Shown: piece by piece, positions 1-64,000 of the stretch
How positions within the stretch are numbered: the first letter of the stretch is position 1
How the letters are laid out: every line of letters begins with the position of its first letter
Assembly: GCA_051047955.1 (NCBI GenBank)
Contig: JBPGPT010000007.1
Coordinates: forward strand, 186,001-250,000
Direction of reading: 5' to 3'
DNA: 64,000 nt
From: Cystobasidiomycetes sp. EMM_F5
Taxonomy: Eukaryota
The notes under the pieces: model-generated
Told to the model about the DNA's origin: nothing
What the model saw: only the letters and a program-made list of their open reading frames with translations
The model's database searches: none
Position numbers and translations under genes: made by a program

Positions 1-434
1 ATCAGACGCATCCCCATCTACCATCAGTGCAGTCACAATAATGCCCCGCTCAGATCCGGCAACGGCAGGGCGATTCCGGATATGGCTGTACAAGGCGAAT
101 GAGCCAAAGCCAGTCCTGATACACGATAGAAAGATTGAAGGTGGCTTTGCGGAAACTAAGATTATCGTGAGGGATTGAACTACTCGCTTTGATTGCAAAT
201 ATTGATATACAGCGTGCAGAAACAGAAAATCAGAGAGATTATTGACCCTTCCAGGGGGCTCGGGCACTCTGACAAGCCTGGCAAGTCAAGTATCCCATCG
301 TCTTGATAACGGGTAGATATGTCCGGCTTTGCACGTCGTTCGCTCGCGATGAATAATCCAAGTCCGGCAAGTTGCAGGATTACCTTTTCTGCCTTGACAT
401 CGATGCTGGGCACAGCCACGAGGAGTTCTGCCAT
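1..434 (-). CDS. Possible hypothetical protein, multi-exon, running off the left edge of the window
   Basis: ORF 180..434 (MAELLVAVPSIDVK...) ends at a plausible splice donor, and sequence further left also reads like protein. No recognisable motif. Confidence 0.25.
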
Positions 435-497
435 GCAGGTATCACGCCATCAGAGAAGGTCGAACAGTGCTGAAACCTAGGACTACGACTACGACAT

Positions 498-2446
498 TCA
501 AGACCAGCCTGAAATATTCTGCTCGAGCGGATCACGACCCTGCTGAATCTCGACCTGTCTCTGCTCTTCGATGACGAGTCTCGACAAATCCGCAAATCCC
601 ATCTCTCCAGCCGCGGTCCGCAAAAGGTCTTTCGTCCTCCCTTCGCGCTCCAATCGCGCCCATCCGCGCATACACATCCAAAAGTCCTTTCTCACTTCCT
701 CCCGCCATGGCTCAAGCACAATGCCTGTCCTTTCTTCGCTGTTGCCTGGTTCGATACCATGCGATTTGAGAAAGTCAATGATGCGGTGTTGGTAAATTTC
801 GCTTTCGCCCGCTTCGGGACGGCCTTGACGTTGTCCTAGCTTTTCAATCGTACGACCGAGCGCACGAGTGCGATCTTCATGAGCTCGTAGGGCGTCTTGC
901 ATCTCAGAGCGCGAAGGAATGATGGATGGAACGGCAAGAGACCAAGCTATCAATGCCGCTTGTACGGCGTTGGACAACCTGTAGCTCGTAGACATGATGT
1001 TTCCGCACCAAAATAGCGATGCAGGTCCATGCGACTCTGCAAAAGACATGGTGTGCTCGTACAATGGACGTACTAAGGAATCGCAATCTCTGTTCAGATG
1101 CTGACAGACCATCAGGAGCCTAGGCGACTCACCGTACAGATCGGTGCTGACTAGCCCATTGAATTCTTCGTCTTCCAAATCGGGCAACACACAGCCGGGT
1201 CTTCGGACCAAGGCGCCGCCTCGCTCGAGGTATTCATATCGGATAATAAAGCCTGTTCCAAGGTAGACGGTGTCAATTCTGTAACGGCGCGCTTAGTCAA
1301 GCTCCGCTTCAAACAATGCAAGAACCACGTATGAAGAGCTCACTCGTCAATCTGGGTCCCATCACCCAACAGTACAGCATCTTTACTAAAGCCAGCTAGG
1401 CGTGCTGTCCGCTCGAATGGCCATGATGGTGGCAGTACGACTGCCGGGTTCATAGCATGGTAGACCTGTGTTTTGTCGTTATTGACTCGCCGCTGATTAC
1501 ACACTGTGTTTGGCAAGCTTCCCACCTTCCTGGCCGTGGTACCTATTTGTAAAGCACCGTCCAGCCCGGATGGTCCGGATCCGACGATCAGCACAGTCTT
1601 GTCTGTAAAAGGCTCAGGACCTCGATAGTATGCCGAATGTACGACTTTCCTCCCGGATTCATTCTGCAACCATTCTTCCTTGCCCGGCAGGAACGGTATA
1701 AAGGGATGGACGAGATGACCAGTAGCGTCTATAATCACATCGATATGGTCTGTGTACTCCAGGTCGTCTGGATTTGACGGGAATGGTCGAGAAATTGCGC
1801 GCCAGAACCCTTCTTTCCCTGCTTGCGGCTTGACCCACGTTGTGCTGTACAGCTCTCGCTTATACAATATGCGACGTGGTAGTTGTCTGCGAGCGACGTC
1901 TGGGGGCGTATTCTGCGGCCGTAGCGGGACTGCGTGATTCTGAATGTGCCCATTTGATGTGCTTGCAGATACGGCTGCATTCCAGTCTTGCTCGGAGGAA
2001 TCGAACATTCCCCATTTGCGAGCGTACTCTTGCAAGTATATCAGGACTACCTTCCAGTGCGGGAAGAGGTCGGTATTGTCAGGGAATGGCTCGTGCGGAT
2101 ACGTCACTTTGCGAAGTATACGTACATCAGCCATTCGAGGCTAGCCACCTGATGATGACTCACATACTCATGTTCGAGGGTGTGTTCGTCCGGAGACGCT
2201 CGTACAACCCACTCAAGGGTGTCTCAGAACCAGACTCATCCAGCAGCCTGTTGTTCTTTTTCAGCCAACTGCCTTTCACAATGATTGGTACGTTTATGCT
2301 CACCACTGCCCACCGAGAGCTTCTCTCCGCTCGTATATGGTTACTCTCCATCCGTATCTCAGCTCGTATGGCAGATCTTGCAATGCCTTCAATACTGCCA
2401 GAGCAGCCGAGCCGAAGCCGACGATTGCGATATGTTTTGGAGGCAT
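498..2446 (-). CDS. Flavin-containing monooxygenase (FMO-like), multi-exon
   Basis: N-terminal Rossmann-like MPPKHIAIVGFGSAALA...YERREALGGQW, LYERLRTNTP, DATG, FMO-type VVHSAYYR, second dinucleotide motif VLIVGSGPSGLD. Assembled from ORFs 2300-2557, 2160-2351, 1340-2134 and 498-1211. Confidence 0.88.
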
Positions 2447-3106
2447 GGTAGTTAGGAGGACATTAGAGATGGCAGTGAAGACCAGTTCAGTTAGGATAAG
2501 GTCATAAGGAAGGTCTGCATTACTCTGATTGTACAACAAGGTATGGCTTGTCTGCACGCCGCGGCGTAAAGAGTCTCCCCCCTATTTCCATACGCAAGCA
2601 CGACATCCAATGGCGTCGACAGGTGGACAGCGGGCTGACTGGCTGTCATGGCCTGGAATATGCTGATATTTGATGCAATCTGATGGGCTAATACTGACAC
2701 GAACGATAATCGTTCACCATTCACGCGACCCAATTCACTGCCTTTGAATCATATACGCCGTCCGACAGAGCGTGTTAAGCAATGAAACGGCAGTTGGACA
2801 TCTGACCTTCTTATCATCAGCAGCGCGGAATCCTAATTGCTCATTCGAACGGCTGACGCTTCCTTGTTTGACAAGTTGCCCACGAGTCACTTCCAAACTT
2901 GCTTCGACAGCGACACCTTGACATTCGACCCCACTTGCACTTTTACTCCATTCCATCCCACGTGCTCATCCATACTCCTCCCCCTCGTCTTCACGCTCGA
3001 TGAAACGCCGTTGCTCTCGCTCACTCGGCCGTTCGAAGCACAACCAAACCTGACACTGCTTCGCTCATATATTTGACCTCCACAAATTTACATACATCAC
3101 CACGCG

Positions 3107-4043
3107 ATGTCTTTACGCGCATGCAGGAATGAACGCTGCCAGTGGGTCGGTTTGAATGTACTTGGCCATGAAAGACAGGCAAGCCTCAACGCAGTATTTC
3201 ATTTGATCGGTGCGACGATGTTGATGCATCAACGTCCTACAGTGCCCGCACCGCCTGATGAAGTGCCCAAATAGCTGTGGGATGACAATCAGCGCGAAGA
3301 ATGGCCTGTACACGAGTTTGCCTGTCCGAAGATCAAGATCGATTGTCCTCGATCTGCAAATGGTTGCGGACATTCTTTCCAGCGCGGCAAGCTTGACGAG
3401 CACAATCGCGTATGCTACTTCTATCGGTAAGTATGTTACGCAGAGTCTTCGTTGTGAATTCTCCTGACTTTCCGGATGGCAAGCTGTGCATTCTCAGTCC
3501 TCGGCTGTACTCAGCTAGGCTCGCGAAGTGTGATCGACAAGCACATCGCCAATTATTGTCATCCTCTACATGCGACAATCGATGACCTCAGGAACGAGAA
3601 TGCCCAGGTAGGCTTCTCGGCTTACACGCCAGCATGGTACTAGATCGGCTGACCTAGTCATGCAGCTTCTCGTGGCAATGGAAGATCAAGCGAGCCAGTA
3701 TGAAGAAGAGCTTGTATACTGGCAGCACAAGAGTCGAGAGAAACGTGTCGAATCTGCCAAATCACCTGAAACACTGAAAACCGAGGCAGCGTCGGACGCA
3801 AACGGTTCTGAACATGGTTCGTCAATGTCTTTGGGATTTTCGATATACAGCGATTGCGTCGAAGACAGTTCGGTATGTCACGGTCATACGTGCTGTAAAT
3901 GCAGCGCGTTAAGCTCGGATAGCTTGGACGACAGCGGAGACAGCGATGATTCTGGCGGCACTTGCAGGAGTAGCAGTGAAGGCAGTGAAGACGGTGGAGA
4001 TAGCGATACGAGCGAAGTAGCTCGCACACTTGATCCGTCATAA
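3107..4043 (+). CDS. Hypothetical protein with Cys/His-rich N-terminus (possibly TRAF-type zinc finger-like), coiled-coil segment and acidic Ser-rich tail
   Basis: CPHRLMKCPNSCG motif near 3243-3280, short exons with GT-AG introns, final exon ORF 3660..4043. Exon structure uncertain. Confidence 0.4.
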
Positions 4044-4478
4044 TCGGCGGAATTGATCGATTCTTCGGATACAGCGTTCGTCTAGCCAACGATTGTTACA
4101 TTTCTTTTTATCTGTTTACTACTGGCTGTAAGCCATGCCTGCAAGTTTCCATAACCGTACGCCCTATTCCACATTGGCAGGCTAGGCGACCATGGTTCTT
4201 TCAGAAGCAGTCTGTTGCAACCCACCATTCGTGCCGAGCTTTGCATCCTGCGGTAGCAACTGATGCGGACCTTGCTCGGTCTTTTCAGACAGCGGCTCAG
4301 TTTCGCCTTCCTTGTGCCAATGCTGGATGTGATGCAGTATCTGTCGGGTAATGAGACGATAGGTTTAGCGTGATTTCGTTACGTCGAATACGCAACAGCA
4401 CATACGGAGTCCATAATTGGGATGGTCACGAGCACGCAGAATCTGGTCGTTCGAACGCAGGAAGTGTCAACATGGCGG

Positions 4479-6552
4479 TCAAAGGGGCAACGTTGCGCAT
4501 ACCAAGCTTACAGTACCGGTAACGTGTAATTCTTCCCAAAGACTGACGTAGCCAGATTGCCATCCGCATTGAGCAATTCTTCCGCCGTAATCTTTGCGGC
4601 CGTGCTGCATGCACACCCATGTATGTTCAGCTGCAGGTTTCGTTTGCAGATGCAGGAAGCTCACAATATCGGAGTCGCACAAATGCATATTATGCCAACA
4701 GCCGTCTTCCACGCATACGAAATGTAGCTATGTCTTTTGATTGTGAACGGAGATCCATTTTGCAGCGTCTTGAGTGCCACAATGAGCAGTACTGCCGAGC
4801 CGAGCGTACACAACCCATAGTAGTAGGTCGTGAATGTCGGTTTCAGACTAGCGGCCGCAAATTCCGCAAACACACTCGTGTACGAGCGGTTCTCGCCAGA
4901 TGTGATGCTCGCAATCTGCTCGTCGCCATTATTGTAGATTTCCTCTTTAACCTCAAAGCCATACTTTGCGAAAACACGAGCAAGTATCGACAGTGATTCT
5001 CCCATAAAGAGCTGGTCGAACGTGGCGACGTTATTGCCAGCAATATATCGGAAAGACTGGACGTTGCCTGTACAGCCCACCGACGTTACTTTCTTTTGAA
5101 TGGCAAAGGTAACTAGGGGCCTGCGACTTACGGATCCAGTCTATACCAAGGTTTCTGAGGAAAGCAACGAGTTCTTGTCCGCTTTCTGATTCCGTAAGGA
5201 GTTCGGCTGCTGCTGTAACCGAAGCATTTGGACCAAAAGCAGCGCCAGTGCTATCAAATTCGGTGACCAAACGTTGGATGATGGTAGTATATTGCTGAAC
5301 TGCGTTCAGGGCACTGACGCTCGCGGTAATAGTCGCAACAGCTGTTTTTGAAGAGCAAAATCAGTGGGACAAGCTTACAGAGTAGATGCGAGATGGACTT
5401 GCATTGTGTGAAGAGCAAGATGGCCAAATGCATTGGATAATGGATGAGGCCCCAGAAGCAGTGCGTAAGCGGTCCTCCTCGGAGATGGTGCGTGTGTTGT
5501 TTGAAGTACAATCCTGTACGCGTATGCGTGGTGATCAGCAGGCCTTTCAAACAGGCAGAATACTCCGAGTATTAGAATATTCAGCCTACCAAACAAGATG
5601 CGATACAATCCCACTGCTGCAAAGATGCTTCCAAACACATTTGCGAATCTCGTCAAGTTGAAGCCGTCCAGGATAGATTTGAAGTTTTCATATATGCCAA
5701 TGATTCCCTCTCCGATGATGATGAGTGTCAGTGCAGCGAATCGCTCTGCCCAGTATTCAAGCTCAATTCTGAGTGCTGTCGAATGAGCGCTTGACACGGC
5801 CGTCGCTAGAAATTCGATAGCGAGTCCGATACTCCACAATGATATTCTTGCGATGCTTTGCGGTCTGTCGGAAGAGAAGGATAAACCGAATCCGATTGCC
5901 CACAGTGTCGCAGAAGCCGTCAAGCCGAGCATAACGATGAGGACCGAATGTCTCGCTACTCCGGCTTTCTTGGCGCGTGTATACATCCATGCGTAGCGGA
6001 GAAGAAGCAGTATGCGGAGAACAAAGAATACACCGGATGCAGCGAGCAGACTCCGTTGCTGTAGATCGGAACTGCCTTCGCTTTCTCCTCGTTGTATGAA
6101 TATAGGGACGTTCTCAAGATTCGGAGACTCTTCTTGATGCGATAGGCCATACCCGACGACAAAATTGCCGCTGACTGCAGCTAGTACACCGAATGCGAGA
6201 AGGTGGAGAAAGACAAAGGCTGTGGGGGGAGTGCATAAGATCTCGACTTGCGGTGGGGGTAGGGCGACTCACCATCATTGACGACATCCTTTGAGCCGAA
6301 TCTGACATCGTACACTGCATTCGCGGCCCATGTTGACCATAGGAGGGTAAAGTAGAGAATGTAGCTCGCTACATCGGCCCCTGTCGCTAGCTTTGCTTCT
6401 TTCGTGTATACGGCGAGGGCAGCTACGAAGAAGAGGTCGAAGAACAGTTCGTGGAAGCCCACTTTGATGTCCTTTCTACGCAGTCGCCCGTTGTCGACGT
6501 CGATATCGTGGTGGAATGGATTGGCTGGCAGGGATGGCAAGAGAGAACTCAA
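4479..6552 (-). CDS. Low temperature requirement protein A (LtrA)-family multi-pass membrane protein, multi-exon
   Basis: Family motifs VGFHELFFDLFFVAAL and EYWAERFAALTLIIIGEGI plus many hydrophobic helices (ORFs 6181-6552, 5375-5986, 4661-5080). Both ends approximate. Confidence 0.8.
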
Positions 6553-7220
6553 TGTTCACGCACTAGATGATACGTCGTGAGTCATGTATCGAGCCTCCCT
6601 CACCGATGAATGGCTTGTGTGTCTGGTTTGTTGCGTATTTGCAGAGATATGATCCGCTGAATGGGCATCGTCGAGGGGCACGGGGGAGTGAATACGGGGT
6701 CAGTGGTCAGTTTGCGAGTACAATGTCAGCGTCGTTGTCGTTGTCAGTGTCAGTATCGCAGCCATCACATAAAGTCACTCCATCAGCCCTTGCCACTGTG
6801 CACTCTCACACAACACAGTCTCACAATTGCAGCACTCTCATGGTCGCAGCTCGAGTAAACAGCAGCAGGCAGATGAATTGCAGGTTGGTTAGAGTGACAA
6901 GCACAACACTCGCTCAATCACAAGTCGCTACAATGCCGCTGCAACTGATACAGTGCCGACAGGAACACGCCTAATGGCACTAATGGATAACCTTTATGAC
7001 CCAGAAGAATGGTAAGGATGGTTATTGATTGGCGGAGAGCCAGACTGGGCGTGGTAGTAACCTGTAATAACCACTGCGACTTGTACGAGTATTGCTTTGA
7101 TGTTGTGTCTTGCTTCCATCTCCTCGACCACCGTCAGACGGCATCACCCATACGGTCGAGCAGCATTCATCATCGACTGGATATTGCCAGCTGCTCGTCG
7201 TCGTCTTGTATCGCCGTCTT

Positions 7221-10200
7221 ATGACTCGCTTTGACTCGCAAGTCGGTGGGAATCAGACCCCATCTTGCTTGAACTGAATGTGAGCTGGCCTTTGACCCGG
7301 CCAACCCATCCTGGAGTCTGGATATTAGTCTGACATACGGACTGCACAGCGCAGATGGCCAGCTCGCATCAGATTCAGCAATTGCTGGAAAAGGTGGGCA
7401 GGGTGACTGTGTTCCAGGAACGATATACTGACGGATATATTGCAACTGGCGGCGATGAATACTAACAATCATGATAAACTGACACCCACACTATCTTACA
7501 CACTCAAAGACCAAGAATGGCGACCCCGATGTCCGATGGATGGCTTGCTCCGACATCCAGACACGCATACAGGAGCACAACCTCAGCCTCGACGACAGCA
7601 CAGAGACGCAGCTCGTAGACCAGATACTCTCCCTGTTCAACGACAACAACTCGGAGGTAAAGTCGCAGGCAGCGAGGGTCGTGTCGATACTCGTCGCAAA
7701 GGTCAAGGAGGCTAGAGTACAGACGATAATCGAAAAGTTGACCCTCATGACGGGCAACAAGGATGAGGCACTGAGGGATATTGCGAGTCTGGGTGGGTAC
7801 GAGTCATCCCGTCCTTTTCCGCCATCGTTCTGACGGTCGTTAAAACACAGGCCTCCGCAGCGTCGTAAAGGAGATTGCTCCAGAATCCAGGCTCGCTCAG
7901 ACGGCGTGCAGTAAATTGGCACCAAAAATTCTGCAGCAGTTGAAGAGTGTGCGTTGAGAATACTGCCTCATCTAATGACACTGATCAAACGCGTGTTTTA
8001 ACCAACAGACCGATTCACCGCAGGATCTACTCATCCAGCTCATAGAAGTGCTCGGAGACGTGTATACACGTTTTGATGCTACGTGAGCCTTCGAATACCT
8101 ACTTTCAGCGGCGACTCTGACATTTCTATTCGTTTGAATGTCAACAGGATACGCGCAAACCCCGCAGCTCAGTCCGATGGTCTAGCCGGTCTCACTCCTC
8201 TTCTCAATGACTCACGAGGAGCAATCAGAAAACGAACAATCCGAACGCTCGGAAACCTTGCAGCGTGCTCGGGCGATAAGATTGTTTCGCAGCTGGTCGA
8301 CAGTGATGTCCTTCCTTCCTTGACAGCAGGATCGGTGGATCAGCTCAAAACGAGCGTCGCGCTGTGTGGTGCGCTTGCTTCGTGAGTCAGCGAACACCTG
8401 TGTGGTCAAAGTAAGCGCCATCTGATTTGCCGTGATTTTGGCAATGACAGCGCTTCGCCCAAGCGGACAGGCAAGAAACTACATGTCCTACTCCCTCCGA
8501 TACTCAAAGCAACTACATCAGAAGATGATGAGCTCAAAGAAGTAGCTTTGCAGGTGGGATATATTCGTGCAGCAATATTATGTATACACAATCCAGCTAA
8601 TGCATGTCCCGGTCCACAGACCCTCGAAATCATTCTGCTCAGATGCCCTGCCGAATCTACCTCTTCCGTTCCTTCTATAGTCGACGCTGCCAACACGCTC
8701 ATCAGATACGATCCAAATTACGCTGGAGATGCAGACGACGACATGGATGAAGATGCCAACGGTGACGAGGATGGAATGGACGGGGAGGACGAGGATGAGC
8801 AGGAAGATTTTGAGGAGGAGTATGAGGACGATGACGATGTATCCTGGAAGGTGCGACGAGCCGCTGTCAAACTTCTCAATGTCGCCATCGAGACAAGACT
8901 GGAAATGCTGGCCACGTTTTACAAGAGTGTTGCACCTGTTCTCATTTCCCGCTTTTCTGAGCGTGAAGAGACGGTCAAGTTGGAGATATGGAATACCTAC
9001 ACTTCTCTACTCGAACAGACGGGGACGTGGACAGGCAGCTCGAATCTACCCCATTCTCCCCAATTGAACGGCTCGACTCACTTATTGTCCGATGAAGGAC
9101 GAGCAAGCCGAGCAGGGTCGCCTGTGAGCAGCCTGAAGCGTAAGCGGGGGATGGACGTCGATTCCGACTCTCCTGTTGCGGCACTGCAGCGGCAAGCACC
9201 GTCAGTTGCAAAAAGCATCATCAAACAGCTTAGCTCCAGTAAAGCTGTTGTTGTCCGTCAAGCTGGCTTCACCCTCCTCAATAGCCTCGTTCTCGTTTTA
9301 CAAGGTGGTCTAGATGCCAACATCGCGCCACTAGTGTCGGTTGTTGACTTAGTACTCAAGTCTTCACAATCTGCTGCGGCGCATGGAACGGCCGGCGGAT
9401 CCACTACAGCCCTCAAGATTCAGATTTTTCATTTCTTAGCACTCATCTTCCGCACGCACTCGTTCAGAACTCTGCAACCGCATCTACCCAGACTTGTCAC
9501 TCTCGTTACATCCAGCATCAATGACAGATCACCCAAAGTAGGTGCAGCGGCTTTCATCGCAGCAGCAGAGTTTGTCAAGCTATGTCGACCTATCGCCGGC
9601 AACCCTGCTGTCGAGTCAATCAGCTCTTCCAGCGTTTCATCAACAGCGCCCGTCGTTCGTGAAGTCTACGACGCCACTCTTGCTTCTCTTTCCCGCAATG
9701 ATGCAGATCAGGAAATCCGAGAGACTGGAATCGTATGCTTGGGAGACTTGATTACTCATGCGGGCGCAGAATTCGGTGGCGATCTCACAAAGGCACTCCA
9801 GATCCTGAGTGACAGGCTACTCAACGAGAACACGCGTCTCGTCGCACTCAACACCATTTCAAAGATTGCAAATGCTACAAGTCAGATCATTACAAGCAAA
9901 GCAACGGAAAGTACCGTCATTGCGACATTCTTACAGGAGAGTGCTGCAGAAATCGTCACGCTGCTGCGAAAGAATAATAAACCGTTGCAAGCAGCTGCGT
10001 ATGTCTGTCTAGAAGCCGTGCTCAACAAAGCGGGAGGAAGCCTGGATTCGGAGACGGCAGAGACGATTCTCGCCACTCTTCAAGCCACTATTTCCAATCC
10101 GGATGGTCATTTAGCAAGATCTTTCAACATTCTTTCTAGCGTCCTGGAAGGCGGAGTCGCATCTACCAGTGTAGTCGAGAAGAACATCCTCCCGAGCATC

Positions 10201-12058
10201 TACACCTTGATATCCAGCCCGTCCACCCCGTTGACGGGTACGGCTTTGGATGGCCTGCTTCGCTTCTTTGGTGCTTACGTTGCGGCCGGCGCCGATGCGC
10301 TTTCTGTCGTAAAACAGCTCACGTCTGTAGCTACGCAGTCCAAGGGAGGCCTACAGGTTCCAATGACGGCTAGTCGTTGCATAGGTTCAATCTACCGAAG
10401 TGCCGCCGCATCCAACAATGCTGCAGCACCAAAAATCGTCGACGATATCGCAGCATCAACGAAGGTACTTACAGAAGCACTGTCGTGCAGTACGTAAACT
10501 GATATATGGTTGACTAGGCTTCAAAGGCCCAACAACCGGCAGTATGCCTGGGCCTCCTTACACTTGGCGAAATCGGCCGAAGAGCGTACGTACCTGGAAA
10601 GTCATTATGTCCATGCACCTGATCATCTCTCCACAGCAATCTCGAGAAACACAAGGATGCCTTTGCGACTGCCGTGACAGGCTTGACAAGCTCTAGCGAC
10701 GAGATCCGTAGCGCGGCTGCATTTGCGATTGGTATGCTCCCGCTCAGCTGAGTCGCAAAGTCAAGCTTATGAATAACTCTCAAACAGGCAACATGGCTGC
10801 GGGCAGTCCGACAGCTTTCCTGCCAGCAGTTCTCGGCGAAATCCAGTCAGCAGCGACTGATGATCGAAAATTACATCTCTTGCTTGGAGCCGTCAAGGAG
10901 ACGCTTAGCTACAGCAACTCGGCTGCACTGGCTGACCTCTCCAATGCTCTGTGGGGACCTCTGTTCCAGATTTGCGAATCTGCCTCAGCTCAGCAGAATG
11001 CCGCTGCAACCGCTGCGAATGCTACGGGCGGCGCCTCAAGCGCAAAAGCTGGTGACGATGCCCGCCTTGATGGCACGAGAAATCTGGCAGCGGAATGTCT
11101 TGGCAAGATCACCCTCACCAACCCTGCGTCGTATCTCGGCCAGCTGCAAAGCCGCCTGCAAGCTGACTCTCCTGGAACGCGTGCAGCTGTCATTACTGCA
11201 ATTCGCTTCACATTCACGGATGCATCCACTGCGTACGATGACCTGCTGGCTCCTCTGATCGTACAATTTTTGTCCCTGATGAAGGATTCCGACTTAGTCA
11301 GCGATACTCACTCATTCTCGGTGCTCAAATCGCTGACCATGTTATCGTACTCTACAGACTGTGCGACGCCTGGCGGTTTCGTCGTTGACTTCTGCTGCGC
11401 ACAACAAACCGCAACTCATTCGAGATCACATGTCAACACTGCAGCCTCTACTGTATCAGGAGACAAAGATTGACCCAGCTTTGATCCACGAAGTCACGAT
11501 GGGACCATTCAAAGTCAAGGTTGATGACGGTCTTAGCATCCGCAAAGTATGTGTCTGTCATTGCCCACCGAACCGCAGCTGACTAACGGTACGTAACAGG
11601 CTGCCTATCAGTGCATGTATACTCTATTGGAGACGTGCTTGAACAAGCTCGACCTTAATGCGTATCTGGATATCGTCATTGGCGGATTGAAAGACGACGA
11701 CGACATCAAGGTCTCATGCTATTTAATGCTGGTCAAGCTCAGACAAGTTGCACCCACCGCCGTCGCGCAGAGGCTGGATTCAGCAGCGCCATCCTTCGAT
11801 GCAGTCATCAAGACAAAGCTCAAGGACACGGCTGTTAAACAAGAAATCGAGAAATTGGCAGAGATGCAGAGGTCGGCTTTGAGAACAATGGCTGCCCTGC
11901 TCGCTGTTGCCTCCGAGAACGCCTGCCCACGATTCTGGCAGCTCGCAAACGAAACCAAAAATTCGGCTCTGTGGGGAGCCGAATTCAAGGAAATGATCCT
12001 GAATGCTACCGAAAGTAAGGGAAGTGTTGCAGGGCTGGACAACATGGACATCGATTGA
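7221..12058 (+). CDS. CAND1: Cullin-associated NEDD8-dissociated protein 1 (TIP120), HEAT-repeat, multi-exon
   Basis: DPDVRWMACSD N-terminus, YDPNY plus acidic loop plus DDDDVSWKVRRAAVK, LISRFSEREETVK, TRNLAAECLGK, C-terminal TIP120 motif VTMGPFKVKVDDGLSIRK. Start exon approximate. Confidence 0.95.
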
Positions 12059-12222
12059 GTGACGATCGTGTACAAGCCGTAACGGCTCCGTGTGAAAATT
12101 TAGCTTGAAAGAGCTACTCCGTATTGCAGATCGTTACCGAGATCCCATAGCAATGACCTGTCGTAATACGTCGTGATAGTTGAAGTCCCAGCAAATGCCA
12201 TGCTGTGACAACCTCACACTCC

Positions 12223-15200
12223 TCATGCTGGCGGCTCGTCCGCACCGATAAGCCAGCTCATACCTGAATGAAATCGATTGCTTATCGCATGCTTGACTGC
12301 TTCCGCCTGATCTTGTGCAGGGGACCTTCTGTCGTCTGCCAAGCGATCAAATAAAGCGGTATGCTGTGATGGCGGAGTGTTCAAGTTTTGATGCTTGGGC
12401 GTGCCTGCGCGGAACGGTAAGTAAGCCGACGCAGCCTCTCTGACGGAACGCGCCGCCCGTGCGGCAGTTTCGGCAGAATGACTTAGATCCAGCCGGGCAG
12501 GAGACATTGTCCTGGACGATTGACCAATCTCCGGAATCCCAAGCCCGTGACGCGATCTACGCGGAGAAGCTTTTGATGCTGTTCTCGCGGGACTTTTGGC
12601 GGTCAGTGGCGATGCATCTAGGGCCTGCCAGACCTGCAGGATTTCGGGCATACTGGCCGGCGGACAGAAGAGGAGAGCTTGTCCTAGGACTTTCTTCTTC
12701 TGCTCGACGTCCGTTATGCCCTGATCGCGTCCGAACTGGTAGCACGTCTTCCAAGCCAGGTCCGCAGCCAAACCAGCTTTGTCCTTGTCTCGACCTCGGC
12801 GTATCTGTTCAACAGCTTTGATCATGCGGGAGCAGACATCCGCTGCTCTTGCCGAATCTTTCGCTGCCAGAGCAGCATCGGCAATCATACTGAGTACTCT
12901 AGCTTCAGCGAGTCCATCACCTCGATATCCCAATTTGGCGACGAGATCAAGAATGACCTCAGGATGTCGGTACGCATCTTCATTGCTGGACAGCAACCTC
13001 GATATCAGGGAAAGCTTGTCTGGTGTCAAACGGATCTCAATAGGGGTAAGTCTTTCTCCTGCAGCATTGAGTATGCGGAATGTAGACAAGCGGGAGGTGG
13101 CCTCGATGAAATCTCTCTCCTTCCTAGTTTCTGGTGTAGAGGGAGCTACTGCCAGACTGACGACACAATCCAGTCAGAATAAACGCGGAGGGAAATTCGC
13201 AGTCATGAACACGCACCACTCGAAGGCAAGCTTCATGTTCCCATGATGCAGATTCGCCGAGTCAGCGTTGTCATAGAATTCGCGCGAGGCAGCTAGGACA
13301 ATTTCTTGTTCGGCTGCGGGTTCAAGCGGTCTTTCACCTGTTGACGGATTGAACAAGCTTCTAGCAAGTTGAAATTCTGTTCTAAGGTCAGCTTCTTGAA
13401 ACCCTTATCTTCATTTAGAAAATAATGTCGATCAACGTACTCCCGCTACTTAGTAGACCACTGAAGAATATTCTAGTCATGGCGTGCTTGTCGATGCTAG
13501 CGAACGCTGGCCTAGGTTCGTTGTCGTTATATGATGGCTTGTTGGCTGCAAGTCGGCAGAGATCATCCAGCAGGCTGATCCATTCGTCTTCATCCTCAAA
13601 ATCTCTACCCAAACGATCGCCTCGTCTTGCAGCTGATGAAGAAGAGGCTGCACTTGCGGCCGCTGCAGATGTCTTTGCCAGTCTGTCAGCCCAACTTTGC
13701 TGCATTTTGAAGTCGTGGCCCAATCGTAGGAAGAAGAGCAAAGGTTGCGATGCGGACCAGCGGGTGAAGATCTCGGCGGCCTCCAGGTGCAAATCAAACG
13801 CGTCAATGGCAGCTGTAAGGTCTGCTTGCGTATAGGGCAATAACGAGGAGTACAGCTGCATCGCTGATGGAGATGATGCAGCAAGTCGCTGCTTTGCTGT
13901 AGAGGTCGTTATGGAAGAATACAGTGTGTGCGTTGGGCTGTCACTATCATTGGAGCCGCTGTCCAAGGTAGGCAGCGTTTCGAATATCCGTGTCATTGCG
14001 TCCCAGTCATTCGTGCCTGGGTAAGCGTATAAGCTGGCAAGAGCCAAGCGGGCGAGTGTCAAGTCGGACTTGATCAGTCGCTGGCCGGGCGGCATGGTAG
14101 GCTTCGATTCTTGAAGGATGCACTCGAGCAGAGATAATCCGCGCGGTGTATTGCTAACGTTGAGAATCCATTCATACAAGAGCCGATCGTGTAAATCGTT
14201 ATCGGCCTTATTAGCGCGTTCGAGCTGACTTTCCAGAACGTAAAGGTATGGCAAGGCCAGGCGTCGAATGTCATCGACAATAGTAGCTGGTGTGGCATGG
14301 GCCAAGAAGGCTTGCACGATGTCGCCGGGAGACGACGCGCGCCATCTGGCCAAAGTCCAGTCATCCTCTTCGGTATCAATGGCTAAGCTTCCTGGGGCAT
14401 CGATACCGTCTTCGATCAAGGACATGCTGCTGTCGTACACCAGCTTTGACAAGAGACTGAGTTCTTCCCCAAGGGCATCCAGTTCTGGTATGCCTTGCGA
14501 TGCCCCGTACTGCACTAAAGACAGAGCATTATCGACTTGTCCCGTCTCCGCTTCGATGGCTTGCACTCGGGCGATGTACCACGATGTGATATCATGCACC
14601 GATGCCGGCCGTGCTTCGGAACTGGAAGGCTGTATCATGGTCTGTACTGTGGTATCCTCACTCCAGTCCGGTTCATTTCGCCAAGGTGCTGTATGAAGAA
14701 CCCGTTCTGTACCAGCCGCATGATCTATCTGCGGCAGAATATCCATATATGTTGTAACATCCGAGAAGAGCGGTATGCAATTGAGAATGGATAAACGATG
14801 CCGTGCCAGCGTCCGTGAATGTCGACGAAAGAGTAAACCCAAATGTTCCACATCGCCGCTCGCGGCGTACTTCTCGGCCAATTCAATTACGGGCAGACTG
14901 AGGAACGCTGGTAGAGGAGGAAAGGAGGAACCTCCTCGATGAAGCGCCCCGTCTACTGCCACTGAGCTGGCATTGCTTTCGACATCGTCGTCGAATGCCC
15001 ACGATTCTTCGGCTCCGTCGCCATCTTCATTGACAGGCTTTGACGCAGTACTTGGAGAGACTTCCGTATGATGATGATGGGGCTGTTCATTGAAGTACAG
15101 CTCCTGCCATGTCTTTGCCAGATCCTGCAATTCAAACAGGCGTCTTCTGTCTTCTACGGCCTTTCGCGATGGTGTATTGACATCGCCTTCGATACCAATA

Positions 15201-15568
15201 GCCTCGTTGCCTTCCTCGCTACCAAGCAAGCGTCGTACATGGTCAATATCGCCCGATACGACGGCTTGTCTAAGTGCCGGTATATTCGGCAGTAATTCAG
15301 TGGCATCAATCCCGGCCTGGAGAAGAACGAGCTGGGCTTGCACATCTTTACAGCGCGTCAACAAAGCTGCTTGTACGAGCCATCCTGCCTCATTGGGTGA
15401 TTTGCGCAGTCCTTCCACCAGTTCTTGAGCTATCGCTGCAGTCCAAGAGTCCGCGAGCGACGTGTCAATCCAGCGGTTTTGGAGATGGACTACATCGTTG
15501 TCTACAGAGGACGACACAAACTCGGACACTGATGCTCCGTCTTCCTCCATGCCATCGTTCATTGTCAT
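12223..15568 (-). CDS. SEC39: Sec39 (Dsl1 tethering complex subunit / NBAS-like), multi-exon
   Basis: TGQVDNALSLVQYGASQG, LSLLSKLVYD, EIVLAASREFYDNADSANLHHGNMKLA, LTPIEIRL...DKLSLISRLLSSNEDAYRHPEVILDLVAKLG match fungal Sec39 as I recall it. Confidence 0.85.
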
Positions 15569-15709
15569 GAATGCATTGTTGCAGGAATTTGGTACAACGT
15601 CAAGAGTTGTCGATAAGCCATTGCGTACAAGTGTTGATATTGCCGTACTATGGAAGTGTAATCATAGACTATCTAATTCCGCATGCCGAATGGCATCGCT
15701 GTAAGATTA

Positions 15710-16949
15710 TTAGGTCTCTCGATACCGGATACTAGCCACGATGAGTTGTGGCCCAGGGGAGTCATCTGTCCTGCGCACGACCATCGTGTGCATGCACTTT
15801 GGTCCTGTCCATGTCCGCCAAGAGGGTGGCTTGATTCCCGTGCGTGAGCCATCATGTTTCCCAAACTGCTCCGCTTCCAGTACGCTGCCTCGACTCGTGT
15901 CAAACTTCCACCGCAGAGCGCGGTCGGCAATGACTTGCAGCTCTCCTTCCTTCTCGACGACCGTCTCTAGCTCAATTTCCAGCATCTTCAAGCTCGGAAA
16001 CATCTTCTTGATTCCTTCCCCCCAACTGTGGGGATGCTGCTGGACTTGCTCGCCTTGGTCGTCCTTGTCCCACATCAGGTACATGTCTTGTGCCCTTGTC
16101 CGTTCTGCTCCTCGCGGATCTATGCCTAGGGCTTCATCGCGTTCCCAGCTGAGATGTGGTAGATGGTATGGGAGGAATAACGAAATCATTAGCGGTCACC
16201 CGACGCAGGCATACCGAATTTTAAGCACGAATACTCACAACCACCAATCTGATCGCCTGACTGTGATCTTGAGTGACTCGACGTAAGCAAACACTGCCAT
16301 GAATTCCGGAGTGGCATGTTTGGCGATATCCTCGAGCCCTGCAGGGATACGTTGGCGATGTGTGCACGAGTGTTCCACGTCCACACCGAATTCAGTGGGC
16401 GAAACCGCATCACTCACAGTACTGCTGTGTTAATAGATGCATCTGTTGGAATTGGTTGCGCACCCCGGGCGGTCTGCAAGTGCGGACCATGATGCCTGCA
16501 TGGTGTATGAAAAGACATCTGCAGGATGAGCTTACGAATTACATCCATGCCCCAATTTCTCTCTACCACTCACCTCGAAATCGCCAATACCTCATGTCGG
16601 ACTCCTTGAACGGACCTGCCTGATACAGACCGTCCTTATTCAGCACGCCAGCCTCCATCGGACTCCTCTCTATGTCTGCCCAGAAGGCGTGTACGTTAAG
16701 TCTTCCTGGCATGTCCCACGCTTCTCTATACACCAGCCTGCACGTCCGCAGCCAATCTGTCGACCGCAGCTTGTGGTGCGTGTACTCTGGCGGACGAAAG
16801 AAGTGCGAGTCCTGCCTGTGCTCCACCTCGGGGTTGCTGTACGCTGTCGCTGCGTGCTGCCATATCAGCTTTCGCACCTCCTGAGGTATCAGCTGGAAGA
16901 GGGGGCTGTTAGACTGCAAGTCTATCGCAGCTGACGGGGGCAGAATCAT
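15710..16949 (-). CDS. Conserved fungal hypothetical protein with F-box-like N-terminus, multi-exon
   Basis: QSNSPLFQLIPQEVRKLIWQHA...WLRTCRLVYREA and later ITVRRSDWW, FPSLKMLEIELET; a pattern common in fungal proteins of unknown function. Confidence 0.7.
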
Positions 16950-16994
16950 TGTGAGTGTGGGAGATGGATGAATACAGGTGTGGATGTGGTGTAG

Positions 16995-17229
16995 ACGCGT
17001 CCCTGCACGCGTAAAGAGACAGCTGCTCGCGTTCCGGGGCTGGGTCAATCCGGGTTCCGGGGAGCAAACGAGGGACGCCAGGCACAGGCACGCAAAACGC
17101 CGGTCTTTTGGGTCACGTGTCTCACCCACTTTACGCGTGATAAGGAAGAAACGCGTTGAGGGAATGTGAGGAGGACAGCAACAAGGACAATACTTACTAC
17201 ATACACACATAAGTAAATTGACTACGCGT
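16995..17229. promoter_or_regulatory. Cluster of five MCB-like (ACGCGT) elements in a divergent promoter
   Basis: ACGCGT at 16995, 17007, 17133, 17151 and 17224, between the divergent hypothetical and forkhead genes. Confidence 0.6.
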
Positions 17230-17470
17230 TCATTACCCACAACTGTCCCACTTCGAAAGACTCGGACTCCGCCTCCGTCGTCGCCACAATGACATAATAA
17301 ACCTGTTTCCCTTAGCGTGCGCCGTGTCTCGCTCTTCTCTCGGCAAGGTGTCCTAGTCTGGCCAGTAGCGTGCGAGCAATGCAATCAGCAGACGATAGCG
17401 ACAGGAAGCTGCAGCTTGGGGAGACACTCCAGTCAATGAAGACGCTGTGAAGGAGAAGTACATCTACACC

Positions 17471-19202
17471 ATGGAAAGGAACTGGCTGCCATATCCCTGG
17501 GGCCGGATAAGCATAGACACTCCTCCGCCCCCTGTCGTCCCAGTCCTCTTCTCCCCAGGAGGGCTGCCCGTAAAGCCAGTGCGACCAGAACTCCGACATG
17601 CCGCATCCGACTACTTCAACTTTGCAGCAGTCGCAGTGGGAGAGCAACCTGTGACAATGGTACCGCGACCTCCATCACCGCCAAGAGTCGCCTTTCCCGC
17701 CTGGAATATACCCACAAACCCTGCCAACTATGTATACTCGAGCCGCCCCTCCCTCTTCTCTACTTCTCCCTCTGCCGCGTCCTCGATAGCACCGACGTCG
17801 CTGACCGTAACCTCGTCCCAGTCGCAGTCACAGTCCCCAGATACCCCTCCCCTCTCCTTCGACTTTGGTACAGACTCCCTCTCTTCCTCATTCTCGTCCT
17901 CTACATCGCTCGAGTACCTCCATGACCAGTATGTCGACAAGATGATGGAATTCATCGTTGGTAATGAGAGCAGTGACGAGTTGCAGAGCTTCGTTACGGA
18001 GACCGGGCAAGTCGGGCACGCAAAGACTGTGCACACCGAAAAGGGACCCTTTACGCCCTCTGCACATGCGGAGGATGTTATATTAGACACGGTTGATGAC
18101 GTCGAGTACGGTCATCGCACGTCTACCGCTCTAGACGAAATATCTCTCGGGCCCAAGAAGAACGACTTCCACTCTTTACTCGAACCTGCCTATCAAGCCC
18201 CGATGAACAGTAAGGAGCCTGTTACTTTGACGACAGAGCTGCCCCTCAGACAAAGTGCAACCCGATCCGCAAGGCTGCAGACCAATTTGCCCTACGCAGA
18301 CGGAAATCTAGACGAGGTCTTACTATCCGATACAGTGTCGCAAGAGTACATCGCCCCTTCCAGAGACGTTATTGTCGTCGACGTTGAGAAGGGCAAGCAA
18401 GACAAGCACGATGTCAAAATCATCAAGACCAGATCGAGCAGAATAGTAGCTACGTCGCAGTCTAGCAAGACTCGCGCTGCACCGCTCATTACAATCAACA
18501 AGGCATCAAAACAACTTGGCAGGACGCCGGCGGACGAAGCGTTTGCAACTAGCCTTGATCAGCTGGTCGATGTGGCACCCGATCAGAAACCGCCGTATCT
18601 CTGGTGGACGCTCATAAGAGCTGCAGTACTGGGTCAACCAGACGGAAGAATACAGATGGAAACGCTCTGTCAACAAGTGTCTGCAAAGTATCCGTAAGTT
18701 GCCGTTGCTGAAGCTTATGTGAACGGATGCTGACCCTAAAACGGGTTGCTCTACTATTGCTTGATGTGTCTTATCTAGATATTTCGGATCGACAGCCAAG
18801 GAAGCCAAAAACTGGAAGAGTTCAATTAGAAGCGTCATCCATACAAAGCCGTGCTTTTACAAGGAGGAAGACGAGGATGGCACAGTGTGGTGGCATGTCG
18901 ACGTAGGCATCGACCCCAGAGAGCAACGCAGGGGCCTCAAGAAGCGAGCAAATTCGCTGGATGGGACCGCGTCAAACAAGTCTGGCGATGCAATCATGAC
19001 CAAACAACCGTCTGGCTTGAGTCAAAAGACGGACGCACATCAGTGTGACTTGGACGCTATCACCGCTTTGCGGGTGCGCAAACATCTGAGTGGGGACATG
19101 GGAGAAATAGAGGAAGAGGAAGAGCTCGAGGATGGTGGTGCAAGTGACGTTGACCAAGTTGAAGTACCATTCCCACCAAAGAAGAGAAGAAAGACGGCAT
19201 AG
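17471..19202 (+). CDS. Forkhead-box transcription factor (C-terminal forkhead domain, one intron ~18695-18778)
   Basis: Spliced KPPYLWWTLIRAAVLGQPDGRIQMETLCQQVSAKYP-YFGSTAKEAKNWKSSIRSVIHTKPCFYKE...WWHVD is a divergent forkhead domain; basic NLS-like PKKRRK at the end. Confidence 0.85.
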
Positions 19203-19430
19203 ACATCAACATCAAAGCAAAGTAGTCCTGATGACGCAGAGACGAAAATACCCAAATCGCAGATCAAGAGCGTCACCAACGACGACAAATCCAAAGACAG
19301 CGCTCTCATTGTAGCATATGTGCATAGCTACTTACAACTAATCTTATTAGTATCTCAGACGTCAGTATGTGCCAAGTCGGCTGGCGGACCGTCACGACGC
19401 TACCTCTTGCCAACTGACTTGGCCAGGGCG

Positions 19431-22216
19431 ATGTGTGATAAAGATGCTGAACACGACTCTGACGCGACTGAATACGATACACAGGAGCAAATAGATGTTC
19501 ATTGCAGGAGCGCATCTGACGGTGTTGCTGGAAATCGAAATGACCTCCGCTCAGCGACGCCACCGAGGTCACCACCTCGGACCTCGAAAACAAACAATGT
19601 TGTAGCCATCGAATTGGAGGCAGTCTTTGATGCGGTCGAGCTTGTAGAGACATTTGAGGACGCGGTAAGCAAGTTGCTTCCCAATCTATGGTCTCGCGAA
19701 ATACCCTGACATTCCGACAGCCAGACGTCGGACTAGAACATGCAGGACAGGCTCTCCAGACGTTACTGAAATTCTTTGCTGCTCTCCAAGTCAACAACAT
19801 TACCCTTCGCTCAGTAATCTGCTCGACTTCGGACATCCCGCTGCACGACCAGCTGGTACAATGCATTGCCCAAACAAGTACGCCACTGGCCAAAAGCTGA
19901 ATCGGGATTGTTTGAAATTCTGATAATGTTTTAAATGTGTCTCCTTGCTGAATCAAGTATCGCATCCGTTCATTCCAGCTTTATTCGAATTGAGGCGATA
20001 TCTGCGAAACCACGCAAGGCAGTCAGCAGGCTTCTCGGACAGCCAGCTCAACATCCTTGACATTGCTACGATACTTTTGGCCCGTATCATCGACTTCATC
20101 GATGGCGTTCGTCCGCTAAGTGACGCGGTTGAGAGCGACGACGTTTCGGAAGATGATTGTCTGGTTGCACTAGAATTGCCAGGTGATGATATCAAAATGA
20201 TGACACAATTCACCGAAATTGAAGCATTTTATCGTCCCCTCTGTCATACCTGCAGAATCGTACACGGAGCTGCAGCAAACGTTCCACGCCCTTCCCGCAG
20301 CGCAAGCATTAGCATGCTGTAGTCTCCTTTACGCAGGCCGTAGCATCTCAACTTGGCAGAGTGCTGATGCTGAAGGACGAGACAATTCAAACATTGCTCA
20401 TGCCAATGTTGGGGCCATTACAACGTTCCTCTCTAATACAGCTGATGACCTCGATCTTAATACTGATCAAGGCGTCCATTTGGTGGTCCTGCTAGCTGTA
20501 CGCACACTATCTTTGCTATCCATGCCATAGTAAGGATGCTGACTGGCAATGAAGGGAGAACATTGCGCTTCGCGAGCTAGCAATGTGGAAAGTAAGGAAT
20601 GCGGGTGTTTCGTGACATACACTTGAGCCTACCGCAACGATACAGTCGCTTTCCGACCTCGAGCTCTGTCCATGGCCTTTGATTTGTTCCAAATGGCAAT
20701 GTCAGACGCAGAGAGCAAGATGTACCTTATCGAGCACGCGGAAGTCATCCTCTTTTGGCTTATGGACGAGACAGATGCAACGCATGGGCCAGACAGCCTC
20801 ATCACATCGCTAGTAAGAAGCGCGTGTGGCGTAGCTTGAATAAGGCACCCTGATGCACGGGCGTTACACTTCAGCTTCCCCACTGGCTGCTTCGACGAGC
20901 AGAGTTTGATAACTTCAGAAGAGGCGCGATTGCACCAGAATTGCGTTCCCGCTTCGTTGATCTGGCTACAAGCTATGTTATTGTGAGTAGGTAAATGACC
21001 GGCTATGACAATTAGACTGATTTATCGCAAATCAGAAACAGCTGCGTGACGTCCTCTCTGTCAATTCGGGTACTGAAGATGTACAGATATTGTCTGCGAT
21101 AAAAACATTCCTCTCCGACTTTTGCGGAACGCTCGAGGAGGCCGAGGAATTGCGTCAAGCGTGCTGTGAGCTCGTACTCTCCAGACTGGCCAATGTCATC
21201 GGGACGGAGAGAGGTCCAGCTGCGGTTAACCTGTTGCGAAGCAGCTCTCGACCAATGATCTGCGAAGCGATGATAGCCGTTTTTGAGGGTTCGACTGTGA
21301 AAGGTGACTCTTTTTATGCTCATCGGCGGAAAAGATCGTCTGATGCATTGGTGCAGTCACAGATCTTTGCCTGCTGCAAGCCGATAAGTATCTGACTGCT
21401 CCCACGGACTCGAGCAAAGTAGCCTTCTCGCAAATCGTGACAATTTTGAATCTGATTGTTGAAGCGGACGCCCAATACCGTATGGATCACTCTTCATGAT
21501 GCTGCTGCTATTTGTGGCCTAACCTAATCTGGCCTTTTCCGTCCTTTGTCTACCTTTGCACAGTTCAAGAATTGATGCAGCATGTCACACTCTTATACAC
21601 GGTTGTCCGGTGTCTTTCGTCAGATCTGGAAGCTGCAACAAACCTCGTCGTCAATCTTCCTGCTCTGCGGCTCTTTGCCAGTCTGAGTCGATGCTCAAAA
21701 TACGTCGCCAAAGTAGAATCAGCTGTATTGTGGCTGCTGTGCAGTGACGTGCCGCATGAACACGATACAGAAGTTTACTGTAAGTCGCGGCGACAATCCG
21801 TCGTCGCTGTAAGTATTGCTGGCTGACACGTTACCGACTTGTCAGCAATTCTGGCAGCTTTGTTAGCAAAACATGCACCGGCTTTATGCAAGTCAAATGC
21901 ACAAATTGCTTTGATGGCTGCCGAGGCACTTCGCTCACGCCTGTTGAGGGCCGGCCGGGACGAGGTATGTACGACGGTTTTAAAATTTGGCATTTCTGAG
22001 TATCAATCGTACAGACTGATGTGGAGAACGCCTCATTGTCGGCGGCCATCCGTGCCAGTCTGCACTCGTACTTAGCAGTAGCCGGATCCCAAGCTGGTGG
22101 GTTCCCAGTCTTGCTGAGGATTGCGGAGTGGTAGAATCTGATGATCCCCATCAGAGTATGTTTATCAGTCTTCGCCGATAAATGACATGCTGCATGAATT
22201 GCTAGTCACTGCCTGA
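19431..22216 (+). CDS. Hypothetical helical (ARM/HEAT-like) protein, many exons
   Basis: Chain of Leu/Ala-rich plus-strand exonic ORFs (19320-19709, 19688-19900, 19945-20322, 21090-21395, 21512-21826, 21839-22075) separated by GT-AG introns. No family recognised; start and end approximate. Confidence 0.55.
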
Positions 22217-22422
22217 TTTCAGCTGCGCTTCATCTTAAAGAATGTTCAGTGTGTCTTCCAACGTGCGGCGGCTGATAGAGTGGAAGCTTTTAACATTGTC
22301 GAACATCAGAAGTCCATCTCGAATTCAGTCCATCGCAAATAACAGTGTAGTATTACACGGAATCCAAGCGTTGATGTTGTTTCCCTTATCGCAATCTTCT
22401 GTTGAGATTTCCTTCATAGCTC

Positions 22423-25400
22423 CTACGAACCGACACTTGGTCTAATCGGTCTCTCGTCTTCTGATTTGGCTTTCTTGGCAGGCTGTTCGTCGCCTGCTTC
22501 ATTCGGTCGTTTTAGTTGAGCTCCCTGCGCACGTACTTGATCGGCTTCTTGAGCAGGGCGTGGCGCCTTGCTGCTAGAAAAGCCCGCCAGGCCGATCAAG
22601 GCGGCCGCAGTATCCTCGTCGTCATAGTCTTCCTCGGGCCTGCTAGTATCGTGTTGCGATGCAGCGATTGGCAAAGGCTCTATTGATGGCGAGTGCGGTC
22701 GACCAACAGGCGGACGTGCTTGATTTCGCGATGACCCAGCTGCTCCAGCGTCATTCTGCAAAGAGACATTCACATACATCAGTAAGGAAGCGATAGTTGG
22801 GTTAAGACTGATGCCCACTCTACGTCGTGCGGCTGCCGATTCTCCCGCTACTCCGCCGACTACCTTTCGTTTCCGTCCGCTTGTAACCTGATGCGGAGGG
22901 GGAGCAGGAGCGTCTGTCAAAGCGGATTGATCTTCATGCCCATGATAGGCTCCTGGCGATTTGGCTGTACTTTTACGACTGCCGGCTCCTTGTCCTGCCC
23001 TTCCGGAAGATGACTGGCCAGGCTGGCGTCGATCTGGCGTATCAACAGCGGTATGAGCACCCCCTGGCGAGATTTCACGCCGTGAATTCTCCAACTCCCT
23101 TCGCCTGATCGCCTCCTCTTCCATCGTGCGATGAGCTTGCATCTCGCGCTCATACATAATCTCGCGCTCGCGCGGATCCATGGCTGCATCGTATCGCGGA
23201 TCGTAGCGTCTCGCATCCGGTGGATAGCCATAGGCACCTGCAGGAGCACGACCATGACCAGGTCCAGCACTGGGAGGTGCAGAATAGTAATCATGCGCAT
23301 AGTGAATCGGATGACCATTGGCATTCCCGCCAACTCGAGGCTGAAGGCTGCCACCAGCACCGATGGGATGGTCACGGTCATCGTATCTCGACATTCCAGG
23401 CGAAGGCGGACGACGGTGCATGCTTGCATGCTGTGGATAGTCTCGACCATGAGCGGGAGAGTGGAGCGGTGGAGAGTGCATATGATGAGTACTACGTTGT
23501 GCCTCTGCAGCATGCCGACCGTCTTGCGTTGTAGCCACTTTGCCACGCATACGTTCCTGATAATCTACATCCATCTCTGGAGGATAGCCGTACGATGGCG
23601 GTCGACCGTTTTCATCGTGATCTGGCATTTGGCGAGGTCGAGGTGACAGAGGCGGCGAATGAGGCAGGATCGGACGGTATCGAGGAGGTTCGTGACCTGG
23701 AGAATGATCATAACCAGGTCGTGGAGCCGGAGCGACACGTCGAGACGAAGGGTCCCTGTCGACATCCATTGGCGCAAGGACCCTGCTCGACATGCCAGGG
23801 TATCGACGATCGTCAACCGGAGCTTGTGCATAGTGGGGTGGGTACCCCGCTGCAACTACTGCAGACTGTGACGAGCCAGGTCGAGAGAAAGATTCGCGTC
23901 GTCCGCCATTGACAGGGTGCCTCGGTGGTGGATACGTCCCGGAAGGACCTGGTACACCTACCGTCGCAGAGTAAGCGGGCGGAGAAGCCAGCATCAAACG
24001 ACCTTCTATCTGTTCAGGCGGTGTCGACGATTCCGCCCCCAATGGAGCAGTACTCTTTGGATCAAAGACGGGTTTTGCGCCCGCTAGATCGAAATGAATC
24101 ATTGCCCACGATTTACTGTCTGGCATGATATCCAGAGGTGCTGGTGGGGGCGAAGCGACTTCACGACCCGTCTCTAGAGCCAATCTGAGCTCGTTGAGCC
24201 TGTTTGCAATGACGGTATTTGTCGGATCGAGTCGATAGGCGCGATAGTATGCATCGGTAGCGTCTGCCAGCTGATCGTTGCAATTTTCGTACAGGCAGCC
24301 TAGATTTTGCCAAATCTCGGGTATCCAAGGGTGGATGCGAACAGCGCGGGTGTAGGCGTCCAGAGCGTCGTGGAATTGTACAATGTTGAAGTAGAGCACT
24401 CCAATAGAACACCAGTAGGCAGAATTCTTGCCATCCCGATACACGGCTTGTTGGTACGCTTCGTACGCTTTGCCGTAGTTGTTTAGCTGCATGAATGCTC
24501 GACCTAGCAGGTACCACGAGAATGGATCTTGGGAATCTGTGTCGACATCGTACCCTCGTCAGCAGAGAGTCTGAGTGTGTCGAGCAGAGTAATGCGACAT
24601 ACCATATTCCAAACTTTGGGTAATGTAGCCTATACACTTCTCGGGATCATGAAACTGCGTATTCTCGCGCAGATATATACCACCAAGGTGTTGCAGGACT
24701 TTGGAGTGATCCGGTGTCGTACGCAATACTCGCTCATACGCATCTCTGGCCGCGACGAGCTATGTTTTCCAAATCCAAATCAGCCGGGAAAATATCACGT
24801 CTGAGACACACACATCAACATACATCCTTTTTGAGTTCAAGTGCATGCCCAATCTGATACCACACATCGACTTGATTCAACGGCGGGGGCGGATCAGCAA
24901 GTATGTAATGAAAGCACTGTTGGGTGGCATCGTTTAATCAAGACGGTCGCCATGAGGGCGTATGAATGGATTACGCACCTCGAGACTTGCGTCGGCTCTG
25001 CCTTGCAGCTTGTAAATGATGCCCAGTCTAAAGTAGACTTCGTCTCTCTTTGCAAAGTCTGCGTGACAGACGACATCGTGTCAGTTGGGAGAGAGAGAAT
25101 GAAAAGTCGTGAGGAAAAATAAGCCCACTCGGATCGAGACTGAGAACGCCTGCAAAAGCCTCTTCTGCATGTTCCATGGATCCGTAGCGATCGTAGAGTA
25201 TACCGATACCGTACCATAGTTTTGGGTCATTCTTCTTTACCGCTCTTGCGATTGCCTGCTGGTAGCACGAGTAGGCTTTTTGTAGTGCATTCATAAACAA
25301 GAGTGCGTGTCCGACGATGGACCACATCTCTCCTTCGTTTCCAACTTCGTCCACCGCCAGTGCCCTCGCTGCAAAGTCTACTGCGAGCTGCCACTTTTCA

Positions 25401-26296
25401 GCTTCCTTGAAGTACCTCGCCATACCCTGGAGTGCAACGAGGTGCAACGGGTTTCTCCGCAACGCATCCTGGTACGAGGCGAGTGCTCTGTCTGCATCTC
25501 CCATACTCCACGCAATACTCGCCAACTCTGCAAAACACCCCTCCGTCTCGCTCTCGAGCTTGTTGAGCGTGGGCGGGAGGAGACGGTGTCGTTCGATGGA
25601 ATACCCCTGCTCTTGTGCAGCTGCGGCATTCAGTGCTGCCCCTTTCTGAATTACCCACCGGACAGCGTCAGAGTGCGACTCGGCTGTCCCTCCCATGGGT
25701 GGCCCGCCAGAGGATAGAGGGGGTTGTCCGTGGACGGGGTGTAGGGTTGTGTGCGATTGCGAGTGTGCATGAATGTCGGGCGATACTGCCGGGGGGATGC
25801 CCGACTGGGGAGGGTGTCCGTTTGCATTCGCATTCGCATTCGAACGAGGATGCGAGTGTGAGTGGGATTGGGAGTGTGATTGCGACTGAGCGTGCAAGTG
25901 CGAGTCTGGCGATCCAGAGGGGACAATCATAGTCGACGGAGCGTGTCCGTTCAGAGTGTGCGGATGATGGTGATGGTGGTGTCGATGGTGGTGGTGATGG
26001 GAGTGCTGCCCATTCATACTCCCATCCCCGTTTGCCCCAACCAGCACTGCACTGGCTCCTGGAGTGTTGCCATTGACTGCTGCCCTCTGCTGCATGCTGC
26101 TCCCACTGATACTAATAGGCGTCGTCCTCCCCGTTGCGGTTGCACCAGTCCTGCTTACGACGGACGCTGAAGCATTTGCGACTGCGGCAGCTGTGGACGT
26201 GGTAGGAGTGGGTGCTCGAGTGCTGGATGCAATGGCGATGGCTGCAGGCAGAGTTGCCCCGTTGCCGGTGCCGGTGGATGGCGTCTGCCTGGCCAT
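22423..26296 (-). CDS. SSN6: General transcriptional co-repressor Ssn6/Cyc8 (TPR protein), multi-exon
   Basis: TPR motifs DPKLWYGIGILYDRYGSMEHAEEAF, YGKAYEAYQQAVYRDGKNSAYWCSIGVLYF, ALDAYTRAVRIHPWIPEIWQNLGCLYE; His-rich N-terminus and long low-complexity C-terminus. Confidence 0.93.
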
Positions 26297-26634
26297 GGGT
26301 GTAGAGTAGTATAGAGTGTGTGTAGTGTATGTGTGTGTAGTGTATGTGTGTGTTGATGGATTGACAGTGTCGATGGTGTTCAAGTTGCTGTTGTCCTTGT
26401 CGTTTGTATTGTCGTGTCTCTCTTGTCTCTTGTCTCTCACTCCTCCTCCACGCGCATCCTCCTTGTGCACACTCTCAGCGGTGGTGACGAGAGGTGGCCA
26501 GTGACTATTCGAAAGCCGTTAACGTACAAGAGGGGGTGATCGAGCAATGCAGGCGATGTGTGTATTACATAAGCATACGTTATGTACAGTGCAACACATA
26601 TCAATACAATGTATATGTCCGCCTCCTTCTCTCC

Positions 26635-26667
26635 CTTCTTCTTCTTCTTCTTCTTCTTCTTCTTCTT
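26635..26667 (+). repeat. (CTT)11 microsatellite inside a polypyrimidine tract upstream of SSN6
   Basis: Read directly from the sequence; flanked by CCCT-type repeats to about 26710. Confidence 0.9.
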
Positions 26668-26903
26668 CTCTCCCTCCCTCCCTCCCCTTCTCCCTCCCTC
26701 CCTCCTCCACCACCCACACGCACTCATCACGCAAACCACCGCATTCCGCGTTAGTTGGGCTGCTCAGGCACAGTACCTGAGCACACTCTAGGCCAGTTAG
26801 AGGTAGGCCGAGGCGGGGCATAGGCATACAGTGCTGACAAAGCAGGGGGTTGTGTAGGTGTACTCACAACGTTTTGATCATCTAGTCTACTCTTGTTCAA
26901 TAT

Positions 26904-28171
26904 TCACAACGTGTTGAATATCCTATCCCCCGCATCCCCGAGGCCAGGGGCAATCATACCGTCCTTGTTCAAGTCTTGGTCAACAGAGGCAACGTAGATT
27001 TCAAGGCCTGGACATTCCCGGAGGACGTGCTGCAGGCCGGGCATCGACGCCATGACGCACAGTAGCTTGATGGAGGAGATGGGCAGGCCGGCGTCTGAGG
27101 AAATAAAGGGGAGGGTGTTAGTGGGTAGAAAGTACACTGTACAAGGTGATGCTCGAGTAGACAGTACGCGAGTGCAACGCTCACAACTCACCCTGCAACA
27201 TGTTGACAGCAGCAGCAGCAGTCCCGCCAGTAGCAACGACCGGGTCGAGGAGGTAGACAATGTCGCAGTGCTTTTTAAAGTCGACCGGAAGTTTCGAATA
27301 GTACTCTGTGGGAGTAAAGGAAGACCGGTCCCGGTATAGCCCTAGATGGAACACGCAGGCTTCGGGGAACAGGGAGAGCATGGCTGGGGGCAGTGAAGTA
27401 CGTTTATTTGGAAAGAAGGCAGATCGTCATGACGAATTCATGGTGACGACAGTCAGCACACAGAGCAGCAGGAGAAAGATAACGATAACGACATGCACCA
27501 CATCAGCCATGCACTCGCATTCACATCGCATACACACTCCATACACACTCACTGTCCGTCATTGCTATTCCCGCCCTCAGAATAGGCGCCAGTCCGACCC
27601 GGGAAGCCAACTTCCAGCCAGTGTACGGTGCCAGAGGGGTAGATAGGCCATCGACAGGCTGCAAGTCGAGCGATCTGTCATATCGCGCAATCAAGTGTCG
27701 GAAGATATACAGAGTATTGATGCACGTTTGACACCAAACAGACAGCCGAGTAAACGTTAGGCGATGGATTCGAGCAGGTGTGATGACAGGATATGGTGTC
27801 GGACATTGAGATATATCGCATGTTGATCAAACAATCGCAGTCGTACATCGACAGTGCATATCGAACAATTCGTTCCATCCACGAGGTCGATGACCACGGC
27901 CGAGCGATAACGATAGCATTGAAACGACAAACAAAAGCATTGCAAAGCGCCCGTCAGTATACACTCATACACGAAACACAAGCAACGCGCACCTGCTCGC
28001 TTCTATCCCCAGGAGGGTAGTAAGCGTCGCGATGAGCCCTCGAAACTCATGGCAGCTTGTATTTACGTCCCTCAGCTTGGACACGATGGTGCTCGACAGC
28101 GGATGCGACAGCACATTCAGTGCGTCCAGGTCGTCAATGTGCGCAGGTTGCAGGGATTCAGGATTGTCCAT
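26904..28171 (-). CDS. Uracil phosphoribosyltransferase (upp-type), multi-exon
   Basis: VLSHPL...SKLRD...EFR, LAPILRAG, HLGLYRD, PRPP loop LLDPVVATGGT, C-terminal PGLGDAGDRIF. Confidence 0.92.
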
Positions 28172-28406
28172 CGTTGGCTATCGAGGCACTTTTGGTATGG
28201 CAGTTGGCGAAAGATTAGGGATTGTTCCAACAGTCAAAGAAGAAAGACAGGCAAGCATCGAAGCGGGTGAGTTGACTGCGTTACAATCGAGTATGTACAG
28301 TGATATATATACACACAACAAGATGTACTTCGAACGCACAGACTGATTACCTGAAGCAACGAGAAGGAAAGGAATCGAAAATGATGACCGAGTTGTGCGA
28401 GGAGGC

Positions 28407-29186
28407 TCATGGCGGCGGTGCTGACGTAGATGAGGAAGACGCCTCGCTCGCTGCTCCTCTTTGCATTCTGCATGTCCCATCAGTATACGTATCGACCAGG
28501 GAACGAGACTATACTTACTGTGGAAGTTCTGCCTCTATCCGCTCTCTTGCTCTCACAATCTTGCTTTGGATGTAGTGACTACTCGTCGCGTTCGACTTCA
28601 TCATGCGTTCGTAGTTTTCCAGCAGTTCCATCAGGAGCTTGTCGTCCTGTCCATTCAGCACGTCCCGCTTGACATTGAGGATATTGCACGCTTCATCGGG
28701 TGACATTCGGAATCGCCGTGATACGGCATCGCCAGCTTGTATCCCTGACCCTGCTTGCCCGGCGCCTAAGGCTGGACCACCCGCTCGCATGTCTGCAGTT
28801 GGGTCGGATTGTTCAAGTCAGCGCCACCATTTCTTCGTTGTTAGCGCATGATACGCATTGTGTTGCTTCTCGGGATGACTGGATATAGTGTCTGTGATTG
28901 ATTGGGAATGACTTACTTCTCCCCGCTTGCTTCCACGCTTCGACGAACGCACGTCCGAAAACTGATGATCCAAGCGGTATAAGCAATCAGCAGTCGTACA
29001 TGCCAAAGAATGAACAGCCTGCTCACTCTGTCCGCCCGCAATGACTATCTGCGCCATCACCCTCGGAAGAGCCTGTCGTGTCAGTCGTTGCAGATGAATA
29101 CAGAATGATGCAATTTCGAGAATCAGCATTCTCCCATAATATCGGCCAGGAATGGCATCCAGGCTATTGGATCGCAGACTGACCAT
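28407..29186 (-). CDS. PAM16: Mitochondrial import motor subunit Pam16/Tim16, multi-exon (first exon is apparently the ATG alone)
   Basis: AQIVIAGG..FGRAFVEAWKQA, MSPDEACNILNV, YERMMKSNA...SHYIQSKIVRARERIEAE; ATG at 29186 is followed immediately by a GTCAGT donor. Confidence 0.92.
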
Positions 29187-29702
29187 GATGGATAGACAGA
29201 CTTGTACAGAGTTGTGGTTGGACGAAAGTCAGCTGTTGCTGCTCGTTATGCGATCGTCTTGGTCAAAATTGCAAACGATGTTGCTTCACGGCTTGGTCCG
29301 CTACAGATTGACAATGTAATCCCATGCCATCTACGTACTCAGCCTTTCCTGACAGCCGACCTGCTATTCATGTTCTGCGATACAGCAAGCCGCCATCCCC
29401 CAATTTCGTAGCCACTTCGGCTTCCTGCTTCAGCGCGAAAACAACGGAGCGCACGCAATCCGGATATCCTTCCTTAGACCATGCGAAGCTCTGCTGGGTT
29501 CCGCTTTTGTCGGATGTGGAACAGGAGTAGCCGCCGAAGGGCTGTGTCCCTTTCTCTGCGATGCGACAACCTCACAGTTGGTGCGCAATGATTGGATGGG
29601 TGCTCTATCTTTTGTCTCTTCCCTGCTCGACACGACTTCAACAATCCAGGTTGTCTCGCAATAGAGAGTTTACCTACCACATCCTTTCCATCTCTTCCTA
29701 CG

Positions 29703-30092
29703 ATGCTGTCCTCAGCGCTCGCGCTACTACTCTTTTCCAGCGCCATCAGCGCCATCTTTGCCGCTCCTATCGCCTCCGATGCAGGTGTGCAGAGCAATGC
29801 GCAGATCGGTGCCGTTACGGCAGAACAAAGTTCACGCAATCCGGCCACAGCTGGAGGGGATGAGCAATTCAATACAAATGCAGCCTGGACTAACGAGCCA
29901 CCACTCACTACAGCTGTTACTACCCTGCCAAAGCATGGTACCATCACCGATACCTACACCTACAATGCTTACCCTTCAACCATCATTACTTCCGGAACGT
30001 ACACGTCTTCCGGACGGATTTACACGTACACCTACGGTTTACCGACGGGAAAGCCATCCACGTTACTTGACATTCGGACTTATACGTACTAG
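29703..30092 (+). CDS. Small secreted Thr-rich protein, array copy 1 (N-terminal extension, short loop)
   Basis: Signal-like MLSSALALLLFSSAISAIFAAP; HGTITDTYTYNAYPST...YTYGLPTGKPSTLLDIRTYTY; intronless. Confidence 0.75.
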   Translation: MLSSALALLLFSSAISAIFAAPIASDAGVQSNAQIGAVTAEQSSRNPATAGGDEQFNTNAAWTNEPPLTTAVTTLPKHGTITDTYTYNAYPSTIITSGTYTSSGRIYTYTYGLPTGKPSTLLDIRTYTY

Positions 30093-30652
30093 CGATTTAC
30101 TATCGTAATTTACGTGGTCTGTGCTCAGAACACTTTGTTGTTTGTCTGCGTTGTGTGAATGCCTCTCTTACACCATTCTACACATTTCGTCTTATTTGCC
30201 TTGCCAACCAAGACGCCGAACCTCGTCACTCTTCTTTCATCATACATGCAGAGAAGGCCATACGCATCGGCAAACCTACAGCAGACGAAATCCACGGACA
30301 ATTTACCTGATCGCTTCACGCCGAACTCCACCCAGTGGCAATCAACGAAGCATTTGGACAACCTGGATCTCAGGGTAGCACGGGTTGAAGCCGAGGAGCA
30401 ACACCTTTCCGATTCTTACCTTAGAATCTTTCCCTTACACCGCGTGCGAATATTTGGTCGCTGTCGCAAGCAGTGCGAGCGGTGCTATCCCTTTCTCGCG
30501 TGCTGGAGTATAAGTGCTCGCTGGAAACCTTCAGGCCTTTTTGCTTTCTATCATACCGCCTTCCATAAAAGTGAACAATCGGCTGTCAGCAATACACACT
30601 CTCTTCACAAGCACGTTCACATACAGACCCTGACACCAATCATCATCCCACA

Positions 30653-30961
30653 ATGCATTTCACCGTTCCAGCTATCGCTTGTATCGCCCAGGCTGCTCTG
30701 GTTCTGGCTGCGGCTCTACCTCAAGGCAGCCAGCATGGCACTCAGGTGGTCACATACACACACATATCGTATGACAGCACCAGTACCTCGTACGAAACGC
30801 GCACATACACCGAAGGAGAACACCGTACACTGAATCTGTCACCGGGTGTTGCCGATTCTGATCCGGCTCGCTGGTATCCTGCTACAACCGTGACGTATGC
30901 TCACGCCATTCCCACTGGCAATGCCGTCACCACCGTCGAGACTACCACTTATACTTGGTGA
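30653..30961 (+). CDS. Small secreted Thr-rich protein, array copy 2
   Basis: Signal peptide plus HGTQVVTYT...TRTYTEGEHR...ADSDPARWYPATT...IPTGNAVTTVETTTYTW; TATAA at 30509. Confidence 0.85.
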   Translation: MHFTVPAIACIAQAALVLAAALPQGSQHGTQVVTYTHISYDSTSTSYETRTYTEGEHRTLNLSPGVADSDPARWYPATTVTYAHAIPTGNAVTTVETTTYTW

Positions 30962-31494
30962 AGAGGGCAAAATCCCTGATTGGCTGGGCTATTTATGGCT
31001 GCTCTTTCCGGCTTGTTCTCTCACATAAGCCTGAGAGATACCATTTGTTGTCCGTACTCTTATCCGATTTCCATACTCCCTACCGTTCCCAGTCCTCCAT
31101 CCTGTTCAAGCTCGAATCAAGTTGGTAAAAGCTCGCTAGTATGTCGCTTCTTGCTCGGTTATAAGACCTCTTCTGTCCATCCGATTACAATTTTCCACCC
31201 AGATGTACTGAGAATGTACACCACTGCTATATGGCCCAGACAGGATCACAGCTTCATCACACATATCCCTTTATCGTCCTGTGACTGATTCGCAGCTATC
31301 GCGAGCCATCCGGGAGTGCACCGCTTGCTCGACAGCTTAAATATTGAGCGATGACCGAATGCGCACACCTGCTCTTTATCTTGCACTCTGCGGGATAACA
31401 TTGCCTTGTCTAGCCTGTTGAGGTTGCGCGTCTAGCCAAACCCCAACTCTCACTCGATACTTTCACCATCCCACGTCTACGCAAATACTACATC

Positions 31495-31794
31495 ATGTTG
31501 CACCGGACTACTCTACTCATGCTCTCCATTATCCAAGCTCCTCTAGCCCTGCCGCAAGGCGACATACACGGAACGGAGACATTTACATATACATTCACAG
31601 AGCACGAAAGTACCAGTGTCTCTTACTCGACGCGCACGTAGACCGAGGGAGAAACACGTCCACTAAAGATATCACCAGGCGCCGGCGATACCGATGCAGC
31701 TCGCTGGTACCCTGCCGCAACCAGCACGTACGCACATTATATTCCGACAGGTAATGTGGTCACAAGCGTCACGACTATGACGTATACCTGGTGA
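31495..31794 (+). pseudogene. Array copy 3 with a single in-frame TAG (absent from the ORF track)
   Basis: MLHRTTLLMLSIIQAPLALPQGDIHGTETFTYTFTEHESTSVSYSTRT*TEGETRPLKISPGAGDTDAARWYPAATSTYAHYIPTGNVVTSVTTMTYTW; TAG at 31639-31641 aligns with TAC (Tyr) in copy 2. Confidence 0.85.
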
Positions 31795-32453
31795 ATCTGT
31801 TACACACGTTGCTGCATGCATACATGGAGCACAAAAATGGCTCTGCCACTGTGTTGGGTAGTAGCCCAGGTGTGCTGTTGCTGTAACGAGTCAGAGCACA
31901 AAAGGTGACACGTCACTCTAGCGAGCCAAGGCAATAATCGAGCGATGGTGAAAGACTCAGCGCTAAGTCGTCCAAAATAGCTCGTCATTCCCATCACAGA
32001 GAAAATGGTTTGTAAACTCCGATCTCTGTTCACAATTTGAGGACAACTTCGAACGATTTCTGCTCCCCATGCGGGATGCTTGCGGAGACAGCCGTAATCT
32101 CACACAACAATCATCAATGGCCTGGAAGGTTCGTCTGCGAAAGTAGCGCGTTTTCACCCCCTTTCTCGCGGATAGCTTGCGATGCTACCTCGCTTACCTC
32201 GCGCCACCAGCCTTTGTGGTGTGGGAGAATGCGCATTCAGAACGAATATGGCTATGCGGCCCCTTTCTTGGCCAACCCAAGCCACTCCAGCTCTATAAGA
32301 GGGTGGCATCACAGTCTTCACACCTCGGATCTGCATCACATACTTTCTTTGAGGACTTCCACACACACACAGCAAAGCTCTCTTCGCCACGCCCACCCTT
32401 TTTCACGTCGACATCCTCACGCTCCTACGTATACCCTCGCATATATATAGACA

Positions 32454-32738
32454 ATGTTCGTCTCCATTCTGTTCGTTCTTGTGGCGATTGCCCAGGCCAC
32501 TCTGGCTTTACCGCTACGGCCCGCCCACGGAACTGACACCGACACCTACACTTATTTGGTGTGGCCTAGTACCAGTACAGAATTGAGAACCGTCACAGAG
32601 ACGTATTACAATATATGGCATTCGGGACTGTCGTCGGGTCCTGAGGCAACGCCTACGACCCCTACAAATGTCTACACATTAGTGTGGCCGACTGGCGATT
32701 CTTCCCTTACCACCGAGACCACGACCTCAACATGGTAA
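32454..32738 (+). CDS. Small secreted Thr-rich protein, array copy 4 (subfamily B)
   Basis: Signal peptide plus HGTDTDTYTYLVWPSTSTE...WHSGLSSG...VYTLVWPTGDSSLTTETTTSTW; TATAA at 32294. Confidence 0.85.
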   Translation: MFVSILFVLVAIAQATLALPLRPAHGTDTDTYTYLVWPSTSTELRTVTETYYNIWHSGLSSGPEATPTTPTNVYTLVWPTGDSSLTTETTTSTW

Positions 32739-33544
32739 ATATGATGCGCAGGCCAATTGCAGTTTCGATGGGAAGCAGAAGCGTGATGCGTGCACCAGGC
32801 ACGCTTGGCAGCAGTGTCAACGAGCGATCACTTTGTGAACGCCGTAGAGCTATTGAAGGCGATAGATACCCTTCCATGTGTGTCTCGTACTCGGCAAACC
32901 CCGCTATCATTCTTCCAGAACTCCTTGCTGTGCTGCCCTCATATCGCACAGATCCGTCCATGGTTTCCTCCGACTAGGTTAATTTGTTTGCTTACGGTAC
33001 CTGCCTGGTGCATACATCGAGCTTCCACGCTGTGTACCAATTGACAATGCTCAGGCAGCTGTTCGATGCTTAAATAAACAGACCGAGTATGAAATTGCCT
33101 TATTCCGTTCTCGCGGAGACTGGCATCGTGGTGAGCATTCTTCAATGCCGGCGAAGTCTTTGGGTTTTCTGCATTATCGCTTATTCAGCCGGTCCAAGAG
33201 GCTCGACATGGAAGCGTACACGGTTCCATACAGATGACTACCGTTCCCTTCATCATGCTGCGCACACGGATATGCGCGCAAATTTAAAGCAGGTATATCC
33301 GAAACTCACATGGGTGATTCCCGTAGAACCTCGCTTACCTTGCGCCATCAGCCTTTGTGGTGTGCGAAATATATCTATCGCAGGGATGGCTGTGTGATCC
33401 CTTTCTGTTCTACCCTCATCTGCTCCCGTTCATAGATATTCATGAAATCTGAAACAAACCTCGCTCCACATCTTGGTCCTGAACCACGCTTTTCAGTACT
33501 TCTCCACCCACTTCCCCACTCACCTTTTTTGCACCGTATAAAGA

Positions 33545-33835
33545 ATGCTTTACTGCACTCTCTCTGTACTCGCAATGGCGCATGTCGCTTTGGCCAGGCC
33601 TCTTTATAGACCACCACCACCTCACGGAACGACTACTGTCACTTATACTACCAGTGCATGGCCCAGCACCAGCACTGAGTTTCTGACATTGACTCAGACT
33701 GGTTACAATGTTTGGCATTCGGGCTTGTCATCTGGTCTGGAGGCGACCCCAACAATTTTCACAACAGTTTACACACTCGAGTGGCCAACCGGCGAGCAGT
33801 CACTTACTACACAGACTGAGACCTCAACATGGTAG
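33545..33835 (+). CDS. Small secreted Thr-rich protein, array copy 5 (subfamily B)
   Basis: Close paralogue of copy 4: HGTTTVTYTTSAWPSTSTE...WHSGLSSG...VYTLEWPTGEQSLTTQTETSTW. Confidence 0.85.
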   Translation: MLYCTLSVLAMAHVALARPLYRPPPPHGTTTVTYTTSAWPSTSTEFLTLTQTGYNVWHSGLSSGLEATPTIFTTVYTLEWPTGEQSLTTQTETSTW

Positions 33836-34356
33836 GTTCTCATGCAGGGTCCTCCAACGCGGAAGCGTGCTGCGCTTGTAGAGACAGAGTCCATACCCTG
33901 CGTTTACGAGATATATCACGCTACTAGAATGACCGCCGCAGAGCTTACGCTGTCGGTTAATACTACCATATTTAACCCCACTACCCACCAAATTTCGTTA
34001 CAAACGCTTCGCAATACCTCGTTACGGGCAGGGCCAACTTCATGCCTCTACCATCAACTGCAGTGCTGTATGTGCGCATCTCAGGCCATCTATGGCGACT
34101 ATGGGAAAGGCTTGGCGTAGGGCTATGTTTTCAACTCATCGCCTTTTCGCAATCATTACGGCCAATGAAAGGCCGCCAAATGCAGTGAACACCGCCGTCT
34201 TATCCTTTGCGTCCCGCATACAGGCCTCATCGTTACTTTGCATGTGTTGCTGAAGCTGCACACGCATTGACATACACTCATCATCTCCCAGATCTTCCGC
34301 TTGCGACACATTGTCACGACGCCGTCGCGCTCTAATCTCTCATACGTCACTATAGG

Positions 34357-34665
34357 ATGCTTCTTCCATGCTTCATCACAATAGGCATCGTAACGGCCGC
34401 CATCGCCTCACCCGTCGATTCCAGGGTTGATCAACACACAACCGTGACGCTTACGACGACCCTTGAAGTGTACGATTTCTTCACATCATACGATGTCCGC
34501 ACATACTCAAGAGGCCAAGTCCGATATGTCACCGTCGAGCCAAGTTTGGCGGAAGCAAGTCCAGATATTTACTTCCCTGCAACGACGGTAACGTACACTC
34601 AAGAGATGGCGACGGCCGCGCCGCATACTCAGATCGTCACCAAGACTTACACATACCGCCCATGA
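34357..34665 (+). CDS. Small secreted Thr-rich protein, array copy 6
   Basis: Signal peptide plus HTTVTLTTT...RTYSRGQVR...ASPDIYFPATTVTY...IVTKTYTYRP. Confidence 0.8.
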   Translation: MLLPCFITIGIVTAAIASPVDSRVDQHTTVTLTTTLEVYDFFTSYDVRTYSRGQVRYVTVEPSLAEASPDIYFPATTVTYTQEMATAAPHTQIVTKTYTYRP

Positions 34666-34950
34666 TCTGCACCTGTTTTTTTCCGTTGTTTTGCTTTTCG
34701 TGCTACGACACCCGTTGTTGACCTATGTTCCGAGTTCTAGCTTGCCGACCAGGAAAGCGCCAGTATCTGTGCAAGTTTATAGTTTGGCAAGGCTGACATA
34801 ATGTTCGTGAAGAAATCTATTACATCAGACCATTCAGAAGGCTGCATGTCTTGATTACTCAAGCTACTCTACGGCATAGTGGCTACAAGTCACTGTGTGG
34901 TCCCTCATCAATATCGACTGACTCTCAGTCGCACTCTATTGTTTCCTCTG

Positions 34951-36169
34951 TCACTTGCCCGTCAATACTACCAGCTTGCCTGTAGCATGACCATCTTCCA
35001 TACGCTTATGTGCCTCAACAATCTTCTCGAGACCTTCGTACACAGTATCAATCGGTACTTTAGCAACACCTTGCTGCAGAGCGTCAATGAAACTCTGTAG
35101 ACCTTCCCGAGTGAGATCTTCAGCACCTCCACCGTAGCTTGTCAAACGGACGCCCTTCGGTATAAATTCTGTAAAATGACATCAGTCCCAAGGTCTGAAG
35201 GGGCGCACAGTAACGAACCCATCGGATACATGTCTTTAATGGTCCAATCATCATTCAGCATACCAGTAAAACAAGCTGTACCCTTAACTTTGATTGCGCG
35301 AAGTGTATCGCGTAAGGCTGTTGCTCCGACCAGTTCGATGGCGCAATCAACGCCATCCGGCTGAATGTCTCTGACTTTTTCCGAGACTGCTCCGTCGTCA
35401 ATGATGACATGGTCCACACCAATCTTCTTGAGGGAATCAGATTTCCTCGCATTTCGCGTTGTCGAAAGGACGGTCATACGTCTCTGCTTTGCAAGGACAG
35501 CAGCACACATGCCCACAGAAGAAGTACCTCCGCGAATGAGAATGGACTGTCCGGCCTTGCCATCGCAGCCAACATCGAGCGACCCCAAAGCCGTCTGTAG
35601 CATCTCCGGCAGAGCACCCAGTTGTCCCCAGTCAGGATTGTCGGCCTCGAACTTGATGACGTTGGTTGCTAGAACGCAAGTCATCTCGGCATACCCTCCA
35701 TGTCGTGCTGTAGATATCAGATTGTTGTCAGATCTTATACCTTCCCCGCAACGTGTGCCCATTTCGCGTACTGCGGCCCATTCCTCCCATCATTGTTACG
35801 ACCTAGCATCAAGTCAGTGCGAGTACAGATTGCAATGCCTGTAAAGGCCTTACGCACCTTGTCGCCTGCAGCAAACTCCCCGCCTGGACATTCCGCTACC
35901 ACTCCCGTTGCCTCGATACCGAGGACCCTTGGAAATGTTACGCCTTCAGCAAGACCCTTTCTGGTGTGATACTCTGGTGAAACCCATGTTAGAGCTGCGT
36001 CTGCCTCGTAAGGGGCACCCTGCGCACCAGAGCGGTTCAGTCCAAAGGCCTTGACGATAATCAAGACTTCGCCATGGCCAGGCTTTGGAACGGGCAAATC
36101 TACAATCTTGAGGCCCTCTGGCGGAGCAGGAGCGCTGTCTAGAAGCACGGCTCTCATAGTGGAAGCCAT
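34951..36169 (-). CDS. NADPH:quinone oxidoreductase-like protein (MDR family), multi-exon
   Basis: GEVLIIVKAFGLNRS, FPRVLGIEATGVV, GGYAE, LIRGGTSSVG, GVDCAIELVG, AHKRMEDGHATGKLVV. Confidence 0.9.
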
Positions 36170-36896
36170 TGTGCTGTCTCCTGCAGTGGTCGCGCTCTCA
36201 GCAGCCAACTTACACCTGCCGATAGCATTCACATCACCACCGCCTCGGCTACGGGATCACACTGACCAAACACAATACGAATTACCGTCAACTTTGATTG
36301 CTACTGTCAGGCTGCAGTGTTCAGTATCTACTCATTCATCGATATCGATTCTGTGCGCAGGCCTATCTTGCAGCCTATGGAAGAGCGTGAAAAAAGTACG
36401 TCCTCCCTGGGCTTCGATAGCCCTGTCGACGCTGCTTCGTTCGAGCAGCTCACAGTACCTTGTTTGTATGCGTCGCTTCAACTCAGTCAATCGCGAACCG
36501 TCAGTGTGATATACTGTGTGCGCTGACGCGCTCGGACGCATTCCGTACCGTGAGACGATTCTGGCGAGTGAATCAAGGAATGCCAGACTCCCATGCATCG
36601 CTGCACACCAGTTCAACAGCGAACATGCCAAGAACCTTGCAGACAATGGCCACGGCTACAGGACGCTTGTCACCGGGTTGCGCCCGAAATTCTCAGCAAC
36701 GCGCCATTGGCATCCTGGGAGGCGAGTGTGTCAGATGTCCTTGCGATACAGTCACTAGAAAAAGGGAGGTTAGTATAAGTGGACCGCTTGCGACTCAAGC
36801 ACCCTTGCTTCTGCACCATACAGTGAGTAACCAAGCACTGCTAAGCTCGCCATCCACCCAATCTATCACTCTCGTTTATTACGTGCCACCGCTATC

Positions 36897-37202
36897 ATGA
36901 TGCTCGTCCATACAACCCTGGCACTGTGCATTGCTGCGGCCAGTGTTTCTGCTATTCCCGTGCCCTCCGCTTCGACTAGCGAGACGGTTACATGGACTAT
37001 GGCCTCCTATCCAGGCTACACTACTGGCTCCTCCACATACACCTATTCCAAGGGCGAGATGCGTCCTGTACCGGTAGCAGAGGACGAGGCACGAGCAGAT
37101 CCTGACAGATACCTGCCCGCGACAACGGAGGTTGCTATTTCGCTCGTTCCCACTGGCGAACCCGTATGGTACACCACAACTGCGACCTTCGCATGGAAGT
37201 AG
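36897..37202 (+). CDS. Small secreted Thr-rich protein, array copy 7
   Basis: Signal peptide plus ETVTWTMASYPGYTTGSSTYTYSKGEMR...ADPDRYLPATT...PTGEPVWYTTTATFAWK; TATAA at 36774. Confidence 0.88.
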   Translation: MMLVHTTLALCIAAASVSAIPVPSASTSETVTWTMASYPGYTTGSSTYTYSKGEMRPVPVAEDEARADPDRYLPATTEVAISLVPTGEPVWYTTTATFAWK

Positions 37203-37628
37203 CACCGGCGTGGCATGATTGGGTGTCAGTAAAGCAGTGTATTATGTTTTCTCAATTTGGTTCAGGCTGCCGCAGAAGAGGAATGCAGACAGCGAGGAAG
37301 CTTACATTGAGTATGGACGAGGATCACCTGACGCATGCCTATAACCCAGTCGTTTCCGCACTTACTGACAGAGATAACCCAGCTTACGTTGAGATGGACT
37401 GTGCTGCGAAATCGCGACGTCAGCCGATAAATTCAGGCGGCGTGGCGATATGACGGACGCTTGCAGTAGATCCATAGGGGTACGTTCCCTCTCTCAGATC
37501 CGCTATGCATGCGCCGGTATGAAATGGAGTGAAAATAGCACTGCGTCAATGGCACTTGGTCTCGCGATACCAGCCCGACTCATTTCAGGCCTTTCAAACC
37601 GCATATATCAGTCCCACAAACTAGCACC

Positions 37629-37830
37629 ATGACCATCATCAAGGCTTCACTCGCGCTATTCATGGCCGCTACCGCTAAATAGCAGCGGCGTGAGCCGTGT
37701 TCTCTTCGGTATCTGCAAATGTGGGGCATGCAGATCCTGATAAACACAATCCTGCAAAAACGGTGGCCAAAGTTCACCTTCTCGGGTCTGTCGATCCCTC
37801 GAACTATACCACAGCTGCAATGGTCGGTAG
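37629..37830 (+). pseudogene. Degenerate array copy with early stop, internal deletion and frameshift
   Basis: MTIIKASLALFMAATAK* (signal-like) followed in another frame by SVSANVGHADPDKHNPAKTVAKVHLLGSVDPSNYTT, which aligns to the VAEDEARADPDRYLPATTEV...PVWYTT half of the neighbouring copies. Confidence 0.7.
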
Positions 37831-38392
37831 CTACCCACTCCTCAGTATCGCTACGCAATGCAGGCTTATCTGCCAGCCTGTGCGGCTGCTCAACAGATAT
37901 TTACATCGTCTCTGGGCTTCGACAGCCCTATCGTAACTGCTACATCGAAAAGCCGACAGTGTACCGTCTGTATGCGTATCTTCGACTCAGTCAATCGCGG
38001 ATATCCAGTTCGAAGGATGCGCTGACGCGCTCCAACGCTTTCCATACCCTAAAAAATCCTGGCGAGCAAGCCAAGGAATGCCATTCCCGCGTCGGTCGCT
38101 GCACACCAAAGTGACAGCAGGTATGCCAAGGGCCTTTCTCACTCTGGTCACGGCCGGAGGATACTCGTCACCGGGTTGCCTCCGGGTATCTCACCTGCCC
38201 TCCATTGTAACCGCTGGGACGCCAGCGTACAATAAGTCTGCGATGCATCCGCTCGGGAAGAGGGAGGTTCGTCCAACAGGGTCTTTGTGCTTTGTTCACT
38301 CTCGCCTTTGCACCAATCAGTGCACCACCCATCTCCGGCTTTGCACTCCACTTTCTTCCAACACTTTCGTCTCTTCACATAGCGTAATCACA

Positions 38393-38698
38393 ATGATGCT
38401 CGTTCACGCAACCCTCACACTATGCATTACCGCCATTAGTGTTTCCGCTGCACCCGTTCCGGCACCTTCGACGACCGAGACAGTCACATACACCTCAGCA
38501 TCCTACTCGGATTACATCACTAGCTCGTCCACGCGGTCCTTGACCGTAGGCGAGATGCGCACTATCTCAGTACCCGAGGACGTGGCACGAGCAGATCCTG
38601 ACAAATACCTCCCCGCGACAGAGATCGTTAAAGTTTCGGTGATCCCGGTTGGCGAACCTGTCTGGTATACTACAACCGAAACATATGAATGGAAGTAG
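38393..38698 (+). CDS. Small secreted Thr-rich protein, array copy 8
   Basis: MMLVHATLTLCITAISVSAAP...GEMR...ADPDKYLPAT...PVGEPVWYTTTETYEWK. Confidence 0.88.
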   Translation: MMLVHATLTLCITAISVSAAPVPAPSTTETVTYTSASYSDYITSSSTRSLTVGEMRTISVPEDVARADPDKYLPATEIVKVSVIPVGEPVWYTTTETYEWK

Positions 38699-39204
38699 TA
38701 GCAGCTTTTATCTGAAACACTACTTCGAGCGGCAGAAAGCTACGTGTTGTCTAGTTTGACGCAGTAGCCAGGGCGGCGCAGAGTCAGTTCCGGCGAATTG
38801 ACAACAGTAGGATTGCTATAGTAGTCTGTCTCTCCTGCTGCCAAGCTAAATGATGCGCTGACGCGCCACAATCCAGCAAGCCAAGGCGTACCAGACTTCC
38901 ATATTTCACTGCACATCACTGTACCAGCAGATTTGCAAAGACCCCTTCTGACAGTGTTTACGCTTGGATGACGGTCGTCACCGGCTTGCGCCCGACATTC
39001 TCACTGGCGCGCGGTTGAGATGCTGGGAGGCAAGTGTGTCAGATGAACTTGCGGTACAGTCACTGGGAAAGAGGCGGTAGTATAAGTAGACCGCTTGCGA
39101 CTCAACCACCCTTACTTCTGCACCATACAGTGAATTACCGAGCACTGCTAAGCTCGCCATCCGCCCAAGCTATCACTCTCATTTACTCACATACCACTGC
39201 TATC

Positions 39205-39510
39205 ATGATGCTCGTCCACGCAACCCTAGCACTGTGCATTGCTGCGGCCTGTACTACTGCTGTCCCCGTTCCATCGGCTTCGTCTAGCGAGACGTACACA
39301 TTTACTATGGCCTCTTACCCTGGCTACAGTACTGGCTCGTCCACTTACACCTATTCCAAGGGCGAGATGCGCACTATACAGGTAGCAAAAGACGTTGCAC
39401 TAGCAGATCCTGACAGATACCTGCCTGCAACAACGGAGGTTGTTGTTTCGGTTGTCCCCACTGGCGAACCAGTCTGGTACACTACAACCGAAACATACGG
39501 ATGGAAGTAG
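39205..39510 (+). CDS. Small secreted Thr-rich protein, array copy 9
   Basis: Near-duplicate of copy 7 including promoter (TATAA at 39081); ADPDRYLPATT...PTGEPVWYTTTETYGWK. Confidence 0.88.
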   Translation: MMLVHATLALCIAAACTTAVPVPSASSSETYTFTMASYPGYSTGSSTYTYSKGEMRTIQVAKDVALADPDRYLPATTEVVVSVVPTGEPVWYTTTETYGWK

Positions 39511-39969
39511 CGACAGCATGTCATAACATATTGTCGGTAAAGAGAGTGTACTATGTATTTCGTTGATTATGACACAATCCCACCACGCGAGCCCGTATCT
39601 TTACCATCGTTGCAGGCTTTACTAACAGATGTCTACTTTCTGACGTCTAAACCTACTGTGAAGAGTGACAGGATGAAAATTGACCATTCGCATGCATTCG
39701 CCAATATCATGCAGGGTGACCGGCTCGCTGTCCTGCGATAGAGCCTGGGTTCGCAGGCATCGAGCCATGTTGCGGTGTGAGACCTCCCTCGCCGGAGCGC
39801 TTCCATCGGACTCGACCCTAGTGATGAGAAATAGCTGTGCAGCCACGACGCGGGAAGTTCTCAAAAAGCGACAGCGCTATGACCACTCTTGACTTCGTGT
39901 TATCCGCTCATACACACACACTTTTCAAACAGGCCTGCAAATCTACTTCAATATCGACACTCACATCTA

Positions 39970-40290
39970 ATGCTGCTCAAGGCTACATTTGCGCTCTGTG
40001 TGACTGCTGCCGTCGTTTCCGCTGCTCCACTAGTGACCGTCGAATCTGTCATCAATCCCACTACTACCGAGGTTCGCACCATCACAGGTCTTTCATACGC
40101 TGGCTCAATCCTCTCCACATCCTGGCGTACCCTCACCAAGGGCGAGCCGCGTCCCTTGACGAGCCTACCGAGTGATTTATCTCAGAGTCCCGATAAGTAC
40201 TATCCCGCAACGACTATGGCAAACGTTGCACTTGTCGGCACCGGTGTAGGTACTCCTTACACCACGGTCGTTACGCACATCGCCAAGTAG
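39970..40290 (+). CDS. Small secreted Thr-rich protein, array copy 10
   Basis: MLLKATFALCVTAAVVSAAP...RTLTKGEPR...SPDKYYPATT...GTPYTTVVTHIAK. Confidence 0.82.
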   Translation: MLLKATFALCVTAAVVSAAPLVTVESVINPTTTEVRTITGLSYAGSILSTSWRTLTKGEPRPLTSLPSDLSQSPDKYYPATTMANVALVGTGVGTPYTTVVTHIAK

Positions 40291-40600
40291 ACTTGAACAA
40301 CGTTGAATCAGCATGATCGATACGCGCGTTCAATTGCCATTTCCCCGCACTTTACTTTTCGTAGAGCATTGGTTTGCAACCATCAGGCATGTGTTGTGTT
40401 GCTCTTTCGTAATGACTTTCGCAGACCATTGATCTGTTTATGTGATTTGCATCACTGGCCTATCGGAGACTTGACATATTGCGCCCCCACACGTGCATCG
40501 AATGCCGTCACGGTCTGCCAATATCGAGAGCGACCTTGTAGCAGCGTTTGAGCATATTGAGGATTATCGTTGTGTCCACCGATTTGTAGTAAATCGTTGC

Positions 40601-42855
40601 ATGCTCAGCAGACGAGTCGCCGTCTCTGCTCGCTCAGCCAGTCTCGCAGTATCGCGTATAGCTCCCATCCGGCTCTTTACATCAACACACTCGGTCATCA
40701 TGGCAGCTGTCCAGAGGATCCGCGTAGCTAGCGTGGACGATTTGAAAGATGGATCCATGAAGGAGGTGAGTCTGCATGTATTCAGGAAAGAAACAGGCTC
40801 CTCGATGGCTGAGAGCGTTGCATATCCCCCGTGACGATAGGTTGAATTCGGCGATGCTGGAAAGGTATTGCTGTCAAAGATCAAAGGACAGCACTACGCT
40901 ATCGGCAGCAAGTGCTCGCATTACGGTGCTCCGCTGGCCAAAGGTGTCATTACTCCAGAAGGTCGCATCGTTTGGTGAGCTGCGACCGCGTTGACGCTGT
41001 AATGCCGGTGGCTGACATCGTACAATCCTCAGCCCGTATGTTGCTTCGAATGCTTCACTTCTATTCTACTTATTCTTTGCCCCGACAGATGGCACGGAGC
41101 CTGCTTCAACGCGTGCACCGGCGACATCGAAGACGCCCCTGCCCCGCAGAACCTACAAGCGTTTAAGGTGCATACTGCGCTACGACAGTTCAAACGTTCG
41201 GTGTCTCACTAATGCGTTATTCAGGTTGACATTGACGGAAAAGATATCTACGTCTCGGCCGATCCTGCACTCGTCAAGCAAAACACTCGAAGCACAAAGC
41301 CGCCTGCCGGAACTGCGGCTGCTGATACCAAGGGGGTTGTCTTTGTCGGAGGCGGTAGTGGCGCCCTGTACGGTGTCGAAGGATTGCGCGAGGTGGGGCT
41401 GCTAAGTACACCTTACGAAAACATGCTCAAATTAGGTATCTCCAGTCTGGGTACACTGGTCCTATCAAGATCATCTCCCAGGAGAACTATCTTCCAATTG
41501 ATCGCACAAAGCTGTCAAAGGCGCTCATTGATGATGCATCGAAATTAGCAGTGCGTGACGAGCAGTGGTACAAGGACAACAAGGTAGATCTTGAACTCGG
41601 CAAGACTGTTGAGAGCGTCGACATCGAGAAGCAGACAGTGTCTGTGCAAGGGGGCAGCAGTGTCGGTTACGATCACTTGGTGTTGGCTTCTGGTGCTACT
41701 CCCAGCGTGAGTTCATCCGAGTCAAATACAGAATGCAAGGCTAATTACTAATTCAATGCGATCATGCAGCGCTTGCCGATTGACGGAGCAGACCTTGGCA
41801 ATGTCTTCGTCCTGCGGACTATTGAAGATACCAAAGCGATAAACTCCGCAATCGCTGCCTTCTCTACATCTCAGCCCGAAGTGTTGCAGAAAGCCGAGGA
41901 GAAACTTGGTGTAGACGGACCCTTCAAACCAAACCTCGTAGTCATCGGGTCTAGCTTCATCGGCATGGAAGTCGCCCTGGCTGGTGCAAAGAAGGCCAAT
42001 GTCACAGTCGTTGGAATGGATAAGGTTCCGTTCGAAAAGATCCTCGGTCCTCAAATCGGTAACGCTCTGCGCAAGAATCACGAAAAGCAGGGAATCAAAT
42101 TCCACCTTCCTGCTGAACTGTCGCATCTCAAGCCGTCCGACAAGGACAGCAAGAAGGTCGGAGCAGTGGTACTCAAGTCCGGAGAGGAGGTGCCTGCGCA
42201 CGTCGTTATTATGGGAACAGGGGTTAAACCCGTCACCGGTTACGCACAGAAGATTCCCGGCATCCAGCTTAACGACAAGGACAAGTCTATCACAGTAGAT
42301 GAGCAGTTGAGATTAAAAGGCATCGGGAAGAACAACGTATACGCAGTTGGCGATATTGCCTACTTCCCCGATGTCAAAACGAATGAGTCTCTTCGCATTG
42401 AGCACTGGAATGTTGCAGGTAATCATGGCAGATCTGTCGCAAATGCCATCACCGGTAGCAAGGAGCCGTATAACAAGGTAAGCTTTAGCCCGGTGTGCGC
42501 ACGAGTATTAAGGACTGATGCGGAGTAACCACCAGACGGCCATTTTCTGGTCAGCTCAGGGCGCACAATTGCGCTACGTCGGGTCGTCCAAATCGTCGCA
42601 GTGGGATGATGTATACATTGACGGCAACCCGGAGGAGCTCAAGTTTATTGCTTACTATGGCAGTACGTCCATCCCATCATAAGCTTCGTTGCGCAGGCTG
42701 ATTGTGCATTCGCAGAGGGCGACGAGATTGTTGCTGTATGCAGCATGGGCAGAGATCCGATTGTCACCCACTGCAGCGAGCTGTACACAAAGCAAAAGAT
42801 GCCGTCGTACAGCGAGGTCAAGTCTGGTAAGGATCCCTTGACGATTTCGTTGTAA
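40601..42855 (+). CDS. Rieske-domain AIF-like flavoprotein (AIFM3/Aif1-like pyridine nucleotide-disulfide oxidoreductase), multi-exon
   Basis: Rieske CSHYGAPL...[58 protein letters not shown]; Arg/Ser-rich mitochondrial-type presequence. Confidence 0.92.
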
Positions 42856-42970
42856 CGAGAGAAGTATGTATGCCAAACAATTGCACTGTATCATTCCAAT
42901 TTGCTTGAGCTATGACCAGTCCTGGCTGCGGCATCTCGTTTGGCGTCCGACTGATTGCCCACTTCGAGCC

Positions 42971-45900
42971 ATGGAGACTGACAGCGGTGCTGCGGGTGCT
43001 GAAGGGCAGGAGCTCGAGGTCGCTGACGATATCGAAGCATCAAGTGTGCGTACTGCGCTGAGTGGAGCTGAAGCAAGCTGCAGCCGGCTGACAATTGCTC
43101 GACTTGCATGACCGTCCTGGATGATCGACTCGCAATATGCTTCCCATGGATCCCAATCCTCGCGCATCCTGCAGTACTTTGCCCTCACAGTCCTCAATAA
43201 CGGCGTCACCCTCCGCCTGGCTGACCCAAACCCCCAAATTCCAGCGAGATGTAACCTATTTGCCGTTTCAAACGTCTATGGGCTGGCAGTCTGGGTGACT
43301 TCTAGGGGTCAGTGAATGCTCATTCGCTTCTACACAATGCAATGCTCATGCATTCCTCATTCACAATCAGGCTTTGCGCTGGCGAAAACGGCAGACCTTC
43401 GACAACTATACATCTCTACGGCGCAACGAACGCTAGCCAATGTCACACCCTTGCGTACGGTGGAAGCCGGTCAAGGAAGTCTTCATGTATTGCGCTTTGC
43501 TTCAGCCGATACCCTGTTGGTCGCGACAGGCCCCGCTTTACAAGGCGGAATAGGCCTATGGCAATTGAAAGGGCTGGTCGATGGTTCACAAGTCAGTCGA
43601 GATTGATATCACATGCATGAATCCATCTAAATCATTGTCGTATCTCTGCAGACATCTCCAGTACATATCTTCCCGCCATCAGGCTCTTCTCCGATAGTAG
43701 ACTTGCTTCCGAACCCGAGCGACAAGCCAGAGCTCTTAGCCGCTCTCTCAGGAGACGGTCACATGACTATGTATAATCTCATTACGCTATCAGCTACCGC
43801 TCAATTCGGTTCAGGCTTGACCTCGGGTCTGTTGACTCACGTTCATCATGCGAAGTTGACCGTAAACTAAATAAACTCTTGTATCTGCAGCATGCTGGTC
43901 TGTGAAAGGCAAACAGATTGTATGTGGGGATAGTACTGGAACTCTAACCCAATATACACCTGAAGGGAAAGCGGCAGCAAGTGTTCCGCCACCTCCGTCA
44001 CAAGCTGGCAGAGTACCACTGGACATCCGCTGGGTAGAAAATCTTGTCTTCTTTGTCACTTATCAAGACCCGGAGAACACGATGGTGACAGACGTCTTCA
44101 TCCTGAGCCGTGAAAAGAAGGATGGTCCAGTGGCGTATCAGCCCATACTTGATCCGCTCATGGTAGAGAACGCCGACCGGCCAGAGGCACGATGGAGCGT
44201 GTGGCTCAGAGGCTGGCATCCTTTCAAGCATCTTTTATTGGTCGGTAACAGCACGAGCAATACCATTGGCCATATCGGTCAGGCTCCGACGGAAGAAGGC
44301 GGCAGCCATGTCGTATGGTCGCAAATCAAGAATGATTTATACACAACCCTGCCTCTAGACTCTGCCACGACATCGCTGGAGCTAGATTGTACAGCGACAG
44401 AGCCCCTCGCACTGTCCGAAAACTCTCCCAATACACCGCTACCGGTTCTGTGGGCTTACGATACAAGCGGAACACTGTCTGCTTGGATCGTCGCGAACAA
44501 GCTAGGACCGATATATCCAGGTATACAACCCGCCGTGGACATCCTCAACCAAGCCCCTATCGGATCATCTTTAATGCAACAGTCAGACAGCGTGCAATCC
44601 ATGCCCAGCGTCACCACGCCACCTCGACCCGCACCTGCCTTCGCTAGTCCCGCACCAGGAGGATCTCCTTTTTCCTTCTCCTCGTCTCTCAATACTGCTT
44701 CTGCGCTGGGTAGTAAAGGGCTTTTCGCTCCAGCCTTTGGACAGTCTGCTTTTGGGCAACCTGCCGCACCTGCATTCGGACAATCAGCCTTTGGACAGCC
44801 AGCTTTCGGGAAACCGACTGCTTCACCTGCTACTACGCCTACCGCCAATCCTTTCGGCAAGAGTAGCTCTACGACTAGCGGCTTTGCAAGTTTCGGCAAG
44901 AGCGGTGGGCAAAGTGGCTTTGCAACACCTGCATCCGTCGATTCGCCGTTTGCTTCTCGATCAACCTCACCTGCGGCCACACCCGCATTCGCCTCCGCTG
45001 CGCCGTCGACCTTCGCTTCCGCTGGCTTCGGAGGTGCTGCAGCCTCAACACCAGCGTTCGGGCAGCCTAGCGCTGCTTCTCCGTTCGGTGCGTCTATCGC
45101 AGGGACTCCAAAGGATGAACCTCTCAAATCTATCTTCGGGAAAGCCGCAACTTCTGCGACCACATTTGGCACCACCACTTTCGGCAGCAATACTCCATCA
45201 TCGACTGCCTCACCAGCAGCTTCCGACTTCAGCTTCGGCAACAAAACGTTCGGAGCTGCCGCGGAGCCTTCAGCTAGCGGATTTGGTGGGTTGCGCGAGT
45301 CGAATGGGACCGGCTTCACCGGTGGTGATAAGCCCACCAAGCCGCCAGGTCTCGATGACGAGGATGCCGAGCGTCTCGAACCTGTCAAGATCAGCAACGG
45401 TACTGGATTTGAGGAGTCCGATTCGGAAAGCAGTAGCAAAAAAGCCGACAATGCGAGTTCGTTGCCCTCCATGGCTGGGTTTGGCTTCGGAATGCCAGCT
45501 GTCCAGCCTGACAGCACTCGGTCGACGTCTCCATTCGGCAATTTTTCCTCCAATAAAGCGACTCCTGCTGCATCGAGCCTAGTCAGTACTTCTGCGGCAA
45601 CGGGCCCGAGCCAATTCTCGTTCGCGGGGACGTCCAAAAGTCCGGACATTTCTGCTTCGGCTTTCGCTAAGCCTTCGATGTCGCCGGCGGCGGAGGAGTC
45701 GAAGAAATCTGCCTTTACCTTCACCTCGTCCGACAGCAGTAAAGTAAGTGATAACAAGGCAGCAGCACCATCTGCACCATCTCCATTTGCAGTCAAGCAG
45801 ACAGACAGCACGTCTCTTGCAAAGCCGACTGTATCGCCAGCTTTCGGTGCACCGACAGCCTTTGGACAGACCTCGGCCTTTGGACAATCCGCCAGTCCAT

Positions 45901-48426
45901 TCTCAAAACATGCAGCTACTGCAGCGCCTACAACGACTGCTTTTGCAGGGTTTGCCTCCTCATCAGGATCAGGGTCTGGATTTGCCAGTTTCGCATCCCC
46001 ATCCGGTTCGACTTCAGCTTCCCCGTTTGCGTCCTCCACGGCACAGTCACCGATGTCGAACCCGCCGAAGCCTGCGGCGACGTTTGGACAAGCAGGATTC
46101 TTTGGCAGTTTTGCGTCAAAGAAAGATGAACGCGAAACAAAATCGGAACCGCAGACTGTTCTCGACCAAAAAGCTGACAACGAGGAGAAGGCGGAGCTTG
46201 ATACGACGGCTAACTCTGCAAGCGAGCATGAGGATAGTACTGACGAGTACGAAATAGTTGAGAGTAGCGAAATGTTGGAGCAATCAAATGTCAACGACAC
46301 CAAGGAAGCCGTAACGGAGGATGAAAAATCAGACGAATCAGCAGAAATTAGCGACTCACATACTAGCGGTGTGCGCGAATCATCTGGTCAATCTCAAGAT
46401 CAAACCGTTGACGAGGCTGGGGACCAGGTCGTCGATGACGCTGCAACGGCCAGCGGTGTCGATTCAACTACTGTAAGCGAGCCTGATTCTCCAACCTTGG
46501 CTGCGAAGCATCCTCGCCCGACCTTGCTGGGTCAGCTGTCGCAGAAGCAAGAAAGTCTACAGCCAGCTGTGCAGCCAAAAGAATCCAATGGTTGTAGAGA
46601 GCCCAGTAAACCAGCCTTCAGCTTTGCACCCCACAAAGCTCCAACCTCAGATAACCAGTCACATTTTGCGTCTTCTTCACCTACGGTAGCGTCGCCACAA
46701 GAGGATAAGGCTTATGTCGATACCTTACCAATGAGTTCGAGAGATGCGGTCGCTACGCCGAAAGGTGGTGAGGCGTTGACTGCGAGTGACGGTAAAATAG
46801 AGCCGCCTCGTGAAGCCTTGTCCCCGCCGGACGGGCGACCTAATCTAGTCAAATCAGAATTCACACCGGCTCCGTCGTCTGCTCAGCCTACTTTCTCATT
46901 CTCGAGCTCCAGTCCAGGAGCTTCTGATTCTCAACCGAAGCCATTCGGTTTCGCCAATTTCCAAAAGACTGCTCCTCGCACATCGTCACCATTAGCGAGC
47001 ATGTCCTACGCTCCTCCTGCAAGTCCTTCCAAGTCCGACTTGTCAGCCCTCTCGTCAACGTCAGGACCGGACGTCACCCAAGACTCATTCTCTGGCCTGC
47101 CTCCTGACACTCCGACCGGCAACAAAGAAGCCAGGCAATCCGCATTTGGAATCAAGCCCTCGCAAACCTCAACTTCCAGCCAGCCAGCTTTACTGGCGCC
47201 CCAGCCTCAACAGCCTCCCGCTCGACCGGTTTCTCCCCATAGAGTTCCTTCTTCAAGCAGTAATGCCTCTTATACTTCAAGTGTTTCTAACGTGCCACCG
47301 AAGCTGTCTAGTTCGCCAACGAAGGGCGCCGCCGCTCAATCAAATAGACCCAATGGTGTGAATTTGTTTGTAGACATGCATGAACAGCTTCTCGAGGTCC
47401 GTACTTGCATCTTCATTGAACAACAGGGTCCTTACTGACCTTTGCTGCGACAGCTAAAATCTTCTAGCCGTAGCTGCATGGAGTTTGTTCAAGCAGTCAG
47501 AAGGCCAAATTTGCCGGATCTAGGTTCAAACGACTCTACAGAAGCATTTGATCCCTTGGATGTCATTGAGGACGAGTGGAGTATGGGAGACCTGCCAAGA
47601 TTGGCTGAAGTTGCCCGGCTCCTTACGCAAGGCATGGAAGAAGTAACGCTAAGTGCAGAATCGAGCGAAAAATCTGCGAAAGAGTTTGAAGGAGCGCTAT
47701 TGAGAAGTACGTCCAATTTCAATCAAACTGACAACGAGAGCGTATTGAAAACGAATGTCCCGATTTATGACAGCCAAAGCAAAAGTGGAAGAGATTGCTC
47801 GTTATGTTCGAGCGAGGGAAGATCCGACCTTGGCAAGACTAATTCGCATAAGACAGCTGGGACCCGAGCAGCAAGCCAATCAGGCTCGCATCAGGTCAGC
47901 GCACCAAGCTGTTGAAAGTGCACTCGTTTCGGCAGAATCGGCACTGTCAAGATTGCACTCTCAGGTACTGGACCGGAAGATGGGTCGGAGTCCAATGAAA
48001 GCGCCAAGCATTGATACAATTCACAGAGCAATGCGGAACATTACCAGAGCTTTGGAAGTCCGAAGAGCAGAGCTTGACGATCTCCAGTTACGGCTAGACA
48101 TGGTTTATCTCAGTACTTCGAGACATAATACGCCTAAAGCAGAGAGGCACAGAAAAATCCAGGCAAACGGATCACCCGAGGACAGCGGACGTGTCAGCAG
48201 GGACGCTAGCCCCAACAAATCGTTCGATGCATCTTTCAGGGGTGATGATGCTAAAACGGGCAACGGACAACAAGGCATCCAGCGCGCGCAGAAAGTATCC
48301 TCAGAGGTTGAAAGACGTGTGCAGCGTATGCTCGATGCCGAGGTATTTGGTCAAGAGCTCAAGAAATCCTTCGCTGCGGCTGGTCGGACGACCCCGCTGT
48401 TCAGTACAGTCGAGGTCGCGCCGTGA
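42971..48426 (+). CDS. NUP159: FG nucleoporin Nup159/Nup214-like, multi-exon
   Basis: N-terminal beta-propeller (CNLFAVSNVYGL, WSVKGKQIVCG), long PAFGQ/SFG/FG region (ORF 43902-47438), acidic stretch, C-terminal coiled coil (RQLGPEQ...APSIDTIHRAMRNI). Confidence 0.88.
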
Positions 48427-48644
48427 AGGCCCGTATTGACTAGCACCCTTACACGTCACGATTGCAGTGACAGCCACAGAGACCCGCCTCTCTTGATCGC
48501 TGCCGATTGCGGTGCCTATTTGCGCGTTGAAATCGTTCTTGCGCCCGTCGTTTCCCTCTTTCCTCTCTTCTCAACCCAACTTCTCAACAAATCGAGAGAA
48601 CACAAAGTCACAAACGCACTAGTACCAACGTACAACACGCAACA

Positions 48645-49139
48645 ATGTTTGCACCACGCAAGAGACCTGCCAACGCCGCTTCTGCTAGCGGCAGCACCCC
48701 TGTCGCAACCCCGGCCCGCACTGTCATCAAACCCAAGATGGTCAAGTACACCGTTCGCAGACCTCGCGAACGACCATGCTACCTCCATCAGATGGATGAA
48801 TGGCACGAGTACAAGATGGAAGAAGCCAAGCTCAAGAAGCGTGCTGCTGAGCGCCTCGCTGCCGAGAAGGGGGAGGCCGAGGTTGAGCATCCCAGCAAGC
48901 GCCAAGCAACCGACAAGAACAAGGTCGAGGGCGATACAAGCAGCAGCAATACCAGCACGAGCACTACTCCAGTCAAGCAAGGCAGCCTCACTCCCGCCAG
49001 CACCGGCGACACACCATCTCCCGATGCCGGTGTCAGGGGTGAACCCGCCGTCGATCTCGCGGCCGTAAATCTCAGACTCTTCGTCTTTCCCCCAATGCCT
49101 CTACCGATGCCATCTACACCTACGCCATCTTGCTCGTAG
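48645..49139 (+). CDS. Hypothetical basic low-complexity protein
   Basis: 164-aa intronless ORF with good ATG context (caacaATG) after a pyrimidine/CA-rich leader. Confidence 0.5.
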   Translation: MFAPRKRPANAASASGSTPVATPARTVIKPKMVKYTVRRPRERPCYLHQMDEWHEYKMEEAKLKKRAAERLAAEKGEAEVEHPSKRQATDKNKVEGDTSSSNTSTSTTPVKQGSLTPASTGDTPSPDAGVRGEPAVDLAAVNLRLFVFPPMPLPMPSTPTPSCS

Positions 49140-49500
49140 AGACTGGTCTTGTTTGCTCTATCTCGTGAGTTGTGGTCTCGTATCCCACTGTTGCCGTCCA
49201 GGGGCTGATGACTCCTGTAATTTCTCGTGCTTCAGACTCAACGACTGGCAACGCATCTAAGGGACTCTGCCAAGCATCGCACATGGTTATCCACCTCATA
49301 CCCTCGTTTTCAGTCCCCTTCGCAACCTGGCTCCCCGCATTACCGCAGTCTATGTTTCACGCTCGTAACGCATAGGACAGTCTGATGTTGTGTGCAGTCG
49401 TTGTTTCTCTTGCTGTTGTTACCGTTTAATGCACTTTATTCACTCACAAGCTCTTATACTGTCTTTGTCATAGTTTTGCCCTCTGCCGCTCTCCAACTCG

Positions 49501-51480
49501 ATGTTTGTCGCGCGCAAGAAAGTAGTCGCCAACAATGCAAATGGCACTCCAGCGACGACGAGCGCGGGCAGCAGTGGCAGCAGCTCGAGTGCGGCTGCAG
49601 GGACATCAGCGGGCAACGCCAATCACGTCCGGCAGCCCGTCAAGCTCGTTATGAGAACCGTCGCCGTCGCTCCACCGCAGACTCTCGATGAGCGAAAACG
49701 TCAACAGCAGCTGAAACGGCAGAGGGAACGGCATGAAACGAGTGCATACGACTCGAGTGAAGGCTCGGACAGGCAGAAGAAGGGCCAGGTCACGGCCAGC
49801 AAGGGCAAAGGCAGGGCAACGTTGACGAGGCTCAGAAAGGACGACGACAACAACGACGACGGCGCGGTGCTCGAGAGTAGGCAGTGGAGTGCTGCCCAGA
49901 CTAACGATGACGAGGAAGATATCTACGCCGACAAGCGTGGTCCACTCCGAGTGCCGCGTGTTGATTTGGCAGCACAGCCAGACAGCCTCGAAACAATCCC
50001 CGTGATAACGGCGACGCATTTGGTTGCTCCTTCAATTGCAGGATACGAGAAATGTGAGTGATCAGTCCCGCAGCTGTTATGTTGAAGTTCAGCTGAATAT
50101 CATCCCAGACTTTCCCGACCTCGATGACTCAACTAGTGCAATCATCGAGATGCCTGGCGACAACGCCTCTGAAGAATTCCCTCTGCTCGTTCCGCGTGCC
50201 AAAATTACCCACGAATATTACCCACTCTACGACTTGACGTCGGCTGTTCGCACAGTGTGCGACTACTACTTGACCGCCGAGCAGTCTTTGCAATACTTTC
50301 AGTATATACAAAACACATCTGGCTCGGCGACATTTGGCTTCCTGTCTGCTTCATCAAGTGAACCTGCTATAATTGCAAAGTCGGCCTCTCCTGCCCCTCA
50401 GGATCCGTTGACGATAGGCAACGGAACGCGTACATCCACTCCTGTCAGCGATGTGGGAACACCCGAACCTTCGCCGTCCCTGCTCAAAACTGCTTTCGAG
50501 AACGTGAAACCTATTTCATCCGGAAACACTGATCTTGCCATGCCAGCTACTTTCGGCAAAGACTCCATAGTCCGTGCGCTGGACAAAGCACTCAAACGTC
50601 GTAACGGCGCGCTGTTTATGGCGGCGCTCAATCATTACAATACCGTTATTCGCATGCTGAAAGGCAATGGCTCCATCCCGGCCAACGTTAATGCATTCGG
50701 AGCAGACACTGGCGTACCCGAAGGCTTGTGGCAGCGGATTGCGCTGCAGTGCTACGAACGAACCGTCGGGCCCGGTATCGAGAAGCTCAGAAAATACGCT
50801 GCCTTTTCGGACAATACGTACGGAGAGCTGTTGCCGCCTCTCTTGTCGCATATCGCGAGCATGACTGGCTTGAAGCCTGGTATGACTCTTGTGGATCTAG
50901 GAAGCGGTGTCGGCAATTGCTGCGTGCAAATAGCGCTTGCGTAAGTGAAGTACAGTCCTTGACCGGTATGAATGCTGAAGTGTCTTTGTACATCAGTACT
51001 GGATGTGCTGCGTACGGAGTAGAGAATCAGGTCGATGCTTCGGCGATGGCGCGTCTGCAGGTCGAAGAAATGAAAGCAAGAAGTCGTTTATGGGGCTTGC
51101 AGGCTGGTCCCATGGCAGTGCACGAAGCCGACTTTCTCGAAAGTCCACAAATCGTCAACCCGCTCATCAATTCTGCTGATGTGATACTCGTCAATAACTT
51201 TGTCTTCTCACCCCTCACCAATGAGCGACTCAGTCTCATGTTCCCCGGCCTCAAGGAAGGAGCTCAGATCGTTTCACTCCGCCCATTCTGCGAAAGAGCT
51301 GGAGCAGCTCCCATTTCGGATCGCAATGAGAACGCTATAGAGAGCATCCTCATACAGAGCAAGCCGATTCATTTTGGAAGGAGAAATGTCTCGTGGACGG
51401 ATGAAGGTGGTCGATACTACATTGCGACGGTCGACAGAAGCCGTCGCCGAGCTTTCGAAGAAGCGAAAGGAAGCCTTTGA
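49501..51480 (+). CDS. DOT1: Histone H3K79 methyltransferase, 2 introns
   Basis: YERTVGP...LRKYAAFSDNTYGELLP, VDLGSGVGNCCVQIAL, GVE, ADVILVNNFVF, LKEGAQIVSLRPF, VSWT...YYIATVDR. Confidence 0.95.
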
Positions 51481-51729
51481 GTAGCACTGAGCTGGCTGCA
51501 CAAGAACGTGTCCGGCTCGCAGTAAGCGTTGGCGTGGTTCTTACGTTCAGTCATTTATACCCCGTACAGCACGCAAGCGATCCTTGTTGAAACAAACAGA
51601 CCAACCGTACAATACTCATGTTGTTGCTCATCACCATCTGCTTTTAGCCATCAATGCATATGCTGAACATCTTGTCTGAAATTAATTGTTTACCGGGCCA
51701 TTGCTATGCATCTTTCGAATTCCCAAACC

Positions 51730-52943
51730 ATGAAGACTCCGACGGTATTGATTACCAACGATGATGGACCACCCAATGATCACGACTCGCCATTCATCGA
51801 GTCTTTTGTGCAGAGCTTGCGCGAGAGACTGCGATGGACAGATATCCGGGTCGTCATTCCTGCGTCACAGAAGTCCTGGATTGTACGGCTCCAGCTCTGA
51901 CGGTTGATTGCATCCAGCCATCTGACATGCTCCTGATGGTTCTTCAATTCCGCTCCAGGGAAAAGCATACATGATTCGCGACACCATCAACGTGTCCGAG
52001 TACCGTCCCGGTGACGGCAAAGGCGAGCCTTGGAAGCTTCTGACGGGCACGCCGGCATCGTGCAGCAATATCGCAATTCACAACCTGTACCCAGGCGAGA
52101 TTGATCTCGTCGTGTCGGGTCCCAATTAGTAAAGTTCTCGCTTTCTGGTTCTTTATGTCGTAGCTGAAACGTGCTACCTTTTCAATATTTTCAGTGGACG
52201 TAACACAAGCTCCGCATTCGCTTTGTCGAGTGGTACCGTTGGAGCTGCAATGTCTGCCAGTATGTCTGGCATACCGGCCATCGCGCTCTCCTATGGCATC
52301 TTTCAAAGGCCGCCACCAGAAGGGACGGTGAACAAGGCAAACAAGATTGCTTGCACCGTGATTGGCAAGCTCTGTGGGTATTAAGCACGGTCCTTCTCTG
52401 AAGTATGCTGAATTCAACGATAGGGACAGAAGTACTCAGCAAAGCCGAAAAGTCCGCTGACGTGTATAATATCAATATACCCGTGAGATGCACCATGCCG
52501 TCCTTGCACTTACGCGAGCTGACTGTTGTGTATATCAACAGCTGACAACCGAGATCTTGAAGCAATCATCCGAAGCACCGAAAGTATTGTGGACTTCTCT
52601 TGGCTACAACAAGTATTCGCGTCTCTTCGCGCCAGCGGACGATACCGGCGATACTATAGAGCAGACTCGGGCCAGATCTGCTGGACCAGCAGCCGTGAAA
52701 GCAGAGAGCTCCGCGACGGACAAGAGCTCAACGAAGCAGACCGCGCAAGCAGCCACTGCTTTCCGTTTCAAACCTGACATTTCGGCTCTGGTCAATCCAA
52801 GTGAGGATAGTCTGGTCGAAGGAACAGATCTACATGCTCTCCATACGGGATGCGTATCCGTTACCCCGCTATTGACGACATTCGCCATGGGTCAGAATAG
52901 CAGTGCGATAGAAGTAGGGGATAAGGGTCTTTGGAAACTGTAA
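51730..52943 (+). CDS. SurE-like 5'/3'-nucleotidase, multi-exon
   Basis: VLITNDDGPP, VVIPASQKSWIGK, LTGTPASCSNI, IDLVVSGPN, SSGTVGAAM, GCVSVTPL. Confidence 0.9.
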
Positions 52944-53244
52944 TTGGGCGTATCTTGGACATCAAATCTACCCCTTGCACGAATGCTGACATGCGAGCAT
53001 GACAAGTCGCTCTTTAACCGTGAGGGTAGACAGACTGACTGACCAGCCACCGCGCCCTCGCCCGCCTAACTGGCAAAACGGACTACTTCCGTTCTGGCTG
53101 TGCAGCCAGTCCGCGCCCAGATAGATGAAAGTGTCCGATAGGCTAATTGACCGGGAGGCATTTTCGGTCTTACCTAGACAGCGATTGAAGTCCAGACACC
53201 ATCTCAACTTTATTCGTTGCTGACGGTATCATCGCTATACAAAA

Positions 53245-53667
53245 ATGGCAGCAGCAGCAGGACTCTTTGTCGCAGAAGTCCTGTGTACGGGGATACTGCT
53301 TCGAGGCGAACGAAAAGAGCGCGAACGCAAAAAGGCTGCAGCTGCAGCGTTAGCGGGGCAAAAGGAGGAAAAACGTCGCAGACGTATGCAGCGCGAAGTC
53401 GCCGATCCTCAACGTTGGGGTTCCAGTACGTACAGCGACCGGGGACCCAGTGAAGTCCGATATGATTACTCCGATGGCCGATCCTTCCAGAACTACGGTG
53501 CCCCGCACCAGCATTTACACAATGCGTCTAGTCCGCCTGCGCAATTCAACCGGTCTCGGCTTCACGCGGTGCATGGTCAGTATGTGTCATCAGCCGCTAC
53601 ACTCAACCCCAACAGGAGTATGGATCCTCGAGTCATACATGCGAATCCTAGATCTAGATGGTCGTGA
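53245..53667 (+). CDS. Small hypothetical protein
   Basis: 140-aa ORF with aaaaATGG context, hydrophobic N-terminus then a basic coiled segment. Confidence 0.5.
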   Translation: MAAAAGLFVAEVLCTGILLRGERKERERKKAAAAALAGQKEEKRRRRMQREVADPQRWGSSTYSDRGPSEVRYDYSDGRSFQNYGAPHQHLHNASSPPAQFNRSRLHAVHGQYVSSAATLNPNRSMDPRVIHANPRSRWS

Positions 53668-54198
53668 TCTGACTTTTAGCGCATAGCCTTTGCTGTCGAT
53701 CGAGTGGTCCCAGTGCGCCCTCTCTCATTTGGCTGAGCCATGTGGTCCTGCCGCTTGTGGAACCTTAAATCACCATCACGTTAGCAGCTTGATACTACTT
53801 CGCTGTGAATCTTGCGCCAGTTTGAATCTCCAACGCATGAATGCAGTTTAGGCAGACGCGGTCTCAAGCCTGTCCGCCTGGAGTTTTGCCGCCTTTACCG
53901 TGACCTGCCTGCAGCATATCTGAGATGTTGCGTAGGCAGTGCGCGGTTCCGTGTGCAAATCTCGAAACCTACCCCAAATCTCAGGGCCCGTCAGCGCTAT
54001 CCTGGGAAATGACCTCGAAGCAGTGTCTGAGTGACTGTCGTACCAACACAGCGCCTCGAGGTAGCTGTGACCTCAATTTGACGGTGTACGGACAGCTCCT
54101 TATGCGCGTCTTGCTTTACTTCAGTCTCCATCTCGAATACAGGCAGATACACACCTGCACTCCATACTTCACCACACACACCATATCTTACGACAAGC

Positions 54199-54414
54199 AT
54201 GGCAGCAGCCGCAGCGACCTTCTTCCTGACAGCGGCTGAAATGTATGGGCCTAGGATCGTGGACGCATACTACGATCGCCGTGCGCAGTCCGGACGTACG
54301 GGTGGGTCCAGGTCAGTCGGCACTGCGAGACGACAAGAACCACAGTATCGTCCTTCACGTCCACGTCCGTCACAGCAGTACCCGGCATCGACGCACAGGC
54401 CGCGACGGCGCTAG
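54199..54414 (+). CDS. Small hypothetical protein
   Basis: 71-aa ORF after a CA-rich leader; N-terminus resembles that of the 53245 ORF. Confidence 0.45.
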   Translation: MAAAAATFFLTAAEMYGPRIVDAYYDRRAQSGRTGGSRSVGTARRQEPQYRPSRPRPSQQYPASTHRPRRR

Positions 54415-54756
54415 CATGAACACAAACGAATCGTATTTGCCGGTATGGGATAGCTGTGCTTGATGTATACGTCAGTCCCAATGCACGTAACGAGATGAGA
54501 GAATGTGAGGCTCGCGCTATTCGTTTGACATTGTCGTTGAGTCACTGCTCGCTTAGCATTATCTTTGCGTCGGAATCTGCGATTAGCTCCAAACCCGTCA
54601 GCGAGTCATTAGCGAGGATGTCGTGTTGGAAGCAGAGAGTGACAAGCGTTATAGCTTAGTGCCATCCCGAAAGTACATCGTTTATTGCATATCTTTCGAA
54701 AGAAAGGCCGACATAGTTGCTCTTGTCCATCCAAGTGGCCCATTCCACTCCAACGC

Positions 54757-61083
<6,327 letters not shown>

Positions 61084-61339
61084 AAGTGTAGTGTGAAGGG
61101 TCAGTTTCATCTGGAGTCGTGGCAGTCATTTCGTCTGGAGTACCAGAAGTTGCAGCATTATCGTCGTCGTCAGCCAATGATAGTAAACGTAGTATTGGCT
61201 CTGCTGAATGAGTTTCAACTTTGTCCGCGCACACGCTGCATTTCGCCATAGAGGACCTGTATTACCGTACTTTCTGACGACAATATGGAGTAACAACAAT
61301 GCCGCACTGAGTCAATGACTAGGGCTGCGCTATCGTGCG

Positions 61340-62586
61340 ATGGAGGTGGTAGCCAGCACTGCAGATGACGGCTGCCAGCGATATGAAAGTGGACATCCAG
61401 CAAACAGCCGAGACCTGGCTGGCCCGAACAAGGAACGCAAGATACGATTCGTCGACTACTGCGCAGTAATACCAGAGCTGGACGAGGCTTCGGTCGCTAA
61501 AGCGGCTGCTAATCAAGGTCGCCCTCGCTTAGCGACTCGGACTTATTCGTAGGTTGAATATTAAGATAGGACGCAGCAACAGCTGAATATTATATCTCTT
61601 GAGACAGGCTGCTGCTCCCGAGCATCTTCAGTCACGCACAAGAGGCACTGCCTGGTATTCATGACAATGTCACAACTTCGCCGACATCACAAACGACCAT
61701 CAGTCTGAAGTTGCCTACGATAACGAAACGCAAGAGAGCGTCGACAGCAGCAGCAGCATCTCCATCTATTAAAGGATGCCTCAAGAACGGCAAAACCGAC
61801 TCATGCTCAACTGGAGGTGCCGCTTGGGTCGTTACGTCGGCATCACAGCAGACGACGTCTCCACCCGTGTGTGAGGCACCTAAATTGGGTACTACATTGA
61901 CGGCTGCAAGATCATTGCCCAGTGGGGAGATGGGTCAGCTGGTCCCACTCAGTCCGTGTTGCGTGGATTGCCATAGAGGCACCGATTTTGGCTTTCTTCC
62001 CTCGCAATTCGAAAGTGAGGGCAAACCCAGTCAGAGTGTGTATTACGAGCAATGGACGCCGACAGCCAAGGCGAGACGCGCTAGGAGTTCGACCTCATCC
62101 TCGGATGCGGGCAAAGTGCATCACTCCTACTTCGATGGCAACGGAACGCGGCTCGAATGCATAGACGAGTTGGAATCGTTGCGAAAGACTGGTGTCTCAG
62201 CCATAACATCGCCAAGCCTGTCCAATGGGCTTGACGATGCATCGGATGCAGCTAGCTGCTTCTCAGACCTGTCTTTATCCACCGATAAGCGGTCGGAGGG
62301 TTCAAGCTCCGTAGTGTCACCCAGCCCACCCTCATCCGCAGAATCCACTGCTTCCTCCATTGCTAAGCGGCCCCGAAATCCAGACGGTGCAGAAAAGAAA
62401 ATGGGCATGCTGAGCAGGTCGCGTAGTGCCGATGCCACTTTTGCAGAGCAGCGAGGCCGGCTGGAAACTCGGCACATAACATACACCTCGTCAAACGACT
62501 GCGGTAGTCTCAGTCCAGAGCGCAGTACGTCAAGTGGCAGTTGGTCAAAGTGGTTAGGTGGTTTCGGGAGCGGAATGGGAGTCTGA
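61340..62586 (+). CDS. Hypothetical Ser-rich protein (2 exons)
   Basis: Exon 1 ORF 61340-61552 (RKIRFVDYCAVIPE), intron ~61549-61607, exon 2 includes ORF 61711-62586 with SIKGCLK and PLSPCCVDC motifs. Confidence 0.6.
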
Positions 62587-62854
62587 CAGCATGACGGAAT
62601 GAACAGGATGTAGCCGTATCAATGTGCTATCTTTCAGGTCTTTGTAGCAAGTATAAATTTGTGTAGCTTACAATAATGCTCGTTCGAGTCGATACACCCG
62701 CGTATGTGTTGCAGAATCTCGGCTGTTCTGAACCGCGAATGTCCGTTCAGCATTTACGGAATATGCTCGGCAGCTAACCAAGTCAAGGTCTCCACCATAT
62801 GTACCACGCTGTGACATGTGCTGATCCATTCAACTTGAATCTACCTTTGATGCC

Positions 62855-64000
62855 ATGGATAGGGCGGTTGAGTTGCTGGCAGACCGTGTCATCGAGCTGT
62901 ACCACAAAAGGTGAGTACTTTGCATGACTGCGCGCATCATAAACATCAACCTTATATATCCGCAGAACCAGCCAGGATAGCAGGATCATCGTCGGTATAG
63001 CTGGGTGAGTTTTACGGATTGAGGTGGAGACGCATCATGCCACTCCAGTCCGCGGCAGAGTCATCGGATCCGATGCACGCACTGACATTCACGCTATAGT
63101 ATCCCGGGCTCTGGCAAGTCGACGCTGGCTTTTCCGCTGACCGAGCTCATCAACGAAAAGCTCGGCGTCCATCTACAAGGACATGTCCAAGTGGATGCAA
63201 AACAAGCGCTCGCTCAGCATGCACCATCTGAGCCGAATCAAATTGCTATAGACGTATCCCTCGACGGCTGGCATACTTCCCGAGCCGATCTGGCCAAGTT
63301 TCCAGTACGTCCGCATTCCTTTACTGGCCTGATGCCTGCTTGACTGAAGAGCTACAGGATCCAGAGGAAGCACGCAGACGGAGAGTGAGCCTTCAACGTC
63401 TGCGCCACTGCTGAGGAAACCTCGGCATCAATACAATACTGACTGGATTTTATGCAGGGCGCAGCATTTACGTTCGATGCACTGGACTGGGTAGACTTTG
63501 TGACTTCTCTTCGTCAAAACCCACCGCCGACAGGCGGAATTGCATTCCGTACCTTCTCACATTCGAAGAAGGATCCAGAGACAGGCCCGTTCCTGATTAC
63601 AGGACATCACCAAATCATAGTGCTGGAGGGCCTCTACGTTCTCAATACGGAACCACCTTGGGACAAAGCAACGGAACAGTTGGATGAGCGAGTATGGGTA
63701 GATTGTCCTCCAGATGTCGCACGTGCACGTCTTATTGAACGACATTTGGCAACGGGCGTGGAGAATACGCGTGAAGCAGCGGAAAAGCGAAGTGAGTCGG
63801 TATTGAGCTACAATCTAAGCCCGTGTGCCATCTGGCTGACATTGAACATGGGAATCTGTTTGACAGTCGATGGCAGTGATCTTCGCAATGCTGAATATAT
63901 CGTGGATAACCTGGCAAAGCCAACAATCACGATCGAGTCCATCATAGACCTGACCTATGCTCGCGCAATCGAGCAACGGGTGCAGGATACGCATGGGCAA
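62855..64000 (+). CDS. YFH7-like P-loop kinase (phosphoribulokinase/uridine kinase/pantothenate kinase superfamily), multi-exon, runs to the window edge
   Basis: Spliced [18 protein letters not shown]alker A, SLDGWH, ARRRRGAAFTFD, FSHSKKDP, IIVLEGLY. Confidence 0.85.

Follow-up and report, generated by a model that had tools for sequence, protein, structure and literature searches.

A tandem array of small cysteine-free, threonine-rich and putatively secreted proteins in a Cystobasidiomycetes genome

Fungal genomes often carry tandem clusters of orphan small secreted proteins. Hydrophobins have eight conserved Cys residues that form four disulfides; like bacterial chaplins, they are small secreted amphipathic proteins encoded by multigene families. 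The known fungal ice-binding proteins (Typhula, Leucosporidium and Glaciozyma) are of the DUF3494 type, about 25 kDa in size, secreted, and present as multiple isoforms in basidiomycetes. Kex2-processed repeat precursors carry repeated core peptides between dibasic KR sites, and aerolysin-like beta-pore-forming toxins have a larger multi-domain fold, with an insertion hairpin whose one face is polar (Ser/Thr) and whose other face is uniformly hydrophobic.

Antifreeze proteins of the TxT type, a functional class rather than one homologous family, are described from arthropods (Tenebrio molitor, spruce budworm, Rhagium inquisitor and a Clubiona spider). According to excerpts from PMC13080227, they are secreted beta-solenoids with many isoforms, often with disulfides, whose sparsely charged ice-binding faces hold Thr, Ser and Ala; longer TxTxTxT versions occur in R. 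inquisitor. We found no fungal example of TxT-type ice binding in the literature searched. The Beauveria bassiana protein CFP, as presented in excerpts from PMC8546967, is a small protein that has a predicted signal peptide but neither Cys nor any known domain, and in this it resembles the proteins described here; it is nuclear, with a nuclear localisation signal at residues 24-57, and is confined to some Hypocreales.

Here we describe a tandem family that, judged by its sequences, is real and new. Its genomic pattern is ordinary, because orphan clusters of this kind are so common. What appears unusual is a strict TxT period with invariant ladder Thr residues, the complete absence of Cys, and a predicted two-hairpin fold for which no structural neighbour was found.

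Layout and membership of the array

Between positions 29703 and 40290 of the 64 kb window (the whole stretch of DNA analysed), the plus strand carries nine intact intronless ORFs of 94-129 aa and two broken copies, with 459-2231 nt between neighbouring copies. The first-pass annotation had placed nine intact and two disrupted intronless genes here, between PAM16 and an AIF-like gene. All were recovered at those positions, in agreement with a profile search, and the flanking genes matched Pam16 on one side (PF03656, 37 bits against a cutoff of 30.3) and Pyr_redox_2 (AIF-like) on the other. The features are as follows.

29703-30092, plus strand: copy 1 (c1), 129 aa; divergent, extended at the N-terminus by a long low-complexity stretch and lacking the central loop
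30653-30961, plus strand: copy 2 (c2), 102 aa; intact; AF2 model made
31495-31794, plus strand: copy 3 (c3); pseudogene or strain variant with one in-frame TAG at 31639-31641
32454-32738, plus strand: copy 4 (c4), 94 aa; subfamily with a WHSGLSSG loop
33545-33835, plus strand: copy 5 (c5), 96 aa; WHSGLSSG loop subfamily, sister to c4
34357-34665, plus strand: copy 6 (c6), 102 aa; intact
36574-36878, plus strand: block upstream of copy 7, 73-89% identical to 38882-39185 upstream of copy 9
36897-37202, plus strand: copy 7 (c7), 101 aa; intact; AF2 model made
~37706-37816, plus strand: decayed relic, similar to the family in its C-terminal part only
38393-38698, plus strand: copy 8 (c8), 101 aa from the MMLVH start (longest ORF, from 38078, 206 aa)
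39205-39510, plus strand: copy 9 (c9), 101 aa from the MMLVH start (longest ORF, from 39043, 155 aa)
39970-40290, plus strand: copy 10 (c10), 106 aa; weakest Thr ladder, without a C-terminal W/Y

For c8 and c9 we chose the MMLVH start that they have in common with c7, not the longest ORF. A zinc-ADH-like gene on the minus strand (35142-36169), absent from the first-pass annotation, splits the array. The housekeeping neighbours around the array are CAND1, Sec39, UPRTase, Pam16, NUP159 and DOT1.

A family HMM searched against the window's complete set of 2333 six-frame pieces recovered the nine intact copies with E-values from 4e-43 to 8e-17. The same search found c3 as two halves in one frame (E = 1.5e-12 and 4.7e-09), split by the TAG codon at a site where c2 has Tyr, and the relic through profile positions 59-95 only (E = 1e-4). 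No further copies were present in the 64 kb, the next best match having an E-value of 0.6. These searches confirmed that the tandem gene family is real. When each copy was left out of the profile in turn, c2-c10 were all recovered at E <= 8e-16, and c1 at E = 0.0011 (16.3 bits); by these scores, eight intact copies are solid paralogues and c1 is a marginal, divergent member. The motifs quoted in the first-pass annotation (HGT/ET..TYT, a GExR...DPxxYxPATT loop and a PTG turn) were all present, WHSGLSSG indeed occurred in c4 and c5, and a C-terminal W/Y occurred, as described, in all copies except c10.

N-terminal signals, composition and predicted fold

Signal-like N-termini had been claimed for the family. 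Under a crude heuristic (a hydrophobic 10-mer, no charge and the -3/-1 rule; not SignalP), 9 of 10 copies passed, c3 being the one that failed, compared with 3 of 106 non-family ATG ORFs of at least 90 aa in the window. Downstream of the heuristic cleavage sites, the mature parts consisted of 21.5% Thr, 9.7% Ser and 8.4% Pro and contained no Cys in 10 out of 10 copies, bearing out the Cys-free, Thr-rich character attributed to them. The lack of mature Cys and of a Pfam hydrophobin match rules out hydrophobins, as had been argued. The further statements that GPI tails and Kex2-repeat cores are lacking also held: the C-termini (...TYTW, ...TYTY, ...TSTW, ...WK, ...YRP and ...HIAK) have no GPI-type hydrophobic tail, so that with neither such a tail nor Cys the copies show no wall-anchoring feature in their sequences, and the absence of KR or RR dipeptides and of internal repeats excludes Kex2-processed repeat precursors such as dikaritin-type RiPPs and repellents.

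Thr residues in the copies follow a strict alternation. TxT occurred 68 times, where shuffling gave 37.2 +/- 4.9 and none of 1000 shuffles reached 68, and TxTxT occurred 30 times, where shuffling gave 7.5 +/- 3.0 and none of 1000 reached 30; TT and TxxT were not enriched relative to shuffles. With three TxT, c10 has lost much of its Thr ladder. The array is not a DNA repeat, because all four Thr codons are in use (ACT.28, ACC.30, ACA.24, ACG.18; n = 177) and Tandem Repeats Finder detected no tandem DNA repeats.

The mature fold is predicted to consist of a short helical loop flanked by two beta-hairpins. AlphaFold2 (AF2) modelled c2, supplied with its paralogues, at a pLDDT of 82 overall and above 90 throughout the mature region; the predicted strands fall at 30-40, 43-52, 78-87 and 91-101 and the helices within 64-74. 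Mature c7 gave the same order of elements at a pLDDT of 66. The pTM values of the models were 0.43-0.46. Reading the strand register and faces from turns in the DSSP strings of these predicted models, not from coordinates, suggested that one face of each hairpin carries a Thr ladder. In this register, the ladder face would be 72% Thr+Ser and 1% charged in hairpin 1, and 44% Thr+Ser, 15% Ala/Gly and 3% charged in hairpin 2, and the faces opposite the ladders 22-30% aromatic, 21% aliphatic and 10-21% charged. Three mature residues (T34, T36 and T99 in c2 numbering) are shared by all nine intact copies; no other mature position is invariant, and the three lie on predicted ladder faces. Hairpin 2 of c7-c10 has a degraded ladder, and so does c10 as a whole. 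Homology between the two hairpins was not detectable (hhalign probability 1.9%), and no structural neighbour reached a Z of 2.5 in fold searches with the predicted models, which may be extended, non-globular or wrong.

The composition and the low pTM would also suit heavily O-mannosylated, largely unstructured wall or matrix glycoproteins, in which Thr residues would simply serve as glycan sites and the fold in the models would be artefactual; O-mannosylation is common among secreted fungal proteins rich in Ser and Thr. However, glycan attachment needs neither the strict i, i+2 period nor the invariant positions seen here, the Thr residues alternate with conserved aromatic or aliphatic residues, and two independent AF2 runs returned the same four strands. 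We therefore consider this explanation quite improbable.

Possible functions

We tentatively favour, at a probability of about 45%, the reading that these are Cys-free, two-hairpin Thr-ladder proteins, secreted with a cleaved signal, that act outside the cell in a non-catalytic, surface-binding or coat role and have been multiplied by tandem duplication and thinned by decay. A cleaved N-terminal signal peptide would bring proteins of about 75-108 mature residues into the secretory pathway. Each of the two long hairpins, linked by the short helical loop, would display TxTxT on paired strands on one side and aromatic, aliphatic and some charged residues on the other. The aromatic faces and the loop could then form a core or a self-association surface, leaving the flat, uncharged, hydroxyl-rich Thr face as the working surface, at an interface or at the wall of the fungus itself. 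Several observations speak against this reading: the copies lack wall-anchoring features, c3 fails the signal heuristic, c10 has lost much of the ladder, the c7 model has a pLDDT of only 66, and the fold searches gave no structural neighbour. A coat role may be plausible by analogy with hydrophobins and chaplins, which are small, secreted, multigene and amphipathic. If the Thr face does coat a wall or interface, the little-studied Pucciniomycotina would have a surface protein that is independent of hydrophobins.

The same ladder could instead bind ice, with the i, i+2 Thr array ordering ice-like water and docking on ice, as antifreeze or ice-recrystallisation-inhibiting proteins whose isoforms give dosage and diversity. 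The enrichment of TxT and TxTxT points this way, as do the Thr/Ser/Ala-rich, nearly charge-free predicted ladder faces, the placement of the invariant residues in the ladder, the numerous isoforms, and a signal-like N-terminus suited to an extracellular role. In the excerpts from PMC13080227, arthropod ice-binding faces are described as flat TxT arrays on adjacent strands. A psychrophilic Pucciniomycotina yeast is among the best named CAND1 matches, at an identity of only 41% that has no bearing on the habitat of the host. By contrast, the antifreezes in those excerpts are beta-solenoids, and our AF2 models show no coils or repeats. No disulfides stiffen so small a sheet, the ladder decays in the later copies as described above, and the paralogues are old and very divergent, not recently amplified. 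Solved antifreeze proteins, including the arthropod TxT class, were matched by neither sequence nor fold, although the fold result is indecisive. Ice binding is thus a rather unlikely function. Unlikely, too, is the specific proposal, built on the models, of a new fungal Cys-free ice-binding type with its TxT/TxTxT ladder on two hairpins instead of a solenoid, convergent with insect and spider antifreezes and unrelated to DUF3494. If the Thr face did bind ice, the family would represent an independently evolved antifreeze scaffold, minimal and free of disulfides, useful for studying the evolution of ice-binding faces and as a small engineerable protein.

Effectors, toxins or antimicrobials aimed at a host or competitor are a further candidate, including a pore-forming variant in which amphipathic hairpins assemble into a beta-barrel. 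Small, secreted, lineage-restricted products of tandem genes are typical of fungal effector clusters, which share with the array tandem paralogues, signal peptides (putative in the array), a lack of recognisable domains and birth-and-death evolution. The highest-ranking, though weak, hits in the fold searches were to stems of beta-pore-forming toxins (lysenin, aerolysin, epsilon toxin, iota Ib and CDTb), but their scores were at noise level (Foldseek E 0.46-2, TM <= 0.23; VIA Z 2.0-2.4). Aerolysin-like toxins are multi-domain, whereas the array proteins have no domain beyond their 75-108 mature residues, and the charged residues predicted opposite the ladder argue against a lipid-facing barrel surface there. 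The array also differs from effector-type clusters in being Cys-free, in its strict TxT period, in purifying selection, whole-gene dN/dS giving no hint of diversifying selection, and in its position amid housekeeping genes, not in a repeat-rich or subtelomeric compartment. We regard an effector or toxin role as improbable.

Relatives and evolution of the family

The family had been called unrecognised, and our searches uphold this: Pfam, PDB-sequence and fold searches gave no match, and database searches found no relative. Eight of the nine intact copies had no Pfam family at E <= 1; the sole row, ALMS_repeat for c8, was spurious and sub-threshold (17.7 bits against a cutoff of 30), and the DUF3494 ice-binding family was rejected on the same search. 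In public protein collections, the family profile matched nothing outside the host genome except four repeat proteins. The host is Pucciniomycotina-like, and the family's orphan status is weak evidence because the nearest sampled relatives are only 40-46% identical in the housekeeping proteins Sec39 and CAND1; little weight can be given to the suggestion that the family is lineage-specific. The public protein collections searched lacked four of the nine intact genes (c2, c4, c5 and c6), and the case therefore shows what gene callers miss.

That absence would fit a non-coding segment that was duplicated and whose ORFs are due to chance or are decaying. Nevertheless, nine ORFs remain open although synonymous divergence among copies runs from 0.4 up to saturation, and dN/dS is well below 1 (c7-c9, 0.29; c7-c8, 0.28; c8-c9, 0.36; c4-c5, 0.12; c2-c3, 0.25). 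Conservation extends to the start, the signal-like region, the turns and the position of the stop, and frame-specific profile E-values go down to 1e-43. A non-functional array is thus extremely improbable; by these ratios, the close pairs are under purifying selection.

Adjacent copies are sisters in the tree, with support of 100/100 for c4-c5. This pattern, the range of synonymous divergence at low dN/dS, the nonsense codon in one copy and the single relic agree with the birth-and-death evolution proposed in the first-pass annotation; local duplications in tandem probably enlarged the array, which loses copies through decay. Between c7 and c9, the upstream 350 nt are kept at 56-90% identity, which collapses directly past the stop codon, and the conserved block upstream of c7 (36574-36878) is likely a promoter or 5' UTR.

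Copies in the array

Reading the window for open reading frames (ORFs) gave nine intact ORFs of 94-129 aa, all on the plus strand, within 29703-40290. We then translated the 64 kb window in six frames and searched all 2333 resulting pieces with a profile built from these nine copies. The profile recovered the nine at E values of 4e-43 to 8e-17, together with a copy split by a stop codon (c3) and a decayed C-terminal fragment (the relic); there were no further copies among these pieces, the next match reaching only E 0.6. The first-pass annotation had placed nine intact and two disrupted copies between PAM16 and an AIF-like gene, and this observation was confirmed, count included, whereas its interpretation as a whole is only partly supported.

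Family copies (c1 to c10) and neighbouring genes, in window coordinates
28515-28790, minus strand: Pam16 gene (PF03656, 37 bits), one flank of the array
29703-30092, plus strand: c1, intact ORF
30653-30961, plus strand: c2, intact ORF
31495-31794, plus strand: c3, two in-frame halves found by the family profile, with a single TAG at 31639-31641
32454-32738, plus strand: c4, intact ORF
33545-33835, plus strand: c5, intact ORF
34357-34665, plus strand: c6, intact ORF
35142-36169, minus strand: zinc-dependent alcohol dehydrogenase/quinone-oxidoreductase-like gene (ADH_N + ADH_zinc_N)
36897-37202, plus strand: c7, intact ORF
about 37706-37816, plus strand: C-terminal relic, family profile E 1e-4
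38393-38698, plus strand: c8, intact ORF
39205-39510, plus strand: c9, intact ORF
39970-40290, plus strand: c10, intact ORF
41359-42525: Pyr_redox_2 (AIF-like) gene, the other flank

The TAG codon of c3 occupies a Tyr position of c2. Apart from the dehydrogenase-like gene, which lies between c6 and c7 on the opposite strand, the array interval contains no gene from outside the family. The two domains of the dehydrogenase-like gene fall on two ORF pieces that overlap, with an intron probably between them. Neither tRNA genes nor tandem DNA repeats were found in 28000-42000.

When each copy was left out of the profile in turn, membership was robust for c2-c10 (E 8e-16 to 8e-38) and marginal for c1 (E 0.0011, 16.3 bits). 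We retained c1 as a marginal, divergent member: its position and strand fit the array, and it has the signal-like start, the HGT.T.TYTY strand, the LPTG turn and the RTYTY end. The longest ORFs of c8 and c9 begin farther upstream (206 and 155 aa). DNA homologous to this N-terminal extension lies upstream of c7 but in another frame relative to the c7 coding sequence, so that the true start of c8 and c9 is likely the conserved MMLVH. The public protein collections searched contain called proteins for five intact copies only, those of c2, c4, c5 and c6 (30653-34665) being absent; two of the five (155 and 206 aa) begin at ATGs farther upstream, a start that would leave the signal-like N-terminus buried. 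These look like missed and mis-started gene calls.

Selection and duplication history

Among the closest pairs, Nei-Gojobori estimates gave low dN/dS, and synonymous sites were saturated in most of the remaining pairs.

Closest pairs of copies
c7-c9: dN/dS 0.29, dS 0.40
c7-c8: dN/dS 0.28, dS 0.91
c8-c9: dN/dS 0.36, dS 0.70
c4-c5: dN/dS 0.12, dS 2.3
c2-c3: dN/dS 0.25, dS 1.25

Together, the low ratios and the saturation indicate that the reading frames have long been kept open and constrained. That the ORFs are not genes fits poorly with these selection data and is scarcely credible. All four Thr codons are used in the family copies, in similar shares, which argues that the Thr richness reflects selection at the protein level rather than a nucleotide repeat.

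Clades in the tree correspond to neighbours in the array: c4+c5 (100/100), c7-c10 (96/94) and c7+c9 (84/86). These clades, along with the nonsense copy c3 and the relic, point to birth-and-death evolution by local tandem duplication, bearing out a proposal made from the first reading. The 350 nt upstream of c7 and c9 are 56-90% identical, and identity falls to background directly after the stop codon; the conserved stretch fits a promoter or leader. The c2/c3 and c9/c10 pairs were left out of this comparison because their flanks overlap. No k-mer common to all upstream regions was convincing, with only CT-rich words appearing in four to five of the ten copies. Leaders directly 5' of the ATGs are C/T-rich. 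GC skew is negative throughout 29000-41000 (-0.06 to -0.18 per kb), in intergenic DNA too, which fits co-oriented transcription units. TATA-like strings (tatatata, tataaa) lie about 5-15 nt 5' of the c4 and c5 ATGs (32436-32453 and 33532-33544), too near for the usual promoter TATA of these start codons.

Threonine ladders and possible function

Signal-like N-termini had been claimed for the family. By a crude heuristic (a hydrophobic 10-mer without charge plus a -3/-1 site), nine of the ten copies bear this out and c3 narrowly fails; of 106 control ORFs in the window (ATG start, 90 aa or more, outside the family), 3 pass. The mature parts, counted from the heuristic cleavage sites, are, as described, Cys-free and Thr-rich, with 0 Cys, 21.5% Thr, 9.7% Ser, 8.4% Pro and 7.5% Tyr. 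TxT occurred 68 times versus 37.2 ± 4.9 in shuffles and TxTxT 30 times versus 7.5 ± 3.0, and none of 1000 shuffles attained either count, the occurrences coming from related copies that are not independent trials. TT and TxxT spacings showed no enrichment over the 1000 shuffles. A purely mucin-like role, with unfolded proteins carrying glycans, is a poor fit with so strict a Thr periodicity and seems improbable.

An AlphaFold2 model of c2, made with the paralogues as alignment, had an overall pLDDT of 82, with values above 90 across the mature part. It has a signal helix followed by strands 30-40 and 43-52, then helices 64-74, and finally strands 78-87 and 91-101 (c2 numbering); a model of mature c7 had the identical order of elements at pLDDT 66, and pTM was 0.43-0.46 for the two. 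A homodimer prediction for mature c2, run without alignment and without controls, scored 0.00, which carries no verdict. In the registers inferred from turn positions in these models, Thr at alternate positions forms a ladder along one face of each predicted beta-hairpin. The ladder face of hairpin 1 is 72% Thr+Ser and 1% charged, and that of hairpin 2 is 44% Thr+Ser, 15% Ala/Gly and 3% charged; the opposite faces are 22-30% aromatic, 21% aliphatic and 10-21% charged. Hairpin 2 was rejected as an internal duplicate of hairpin 1 (hhalign probability 1.9%). The only invariant mature residues of the nine-copy alignment, T34, T36 and T99, would all lie on ladder faces in the predicted register. 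Seven of the ten copies have the central loop (GExR...DPxxYxPATT), which is substituted in c4 and c5 and missing in c1; this suggests that the predicted hairpins, not the loop, are the common core of the family.

From composition and predicted structure, our best reading, to which we assign a probability of about 0.45, is that these are non-catalytic proteins working outside the cell, where they would coat a surface or bind to one, at the cell wall or at an interface. The Thr ladder, presumably flat and uncharged, would be the working face; the aromatic faces and the loop would form a core or self-association surface. Ice binding is the most specific mechanism with which a conserved TxT ladder would be compatible; several arthropod antifreezes are described as binding ice through such arrays (PMC13080227). 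The predicted scaffold is not a solenoid, however, and some copies have an eroded ladder, making ice binding unlikely. An effector or toxin role is quite unlikely; charged residues on the face opposite the ladder speak against a toxin that inserts into membranes as a barrel. For the family to be of high interest, ice binding or some other defined surface activity would have to be demonstrated.

Relatives, host and the rest of the window

The family had been called unrecognised, and neither Pfam, PDB sequences nor fold comparison contradicted this. Eight of nine copies had no Pfam family at E ≤ 1, and the single row for c8 was sub-threshold and judged spurious. PDB sequences gave no matches at E ≤ 10, Foldseek none against the PDB at E ≤ 0.001, and VIA-align no structural neighbour above Z 2.4, its best. 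The weak top fold rows were long stems of beta-pore-forming toxins, which at such scores means only "long hairpins". The best ESM Atlas score, 0.84, was under the counting level, with no usable named cluster.

When the family profile was run against 5.8 billion clusters through a word index, all five matches were the window's own proteins. Exhaustive HMMER over 1.84 billion representatives gave eight matches at E ≤ 0.001, four of them the window's own and four long repeat proteins, each matched in 5-15 stretches; from the sequences of three of these four (P0007, P0009 and P0010), we judged them compositional matches rather than relatives. Metagenome contig scans with two family patterns matched 75 and 284 stretches, none of them relatives. 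Beauveria CFP, weighed as a candidate relative, was rejected, and the literature searched, which omits most subscription journals, yielded no fungal TxT-ladder secreted family. This is a new sequence family within a familiar category, tandem clusters of orphan secreted proteins, and the models suggest an unusual Thr-ladder architecture for it.

For a Sec39 exon, the closest non-self relative in the protein collection search was 45% identical, the closest named one was Cystobasidium minutum (46% over 66% of the query), and Agaricomycotina reached 31-38%. A CAND1 exon matched Phenoliferia (41%), Meredithblackwellia (40%), Rhodosporidiobolus (37-38%), Microbotryum (38%) and Melampsora (36%). These identities indicate that the host is a basidiomycete of Pucciniomycotina affinity from a poorly sampled lineage, and that the collections searched contain none of its close relatives. 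A lack of homologues is therefore what one would expect of a secreted protein that is small and evolves fast, and does not imply confinement to one species.

Housekeeping genes make up the remainder of the window (FMO-like, LtrA-like, CAND1/TIP120, Sec39, TPR protein, UPRTase, NUP159, DOT1 and ABC transporter genes), most of them comprising several ORF pieces each, consistent with introns. The LtrA-like membrane protein gene (5378-6555, minus strand, PF06772) is in two ORF pieces; PF06772 is the low temperature requirement A family, a name that by itself is no sign of cold adaptation here.

Follow-up and report, generated by a model that had tools for sequence, protein, structure and literature searches.

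A tandem family of cysteine-free, threonine-rich candidate secreted proteins in a basidiomycete genome, with putative partner-dependent beta-sheets

Results

A tandem array of genes for small threonine-rich proteins was found in the window, i.e., the whole stretch of 64,000 nucleotides analysed here, in whose positions all coordinates are given. As a tentative explanation, which we hold to be possible rather than probable, the array encodes a secreted orphan family of open, partner-dependent beta-sheets, which would lay a conserved Thr face on a partner and have a putative cell-surface or coating role. Small secreted proteins in lineage-specific clusters are frequent in fungi and for the most part uncharacterised, so the array is ordinary in that respect. 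It is unusual in three others: the absence of Cys, the regular four-strand design, and selection that keeps a polar Thr ladder rather than hydrophobic positions.

The array occupies positions 29703-40290, with all members in tandem on the + strand, and comprises nine intact ORFs of 94-129 aa, a further copy interrupted by an in-frame stop and a relic. Identities of 30-79% to the first sequence of their alignment identify the ORFs as paralogues. The sequence-only reading had placed the family at 30653..39510. Copies do lie there, but the array extends beyond that range on both sides, to 29703-30092 and 39970-40290, and within it the frame at 31495-31794 is interrupted by a TAG and only a relic remains at 37706-37813. 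The regular intact copies were recognised as ORFs, in the family alignment and by the array profile. They are 30653..30961 (102 aa, profile E 4.5e-40); 32454..32738 (94 aa, with a shorter central loop) and 33545..33835 (96 aa), both of a WPSTSTE subtype; 34357..34665 (102 aa, with ATAAP in place of PTG as the second turn); 36897..37202 (P0001, 101 aa), for which an AlphaFold2 model was also made; 38393..38698 (101 aa); 39205..39510 (101 aa, sharing 79% identity with the 36897 copy); and 39970..40290 (106 aa), the most divergent regular member, with a GTG turn and a pI of 8.3. The peptides quoted in the earlier reading, ETVTWTMASY, TGSSTYTY, ATTEVAISLV and WYTTTATFAW, together with the kinks YPG and PTG, were all located in ORF 36897-37202, and WPSTSTE in two others, at 32454 and 33545.

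The copy at 31495..31794 carries a single TAG (31639-31641) at a position where other copies have Tyr, while the rest of its frame is intact. The halves on either side match the profile (E 1.2e-09 and 9e-13), and the tblastn alignment crosses the stop; the copy is a pseudogene, an allele or the product of a sequencing error. The relic at 37706..37813 is recognisable over residues 59-94 only, at 44% identity (tblastn E 3.3e-05, profile E 2.8e-05). The outlying member at 29703..30092 (129 aa) matched the array profile at E 0.003 and, in BLASTP, the 32454 copy at E 9e-07 with 15/25 identical positions. A signal-peptide-like start and about 50 aa of low complexity precede its four Thr/Tyr strands with the turns PST, SSG and PTG. 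This member lacks the long central loop, had no Pfam match, and its sole database match was itself. The three youngest copies were duplicated together with their upstream region (36311..36896, + strand), as seen in blastn self-comparison and alignment: the match of 36311-37202 to 37814-38698 is at 67%, and that of 36574-37250 to 38882-39559 at 80%. Conserved blocks occur in this region, as does a TATA-like GTATAAG some 125 bases 5' of the ATG. The best named match of a neighbouring Sec39 ORF, at 46% identity, is from Cystobasidium minutum.

The dN/dS ratios were 0.28, 0.29 and 0.36 in the three pairs with dS below 1. The first and last belong to the 38393 copy and its two closest paralogues, and the ratio of 0.29 to the 39205 copy (dN 0.118, dS 0.402). 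A dS could be computed for 18 of the 36 pairs, with dN/dS of 0.11-0.59, and the other 18 were saturated. Among older pairs, the 31495 and 30653 copies gave 0.25 at a dS near saturation (1.25), and the 32454 and 33545 copies 0.11 at a saturated dS of 2.55. Judged by these codon comparisons, the array copies are under purifying selection, and the genes are considered real because close paralogues show dN/dS of 0.28-0.36. No relatives were found in Pfam, PDB, Atlas or metagenomes; among 5.8 billion clusters and 1.84 billion representative proteins, the only credible matches were the window's own proteins. Two further database matches were bacterial repeat proteins (Big_9/cadherin repeats), which at an hhalign probability of 3.4% were rejected as relatives. 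The Pfam search with nine proteins and the repeat scan of 29703-30089 returned a lone ALMS_repeat row of 17.7 bits, under the 30-bit cut-off. In size (94-129 aa), absence of a recognisable domain, narrow distribution and tandem clustering the proteins agree with the generic description of fungal small secreted proteins, and the array appears to be a lineage-restricted orphan family of candidate small secreted proteins in a basidiomycete (Pucciniomycotina-like) genome.

Secretion is suggested by the N-terminus as read from the alignment: positions 1-19 are hydrophobic, the hydrophobic start spans 17-21 residues, with small residues ahead of an invariant Ala-x-Pro (A19 and P21), and AlphaFold2 placed a low-confidence helix at 5-16. 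The mature part would comprise 76-88 aa (about 9 kDa) and is mostly acidic, with pI 4.4-5.3 in seven of eight copies. Its composition is 21% Thr, 10% Ser (31.5% Ser/Thr together), 8.9% Pro and 7% Tyr. The absence of disulfides, claimed before, was borne out: the 655 mature residues that the eight aligned copies have in total include no Cys, and no dibasic sites occur in the eight mature sequences. On the charge-hydropathy plot the proteins lie near the order/disorder boundary, seven of eight marginally on the folded side and one on the disordered side. In each regular copy, four strand-like segments, each roughly 10 residues long, are connected by a central loop of some 25 residues and by two short turns with Pro/Gly.

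The proposal that the two halves mirror each other held for composition and turn motifs, but no palindrome or repeat could be detected in the sequence. When each mature sequence was locally aligned with its own reverse, 159-498 of 500 shuffles scored as high or higher in every one of the eight copies, and in a gapless test at family level 1717 of 2000 column shuffles reached the reverse score (1614 of 2000 for the direct score). Direct similarity between the N and C halves was exceptional in only two of eight copies (1/500 and 3/500 shuffles), and hhalign of the two halves gave a probability of 1%. The halves therefore have composition and turn motifs in common, with no demonstrable palindrome or repeat. 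Alternation of Thr was borne out in part. The TxT pattern exceeded composition-matched shuffles in seven of eight copies (at most 68/1000), the exception being the 39970 copy (647/1000), but the stricter T-[VILMFWY]-T was enriched in only four of eight (at most 27/1000) and general polar/hydrophobic alternation in only two (at most 41/1000).

The two strand faces differed. Mean column entropy was 1.14 bits on the Thr face (20 positions) vs 1.78 bits on the opposite face (24 positions), although the p value of 0.0085 for this comparison is optimistic because the faces were assigned after the alignment had been inspected. Ser/Thr made up 113 of 180 residues on the Thr face vs 69 of 214 on the opposite one, and charged or polar residues 5 of 180 vs 42 of 214. 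The positions T30/T32/T34, T43/T47/T49 and T93/T95/T97 are conserved, with T32, T34 and T97 invariant in nine sequences; their register across strands depends on which strand topology holds. As read from the alignment, the conserved strand face is thus a nearly charge-free Thr/Ser/Val ladder, which is a new observation. The opposite face, where aromatic and aliphatic residues are mixed with charged ones, differs among copies; with 20% of its residues charged or polar, a simple picture of buried aromatics and exposed Thr fails. The earlier expectation that the paralogues differ in their exposed loops applied to one part of the central loop, since residues 51-63 are the most variable (1.71 bits) but residues 64-75 the most conserved (1.27 bits). 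Conservation in the aligned copies thus peaks in the second half of the central loop, also a new observation, and this half is not hypervariable. It carries the motif A-D-P-D-x-Y-x-P-A.

The four segments singled out from the sequence correspond to the four strands predicted by AlphaFold2 in the 36897-37202 protein (27-37, 40-50, 76-86 and 90-100), and the strands took equivalent positions in both jobs. The suggestion of one long beta-hairpin per protein was sustained with regard to the four strands, but the predictions disagree between a kinked hairpin and a four-stranded meander. The models were based on an alignment of eight paralogues from one genome, and long hairpins are a known AlphaFold2 output for alternating sequences. 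Only one of ten models had a pLDDT above 70, the mean being at most 66 in the other nine, and pTM was 0.39-0.42. Neither best model was a compact fold, nor did a solenoid appear in either of the two four-stranded models, one of which was confident; both matched only pieces of open sheets, i.e., pore stems or barrel-wall fragments. All ten matches listed for the best model were pore-state toxin stems, and among these matches the only solved shapes resembling it were the stems of anthrax PA, CDTb, iota Ib, lysenin, aerolysin, epsilon toxin and Vibrio cytolysin.

Discussion

In our preferred reading the mature protein would be an open beta-sheet, either a kinked hairpin or a four-stranded meander, without a hydrophobic core of its own; such a sheet would therefore probably lay its conserved Thr face against an extracellular partner. 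The preferred partner would be another copy, in a dimer or a stacked sheet, and the alternative one a flat extracellular surface, e.g., a wall polysaccharide. The role would be at the cell surface or in a coating and not enzymatic, and some Thr/Ser are likely to be O-mannosylated in the fungal secretory pathway. A self-assembling family of this kind would offer a simple, genetically tractable model of partner-dependent beta-sheets and possibly a stand-in for a hydrophobin or repellent in a yeast lineage. Should the Thr face prove to bind ice or a polysaccharide crystal, the proteins would represent a novel minimal scaffold for binding surfaces of this type, while disordered mannoproteins would be a routine finding.

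The latter case, in which the mature chains are mostly extended, heavily O-mannosylated wall or secreted glycoproteins whose strands form no defined sheet, is unlikely. At 9% Pro and 31% Ser/Thr, the chain could be glycosylated and for the most part extended, and the lack of Cys, the borderline charge-hydropathy values and the low pLDDT of nine of ten models agree with it. Thr is, however, conserved position by position, with three invariant residues and a period-2 difference in entropy between the faces; TxT exceeds shuffles in seven of eight copies, the turn motifs are kept at fixed positions, and the four strands are free of indels, which all fall elsewhere, while mucin-like tracts usually tolerate indels. 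It is rather unlikely that the proteins are effectors or killer toxins, acting as monomers on a specific target in another organism (a plant host or a competing microbe), with the array diversifying specificity. Small size, putative secretion, restriction to one lineage and tandem duplication are the usual signature of candidate effectors in fungi; loop 51-63 and the non-Thr face vary among copies, the A-D-P-D-x-Y-x-P-A loop could serve as a binding site and, as a weak indication, a run with the label phyllosphere metagenome contained a short stretch from 5' of the genes. This is opposed by the gene-wide dN/dS of 0.28-0.36 in young pairs, which gives no diversifying selection at gene level, by proteins that are acidic and not cationic, and by structure matches that include no fold typical of known effector families. 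A compact monomer, in which the ribbon refolds at the Pro/Gly sites into a two-layer hairpin sandwich and assembly is unnecessary, we regard as quite improbable: Pro/Gly motifs do lie mid-way in each half, and hydrophobic and aromatic residues, about 40% of one face, would suffice for a small core, but the best models are extended hairpins or open barrel-wall pieces with pTM of just 0.39-0.42.

The chances of a head-less pore former, in which hairpins of several copies would make a membrane beta-barrel like the aerolysin or anthrax-PA stem, are very slim. All listed matches of the best model are stems of this type, and Ser/Thr alternation, present in the array proteins, is typical of pore-forming toxin stems. 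Those hairpins are long twisted two-stranded ribbons, stable solely inside the oligomeric barrel; the soluble head or receptor-binding domain of beta-pore-forming toxins is absent from the 76-88 aa mature protein, which has strands and loops only. Binding to ice or another crystal face by the charge-free Thr ladder, as in arthropod antifreezes, is also very unlikely. The T-x-T-x-T runs of strands 1, 2 and 4 are the most conserved and nearly charge-free positions, and putatively secreted proteins of about 9 kDa from a tandem multigene array would fit, since such arrays with small secreted products are typical of antifreeze genes; the arthropod TxT antifreezes likewise derive from multigene families. 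In the account cited here, beetle, moth and spider antifreezes bind ice through arrays from TxT to TxTxTxT that lie on flat beta faces (PMC13080227), and conserved T-x-T motifs were found in the array proteins too. The antifreezes it describes (Tenebrio, spruce budworm, Rhagium and Clubiona) are likewise small and secreted with conserved Thr ladders, but they are beta-solenoids that carry the motif on 4-8 coils, whereas the array proteins have at most four strands, no solenoid in either model and no sequence match. There was also no antifreeze Pfam match and no indication of a cold-exposed organism, Thr-rich secreted proteins are commonplace among fungi, and the known fungal ice-binding proteins are, in the source consulted, of the DUF3494 type (PMC11645318). 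In a wider version, which we put forward as a decidedly improbable speculation, the charge-free Thr ladder would be a working surface, and copies would associate edge-to-edge or face-to-face into a wide, flat Thr array or a Thr-lined barrel. An ice- or crystal-binding surface would thereby be made with neither solenoid nor disulfides, or else a head-less barrel; the design would have originated de novo within a single lineage of basidiomycete yeasts, followed by tandem amplification like that of antifreeze genes.

For a self-associating surface protein, the nearest functional analogy, drawn by description and not by sequence, may be the repellents of the basidiomycete Ustilago maydis, small secreted peptides derived from Rep1 that, according to the cited work, cover the cell surface as amphipathic amyloid fibrils (PMC3133707). 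Cleavage of a single polyprotein in the secretory pathway yields the repellents, whereas each array protein has its own gene and putative signal peptide; repellent-type dibasic (Kex2) processing is absent here, with separate ORFs and starts and no dibasic site in the eight mature sequences. Hydrophobins, which according to the cited source are small proteins secreted by fungi and assemble by themselves into amphipathic interfacial films (PMC5445765), resemble the array proteins in being small, secreted (putatively here) and often multigene families. The eight Cys by which they are defined in another account (PMC10672791) are missing from all eight copies, as are therefore the four disulfides made by those Cys in hydrophobins, and there was no Pfam match. 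The resemblance to Flo1-type flocculin repeats and to antifreezes noted in the sequence-only reading proved compositional only, as no Pfam family of either kind was matched at E up to 1 with nine proteins. Flocculin repeats are Thr-rich with scattered aromatics, like the array, but flocculins are long repeat arrays, whereas the array proteins are single-domain, of 9 kDa and, as read from the alignment, without a hydrophobic C-terminal tail of the pre-GPI-anchor kind. The conserved A-D-P-D-x-Y-x-P-A loop, which a coating role alone leaves unexplained, hints at a putative specific binding site.

Organization of the gene array

Short ORFs lie in a row on the + strand of the window between 29.7 and 40.3 kb, and individual copies are designated here by their start coordinates. 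A profile built from eight of these ORFs was run against the window translated in all six frames and refound all eight with E values from 1e-44 to 2.5e-29. In addition, the profile matched, all on the + strand, a ninth copy at 31495-31794, whose two matching halves are separated by a single in-frame TAG (31639-31641), a relic of 36 residues at 37706-37813 and, weakly (E 0.003), an outlying ORF at 29703-30092. In BLASTP the latter agrees with the 32454 copy at 15 of 25 residues (E 9e-07), in the part that covers the first strand and turn; the central loop is absent from it. The array measures about 11 kb and consists of nine intact genes, the copy with the internal stop and the relic, in a single orientation, and it reaches on both sides past the range 30653..39510 covered by the earlier, sequence-only reading of this DNA. 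Its sole interruption is a gene on the opposite strand, 35142-36232, for a zinc-dependent dehydrogenase (ADH_N and ADH_zinc_N), which is present as two overlapping ORFs in different frames; the frame change suggests a short intron or a frameshift.

The dN/dS ratio was 0.28, 0.29 and 0.36 in the three pairs with dS below saturation, and fell between 0.11 and 0.59 in all 18 of the 36 pairs where dS could be computed, the remaining 18 being saturated. Since this indicates purifying selection on the protein, the array ORFs are coding. GC skew was -0.08 to -0.18 across the array (30001-40000), compared with about -0.06 to +0.07 in five 2-kb windows upstream (20001-30000). The + strand is C-rich both in the Thr-rich (ACN) array genes and in their CT-rich leaders.

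Properties and conservation of the encoded proteins

The alignment shows in each copy a hydrophobic start, 17-21 residues long, with an invariant Ala-x-Pro after it, and we read this start as a predicted signal peptide cleaved after Ala. The mature parts of the eight aligned copies would comprise 76-88 residues (8.4-9.7 kDa), with a pI of 4.4-5.3 in seven of the eight. They are composed of 21.4% Thr, 10.1% Ser, 9.0% Val, 8.9% Pro and 7.3% Tyr, and contain no dibasic sites. Cys is missing from all 655 mature residues. In a charge-hydropathy plot all eight lie near the order/disorder boundary, with seven of them on the folded side by a small margin. The predicted mature N-termini open with X-Pro dipeptides (36954-36965, 38450-38461, 39262-39273, 33596-33625 and equivalent positions elsewhere), two or three in tandem in the youngest copies (36897, 38393 and 39205) and as a Pro run in the 33545 copy; the Pro at +2 is invariant. 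An X-Pro start is the substrate pattern of dipeptidyl aminopeptidases, and stepwise N-terminal trimming of the mature proteins is possible.

Column entropies were calculated over nine sequences, and the two faces of the strands were set after viewing the alignment. Mean entropy was 0.79 bits on the Thr-ladder face of strand 1 versus 2.01 on the other face, 1.10 versus 1.69 bits in strand 4, and 1.14 (20 positions) versus 1.78 bits (24 positions) for the four strands together. The difference between faces gave a Mann-Whitney p of 0.0085, an optimistic value because the faces were assigned post hoc. Ser and Thr made up 113 of 180 residues on the Thr-ladder face and 69 of 214 on the other, hydrophobic residues 43 of 180 and 86 of 214, and charged or polar residues 5 of 180 and 42 of 214, respectively. 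The Thr positions are the constrained ones of the strands, which is a new result. The central loop combines the most variable region, residues 51-63 (1.71), with the most conserved one, residues 64-75 (A-D-P-D-x-Y-x-P-A; 1.27), where position 74 is always Pro in the copies that have it. This pattern is the reverse of that in an ordinary globular protein, and it marks the Thr ladder and the latter part of the loop as putative working or packing surfaces.

The sequence-only reading had described the two halves of each protein as mirror images around the central loop, with Thr alternating with aromatic or aliphatic residues. All peptides quoted in it are present in the + strand ORFs of the array, and the four segments it named are real and correspond to the strands, four in each, that both AlphaFold2 jobs predict. 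The ladder itself stood up in part, as TxT occurred above shuffled sequences in seven of eight copies, but flanking of Thr by aromatic or aliphatic residues did so in only four, and polar/hydrophobic alternation in only two. Mirror symmetry did not hold as a property of the sequence: the score of a copy aligned to its own reverse was reached by 159-498 of 500 shuffles across all eight copies, and in a family-level column test 1717 of 2000 shuffles reached the reverse score and 1614 the direct score. Direct similarity between halves was found in two copies only (1 and 3 of 500 shuffles), and a profile-profile comparison of the N half with the C half returned a probability of 1%. An internal duplication or palindrome is not supported at the family level by these reverse, direct and profile-profile tests. 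The halves have their composition in common, and a turn motif that sits at corresponding positions and reads aromatic-Pro-Gly/Ser in the N half and Pro-Thr-Gly in the C half.

Predicted structure

The 36897 protein was submitted to AlphaFold2 with the eight paralogues as alignment. One confident model was obtained, with a mean pLDDT of 81, blocks of about 90 or more over residues 31-100 and a pTM of 0.39; the other four had pLDDT values of 66, 59, 59 and 56. Residues 27-37, 40-50, 76-86 and 90-100 form strands in the confident model, and short helices lie at 62-72. Foldseek gave no match to it at E 0.001 or better, and the top rows were pore-state stems of beta-pore-forming toxins. From these structural matches, and not from coordinates, we infer the shape of one long two-stranded ribbon.

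Such a ribbon had been proposed from the sequence, and the proposal agrees with the one confident model; the face pattern, on the other hand, favours neither this long kinked hairpin nor a four-stranded meander, since by residue numbering either pairing would put the Thr positions on a single side. The 29703 relative, without its loop, also fits both topologies. Pro-Thr-Gly and Pro-Gly are classic tight-turn sequences, and local hairpins are therefore favoured. Neither of the predicted AlphaFold2 models has a core. Taken together, the earlier observation was partly confirmed and its interpretation, at the centre of which stands a putative self-assembly, partly supported.

Search for relatives

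No credible Pfam match was found for the array ORFs. The only match returned, of ALMS_repeat to the 38393 copy (E 0.0034; 17.7 bits against a cut-off of 30 bits), was taken as chance; it covers the N-terminus of the mature part together with the predicted signal peptide. A search of 5.8 billion clusters returned the window's own proteins only, and a profile search of 1.84 billion representatives returned these and two bacterial repeat proteins, P0005 and P0006. Both were rejected as repeat-amplified compositional matches, one with an hhalign probability of 3.4% and the other with Big_9/cadherin-like repeats. The PDB sequence profile search gave no match at E up to 10, and in the ESM Atlas the best cosine was 0.84, under the usable range, with no named cluster. 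Among metagenome contigs, none of 597 pattern matches was confirmed by tblastn, and a degenerate DNA pattern for D-P-D-x-Y-x-P-A-T-T found 24 metagenomic loci, all matching the profile at the motif alone (best E 0.001 in a search of 411 sequences). No described family of this kind was found in the literature, a weak negative, as word searches cannot find sequence families.

A neighbouring gene puts these results in perspective. The Sec39 ORF has at most 46% identity to a named protein (from Cystobasidium minutum, a Pucciniomycotina yeast), and its other named matches are all from basidiomycetes. The source of the window is accordingly a basidiomycete. With the best named relative this distant, the fungal lineage is poorly sampled, and the orphan status of the array may partly result from this. 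An intron presumably divides the Sec39 gene (12223-15568, - strand) into its two ORFs, 12223-13089 and 13415-15568.

Possible function

The results show an amplified family of real genes for small proteins: each has a start resembling a signal peptide, four strand-forming segments, and a Thr ladder that is conserved and free of charge. It is a new orphan family of an already familiar class, clustered fungal small secreted proteins, with an unusual design in the absence of Cys and the conserved ladder. The reading we lean towards, tentatively and with less than even confidence, is that the mature protein would be an open beta-sheet with nothing buried on its own. Having no core of its own, such a sheet would lay its conserved face on another copy or on some flat surface outside the cell, and would serve as a surface protein or coating. 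The nearest systems by function would be the repellents of Ustilago and the hydrophobins, as partial accounts in PMC3133707 and PMC5445765 portray them. Membership in the former was rejected on the lack of dibasic processing sites and on the separate gene for each protein, and membership in the latter on the lack of cysteines.

Other readings were weighed against the open sheet. A largely extended, O-mannosylated chain appears unlikely. We regard a monomeric effector or killer toxin as rather unlikely, and a compact monomer folded back on itself as improbable. An ice- or crystal-binding Thr array is very improbable. Likeness to the TxT antifreezes, which had been raised earlier together with Flo1 repeats, is confined to the motif; the multi-coil solenoid of the known TxT arrays, as outlined in part of PMC13080227, is absent from both predicted models, and the known fungal ice-binding proteins dealt with in part of PMC11645318 are of another type. 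Likeness to Flo1 is one of composition only, with no Pfam match. Least probable, with hardly any weight, is a head-less pore former: likeness to toxin stems is confined to the shape of one model, a head domain is missing, the tip of the hairpin would be a loop some 25 residues long that has a net acidic charge in the copy modelled, and 20% of residues on the non-Thr face are charged or polar. If assembly, or ice or crystal binding, is true, the importance of the array would be much greater.

Upstream regions and other genes

In the three youngest units about 590 bases upstream were duplicated along with the gene, and near-identical blocks are kept in the regions 36311-36896, 37814-38392 and 38882-39204. 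The 36897 and 39205 units also have a TATA-like GTATAAG some 125 bases ahead of the ATG. Blocks and GTATAAG are candidates for regulatory elements that the youngest copies share. No 8- or 9-mer was common to more than four of ten upstream regions of the array, and Rfam and tRNA scans of the array region, including 36373-36641, gave no match. No RNA run was found among the public runs sharing sequence words with the array. Two public runs from different studies each contained a single contig, of 265 and 248 bases respectively, that covers 36373-36641 with 2-3 differences. This stretch lies upstream of the 36897 copy and outside the gene; the rest of the 3.3 kb compared was absent. The coincidence of two runs suggests a piece that exists in several copies or is unusually conserved, and the contigs bear on neither habitat nor expression of the array.

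The window is eukaryotic, and its long ORFs encode CAND1-type TPR, Sec39, TPR, DOT1, ABC-transporter, FMO-like and zinc-dehydrogenase domains. At 43902-47438 (+ strand) lies an open frame of 1178 codons with no Pfam match, and a 615-codon frame runs antisense to it at 44456-46303 (- strand). Either the longer frame encodes a large protein that is so far unannotated, or the region is biased in composition. The ORF at 5375-5986 (- strand) has a match (E 1.1e-11) to LtrA (low temperature requirement A), a family name known mostly from bacteria.
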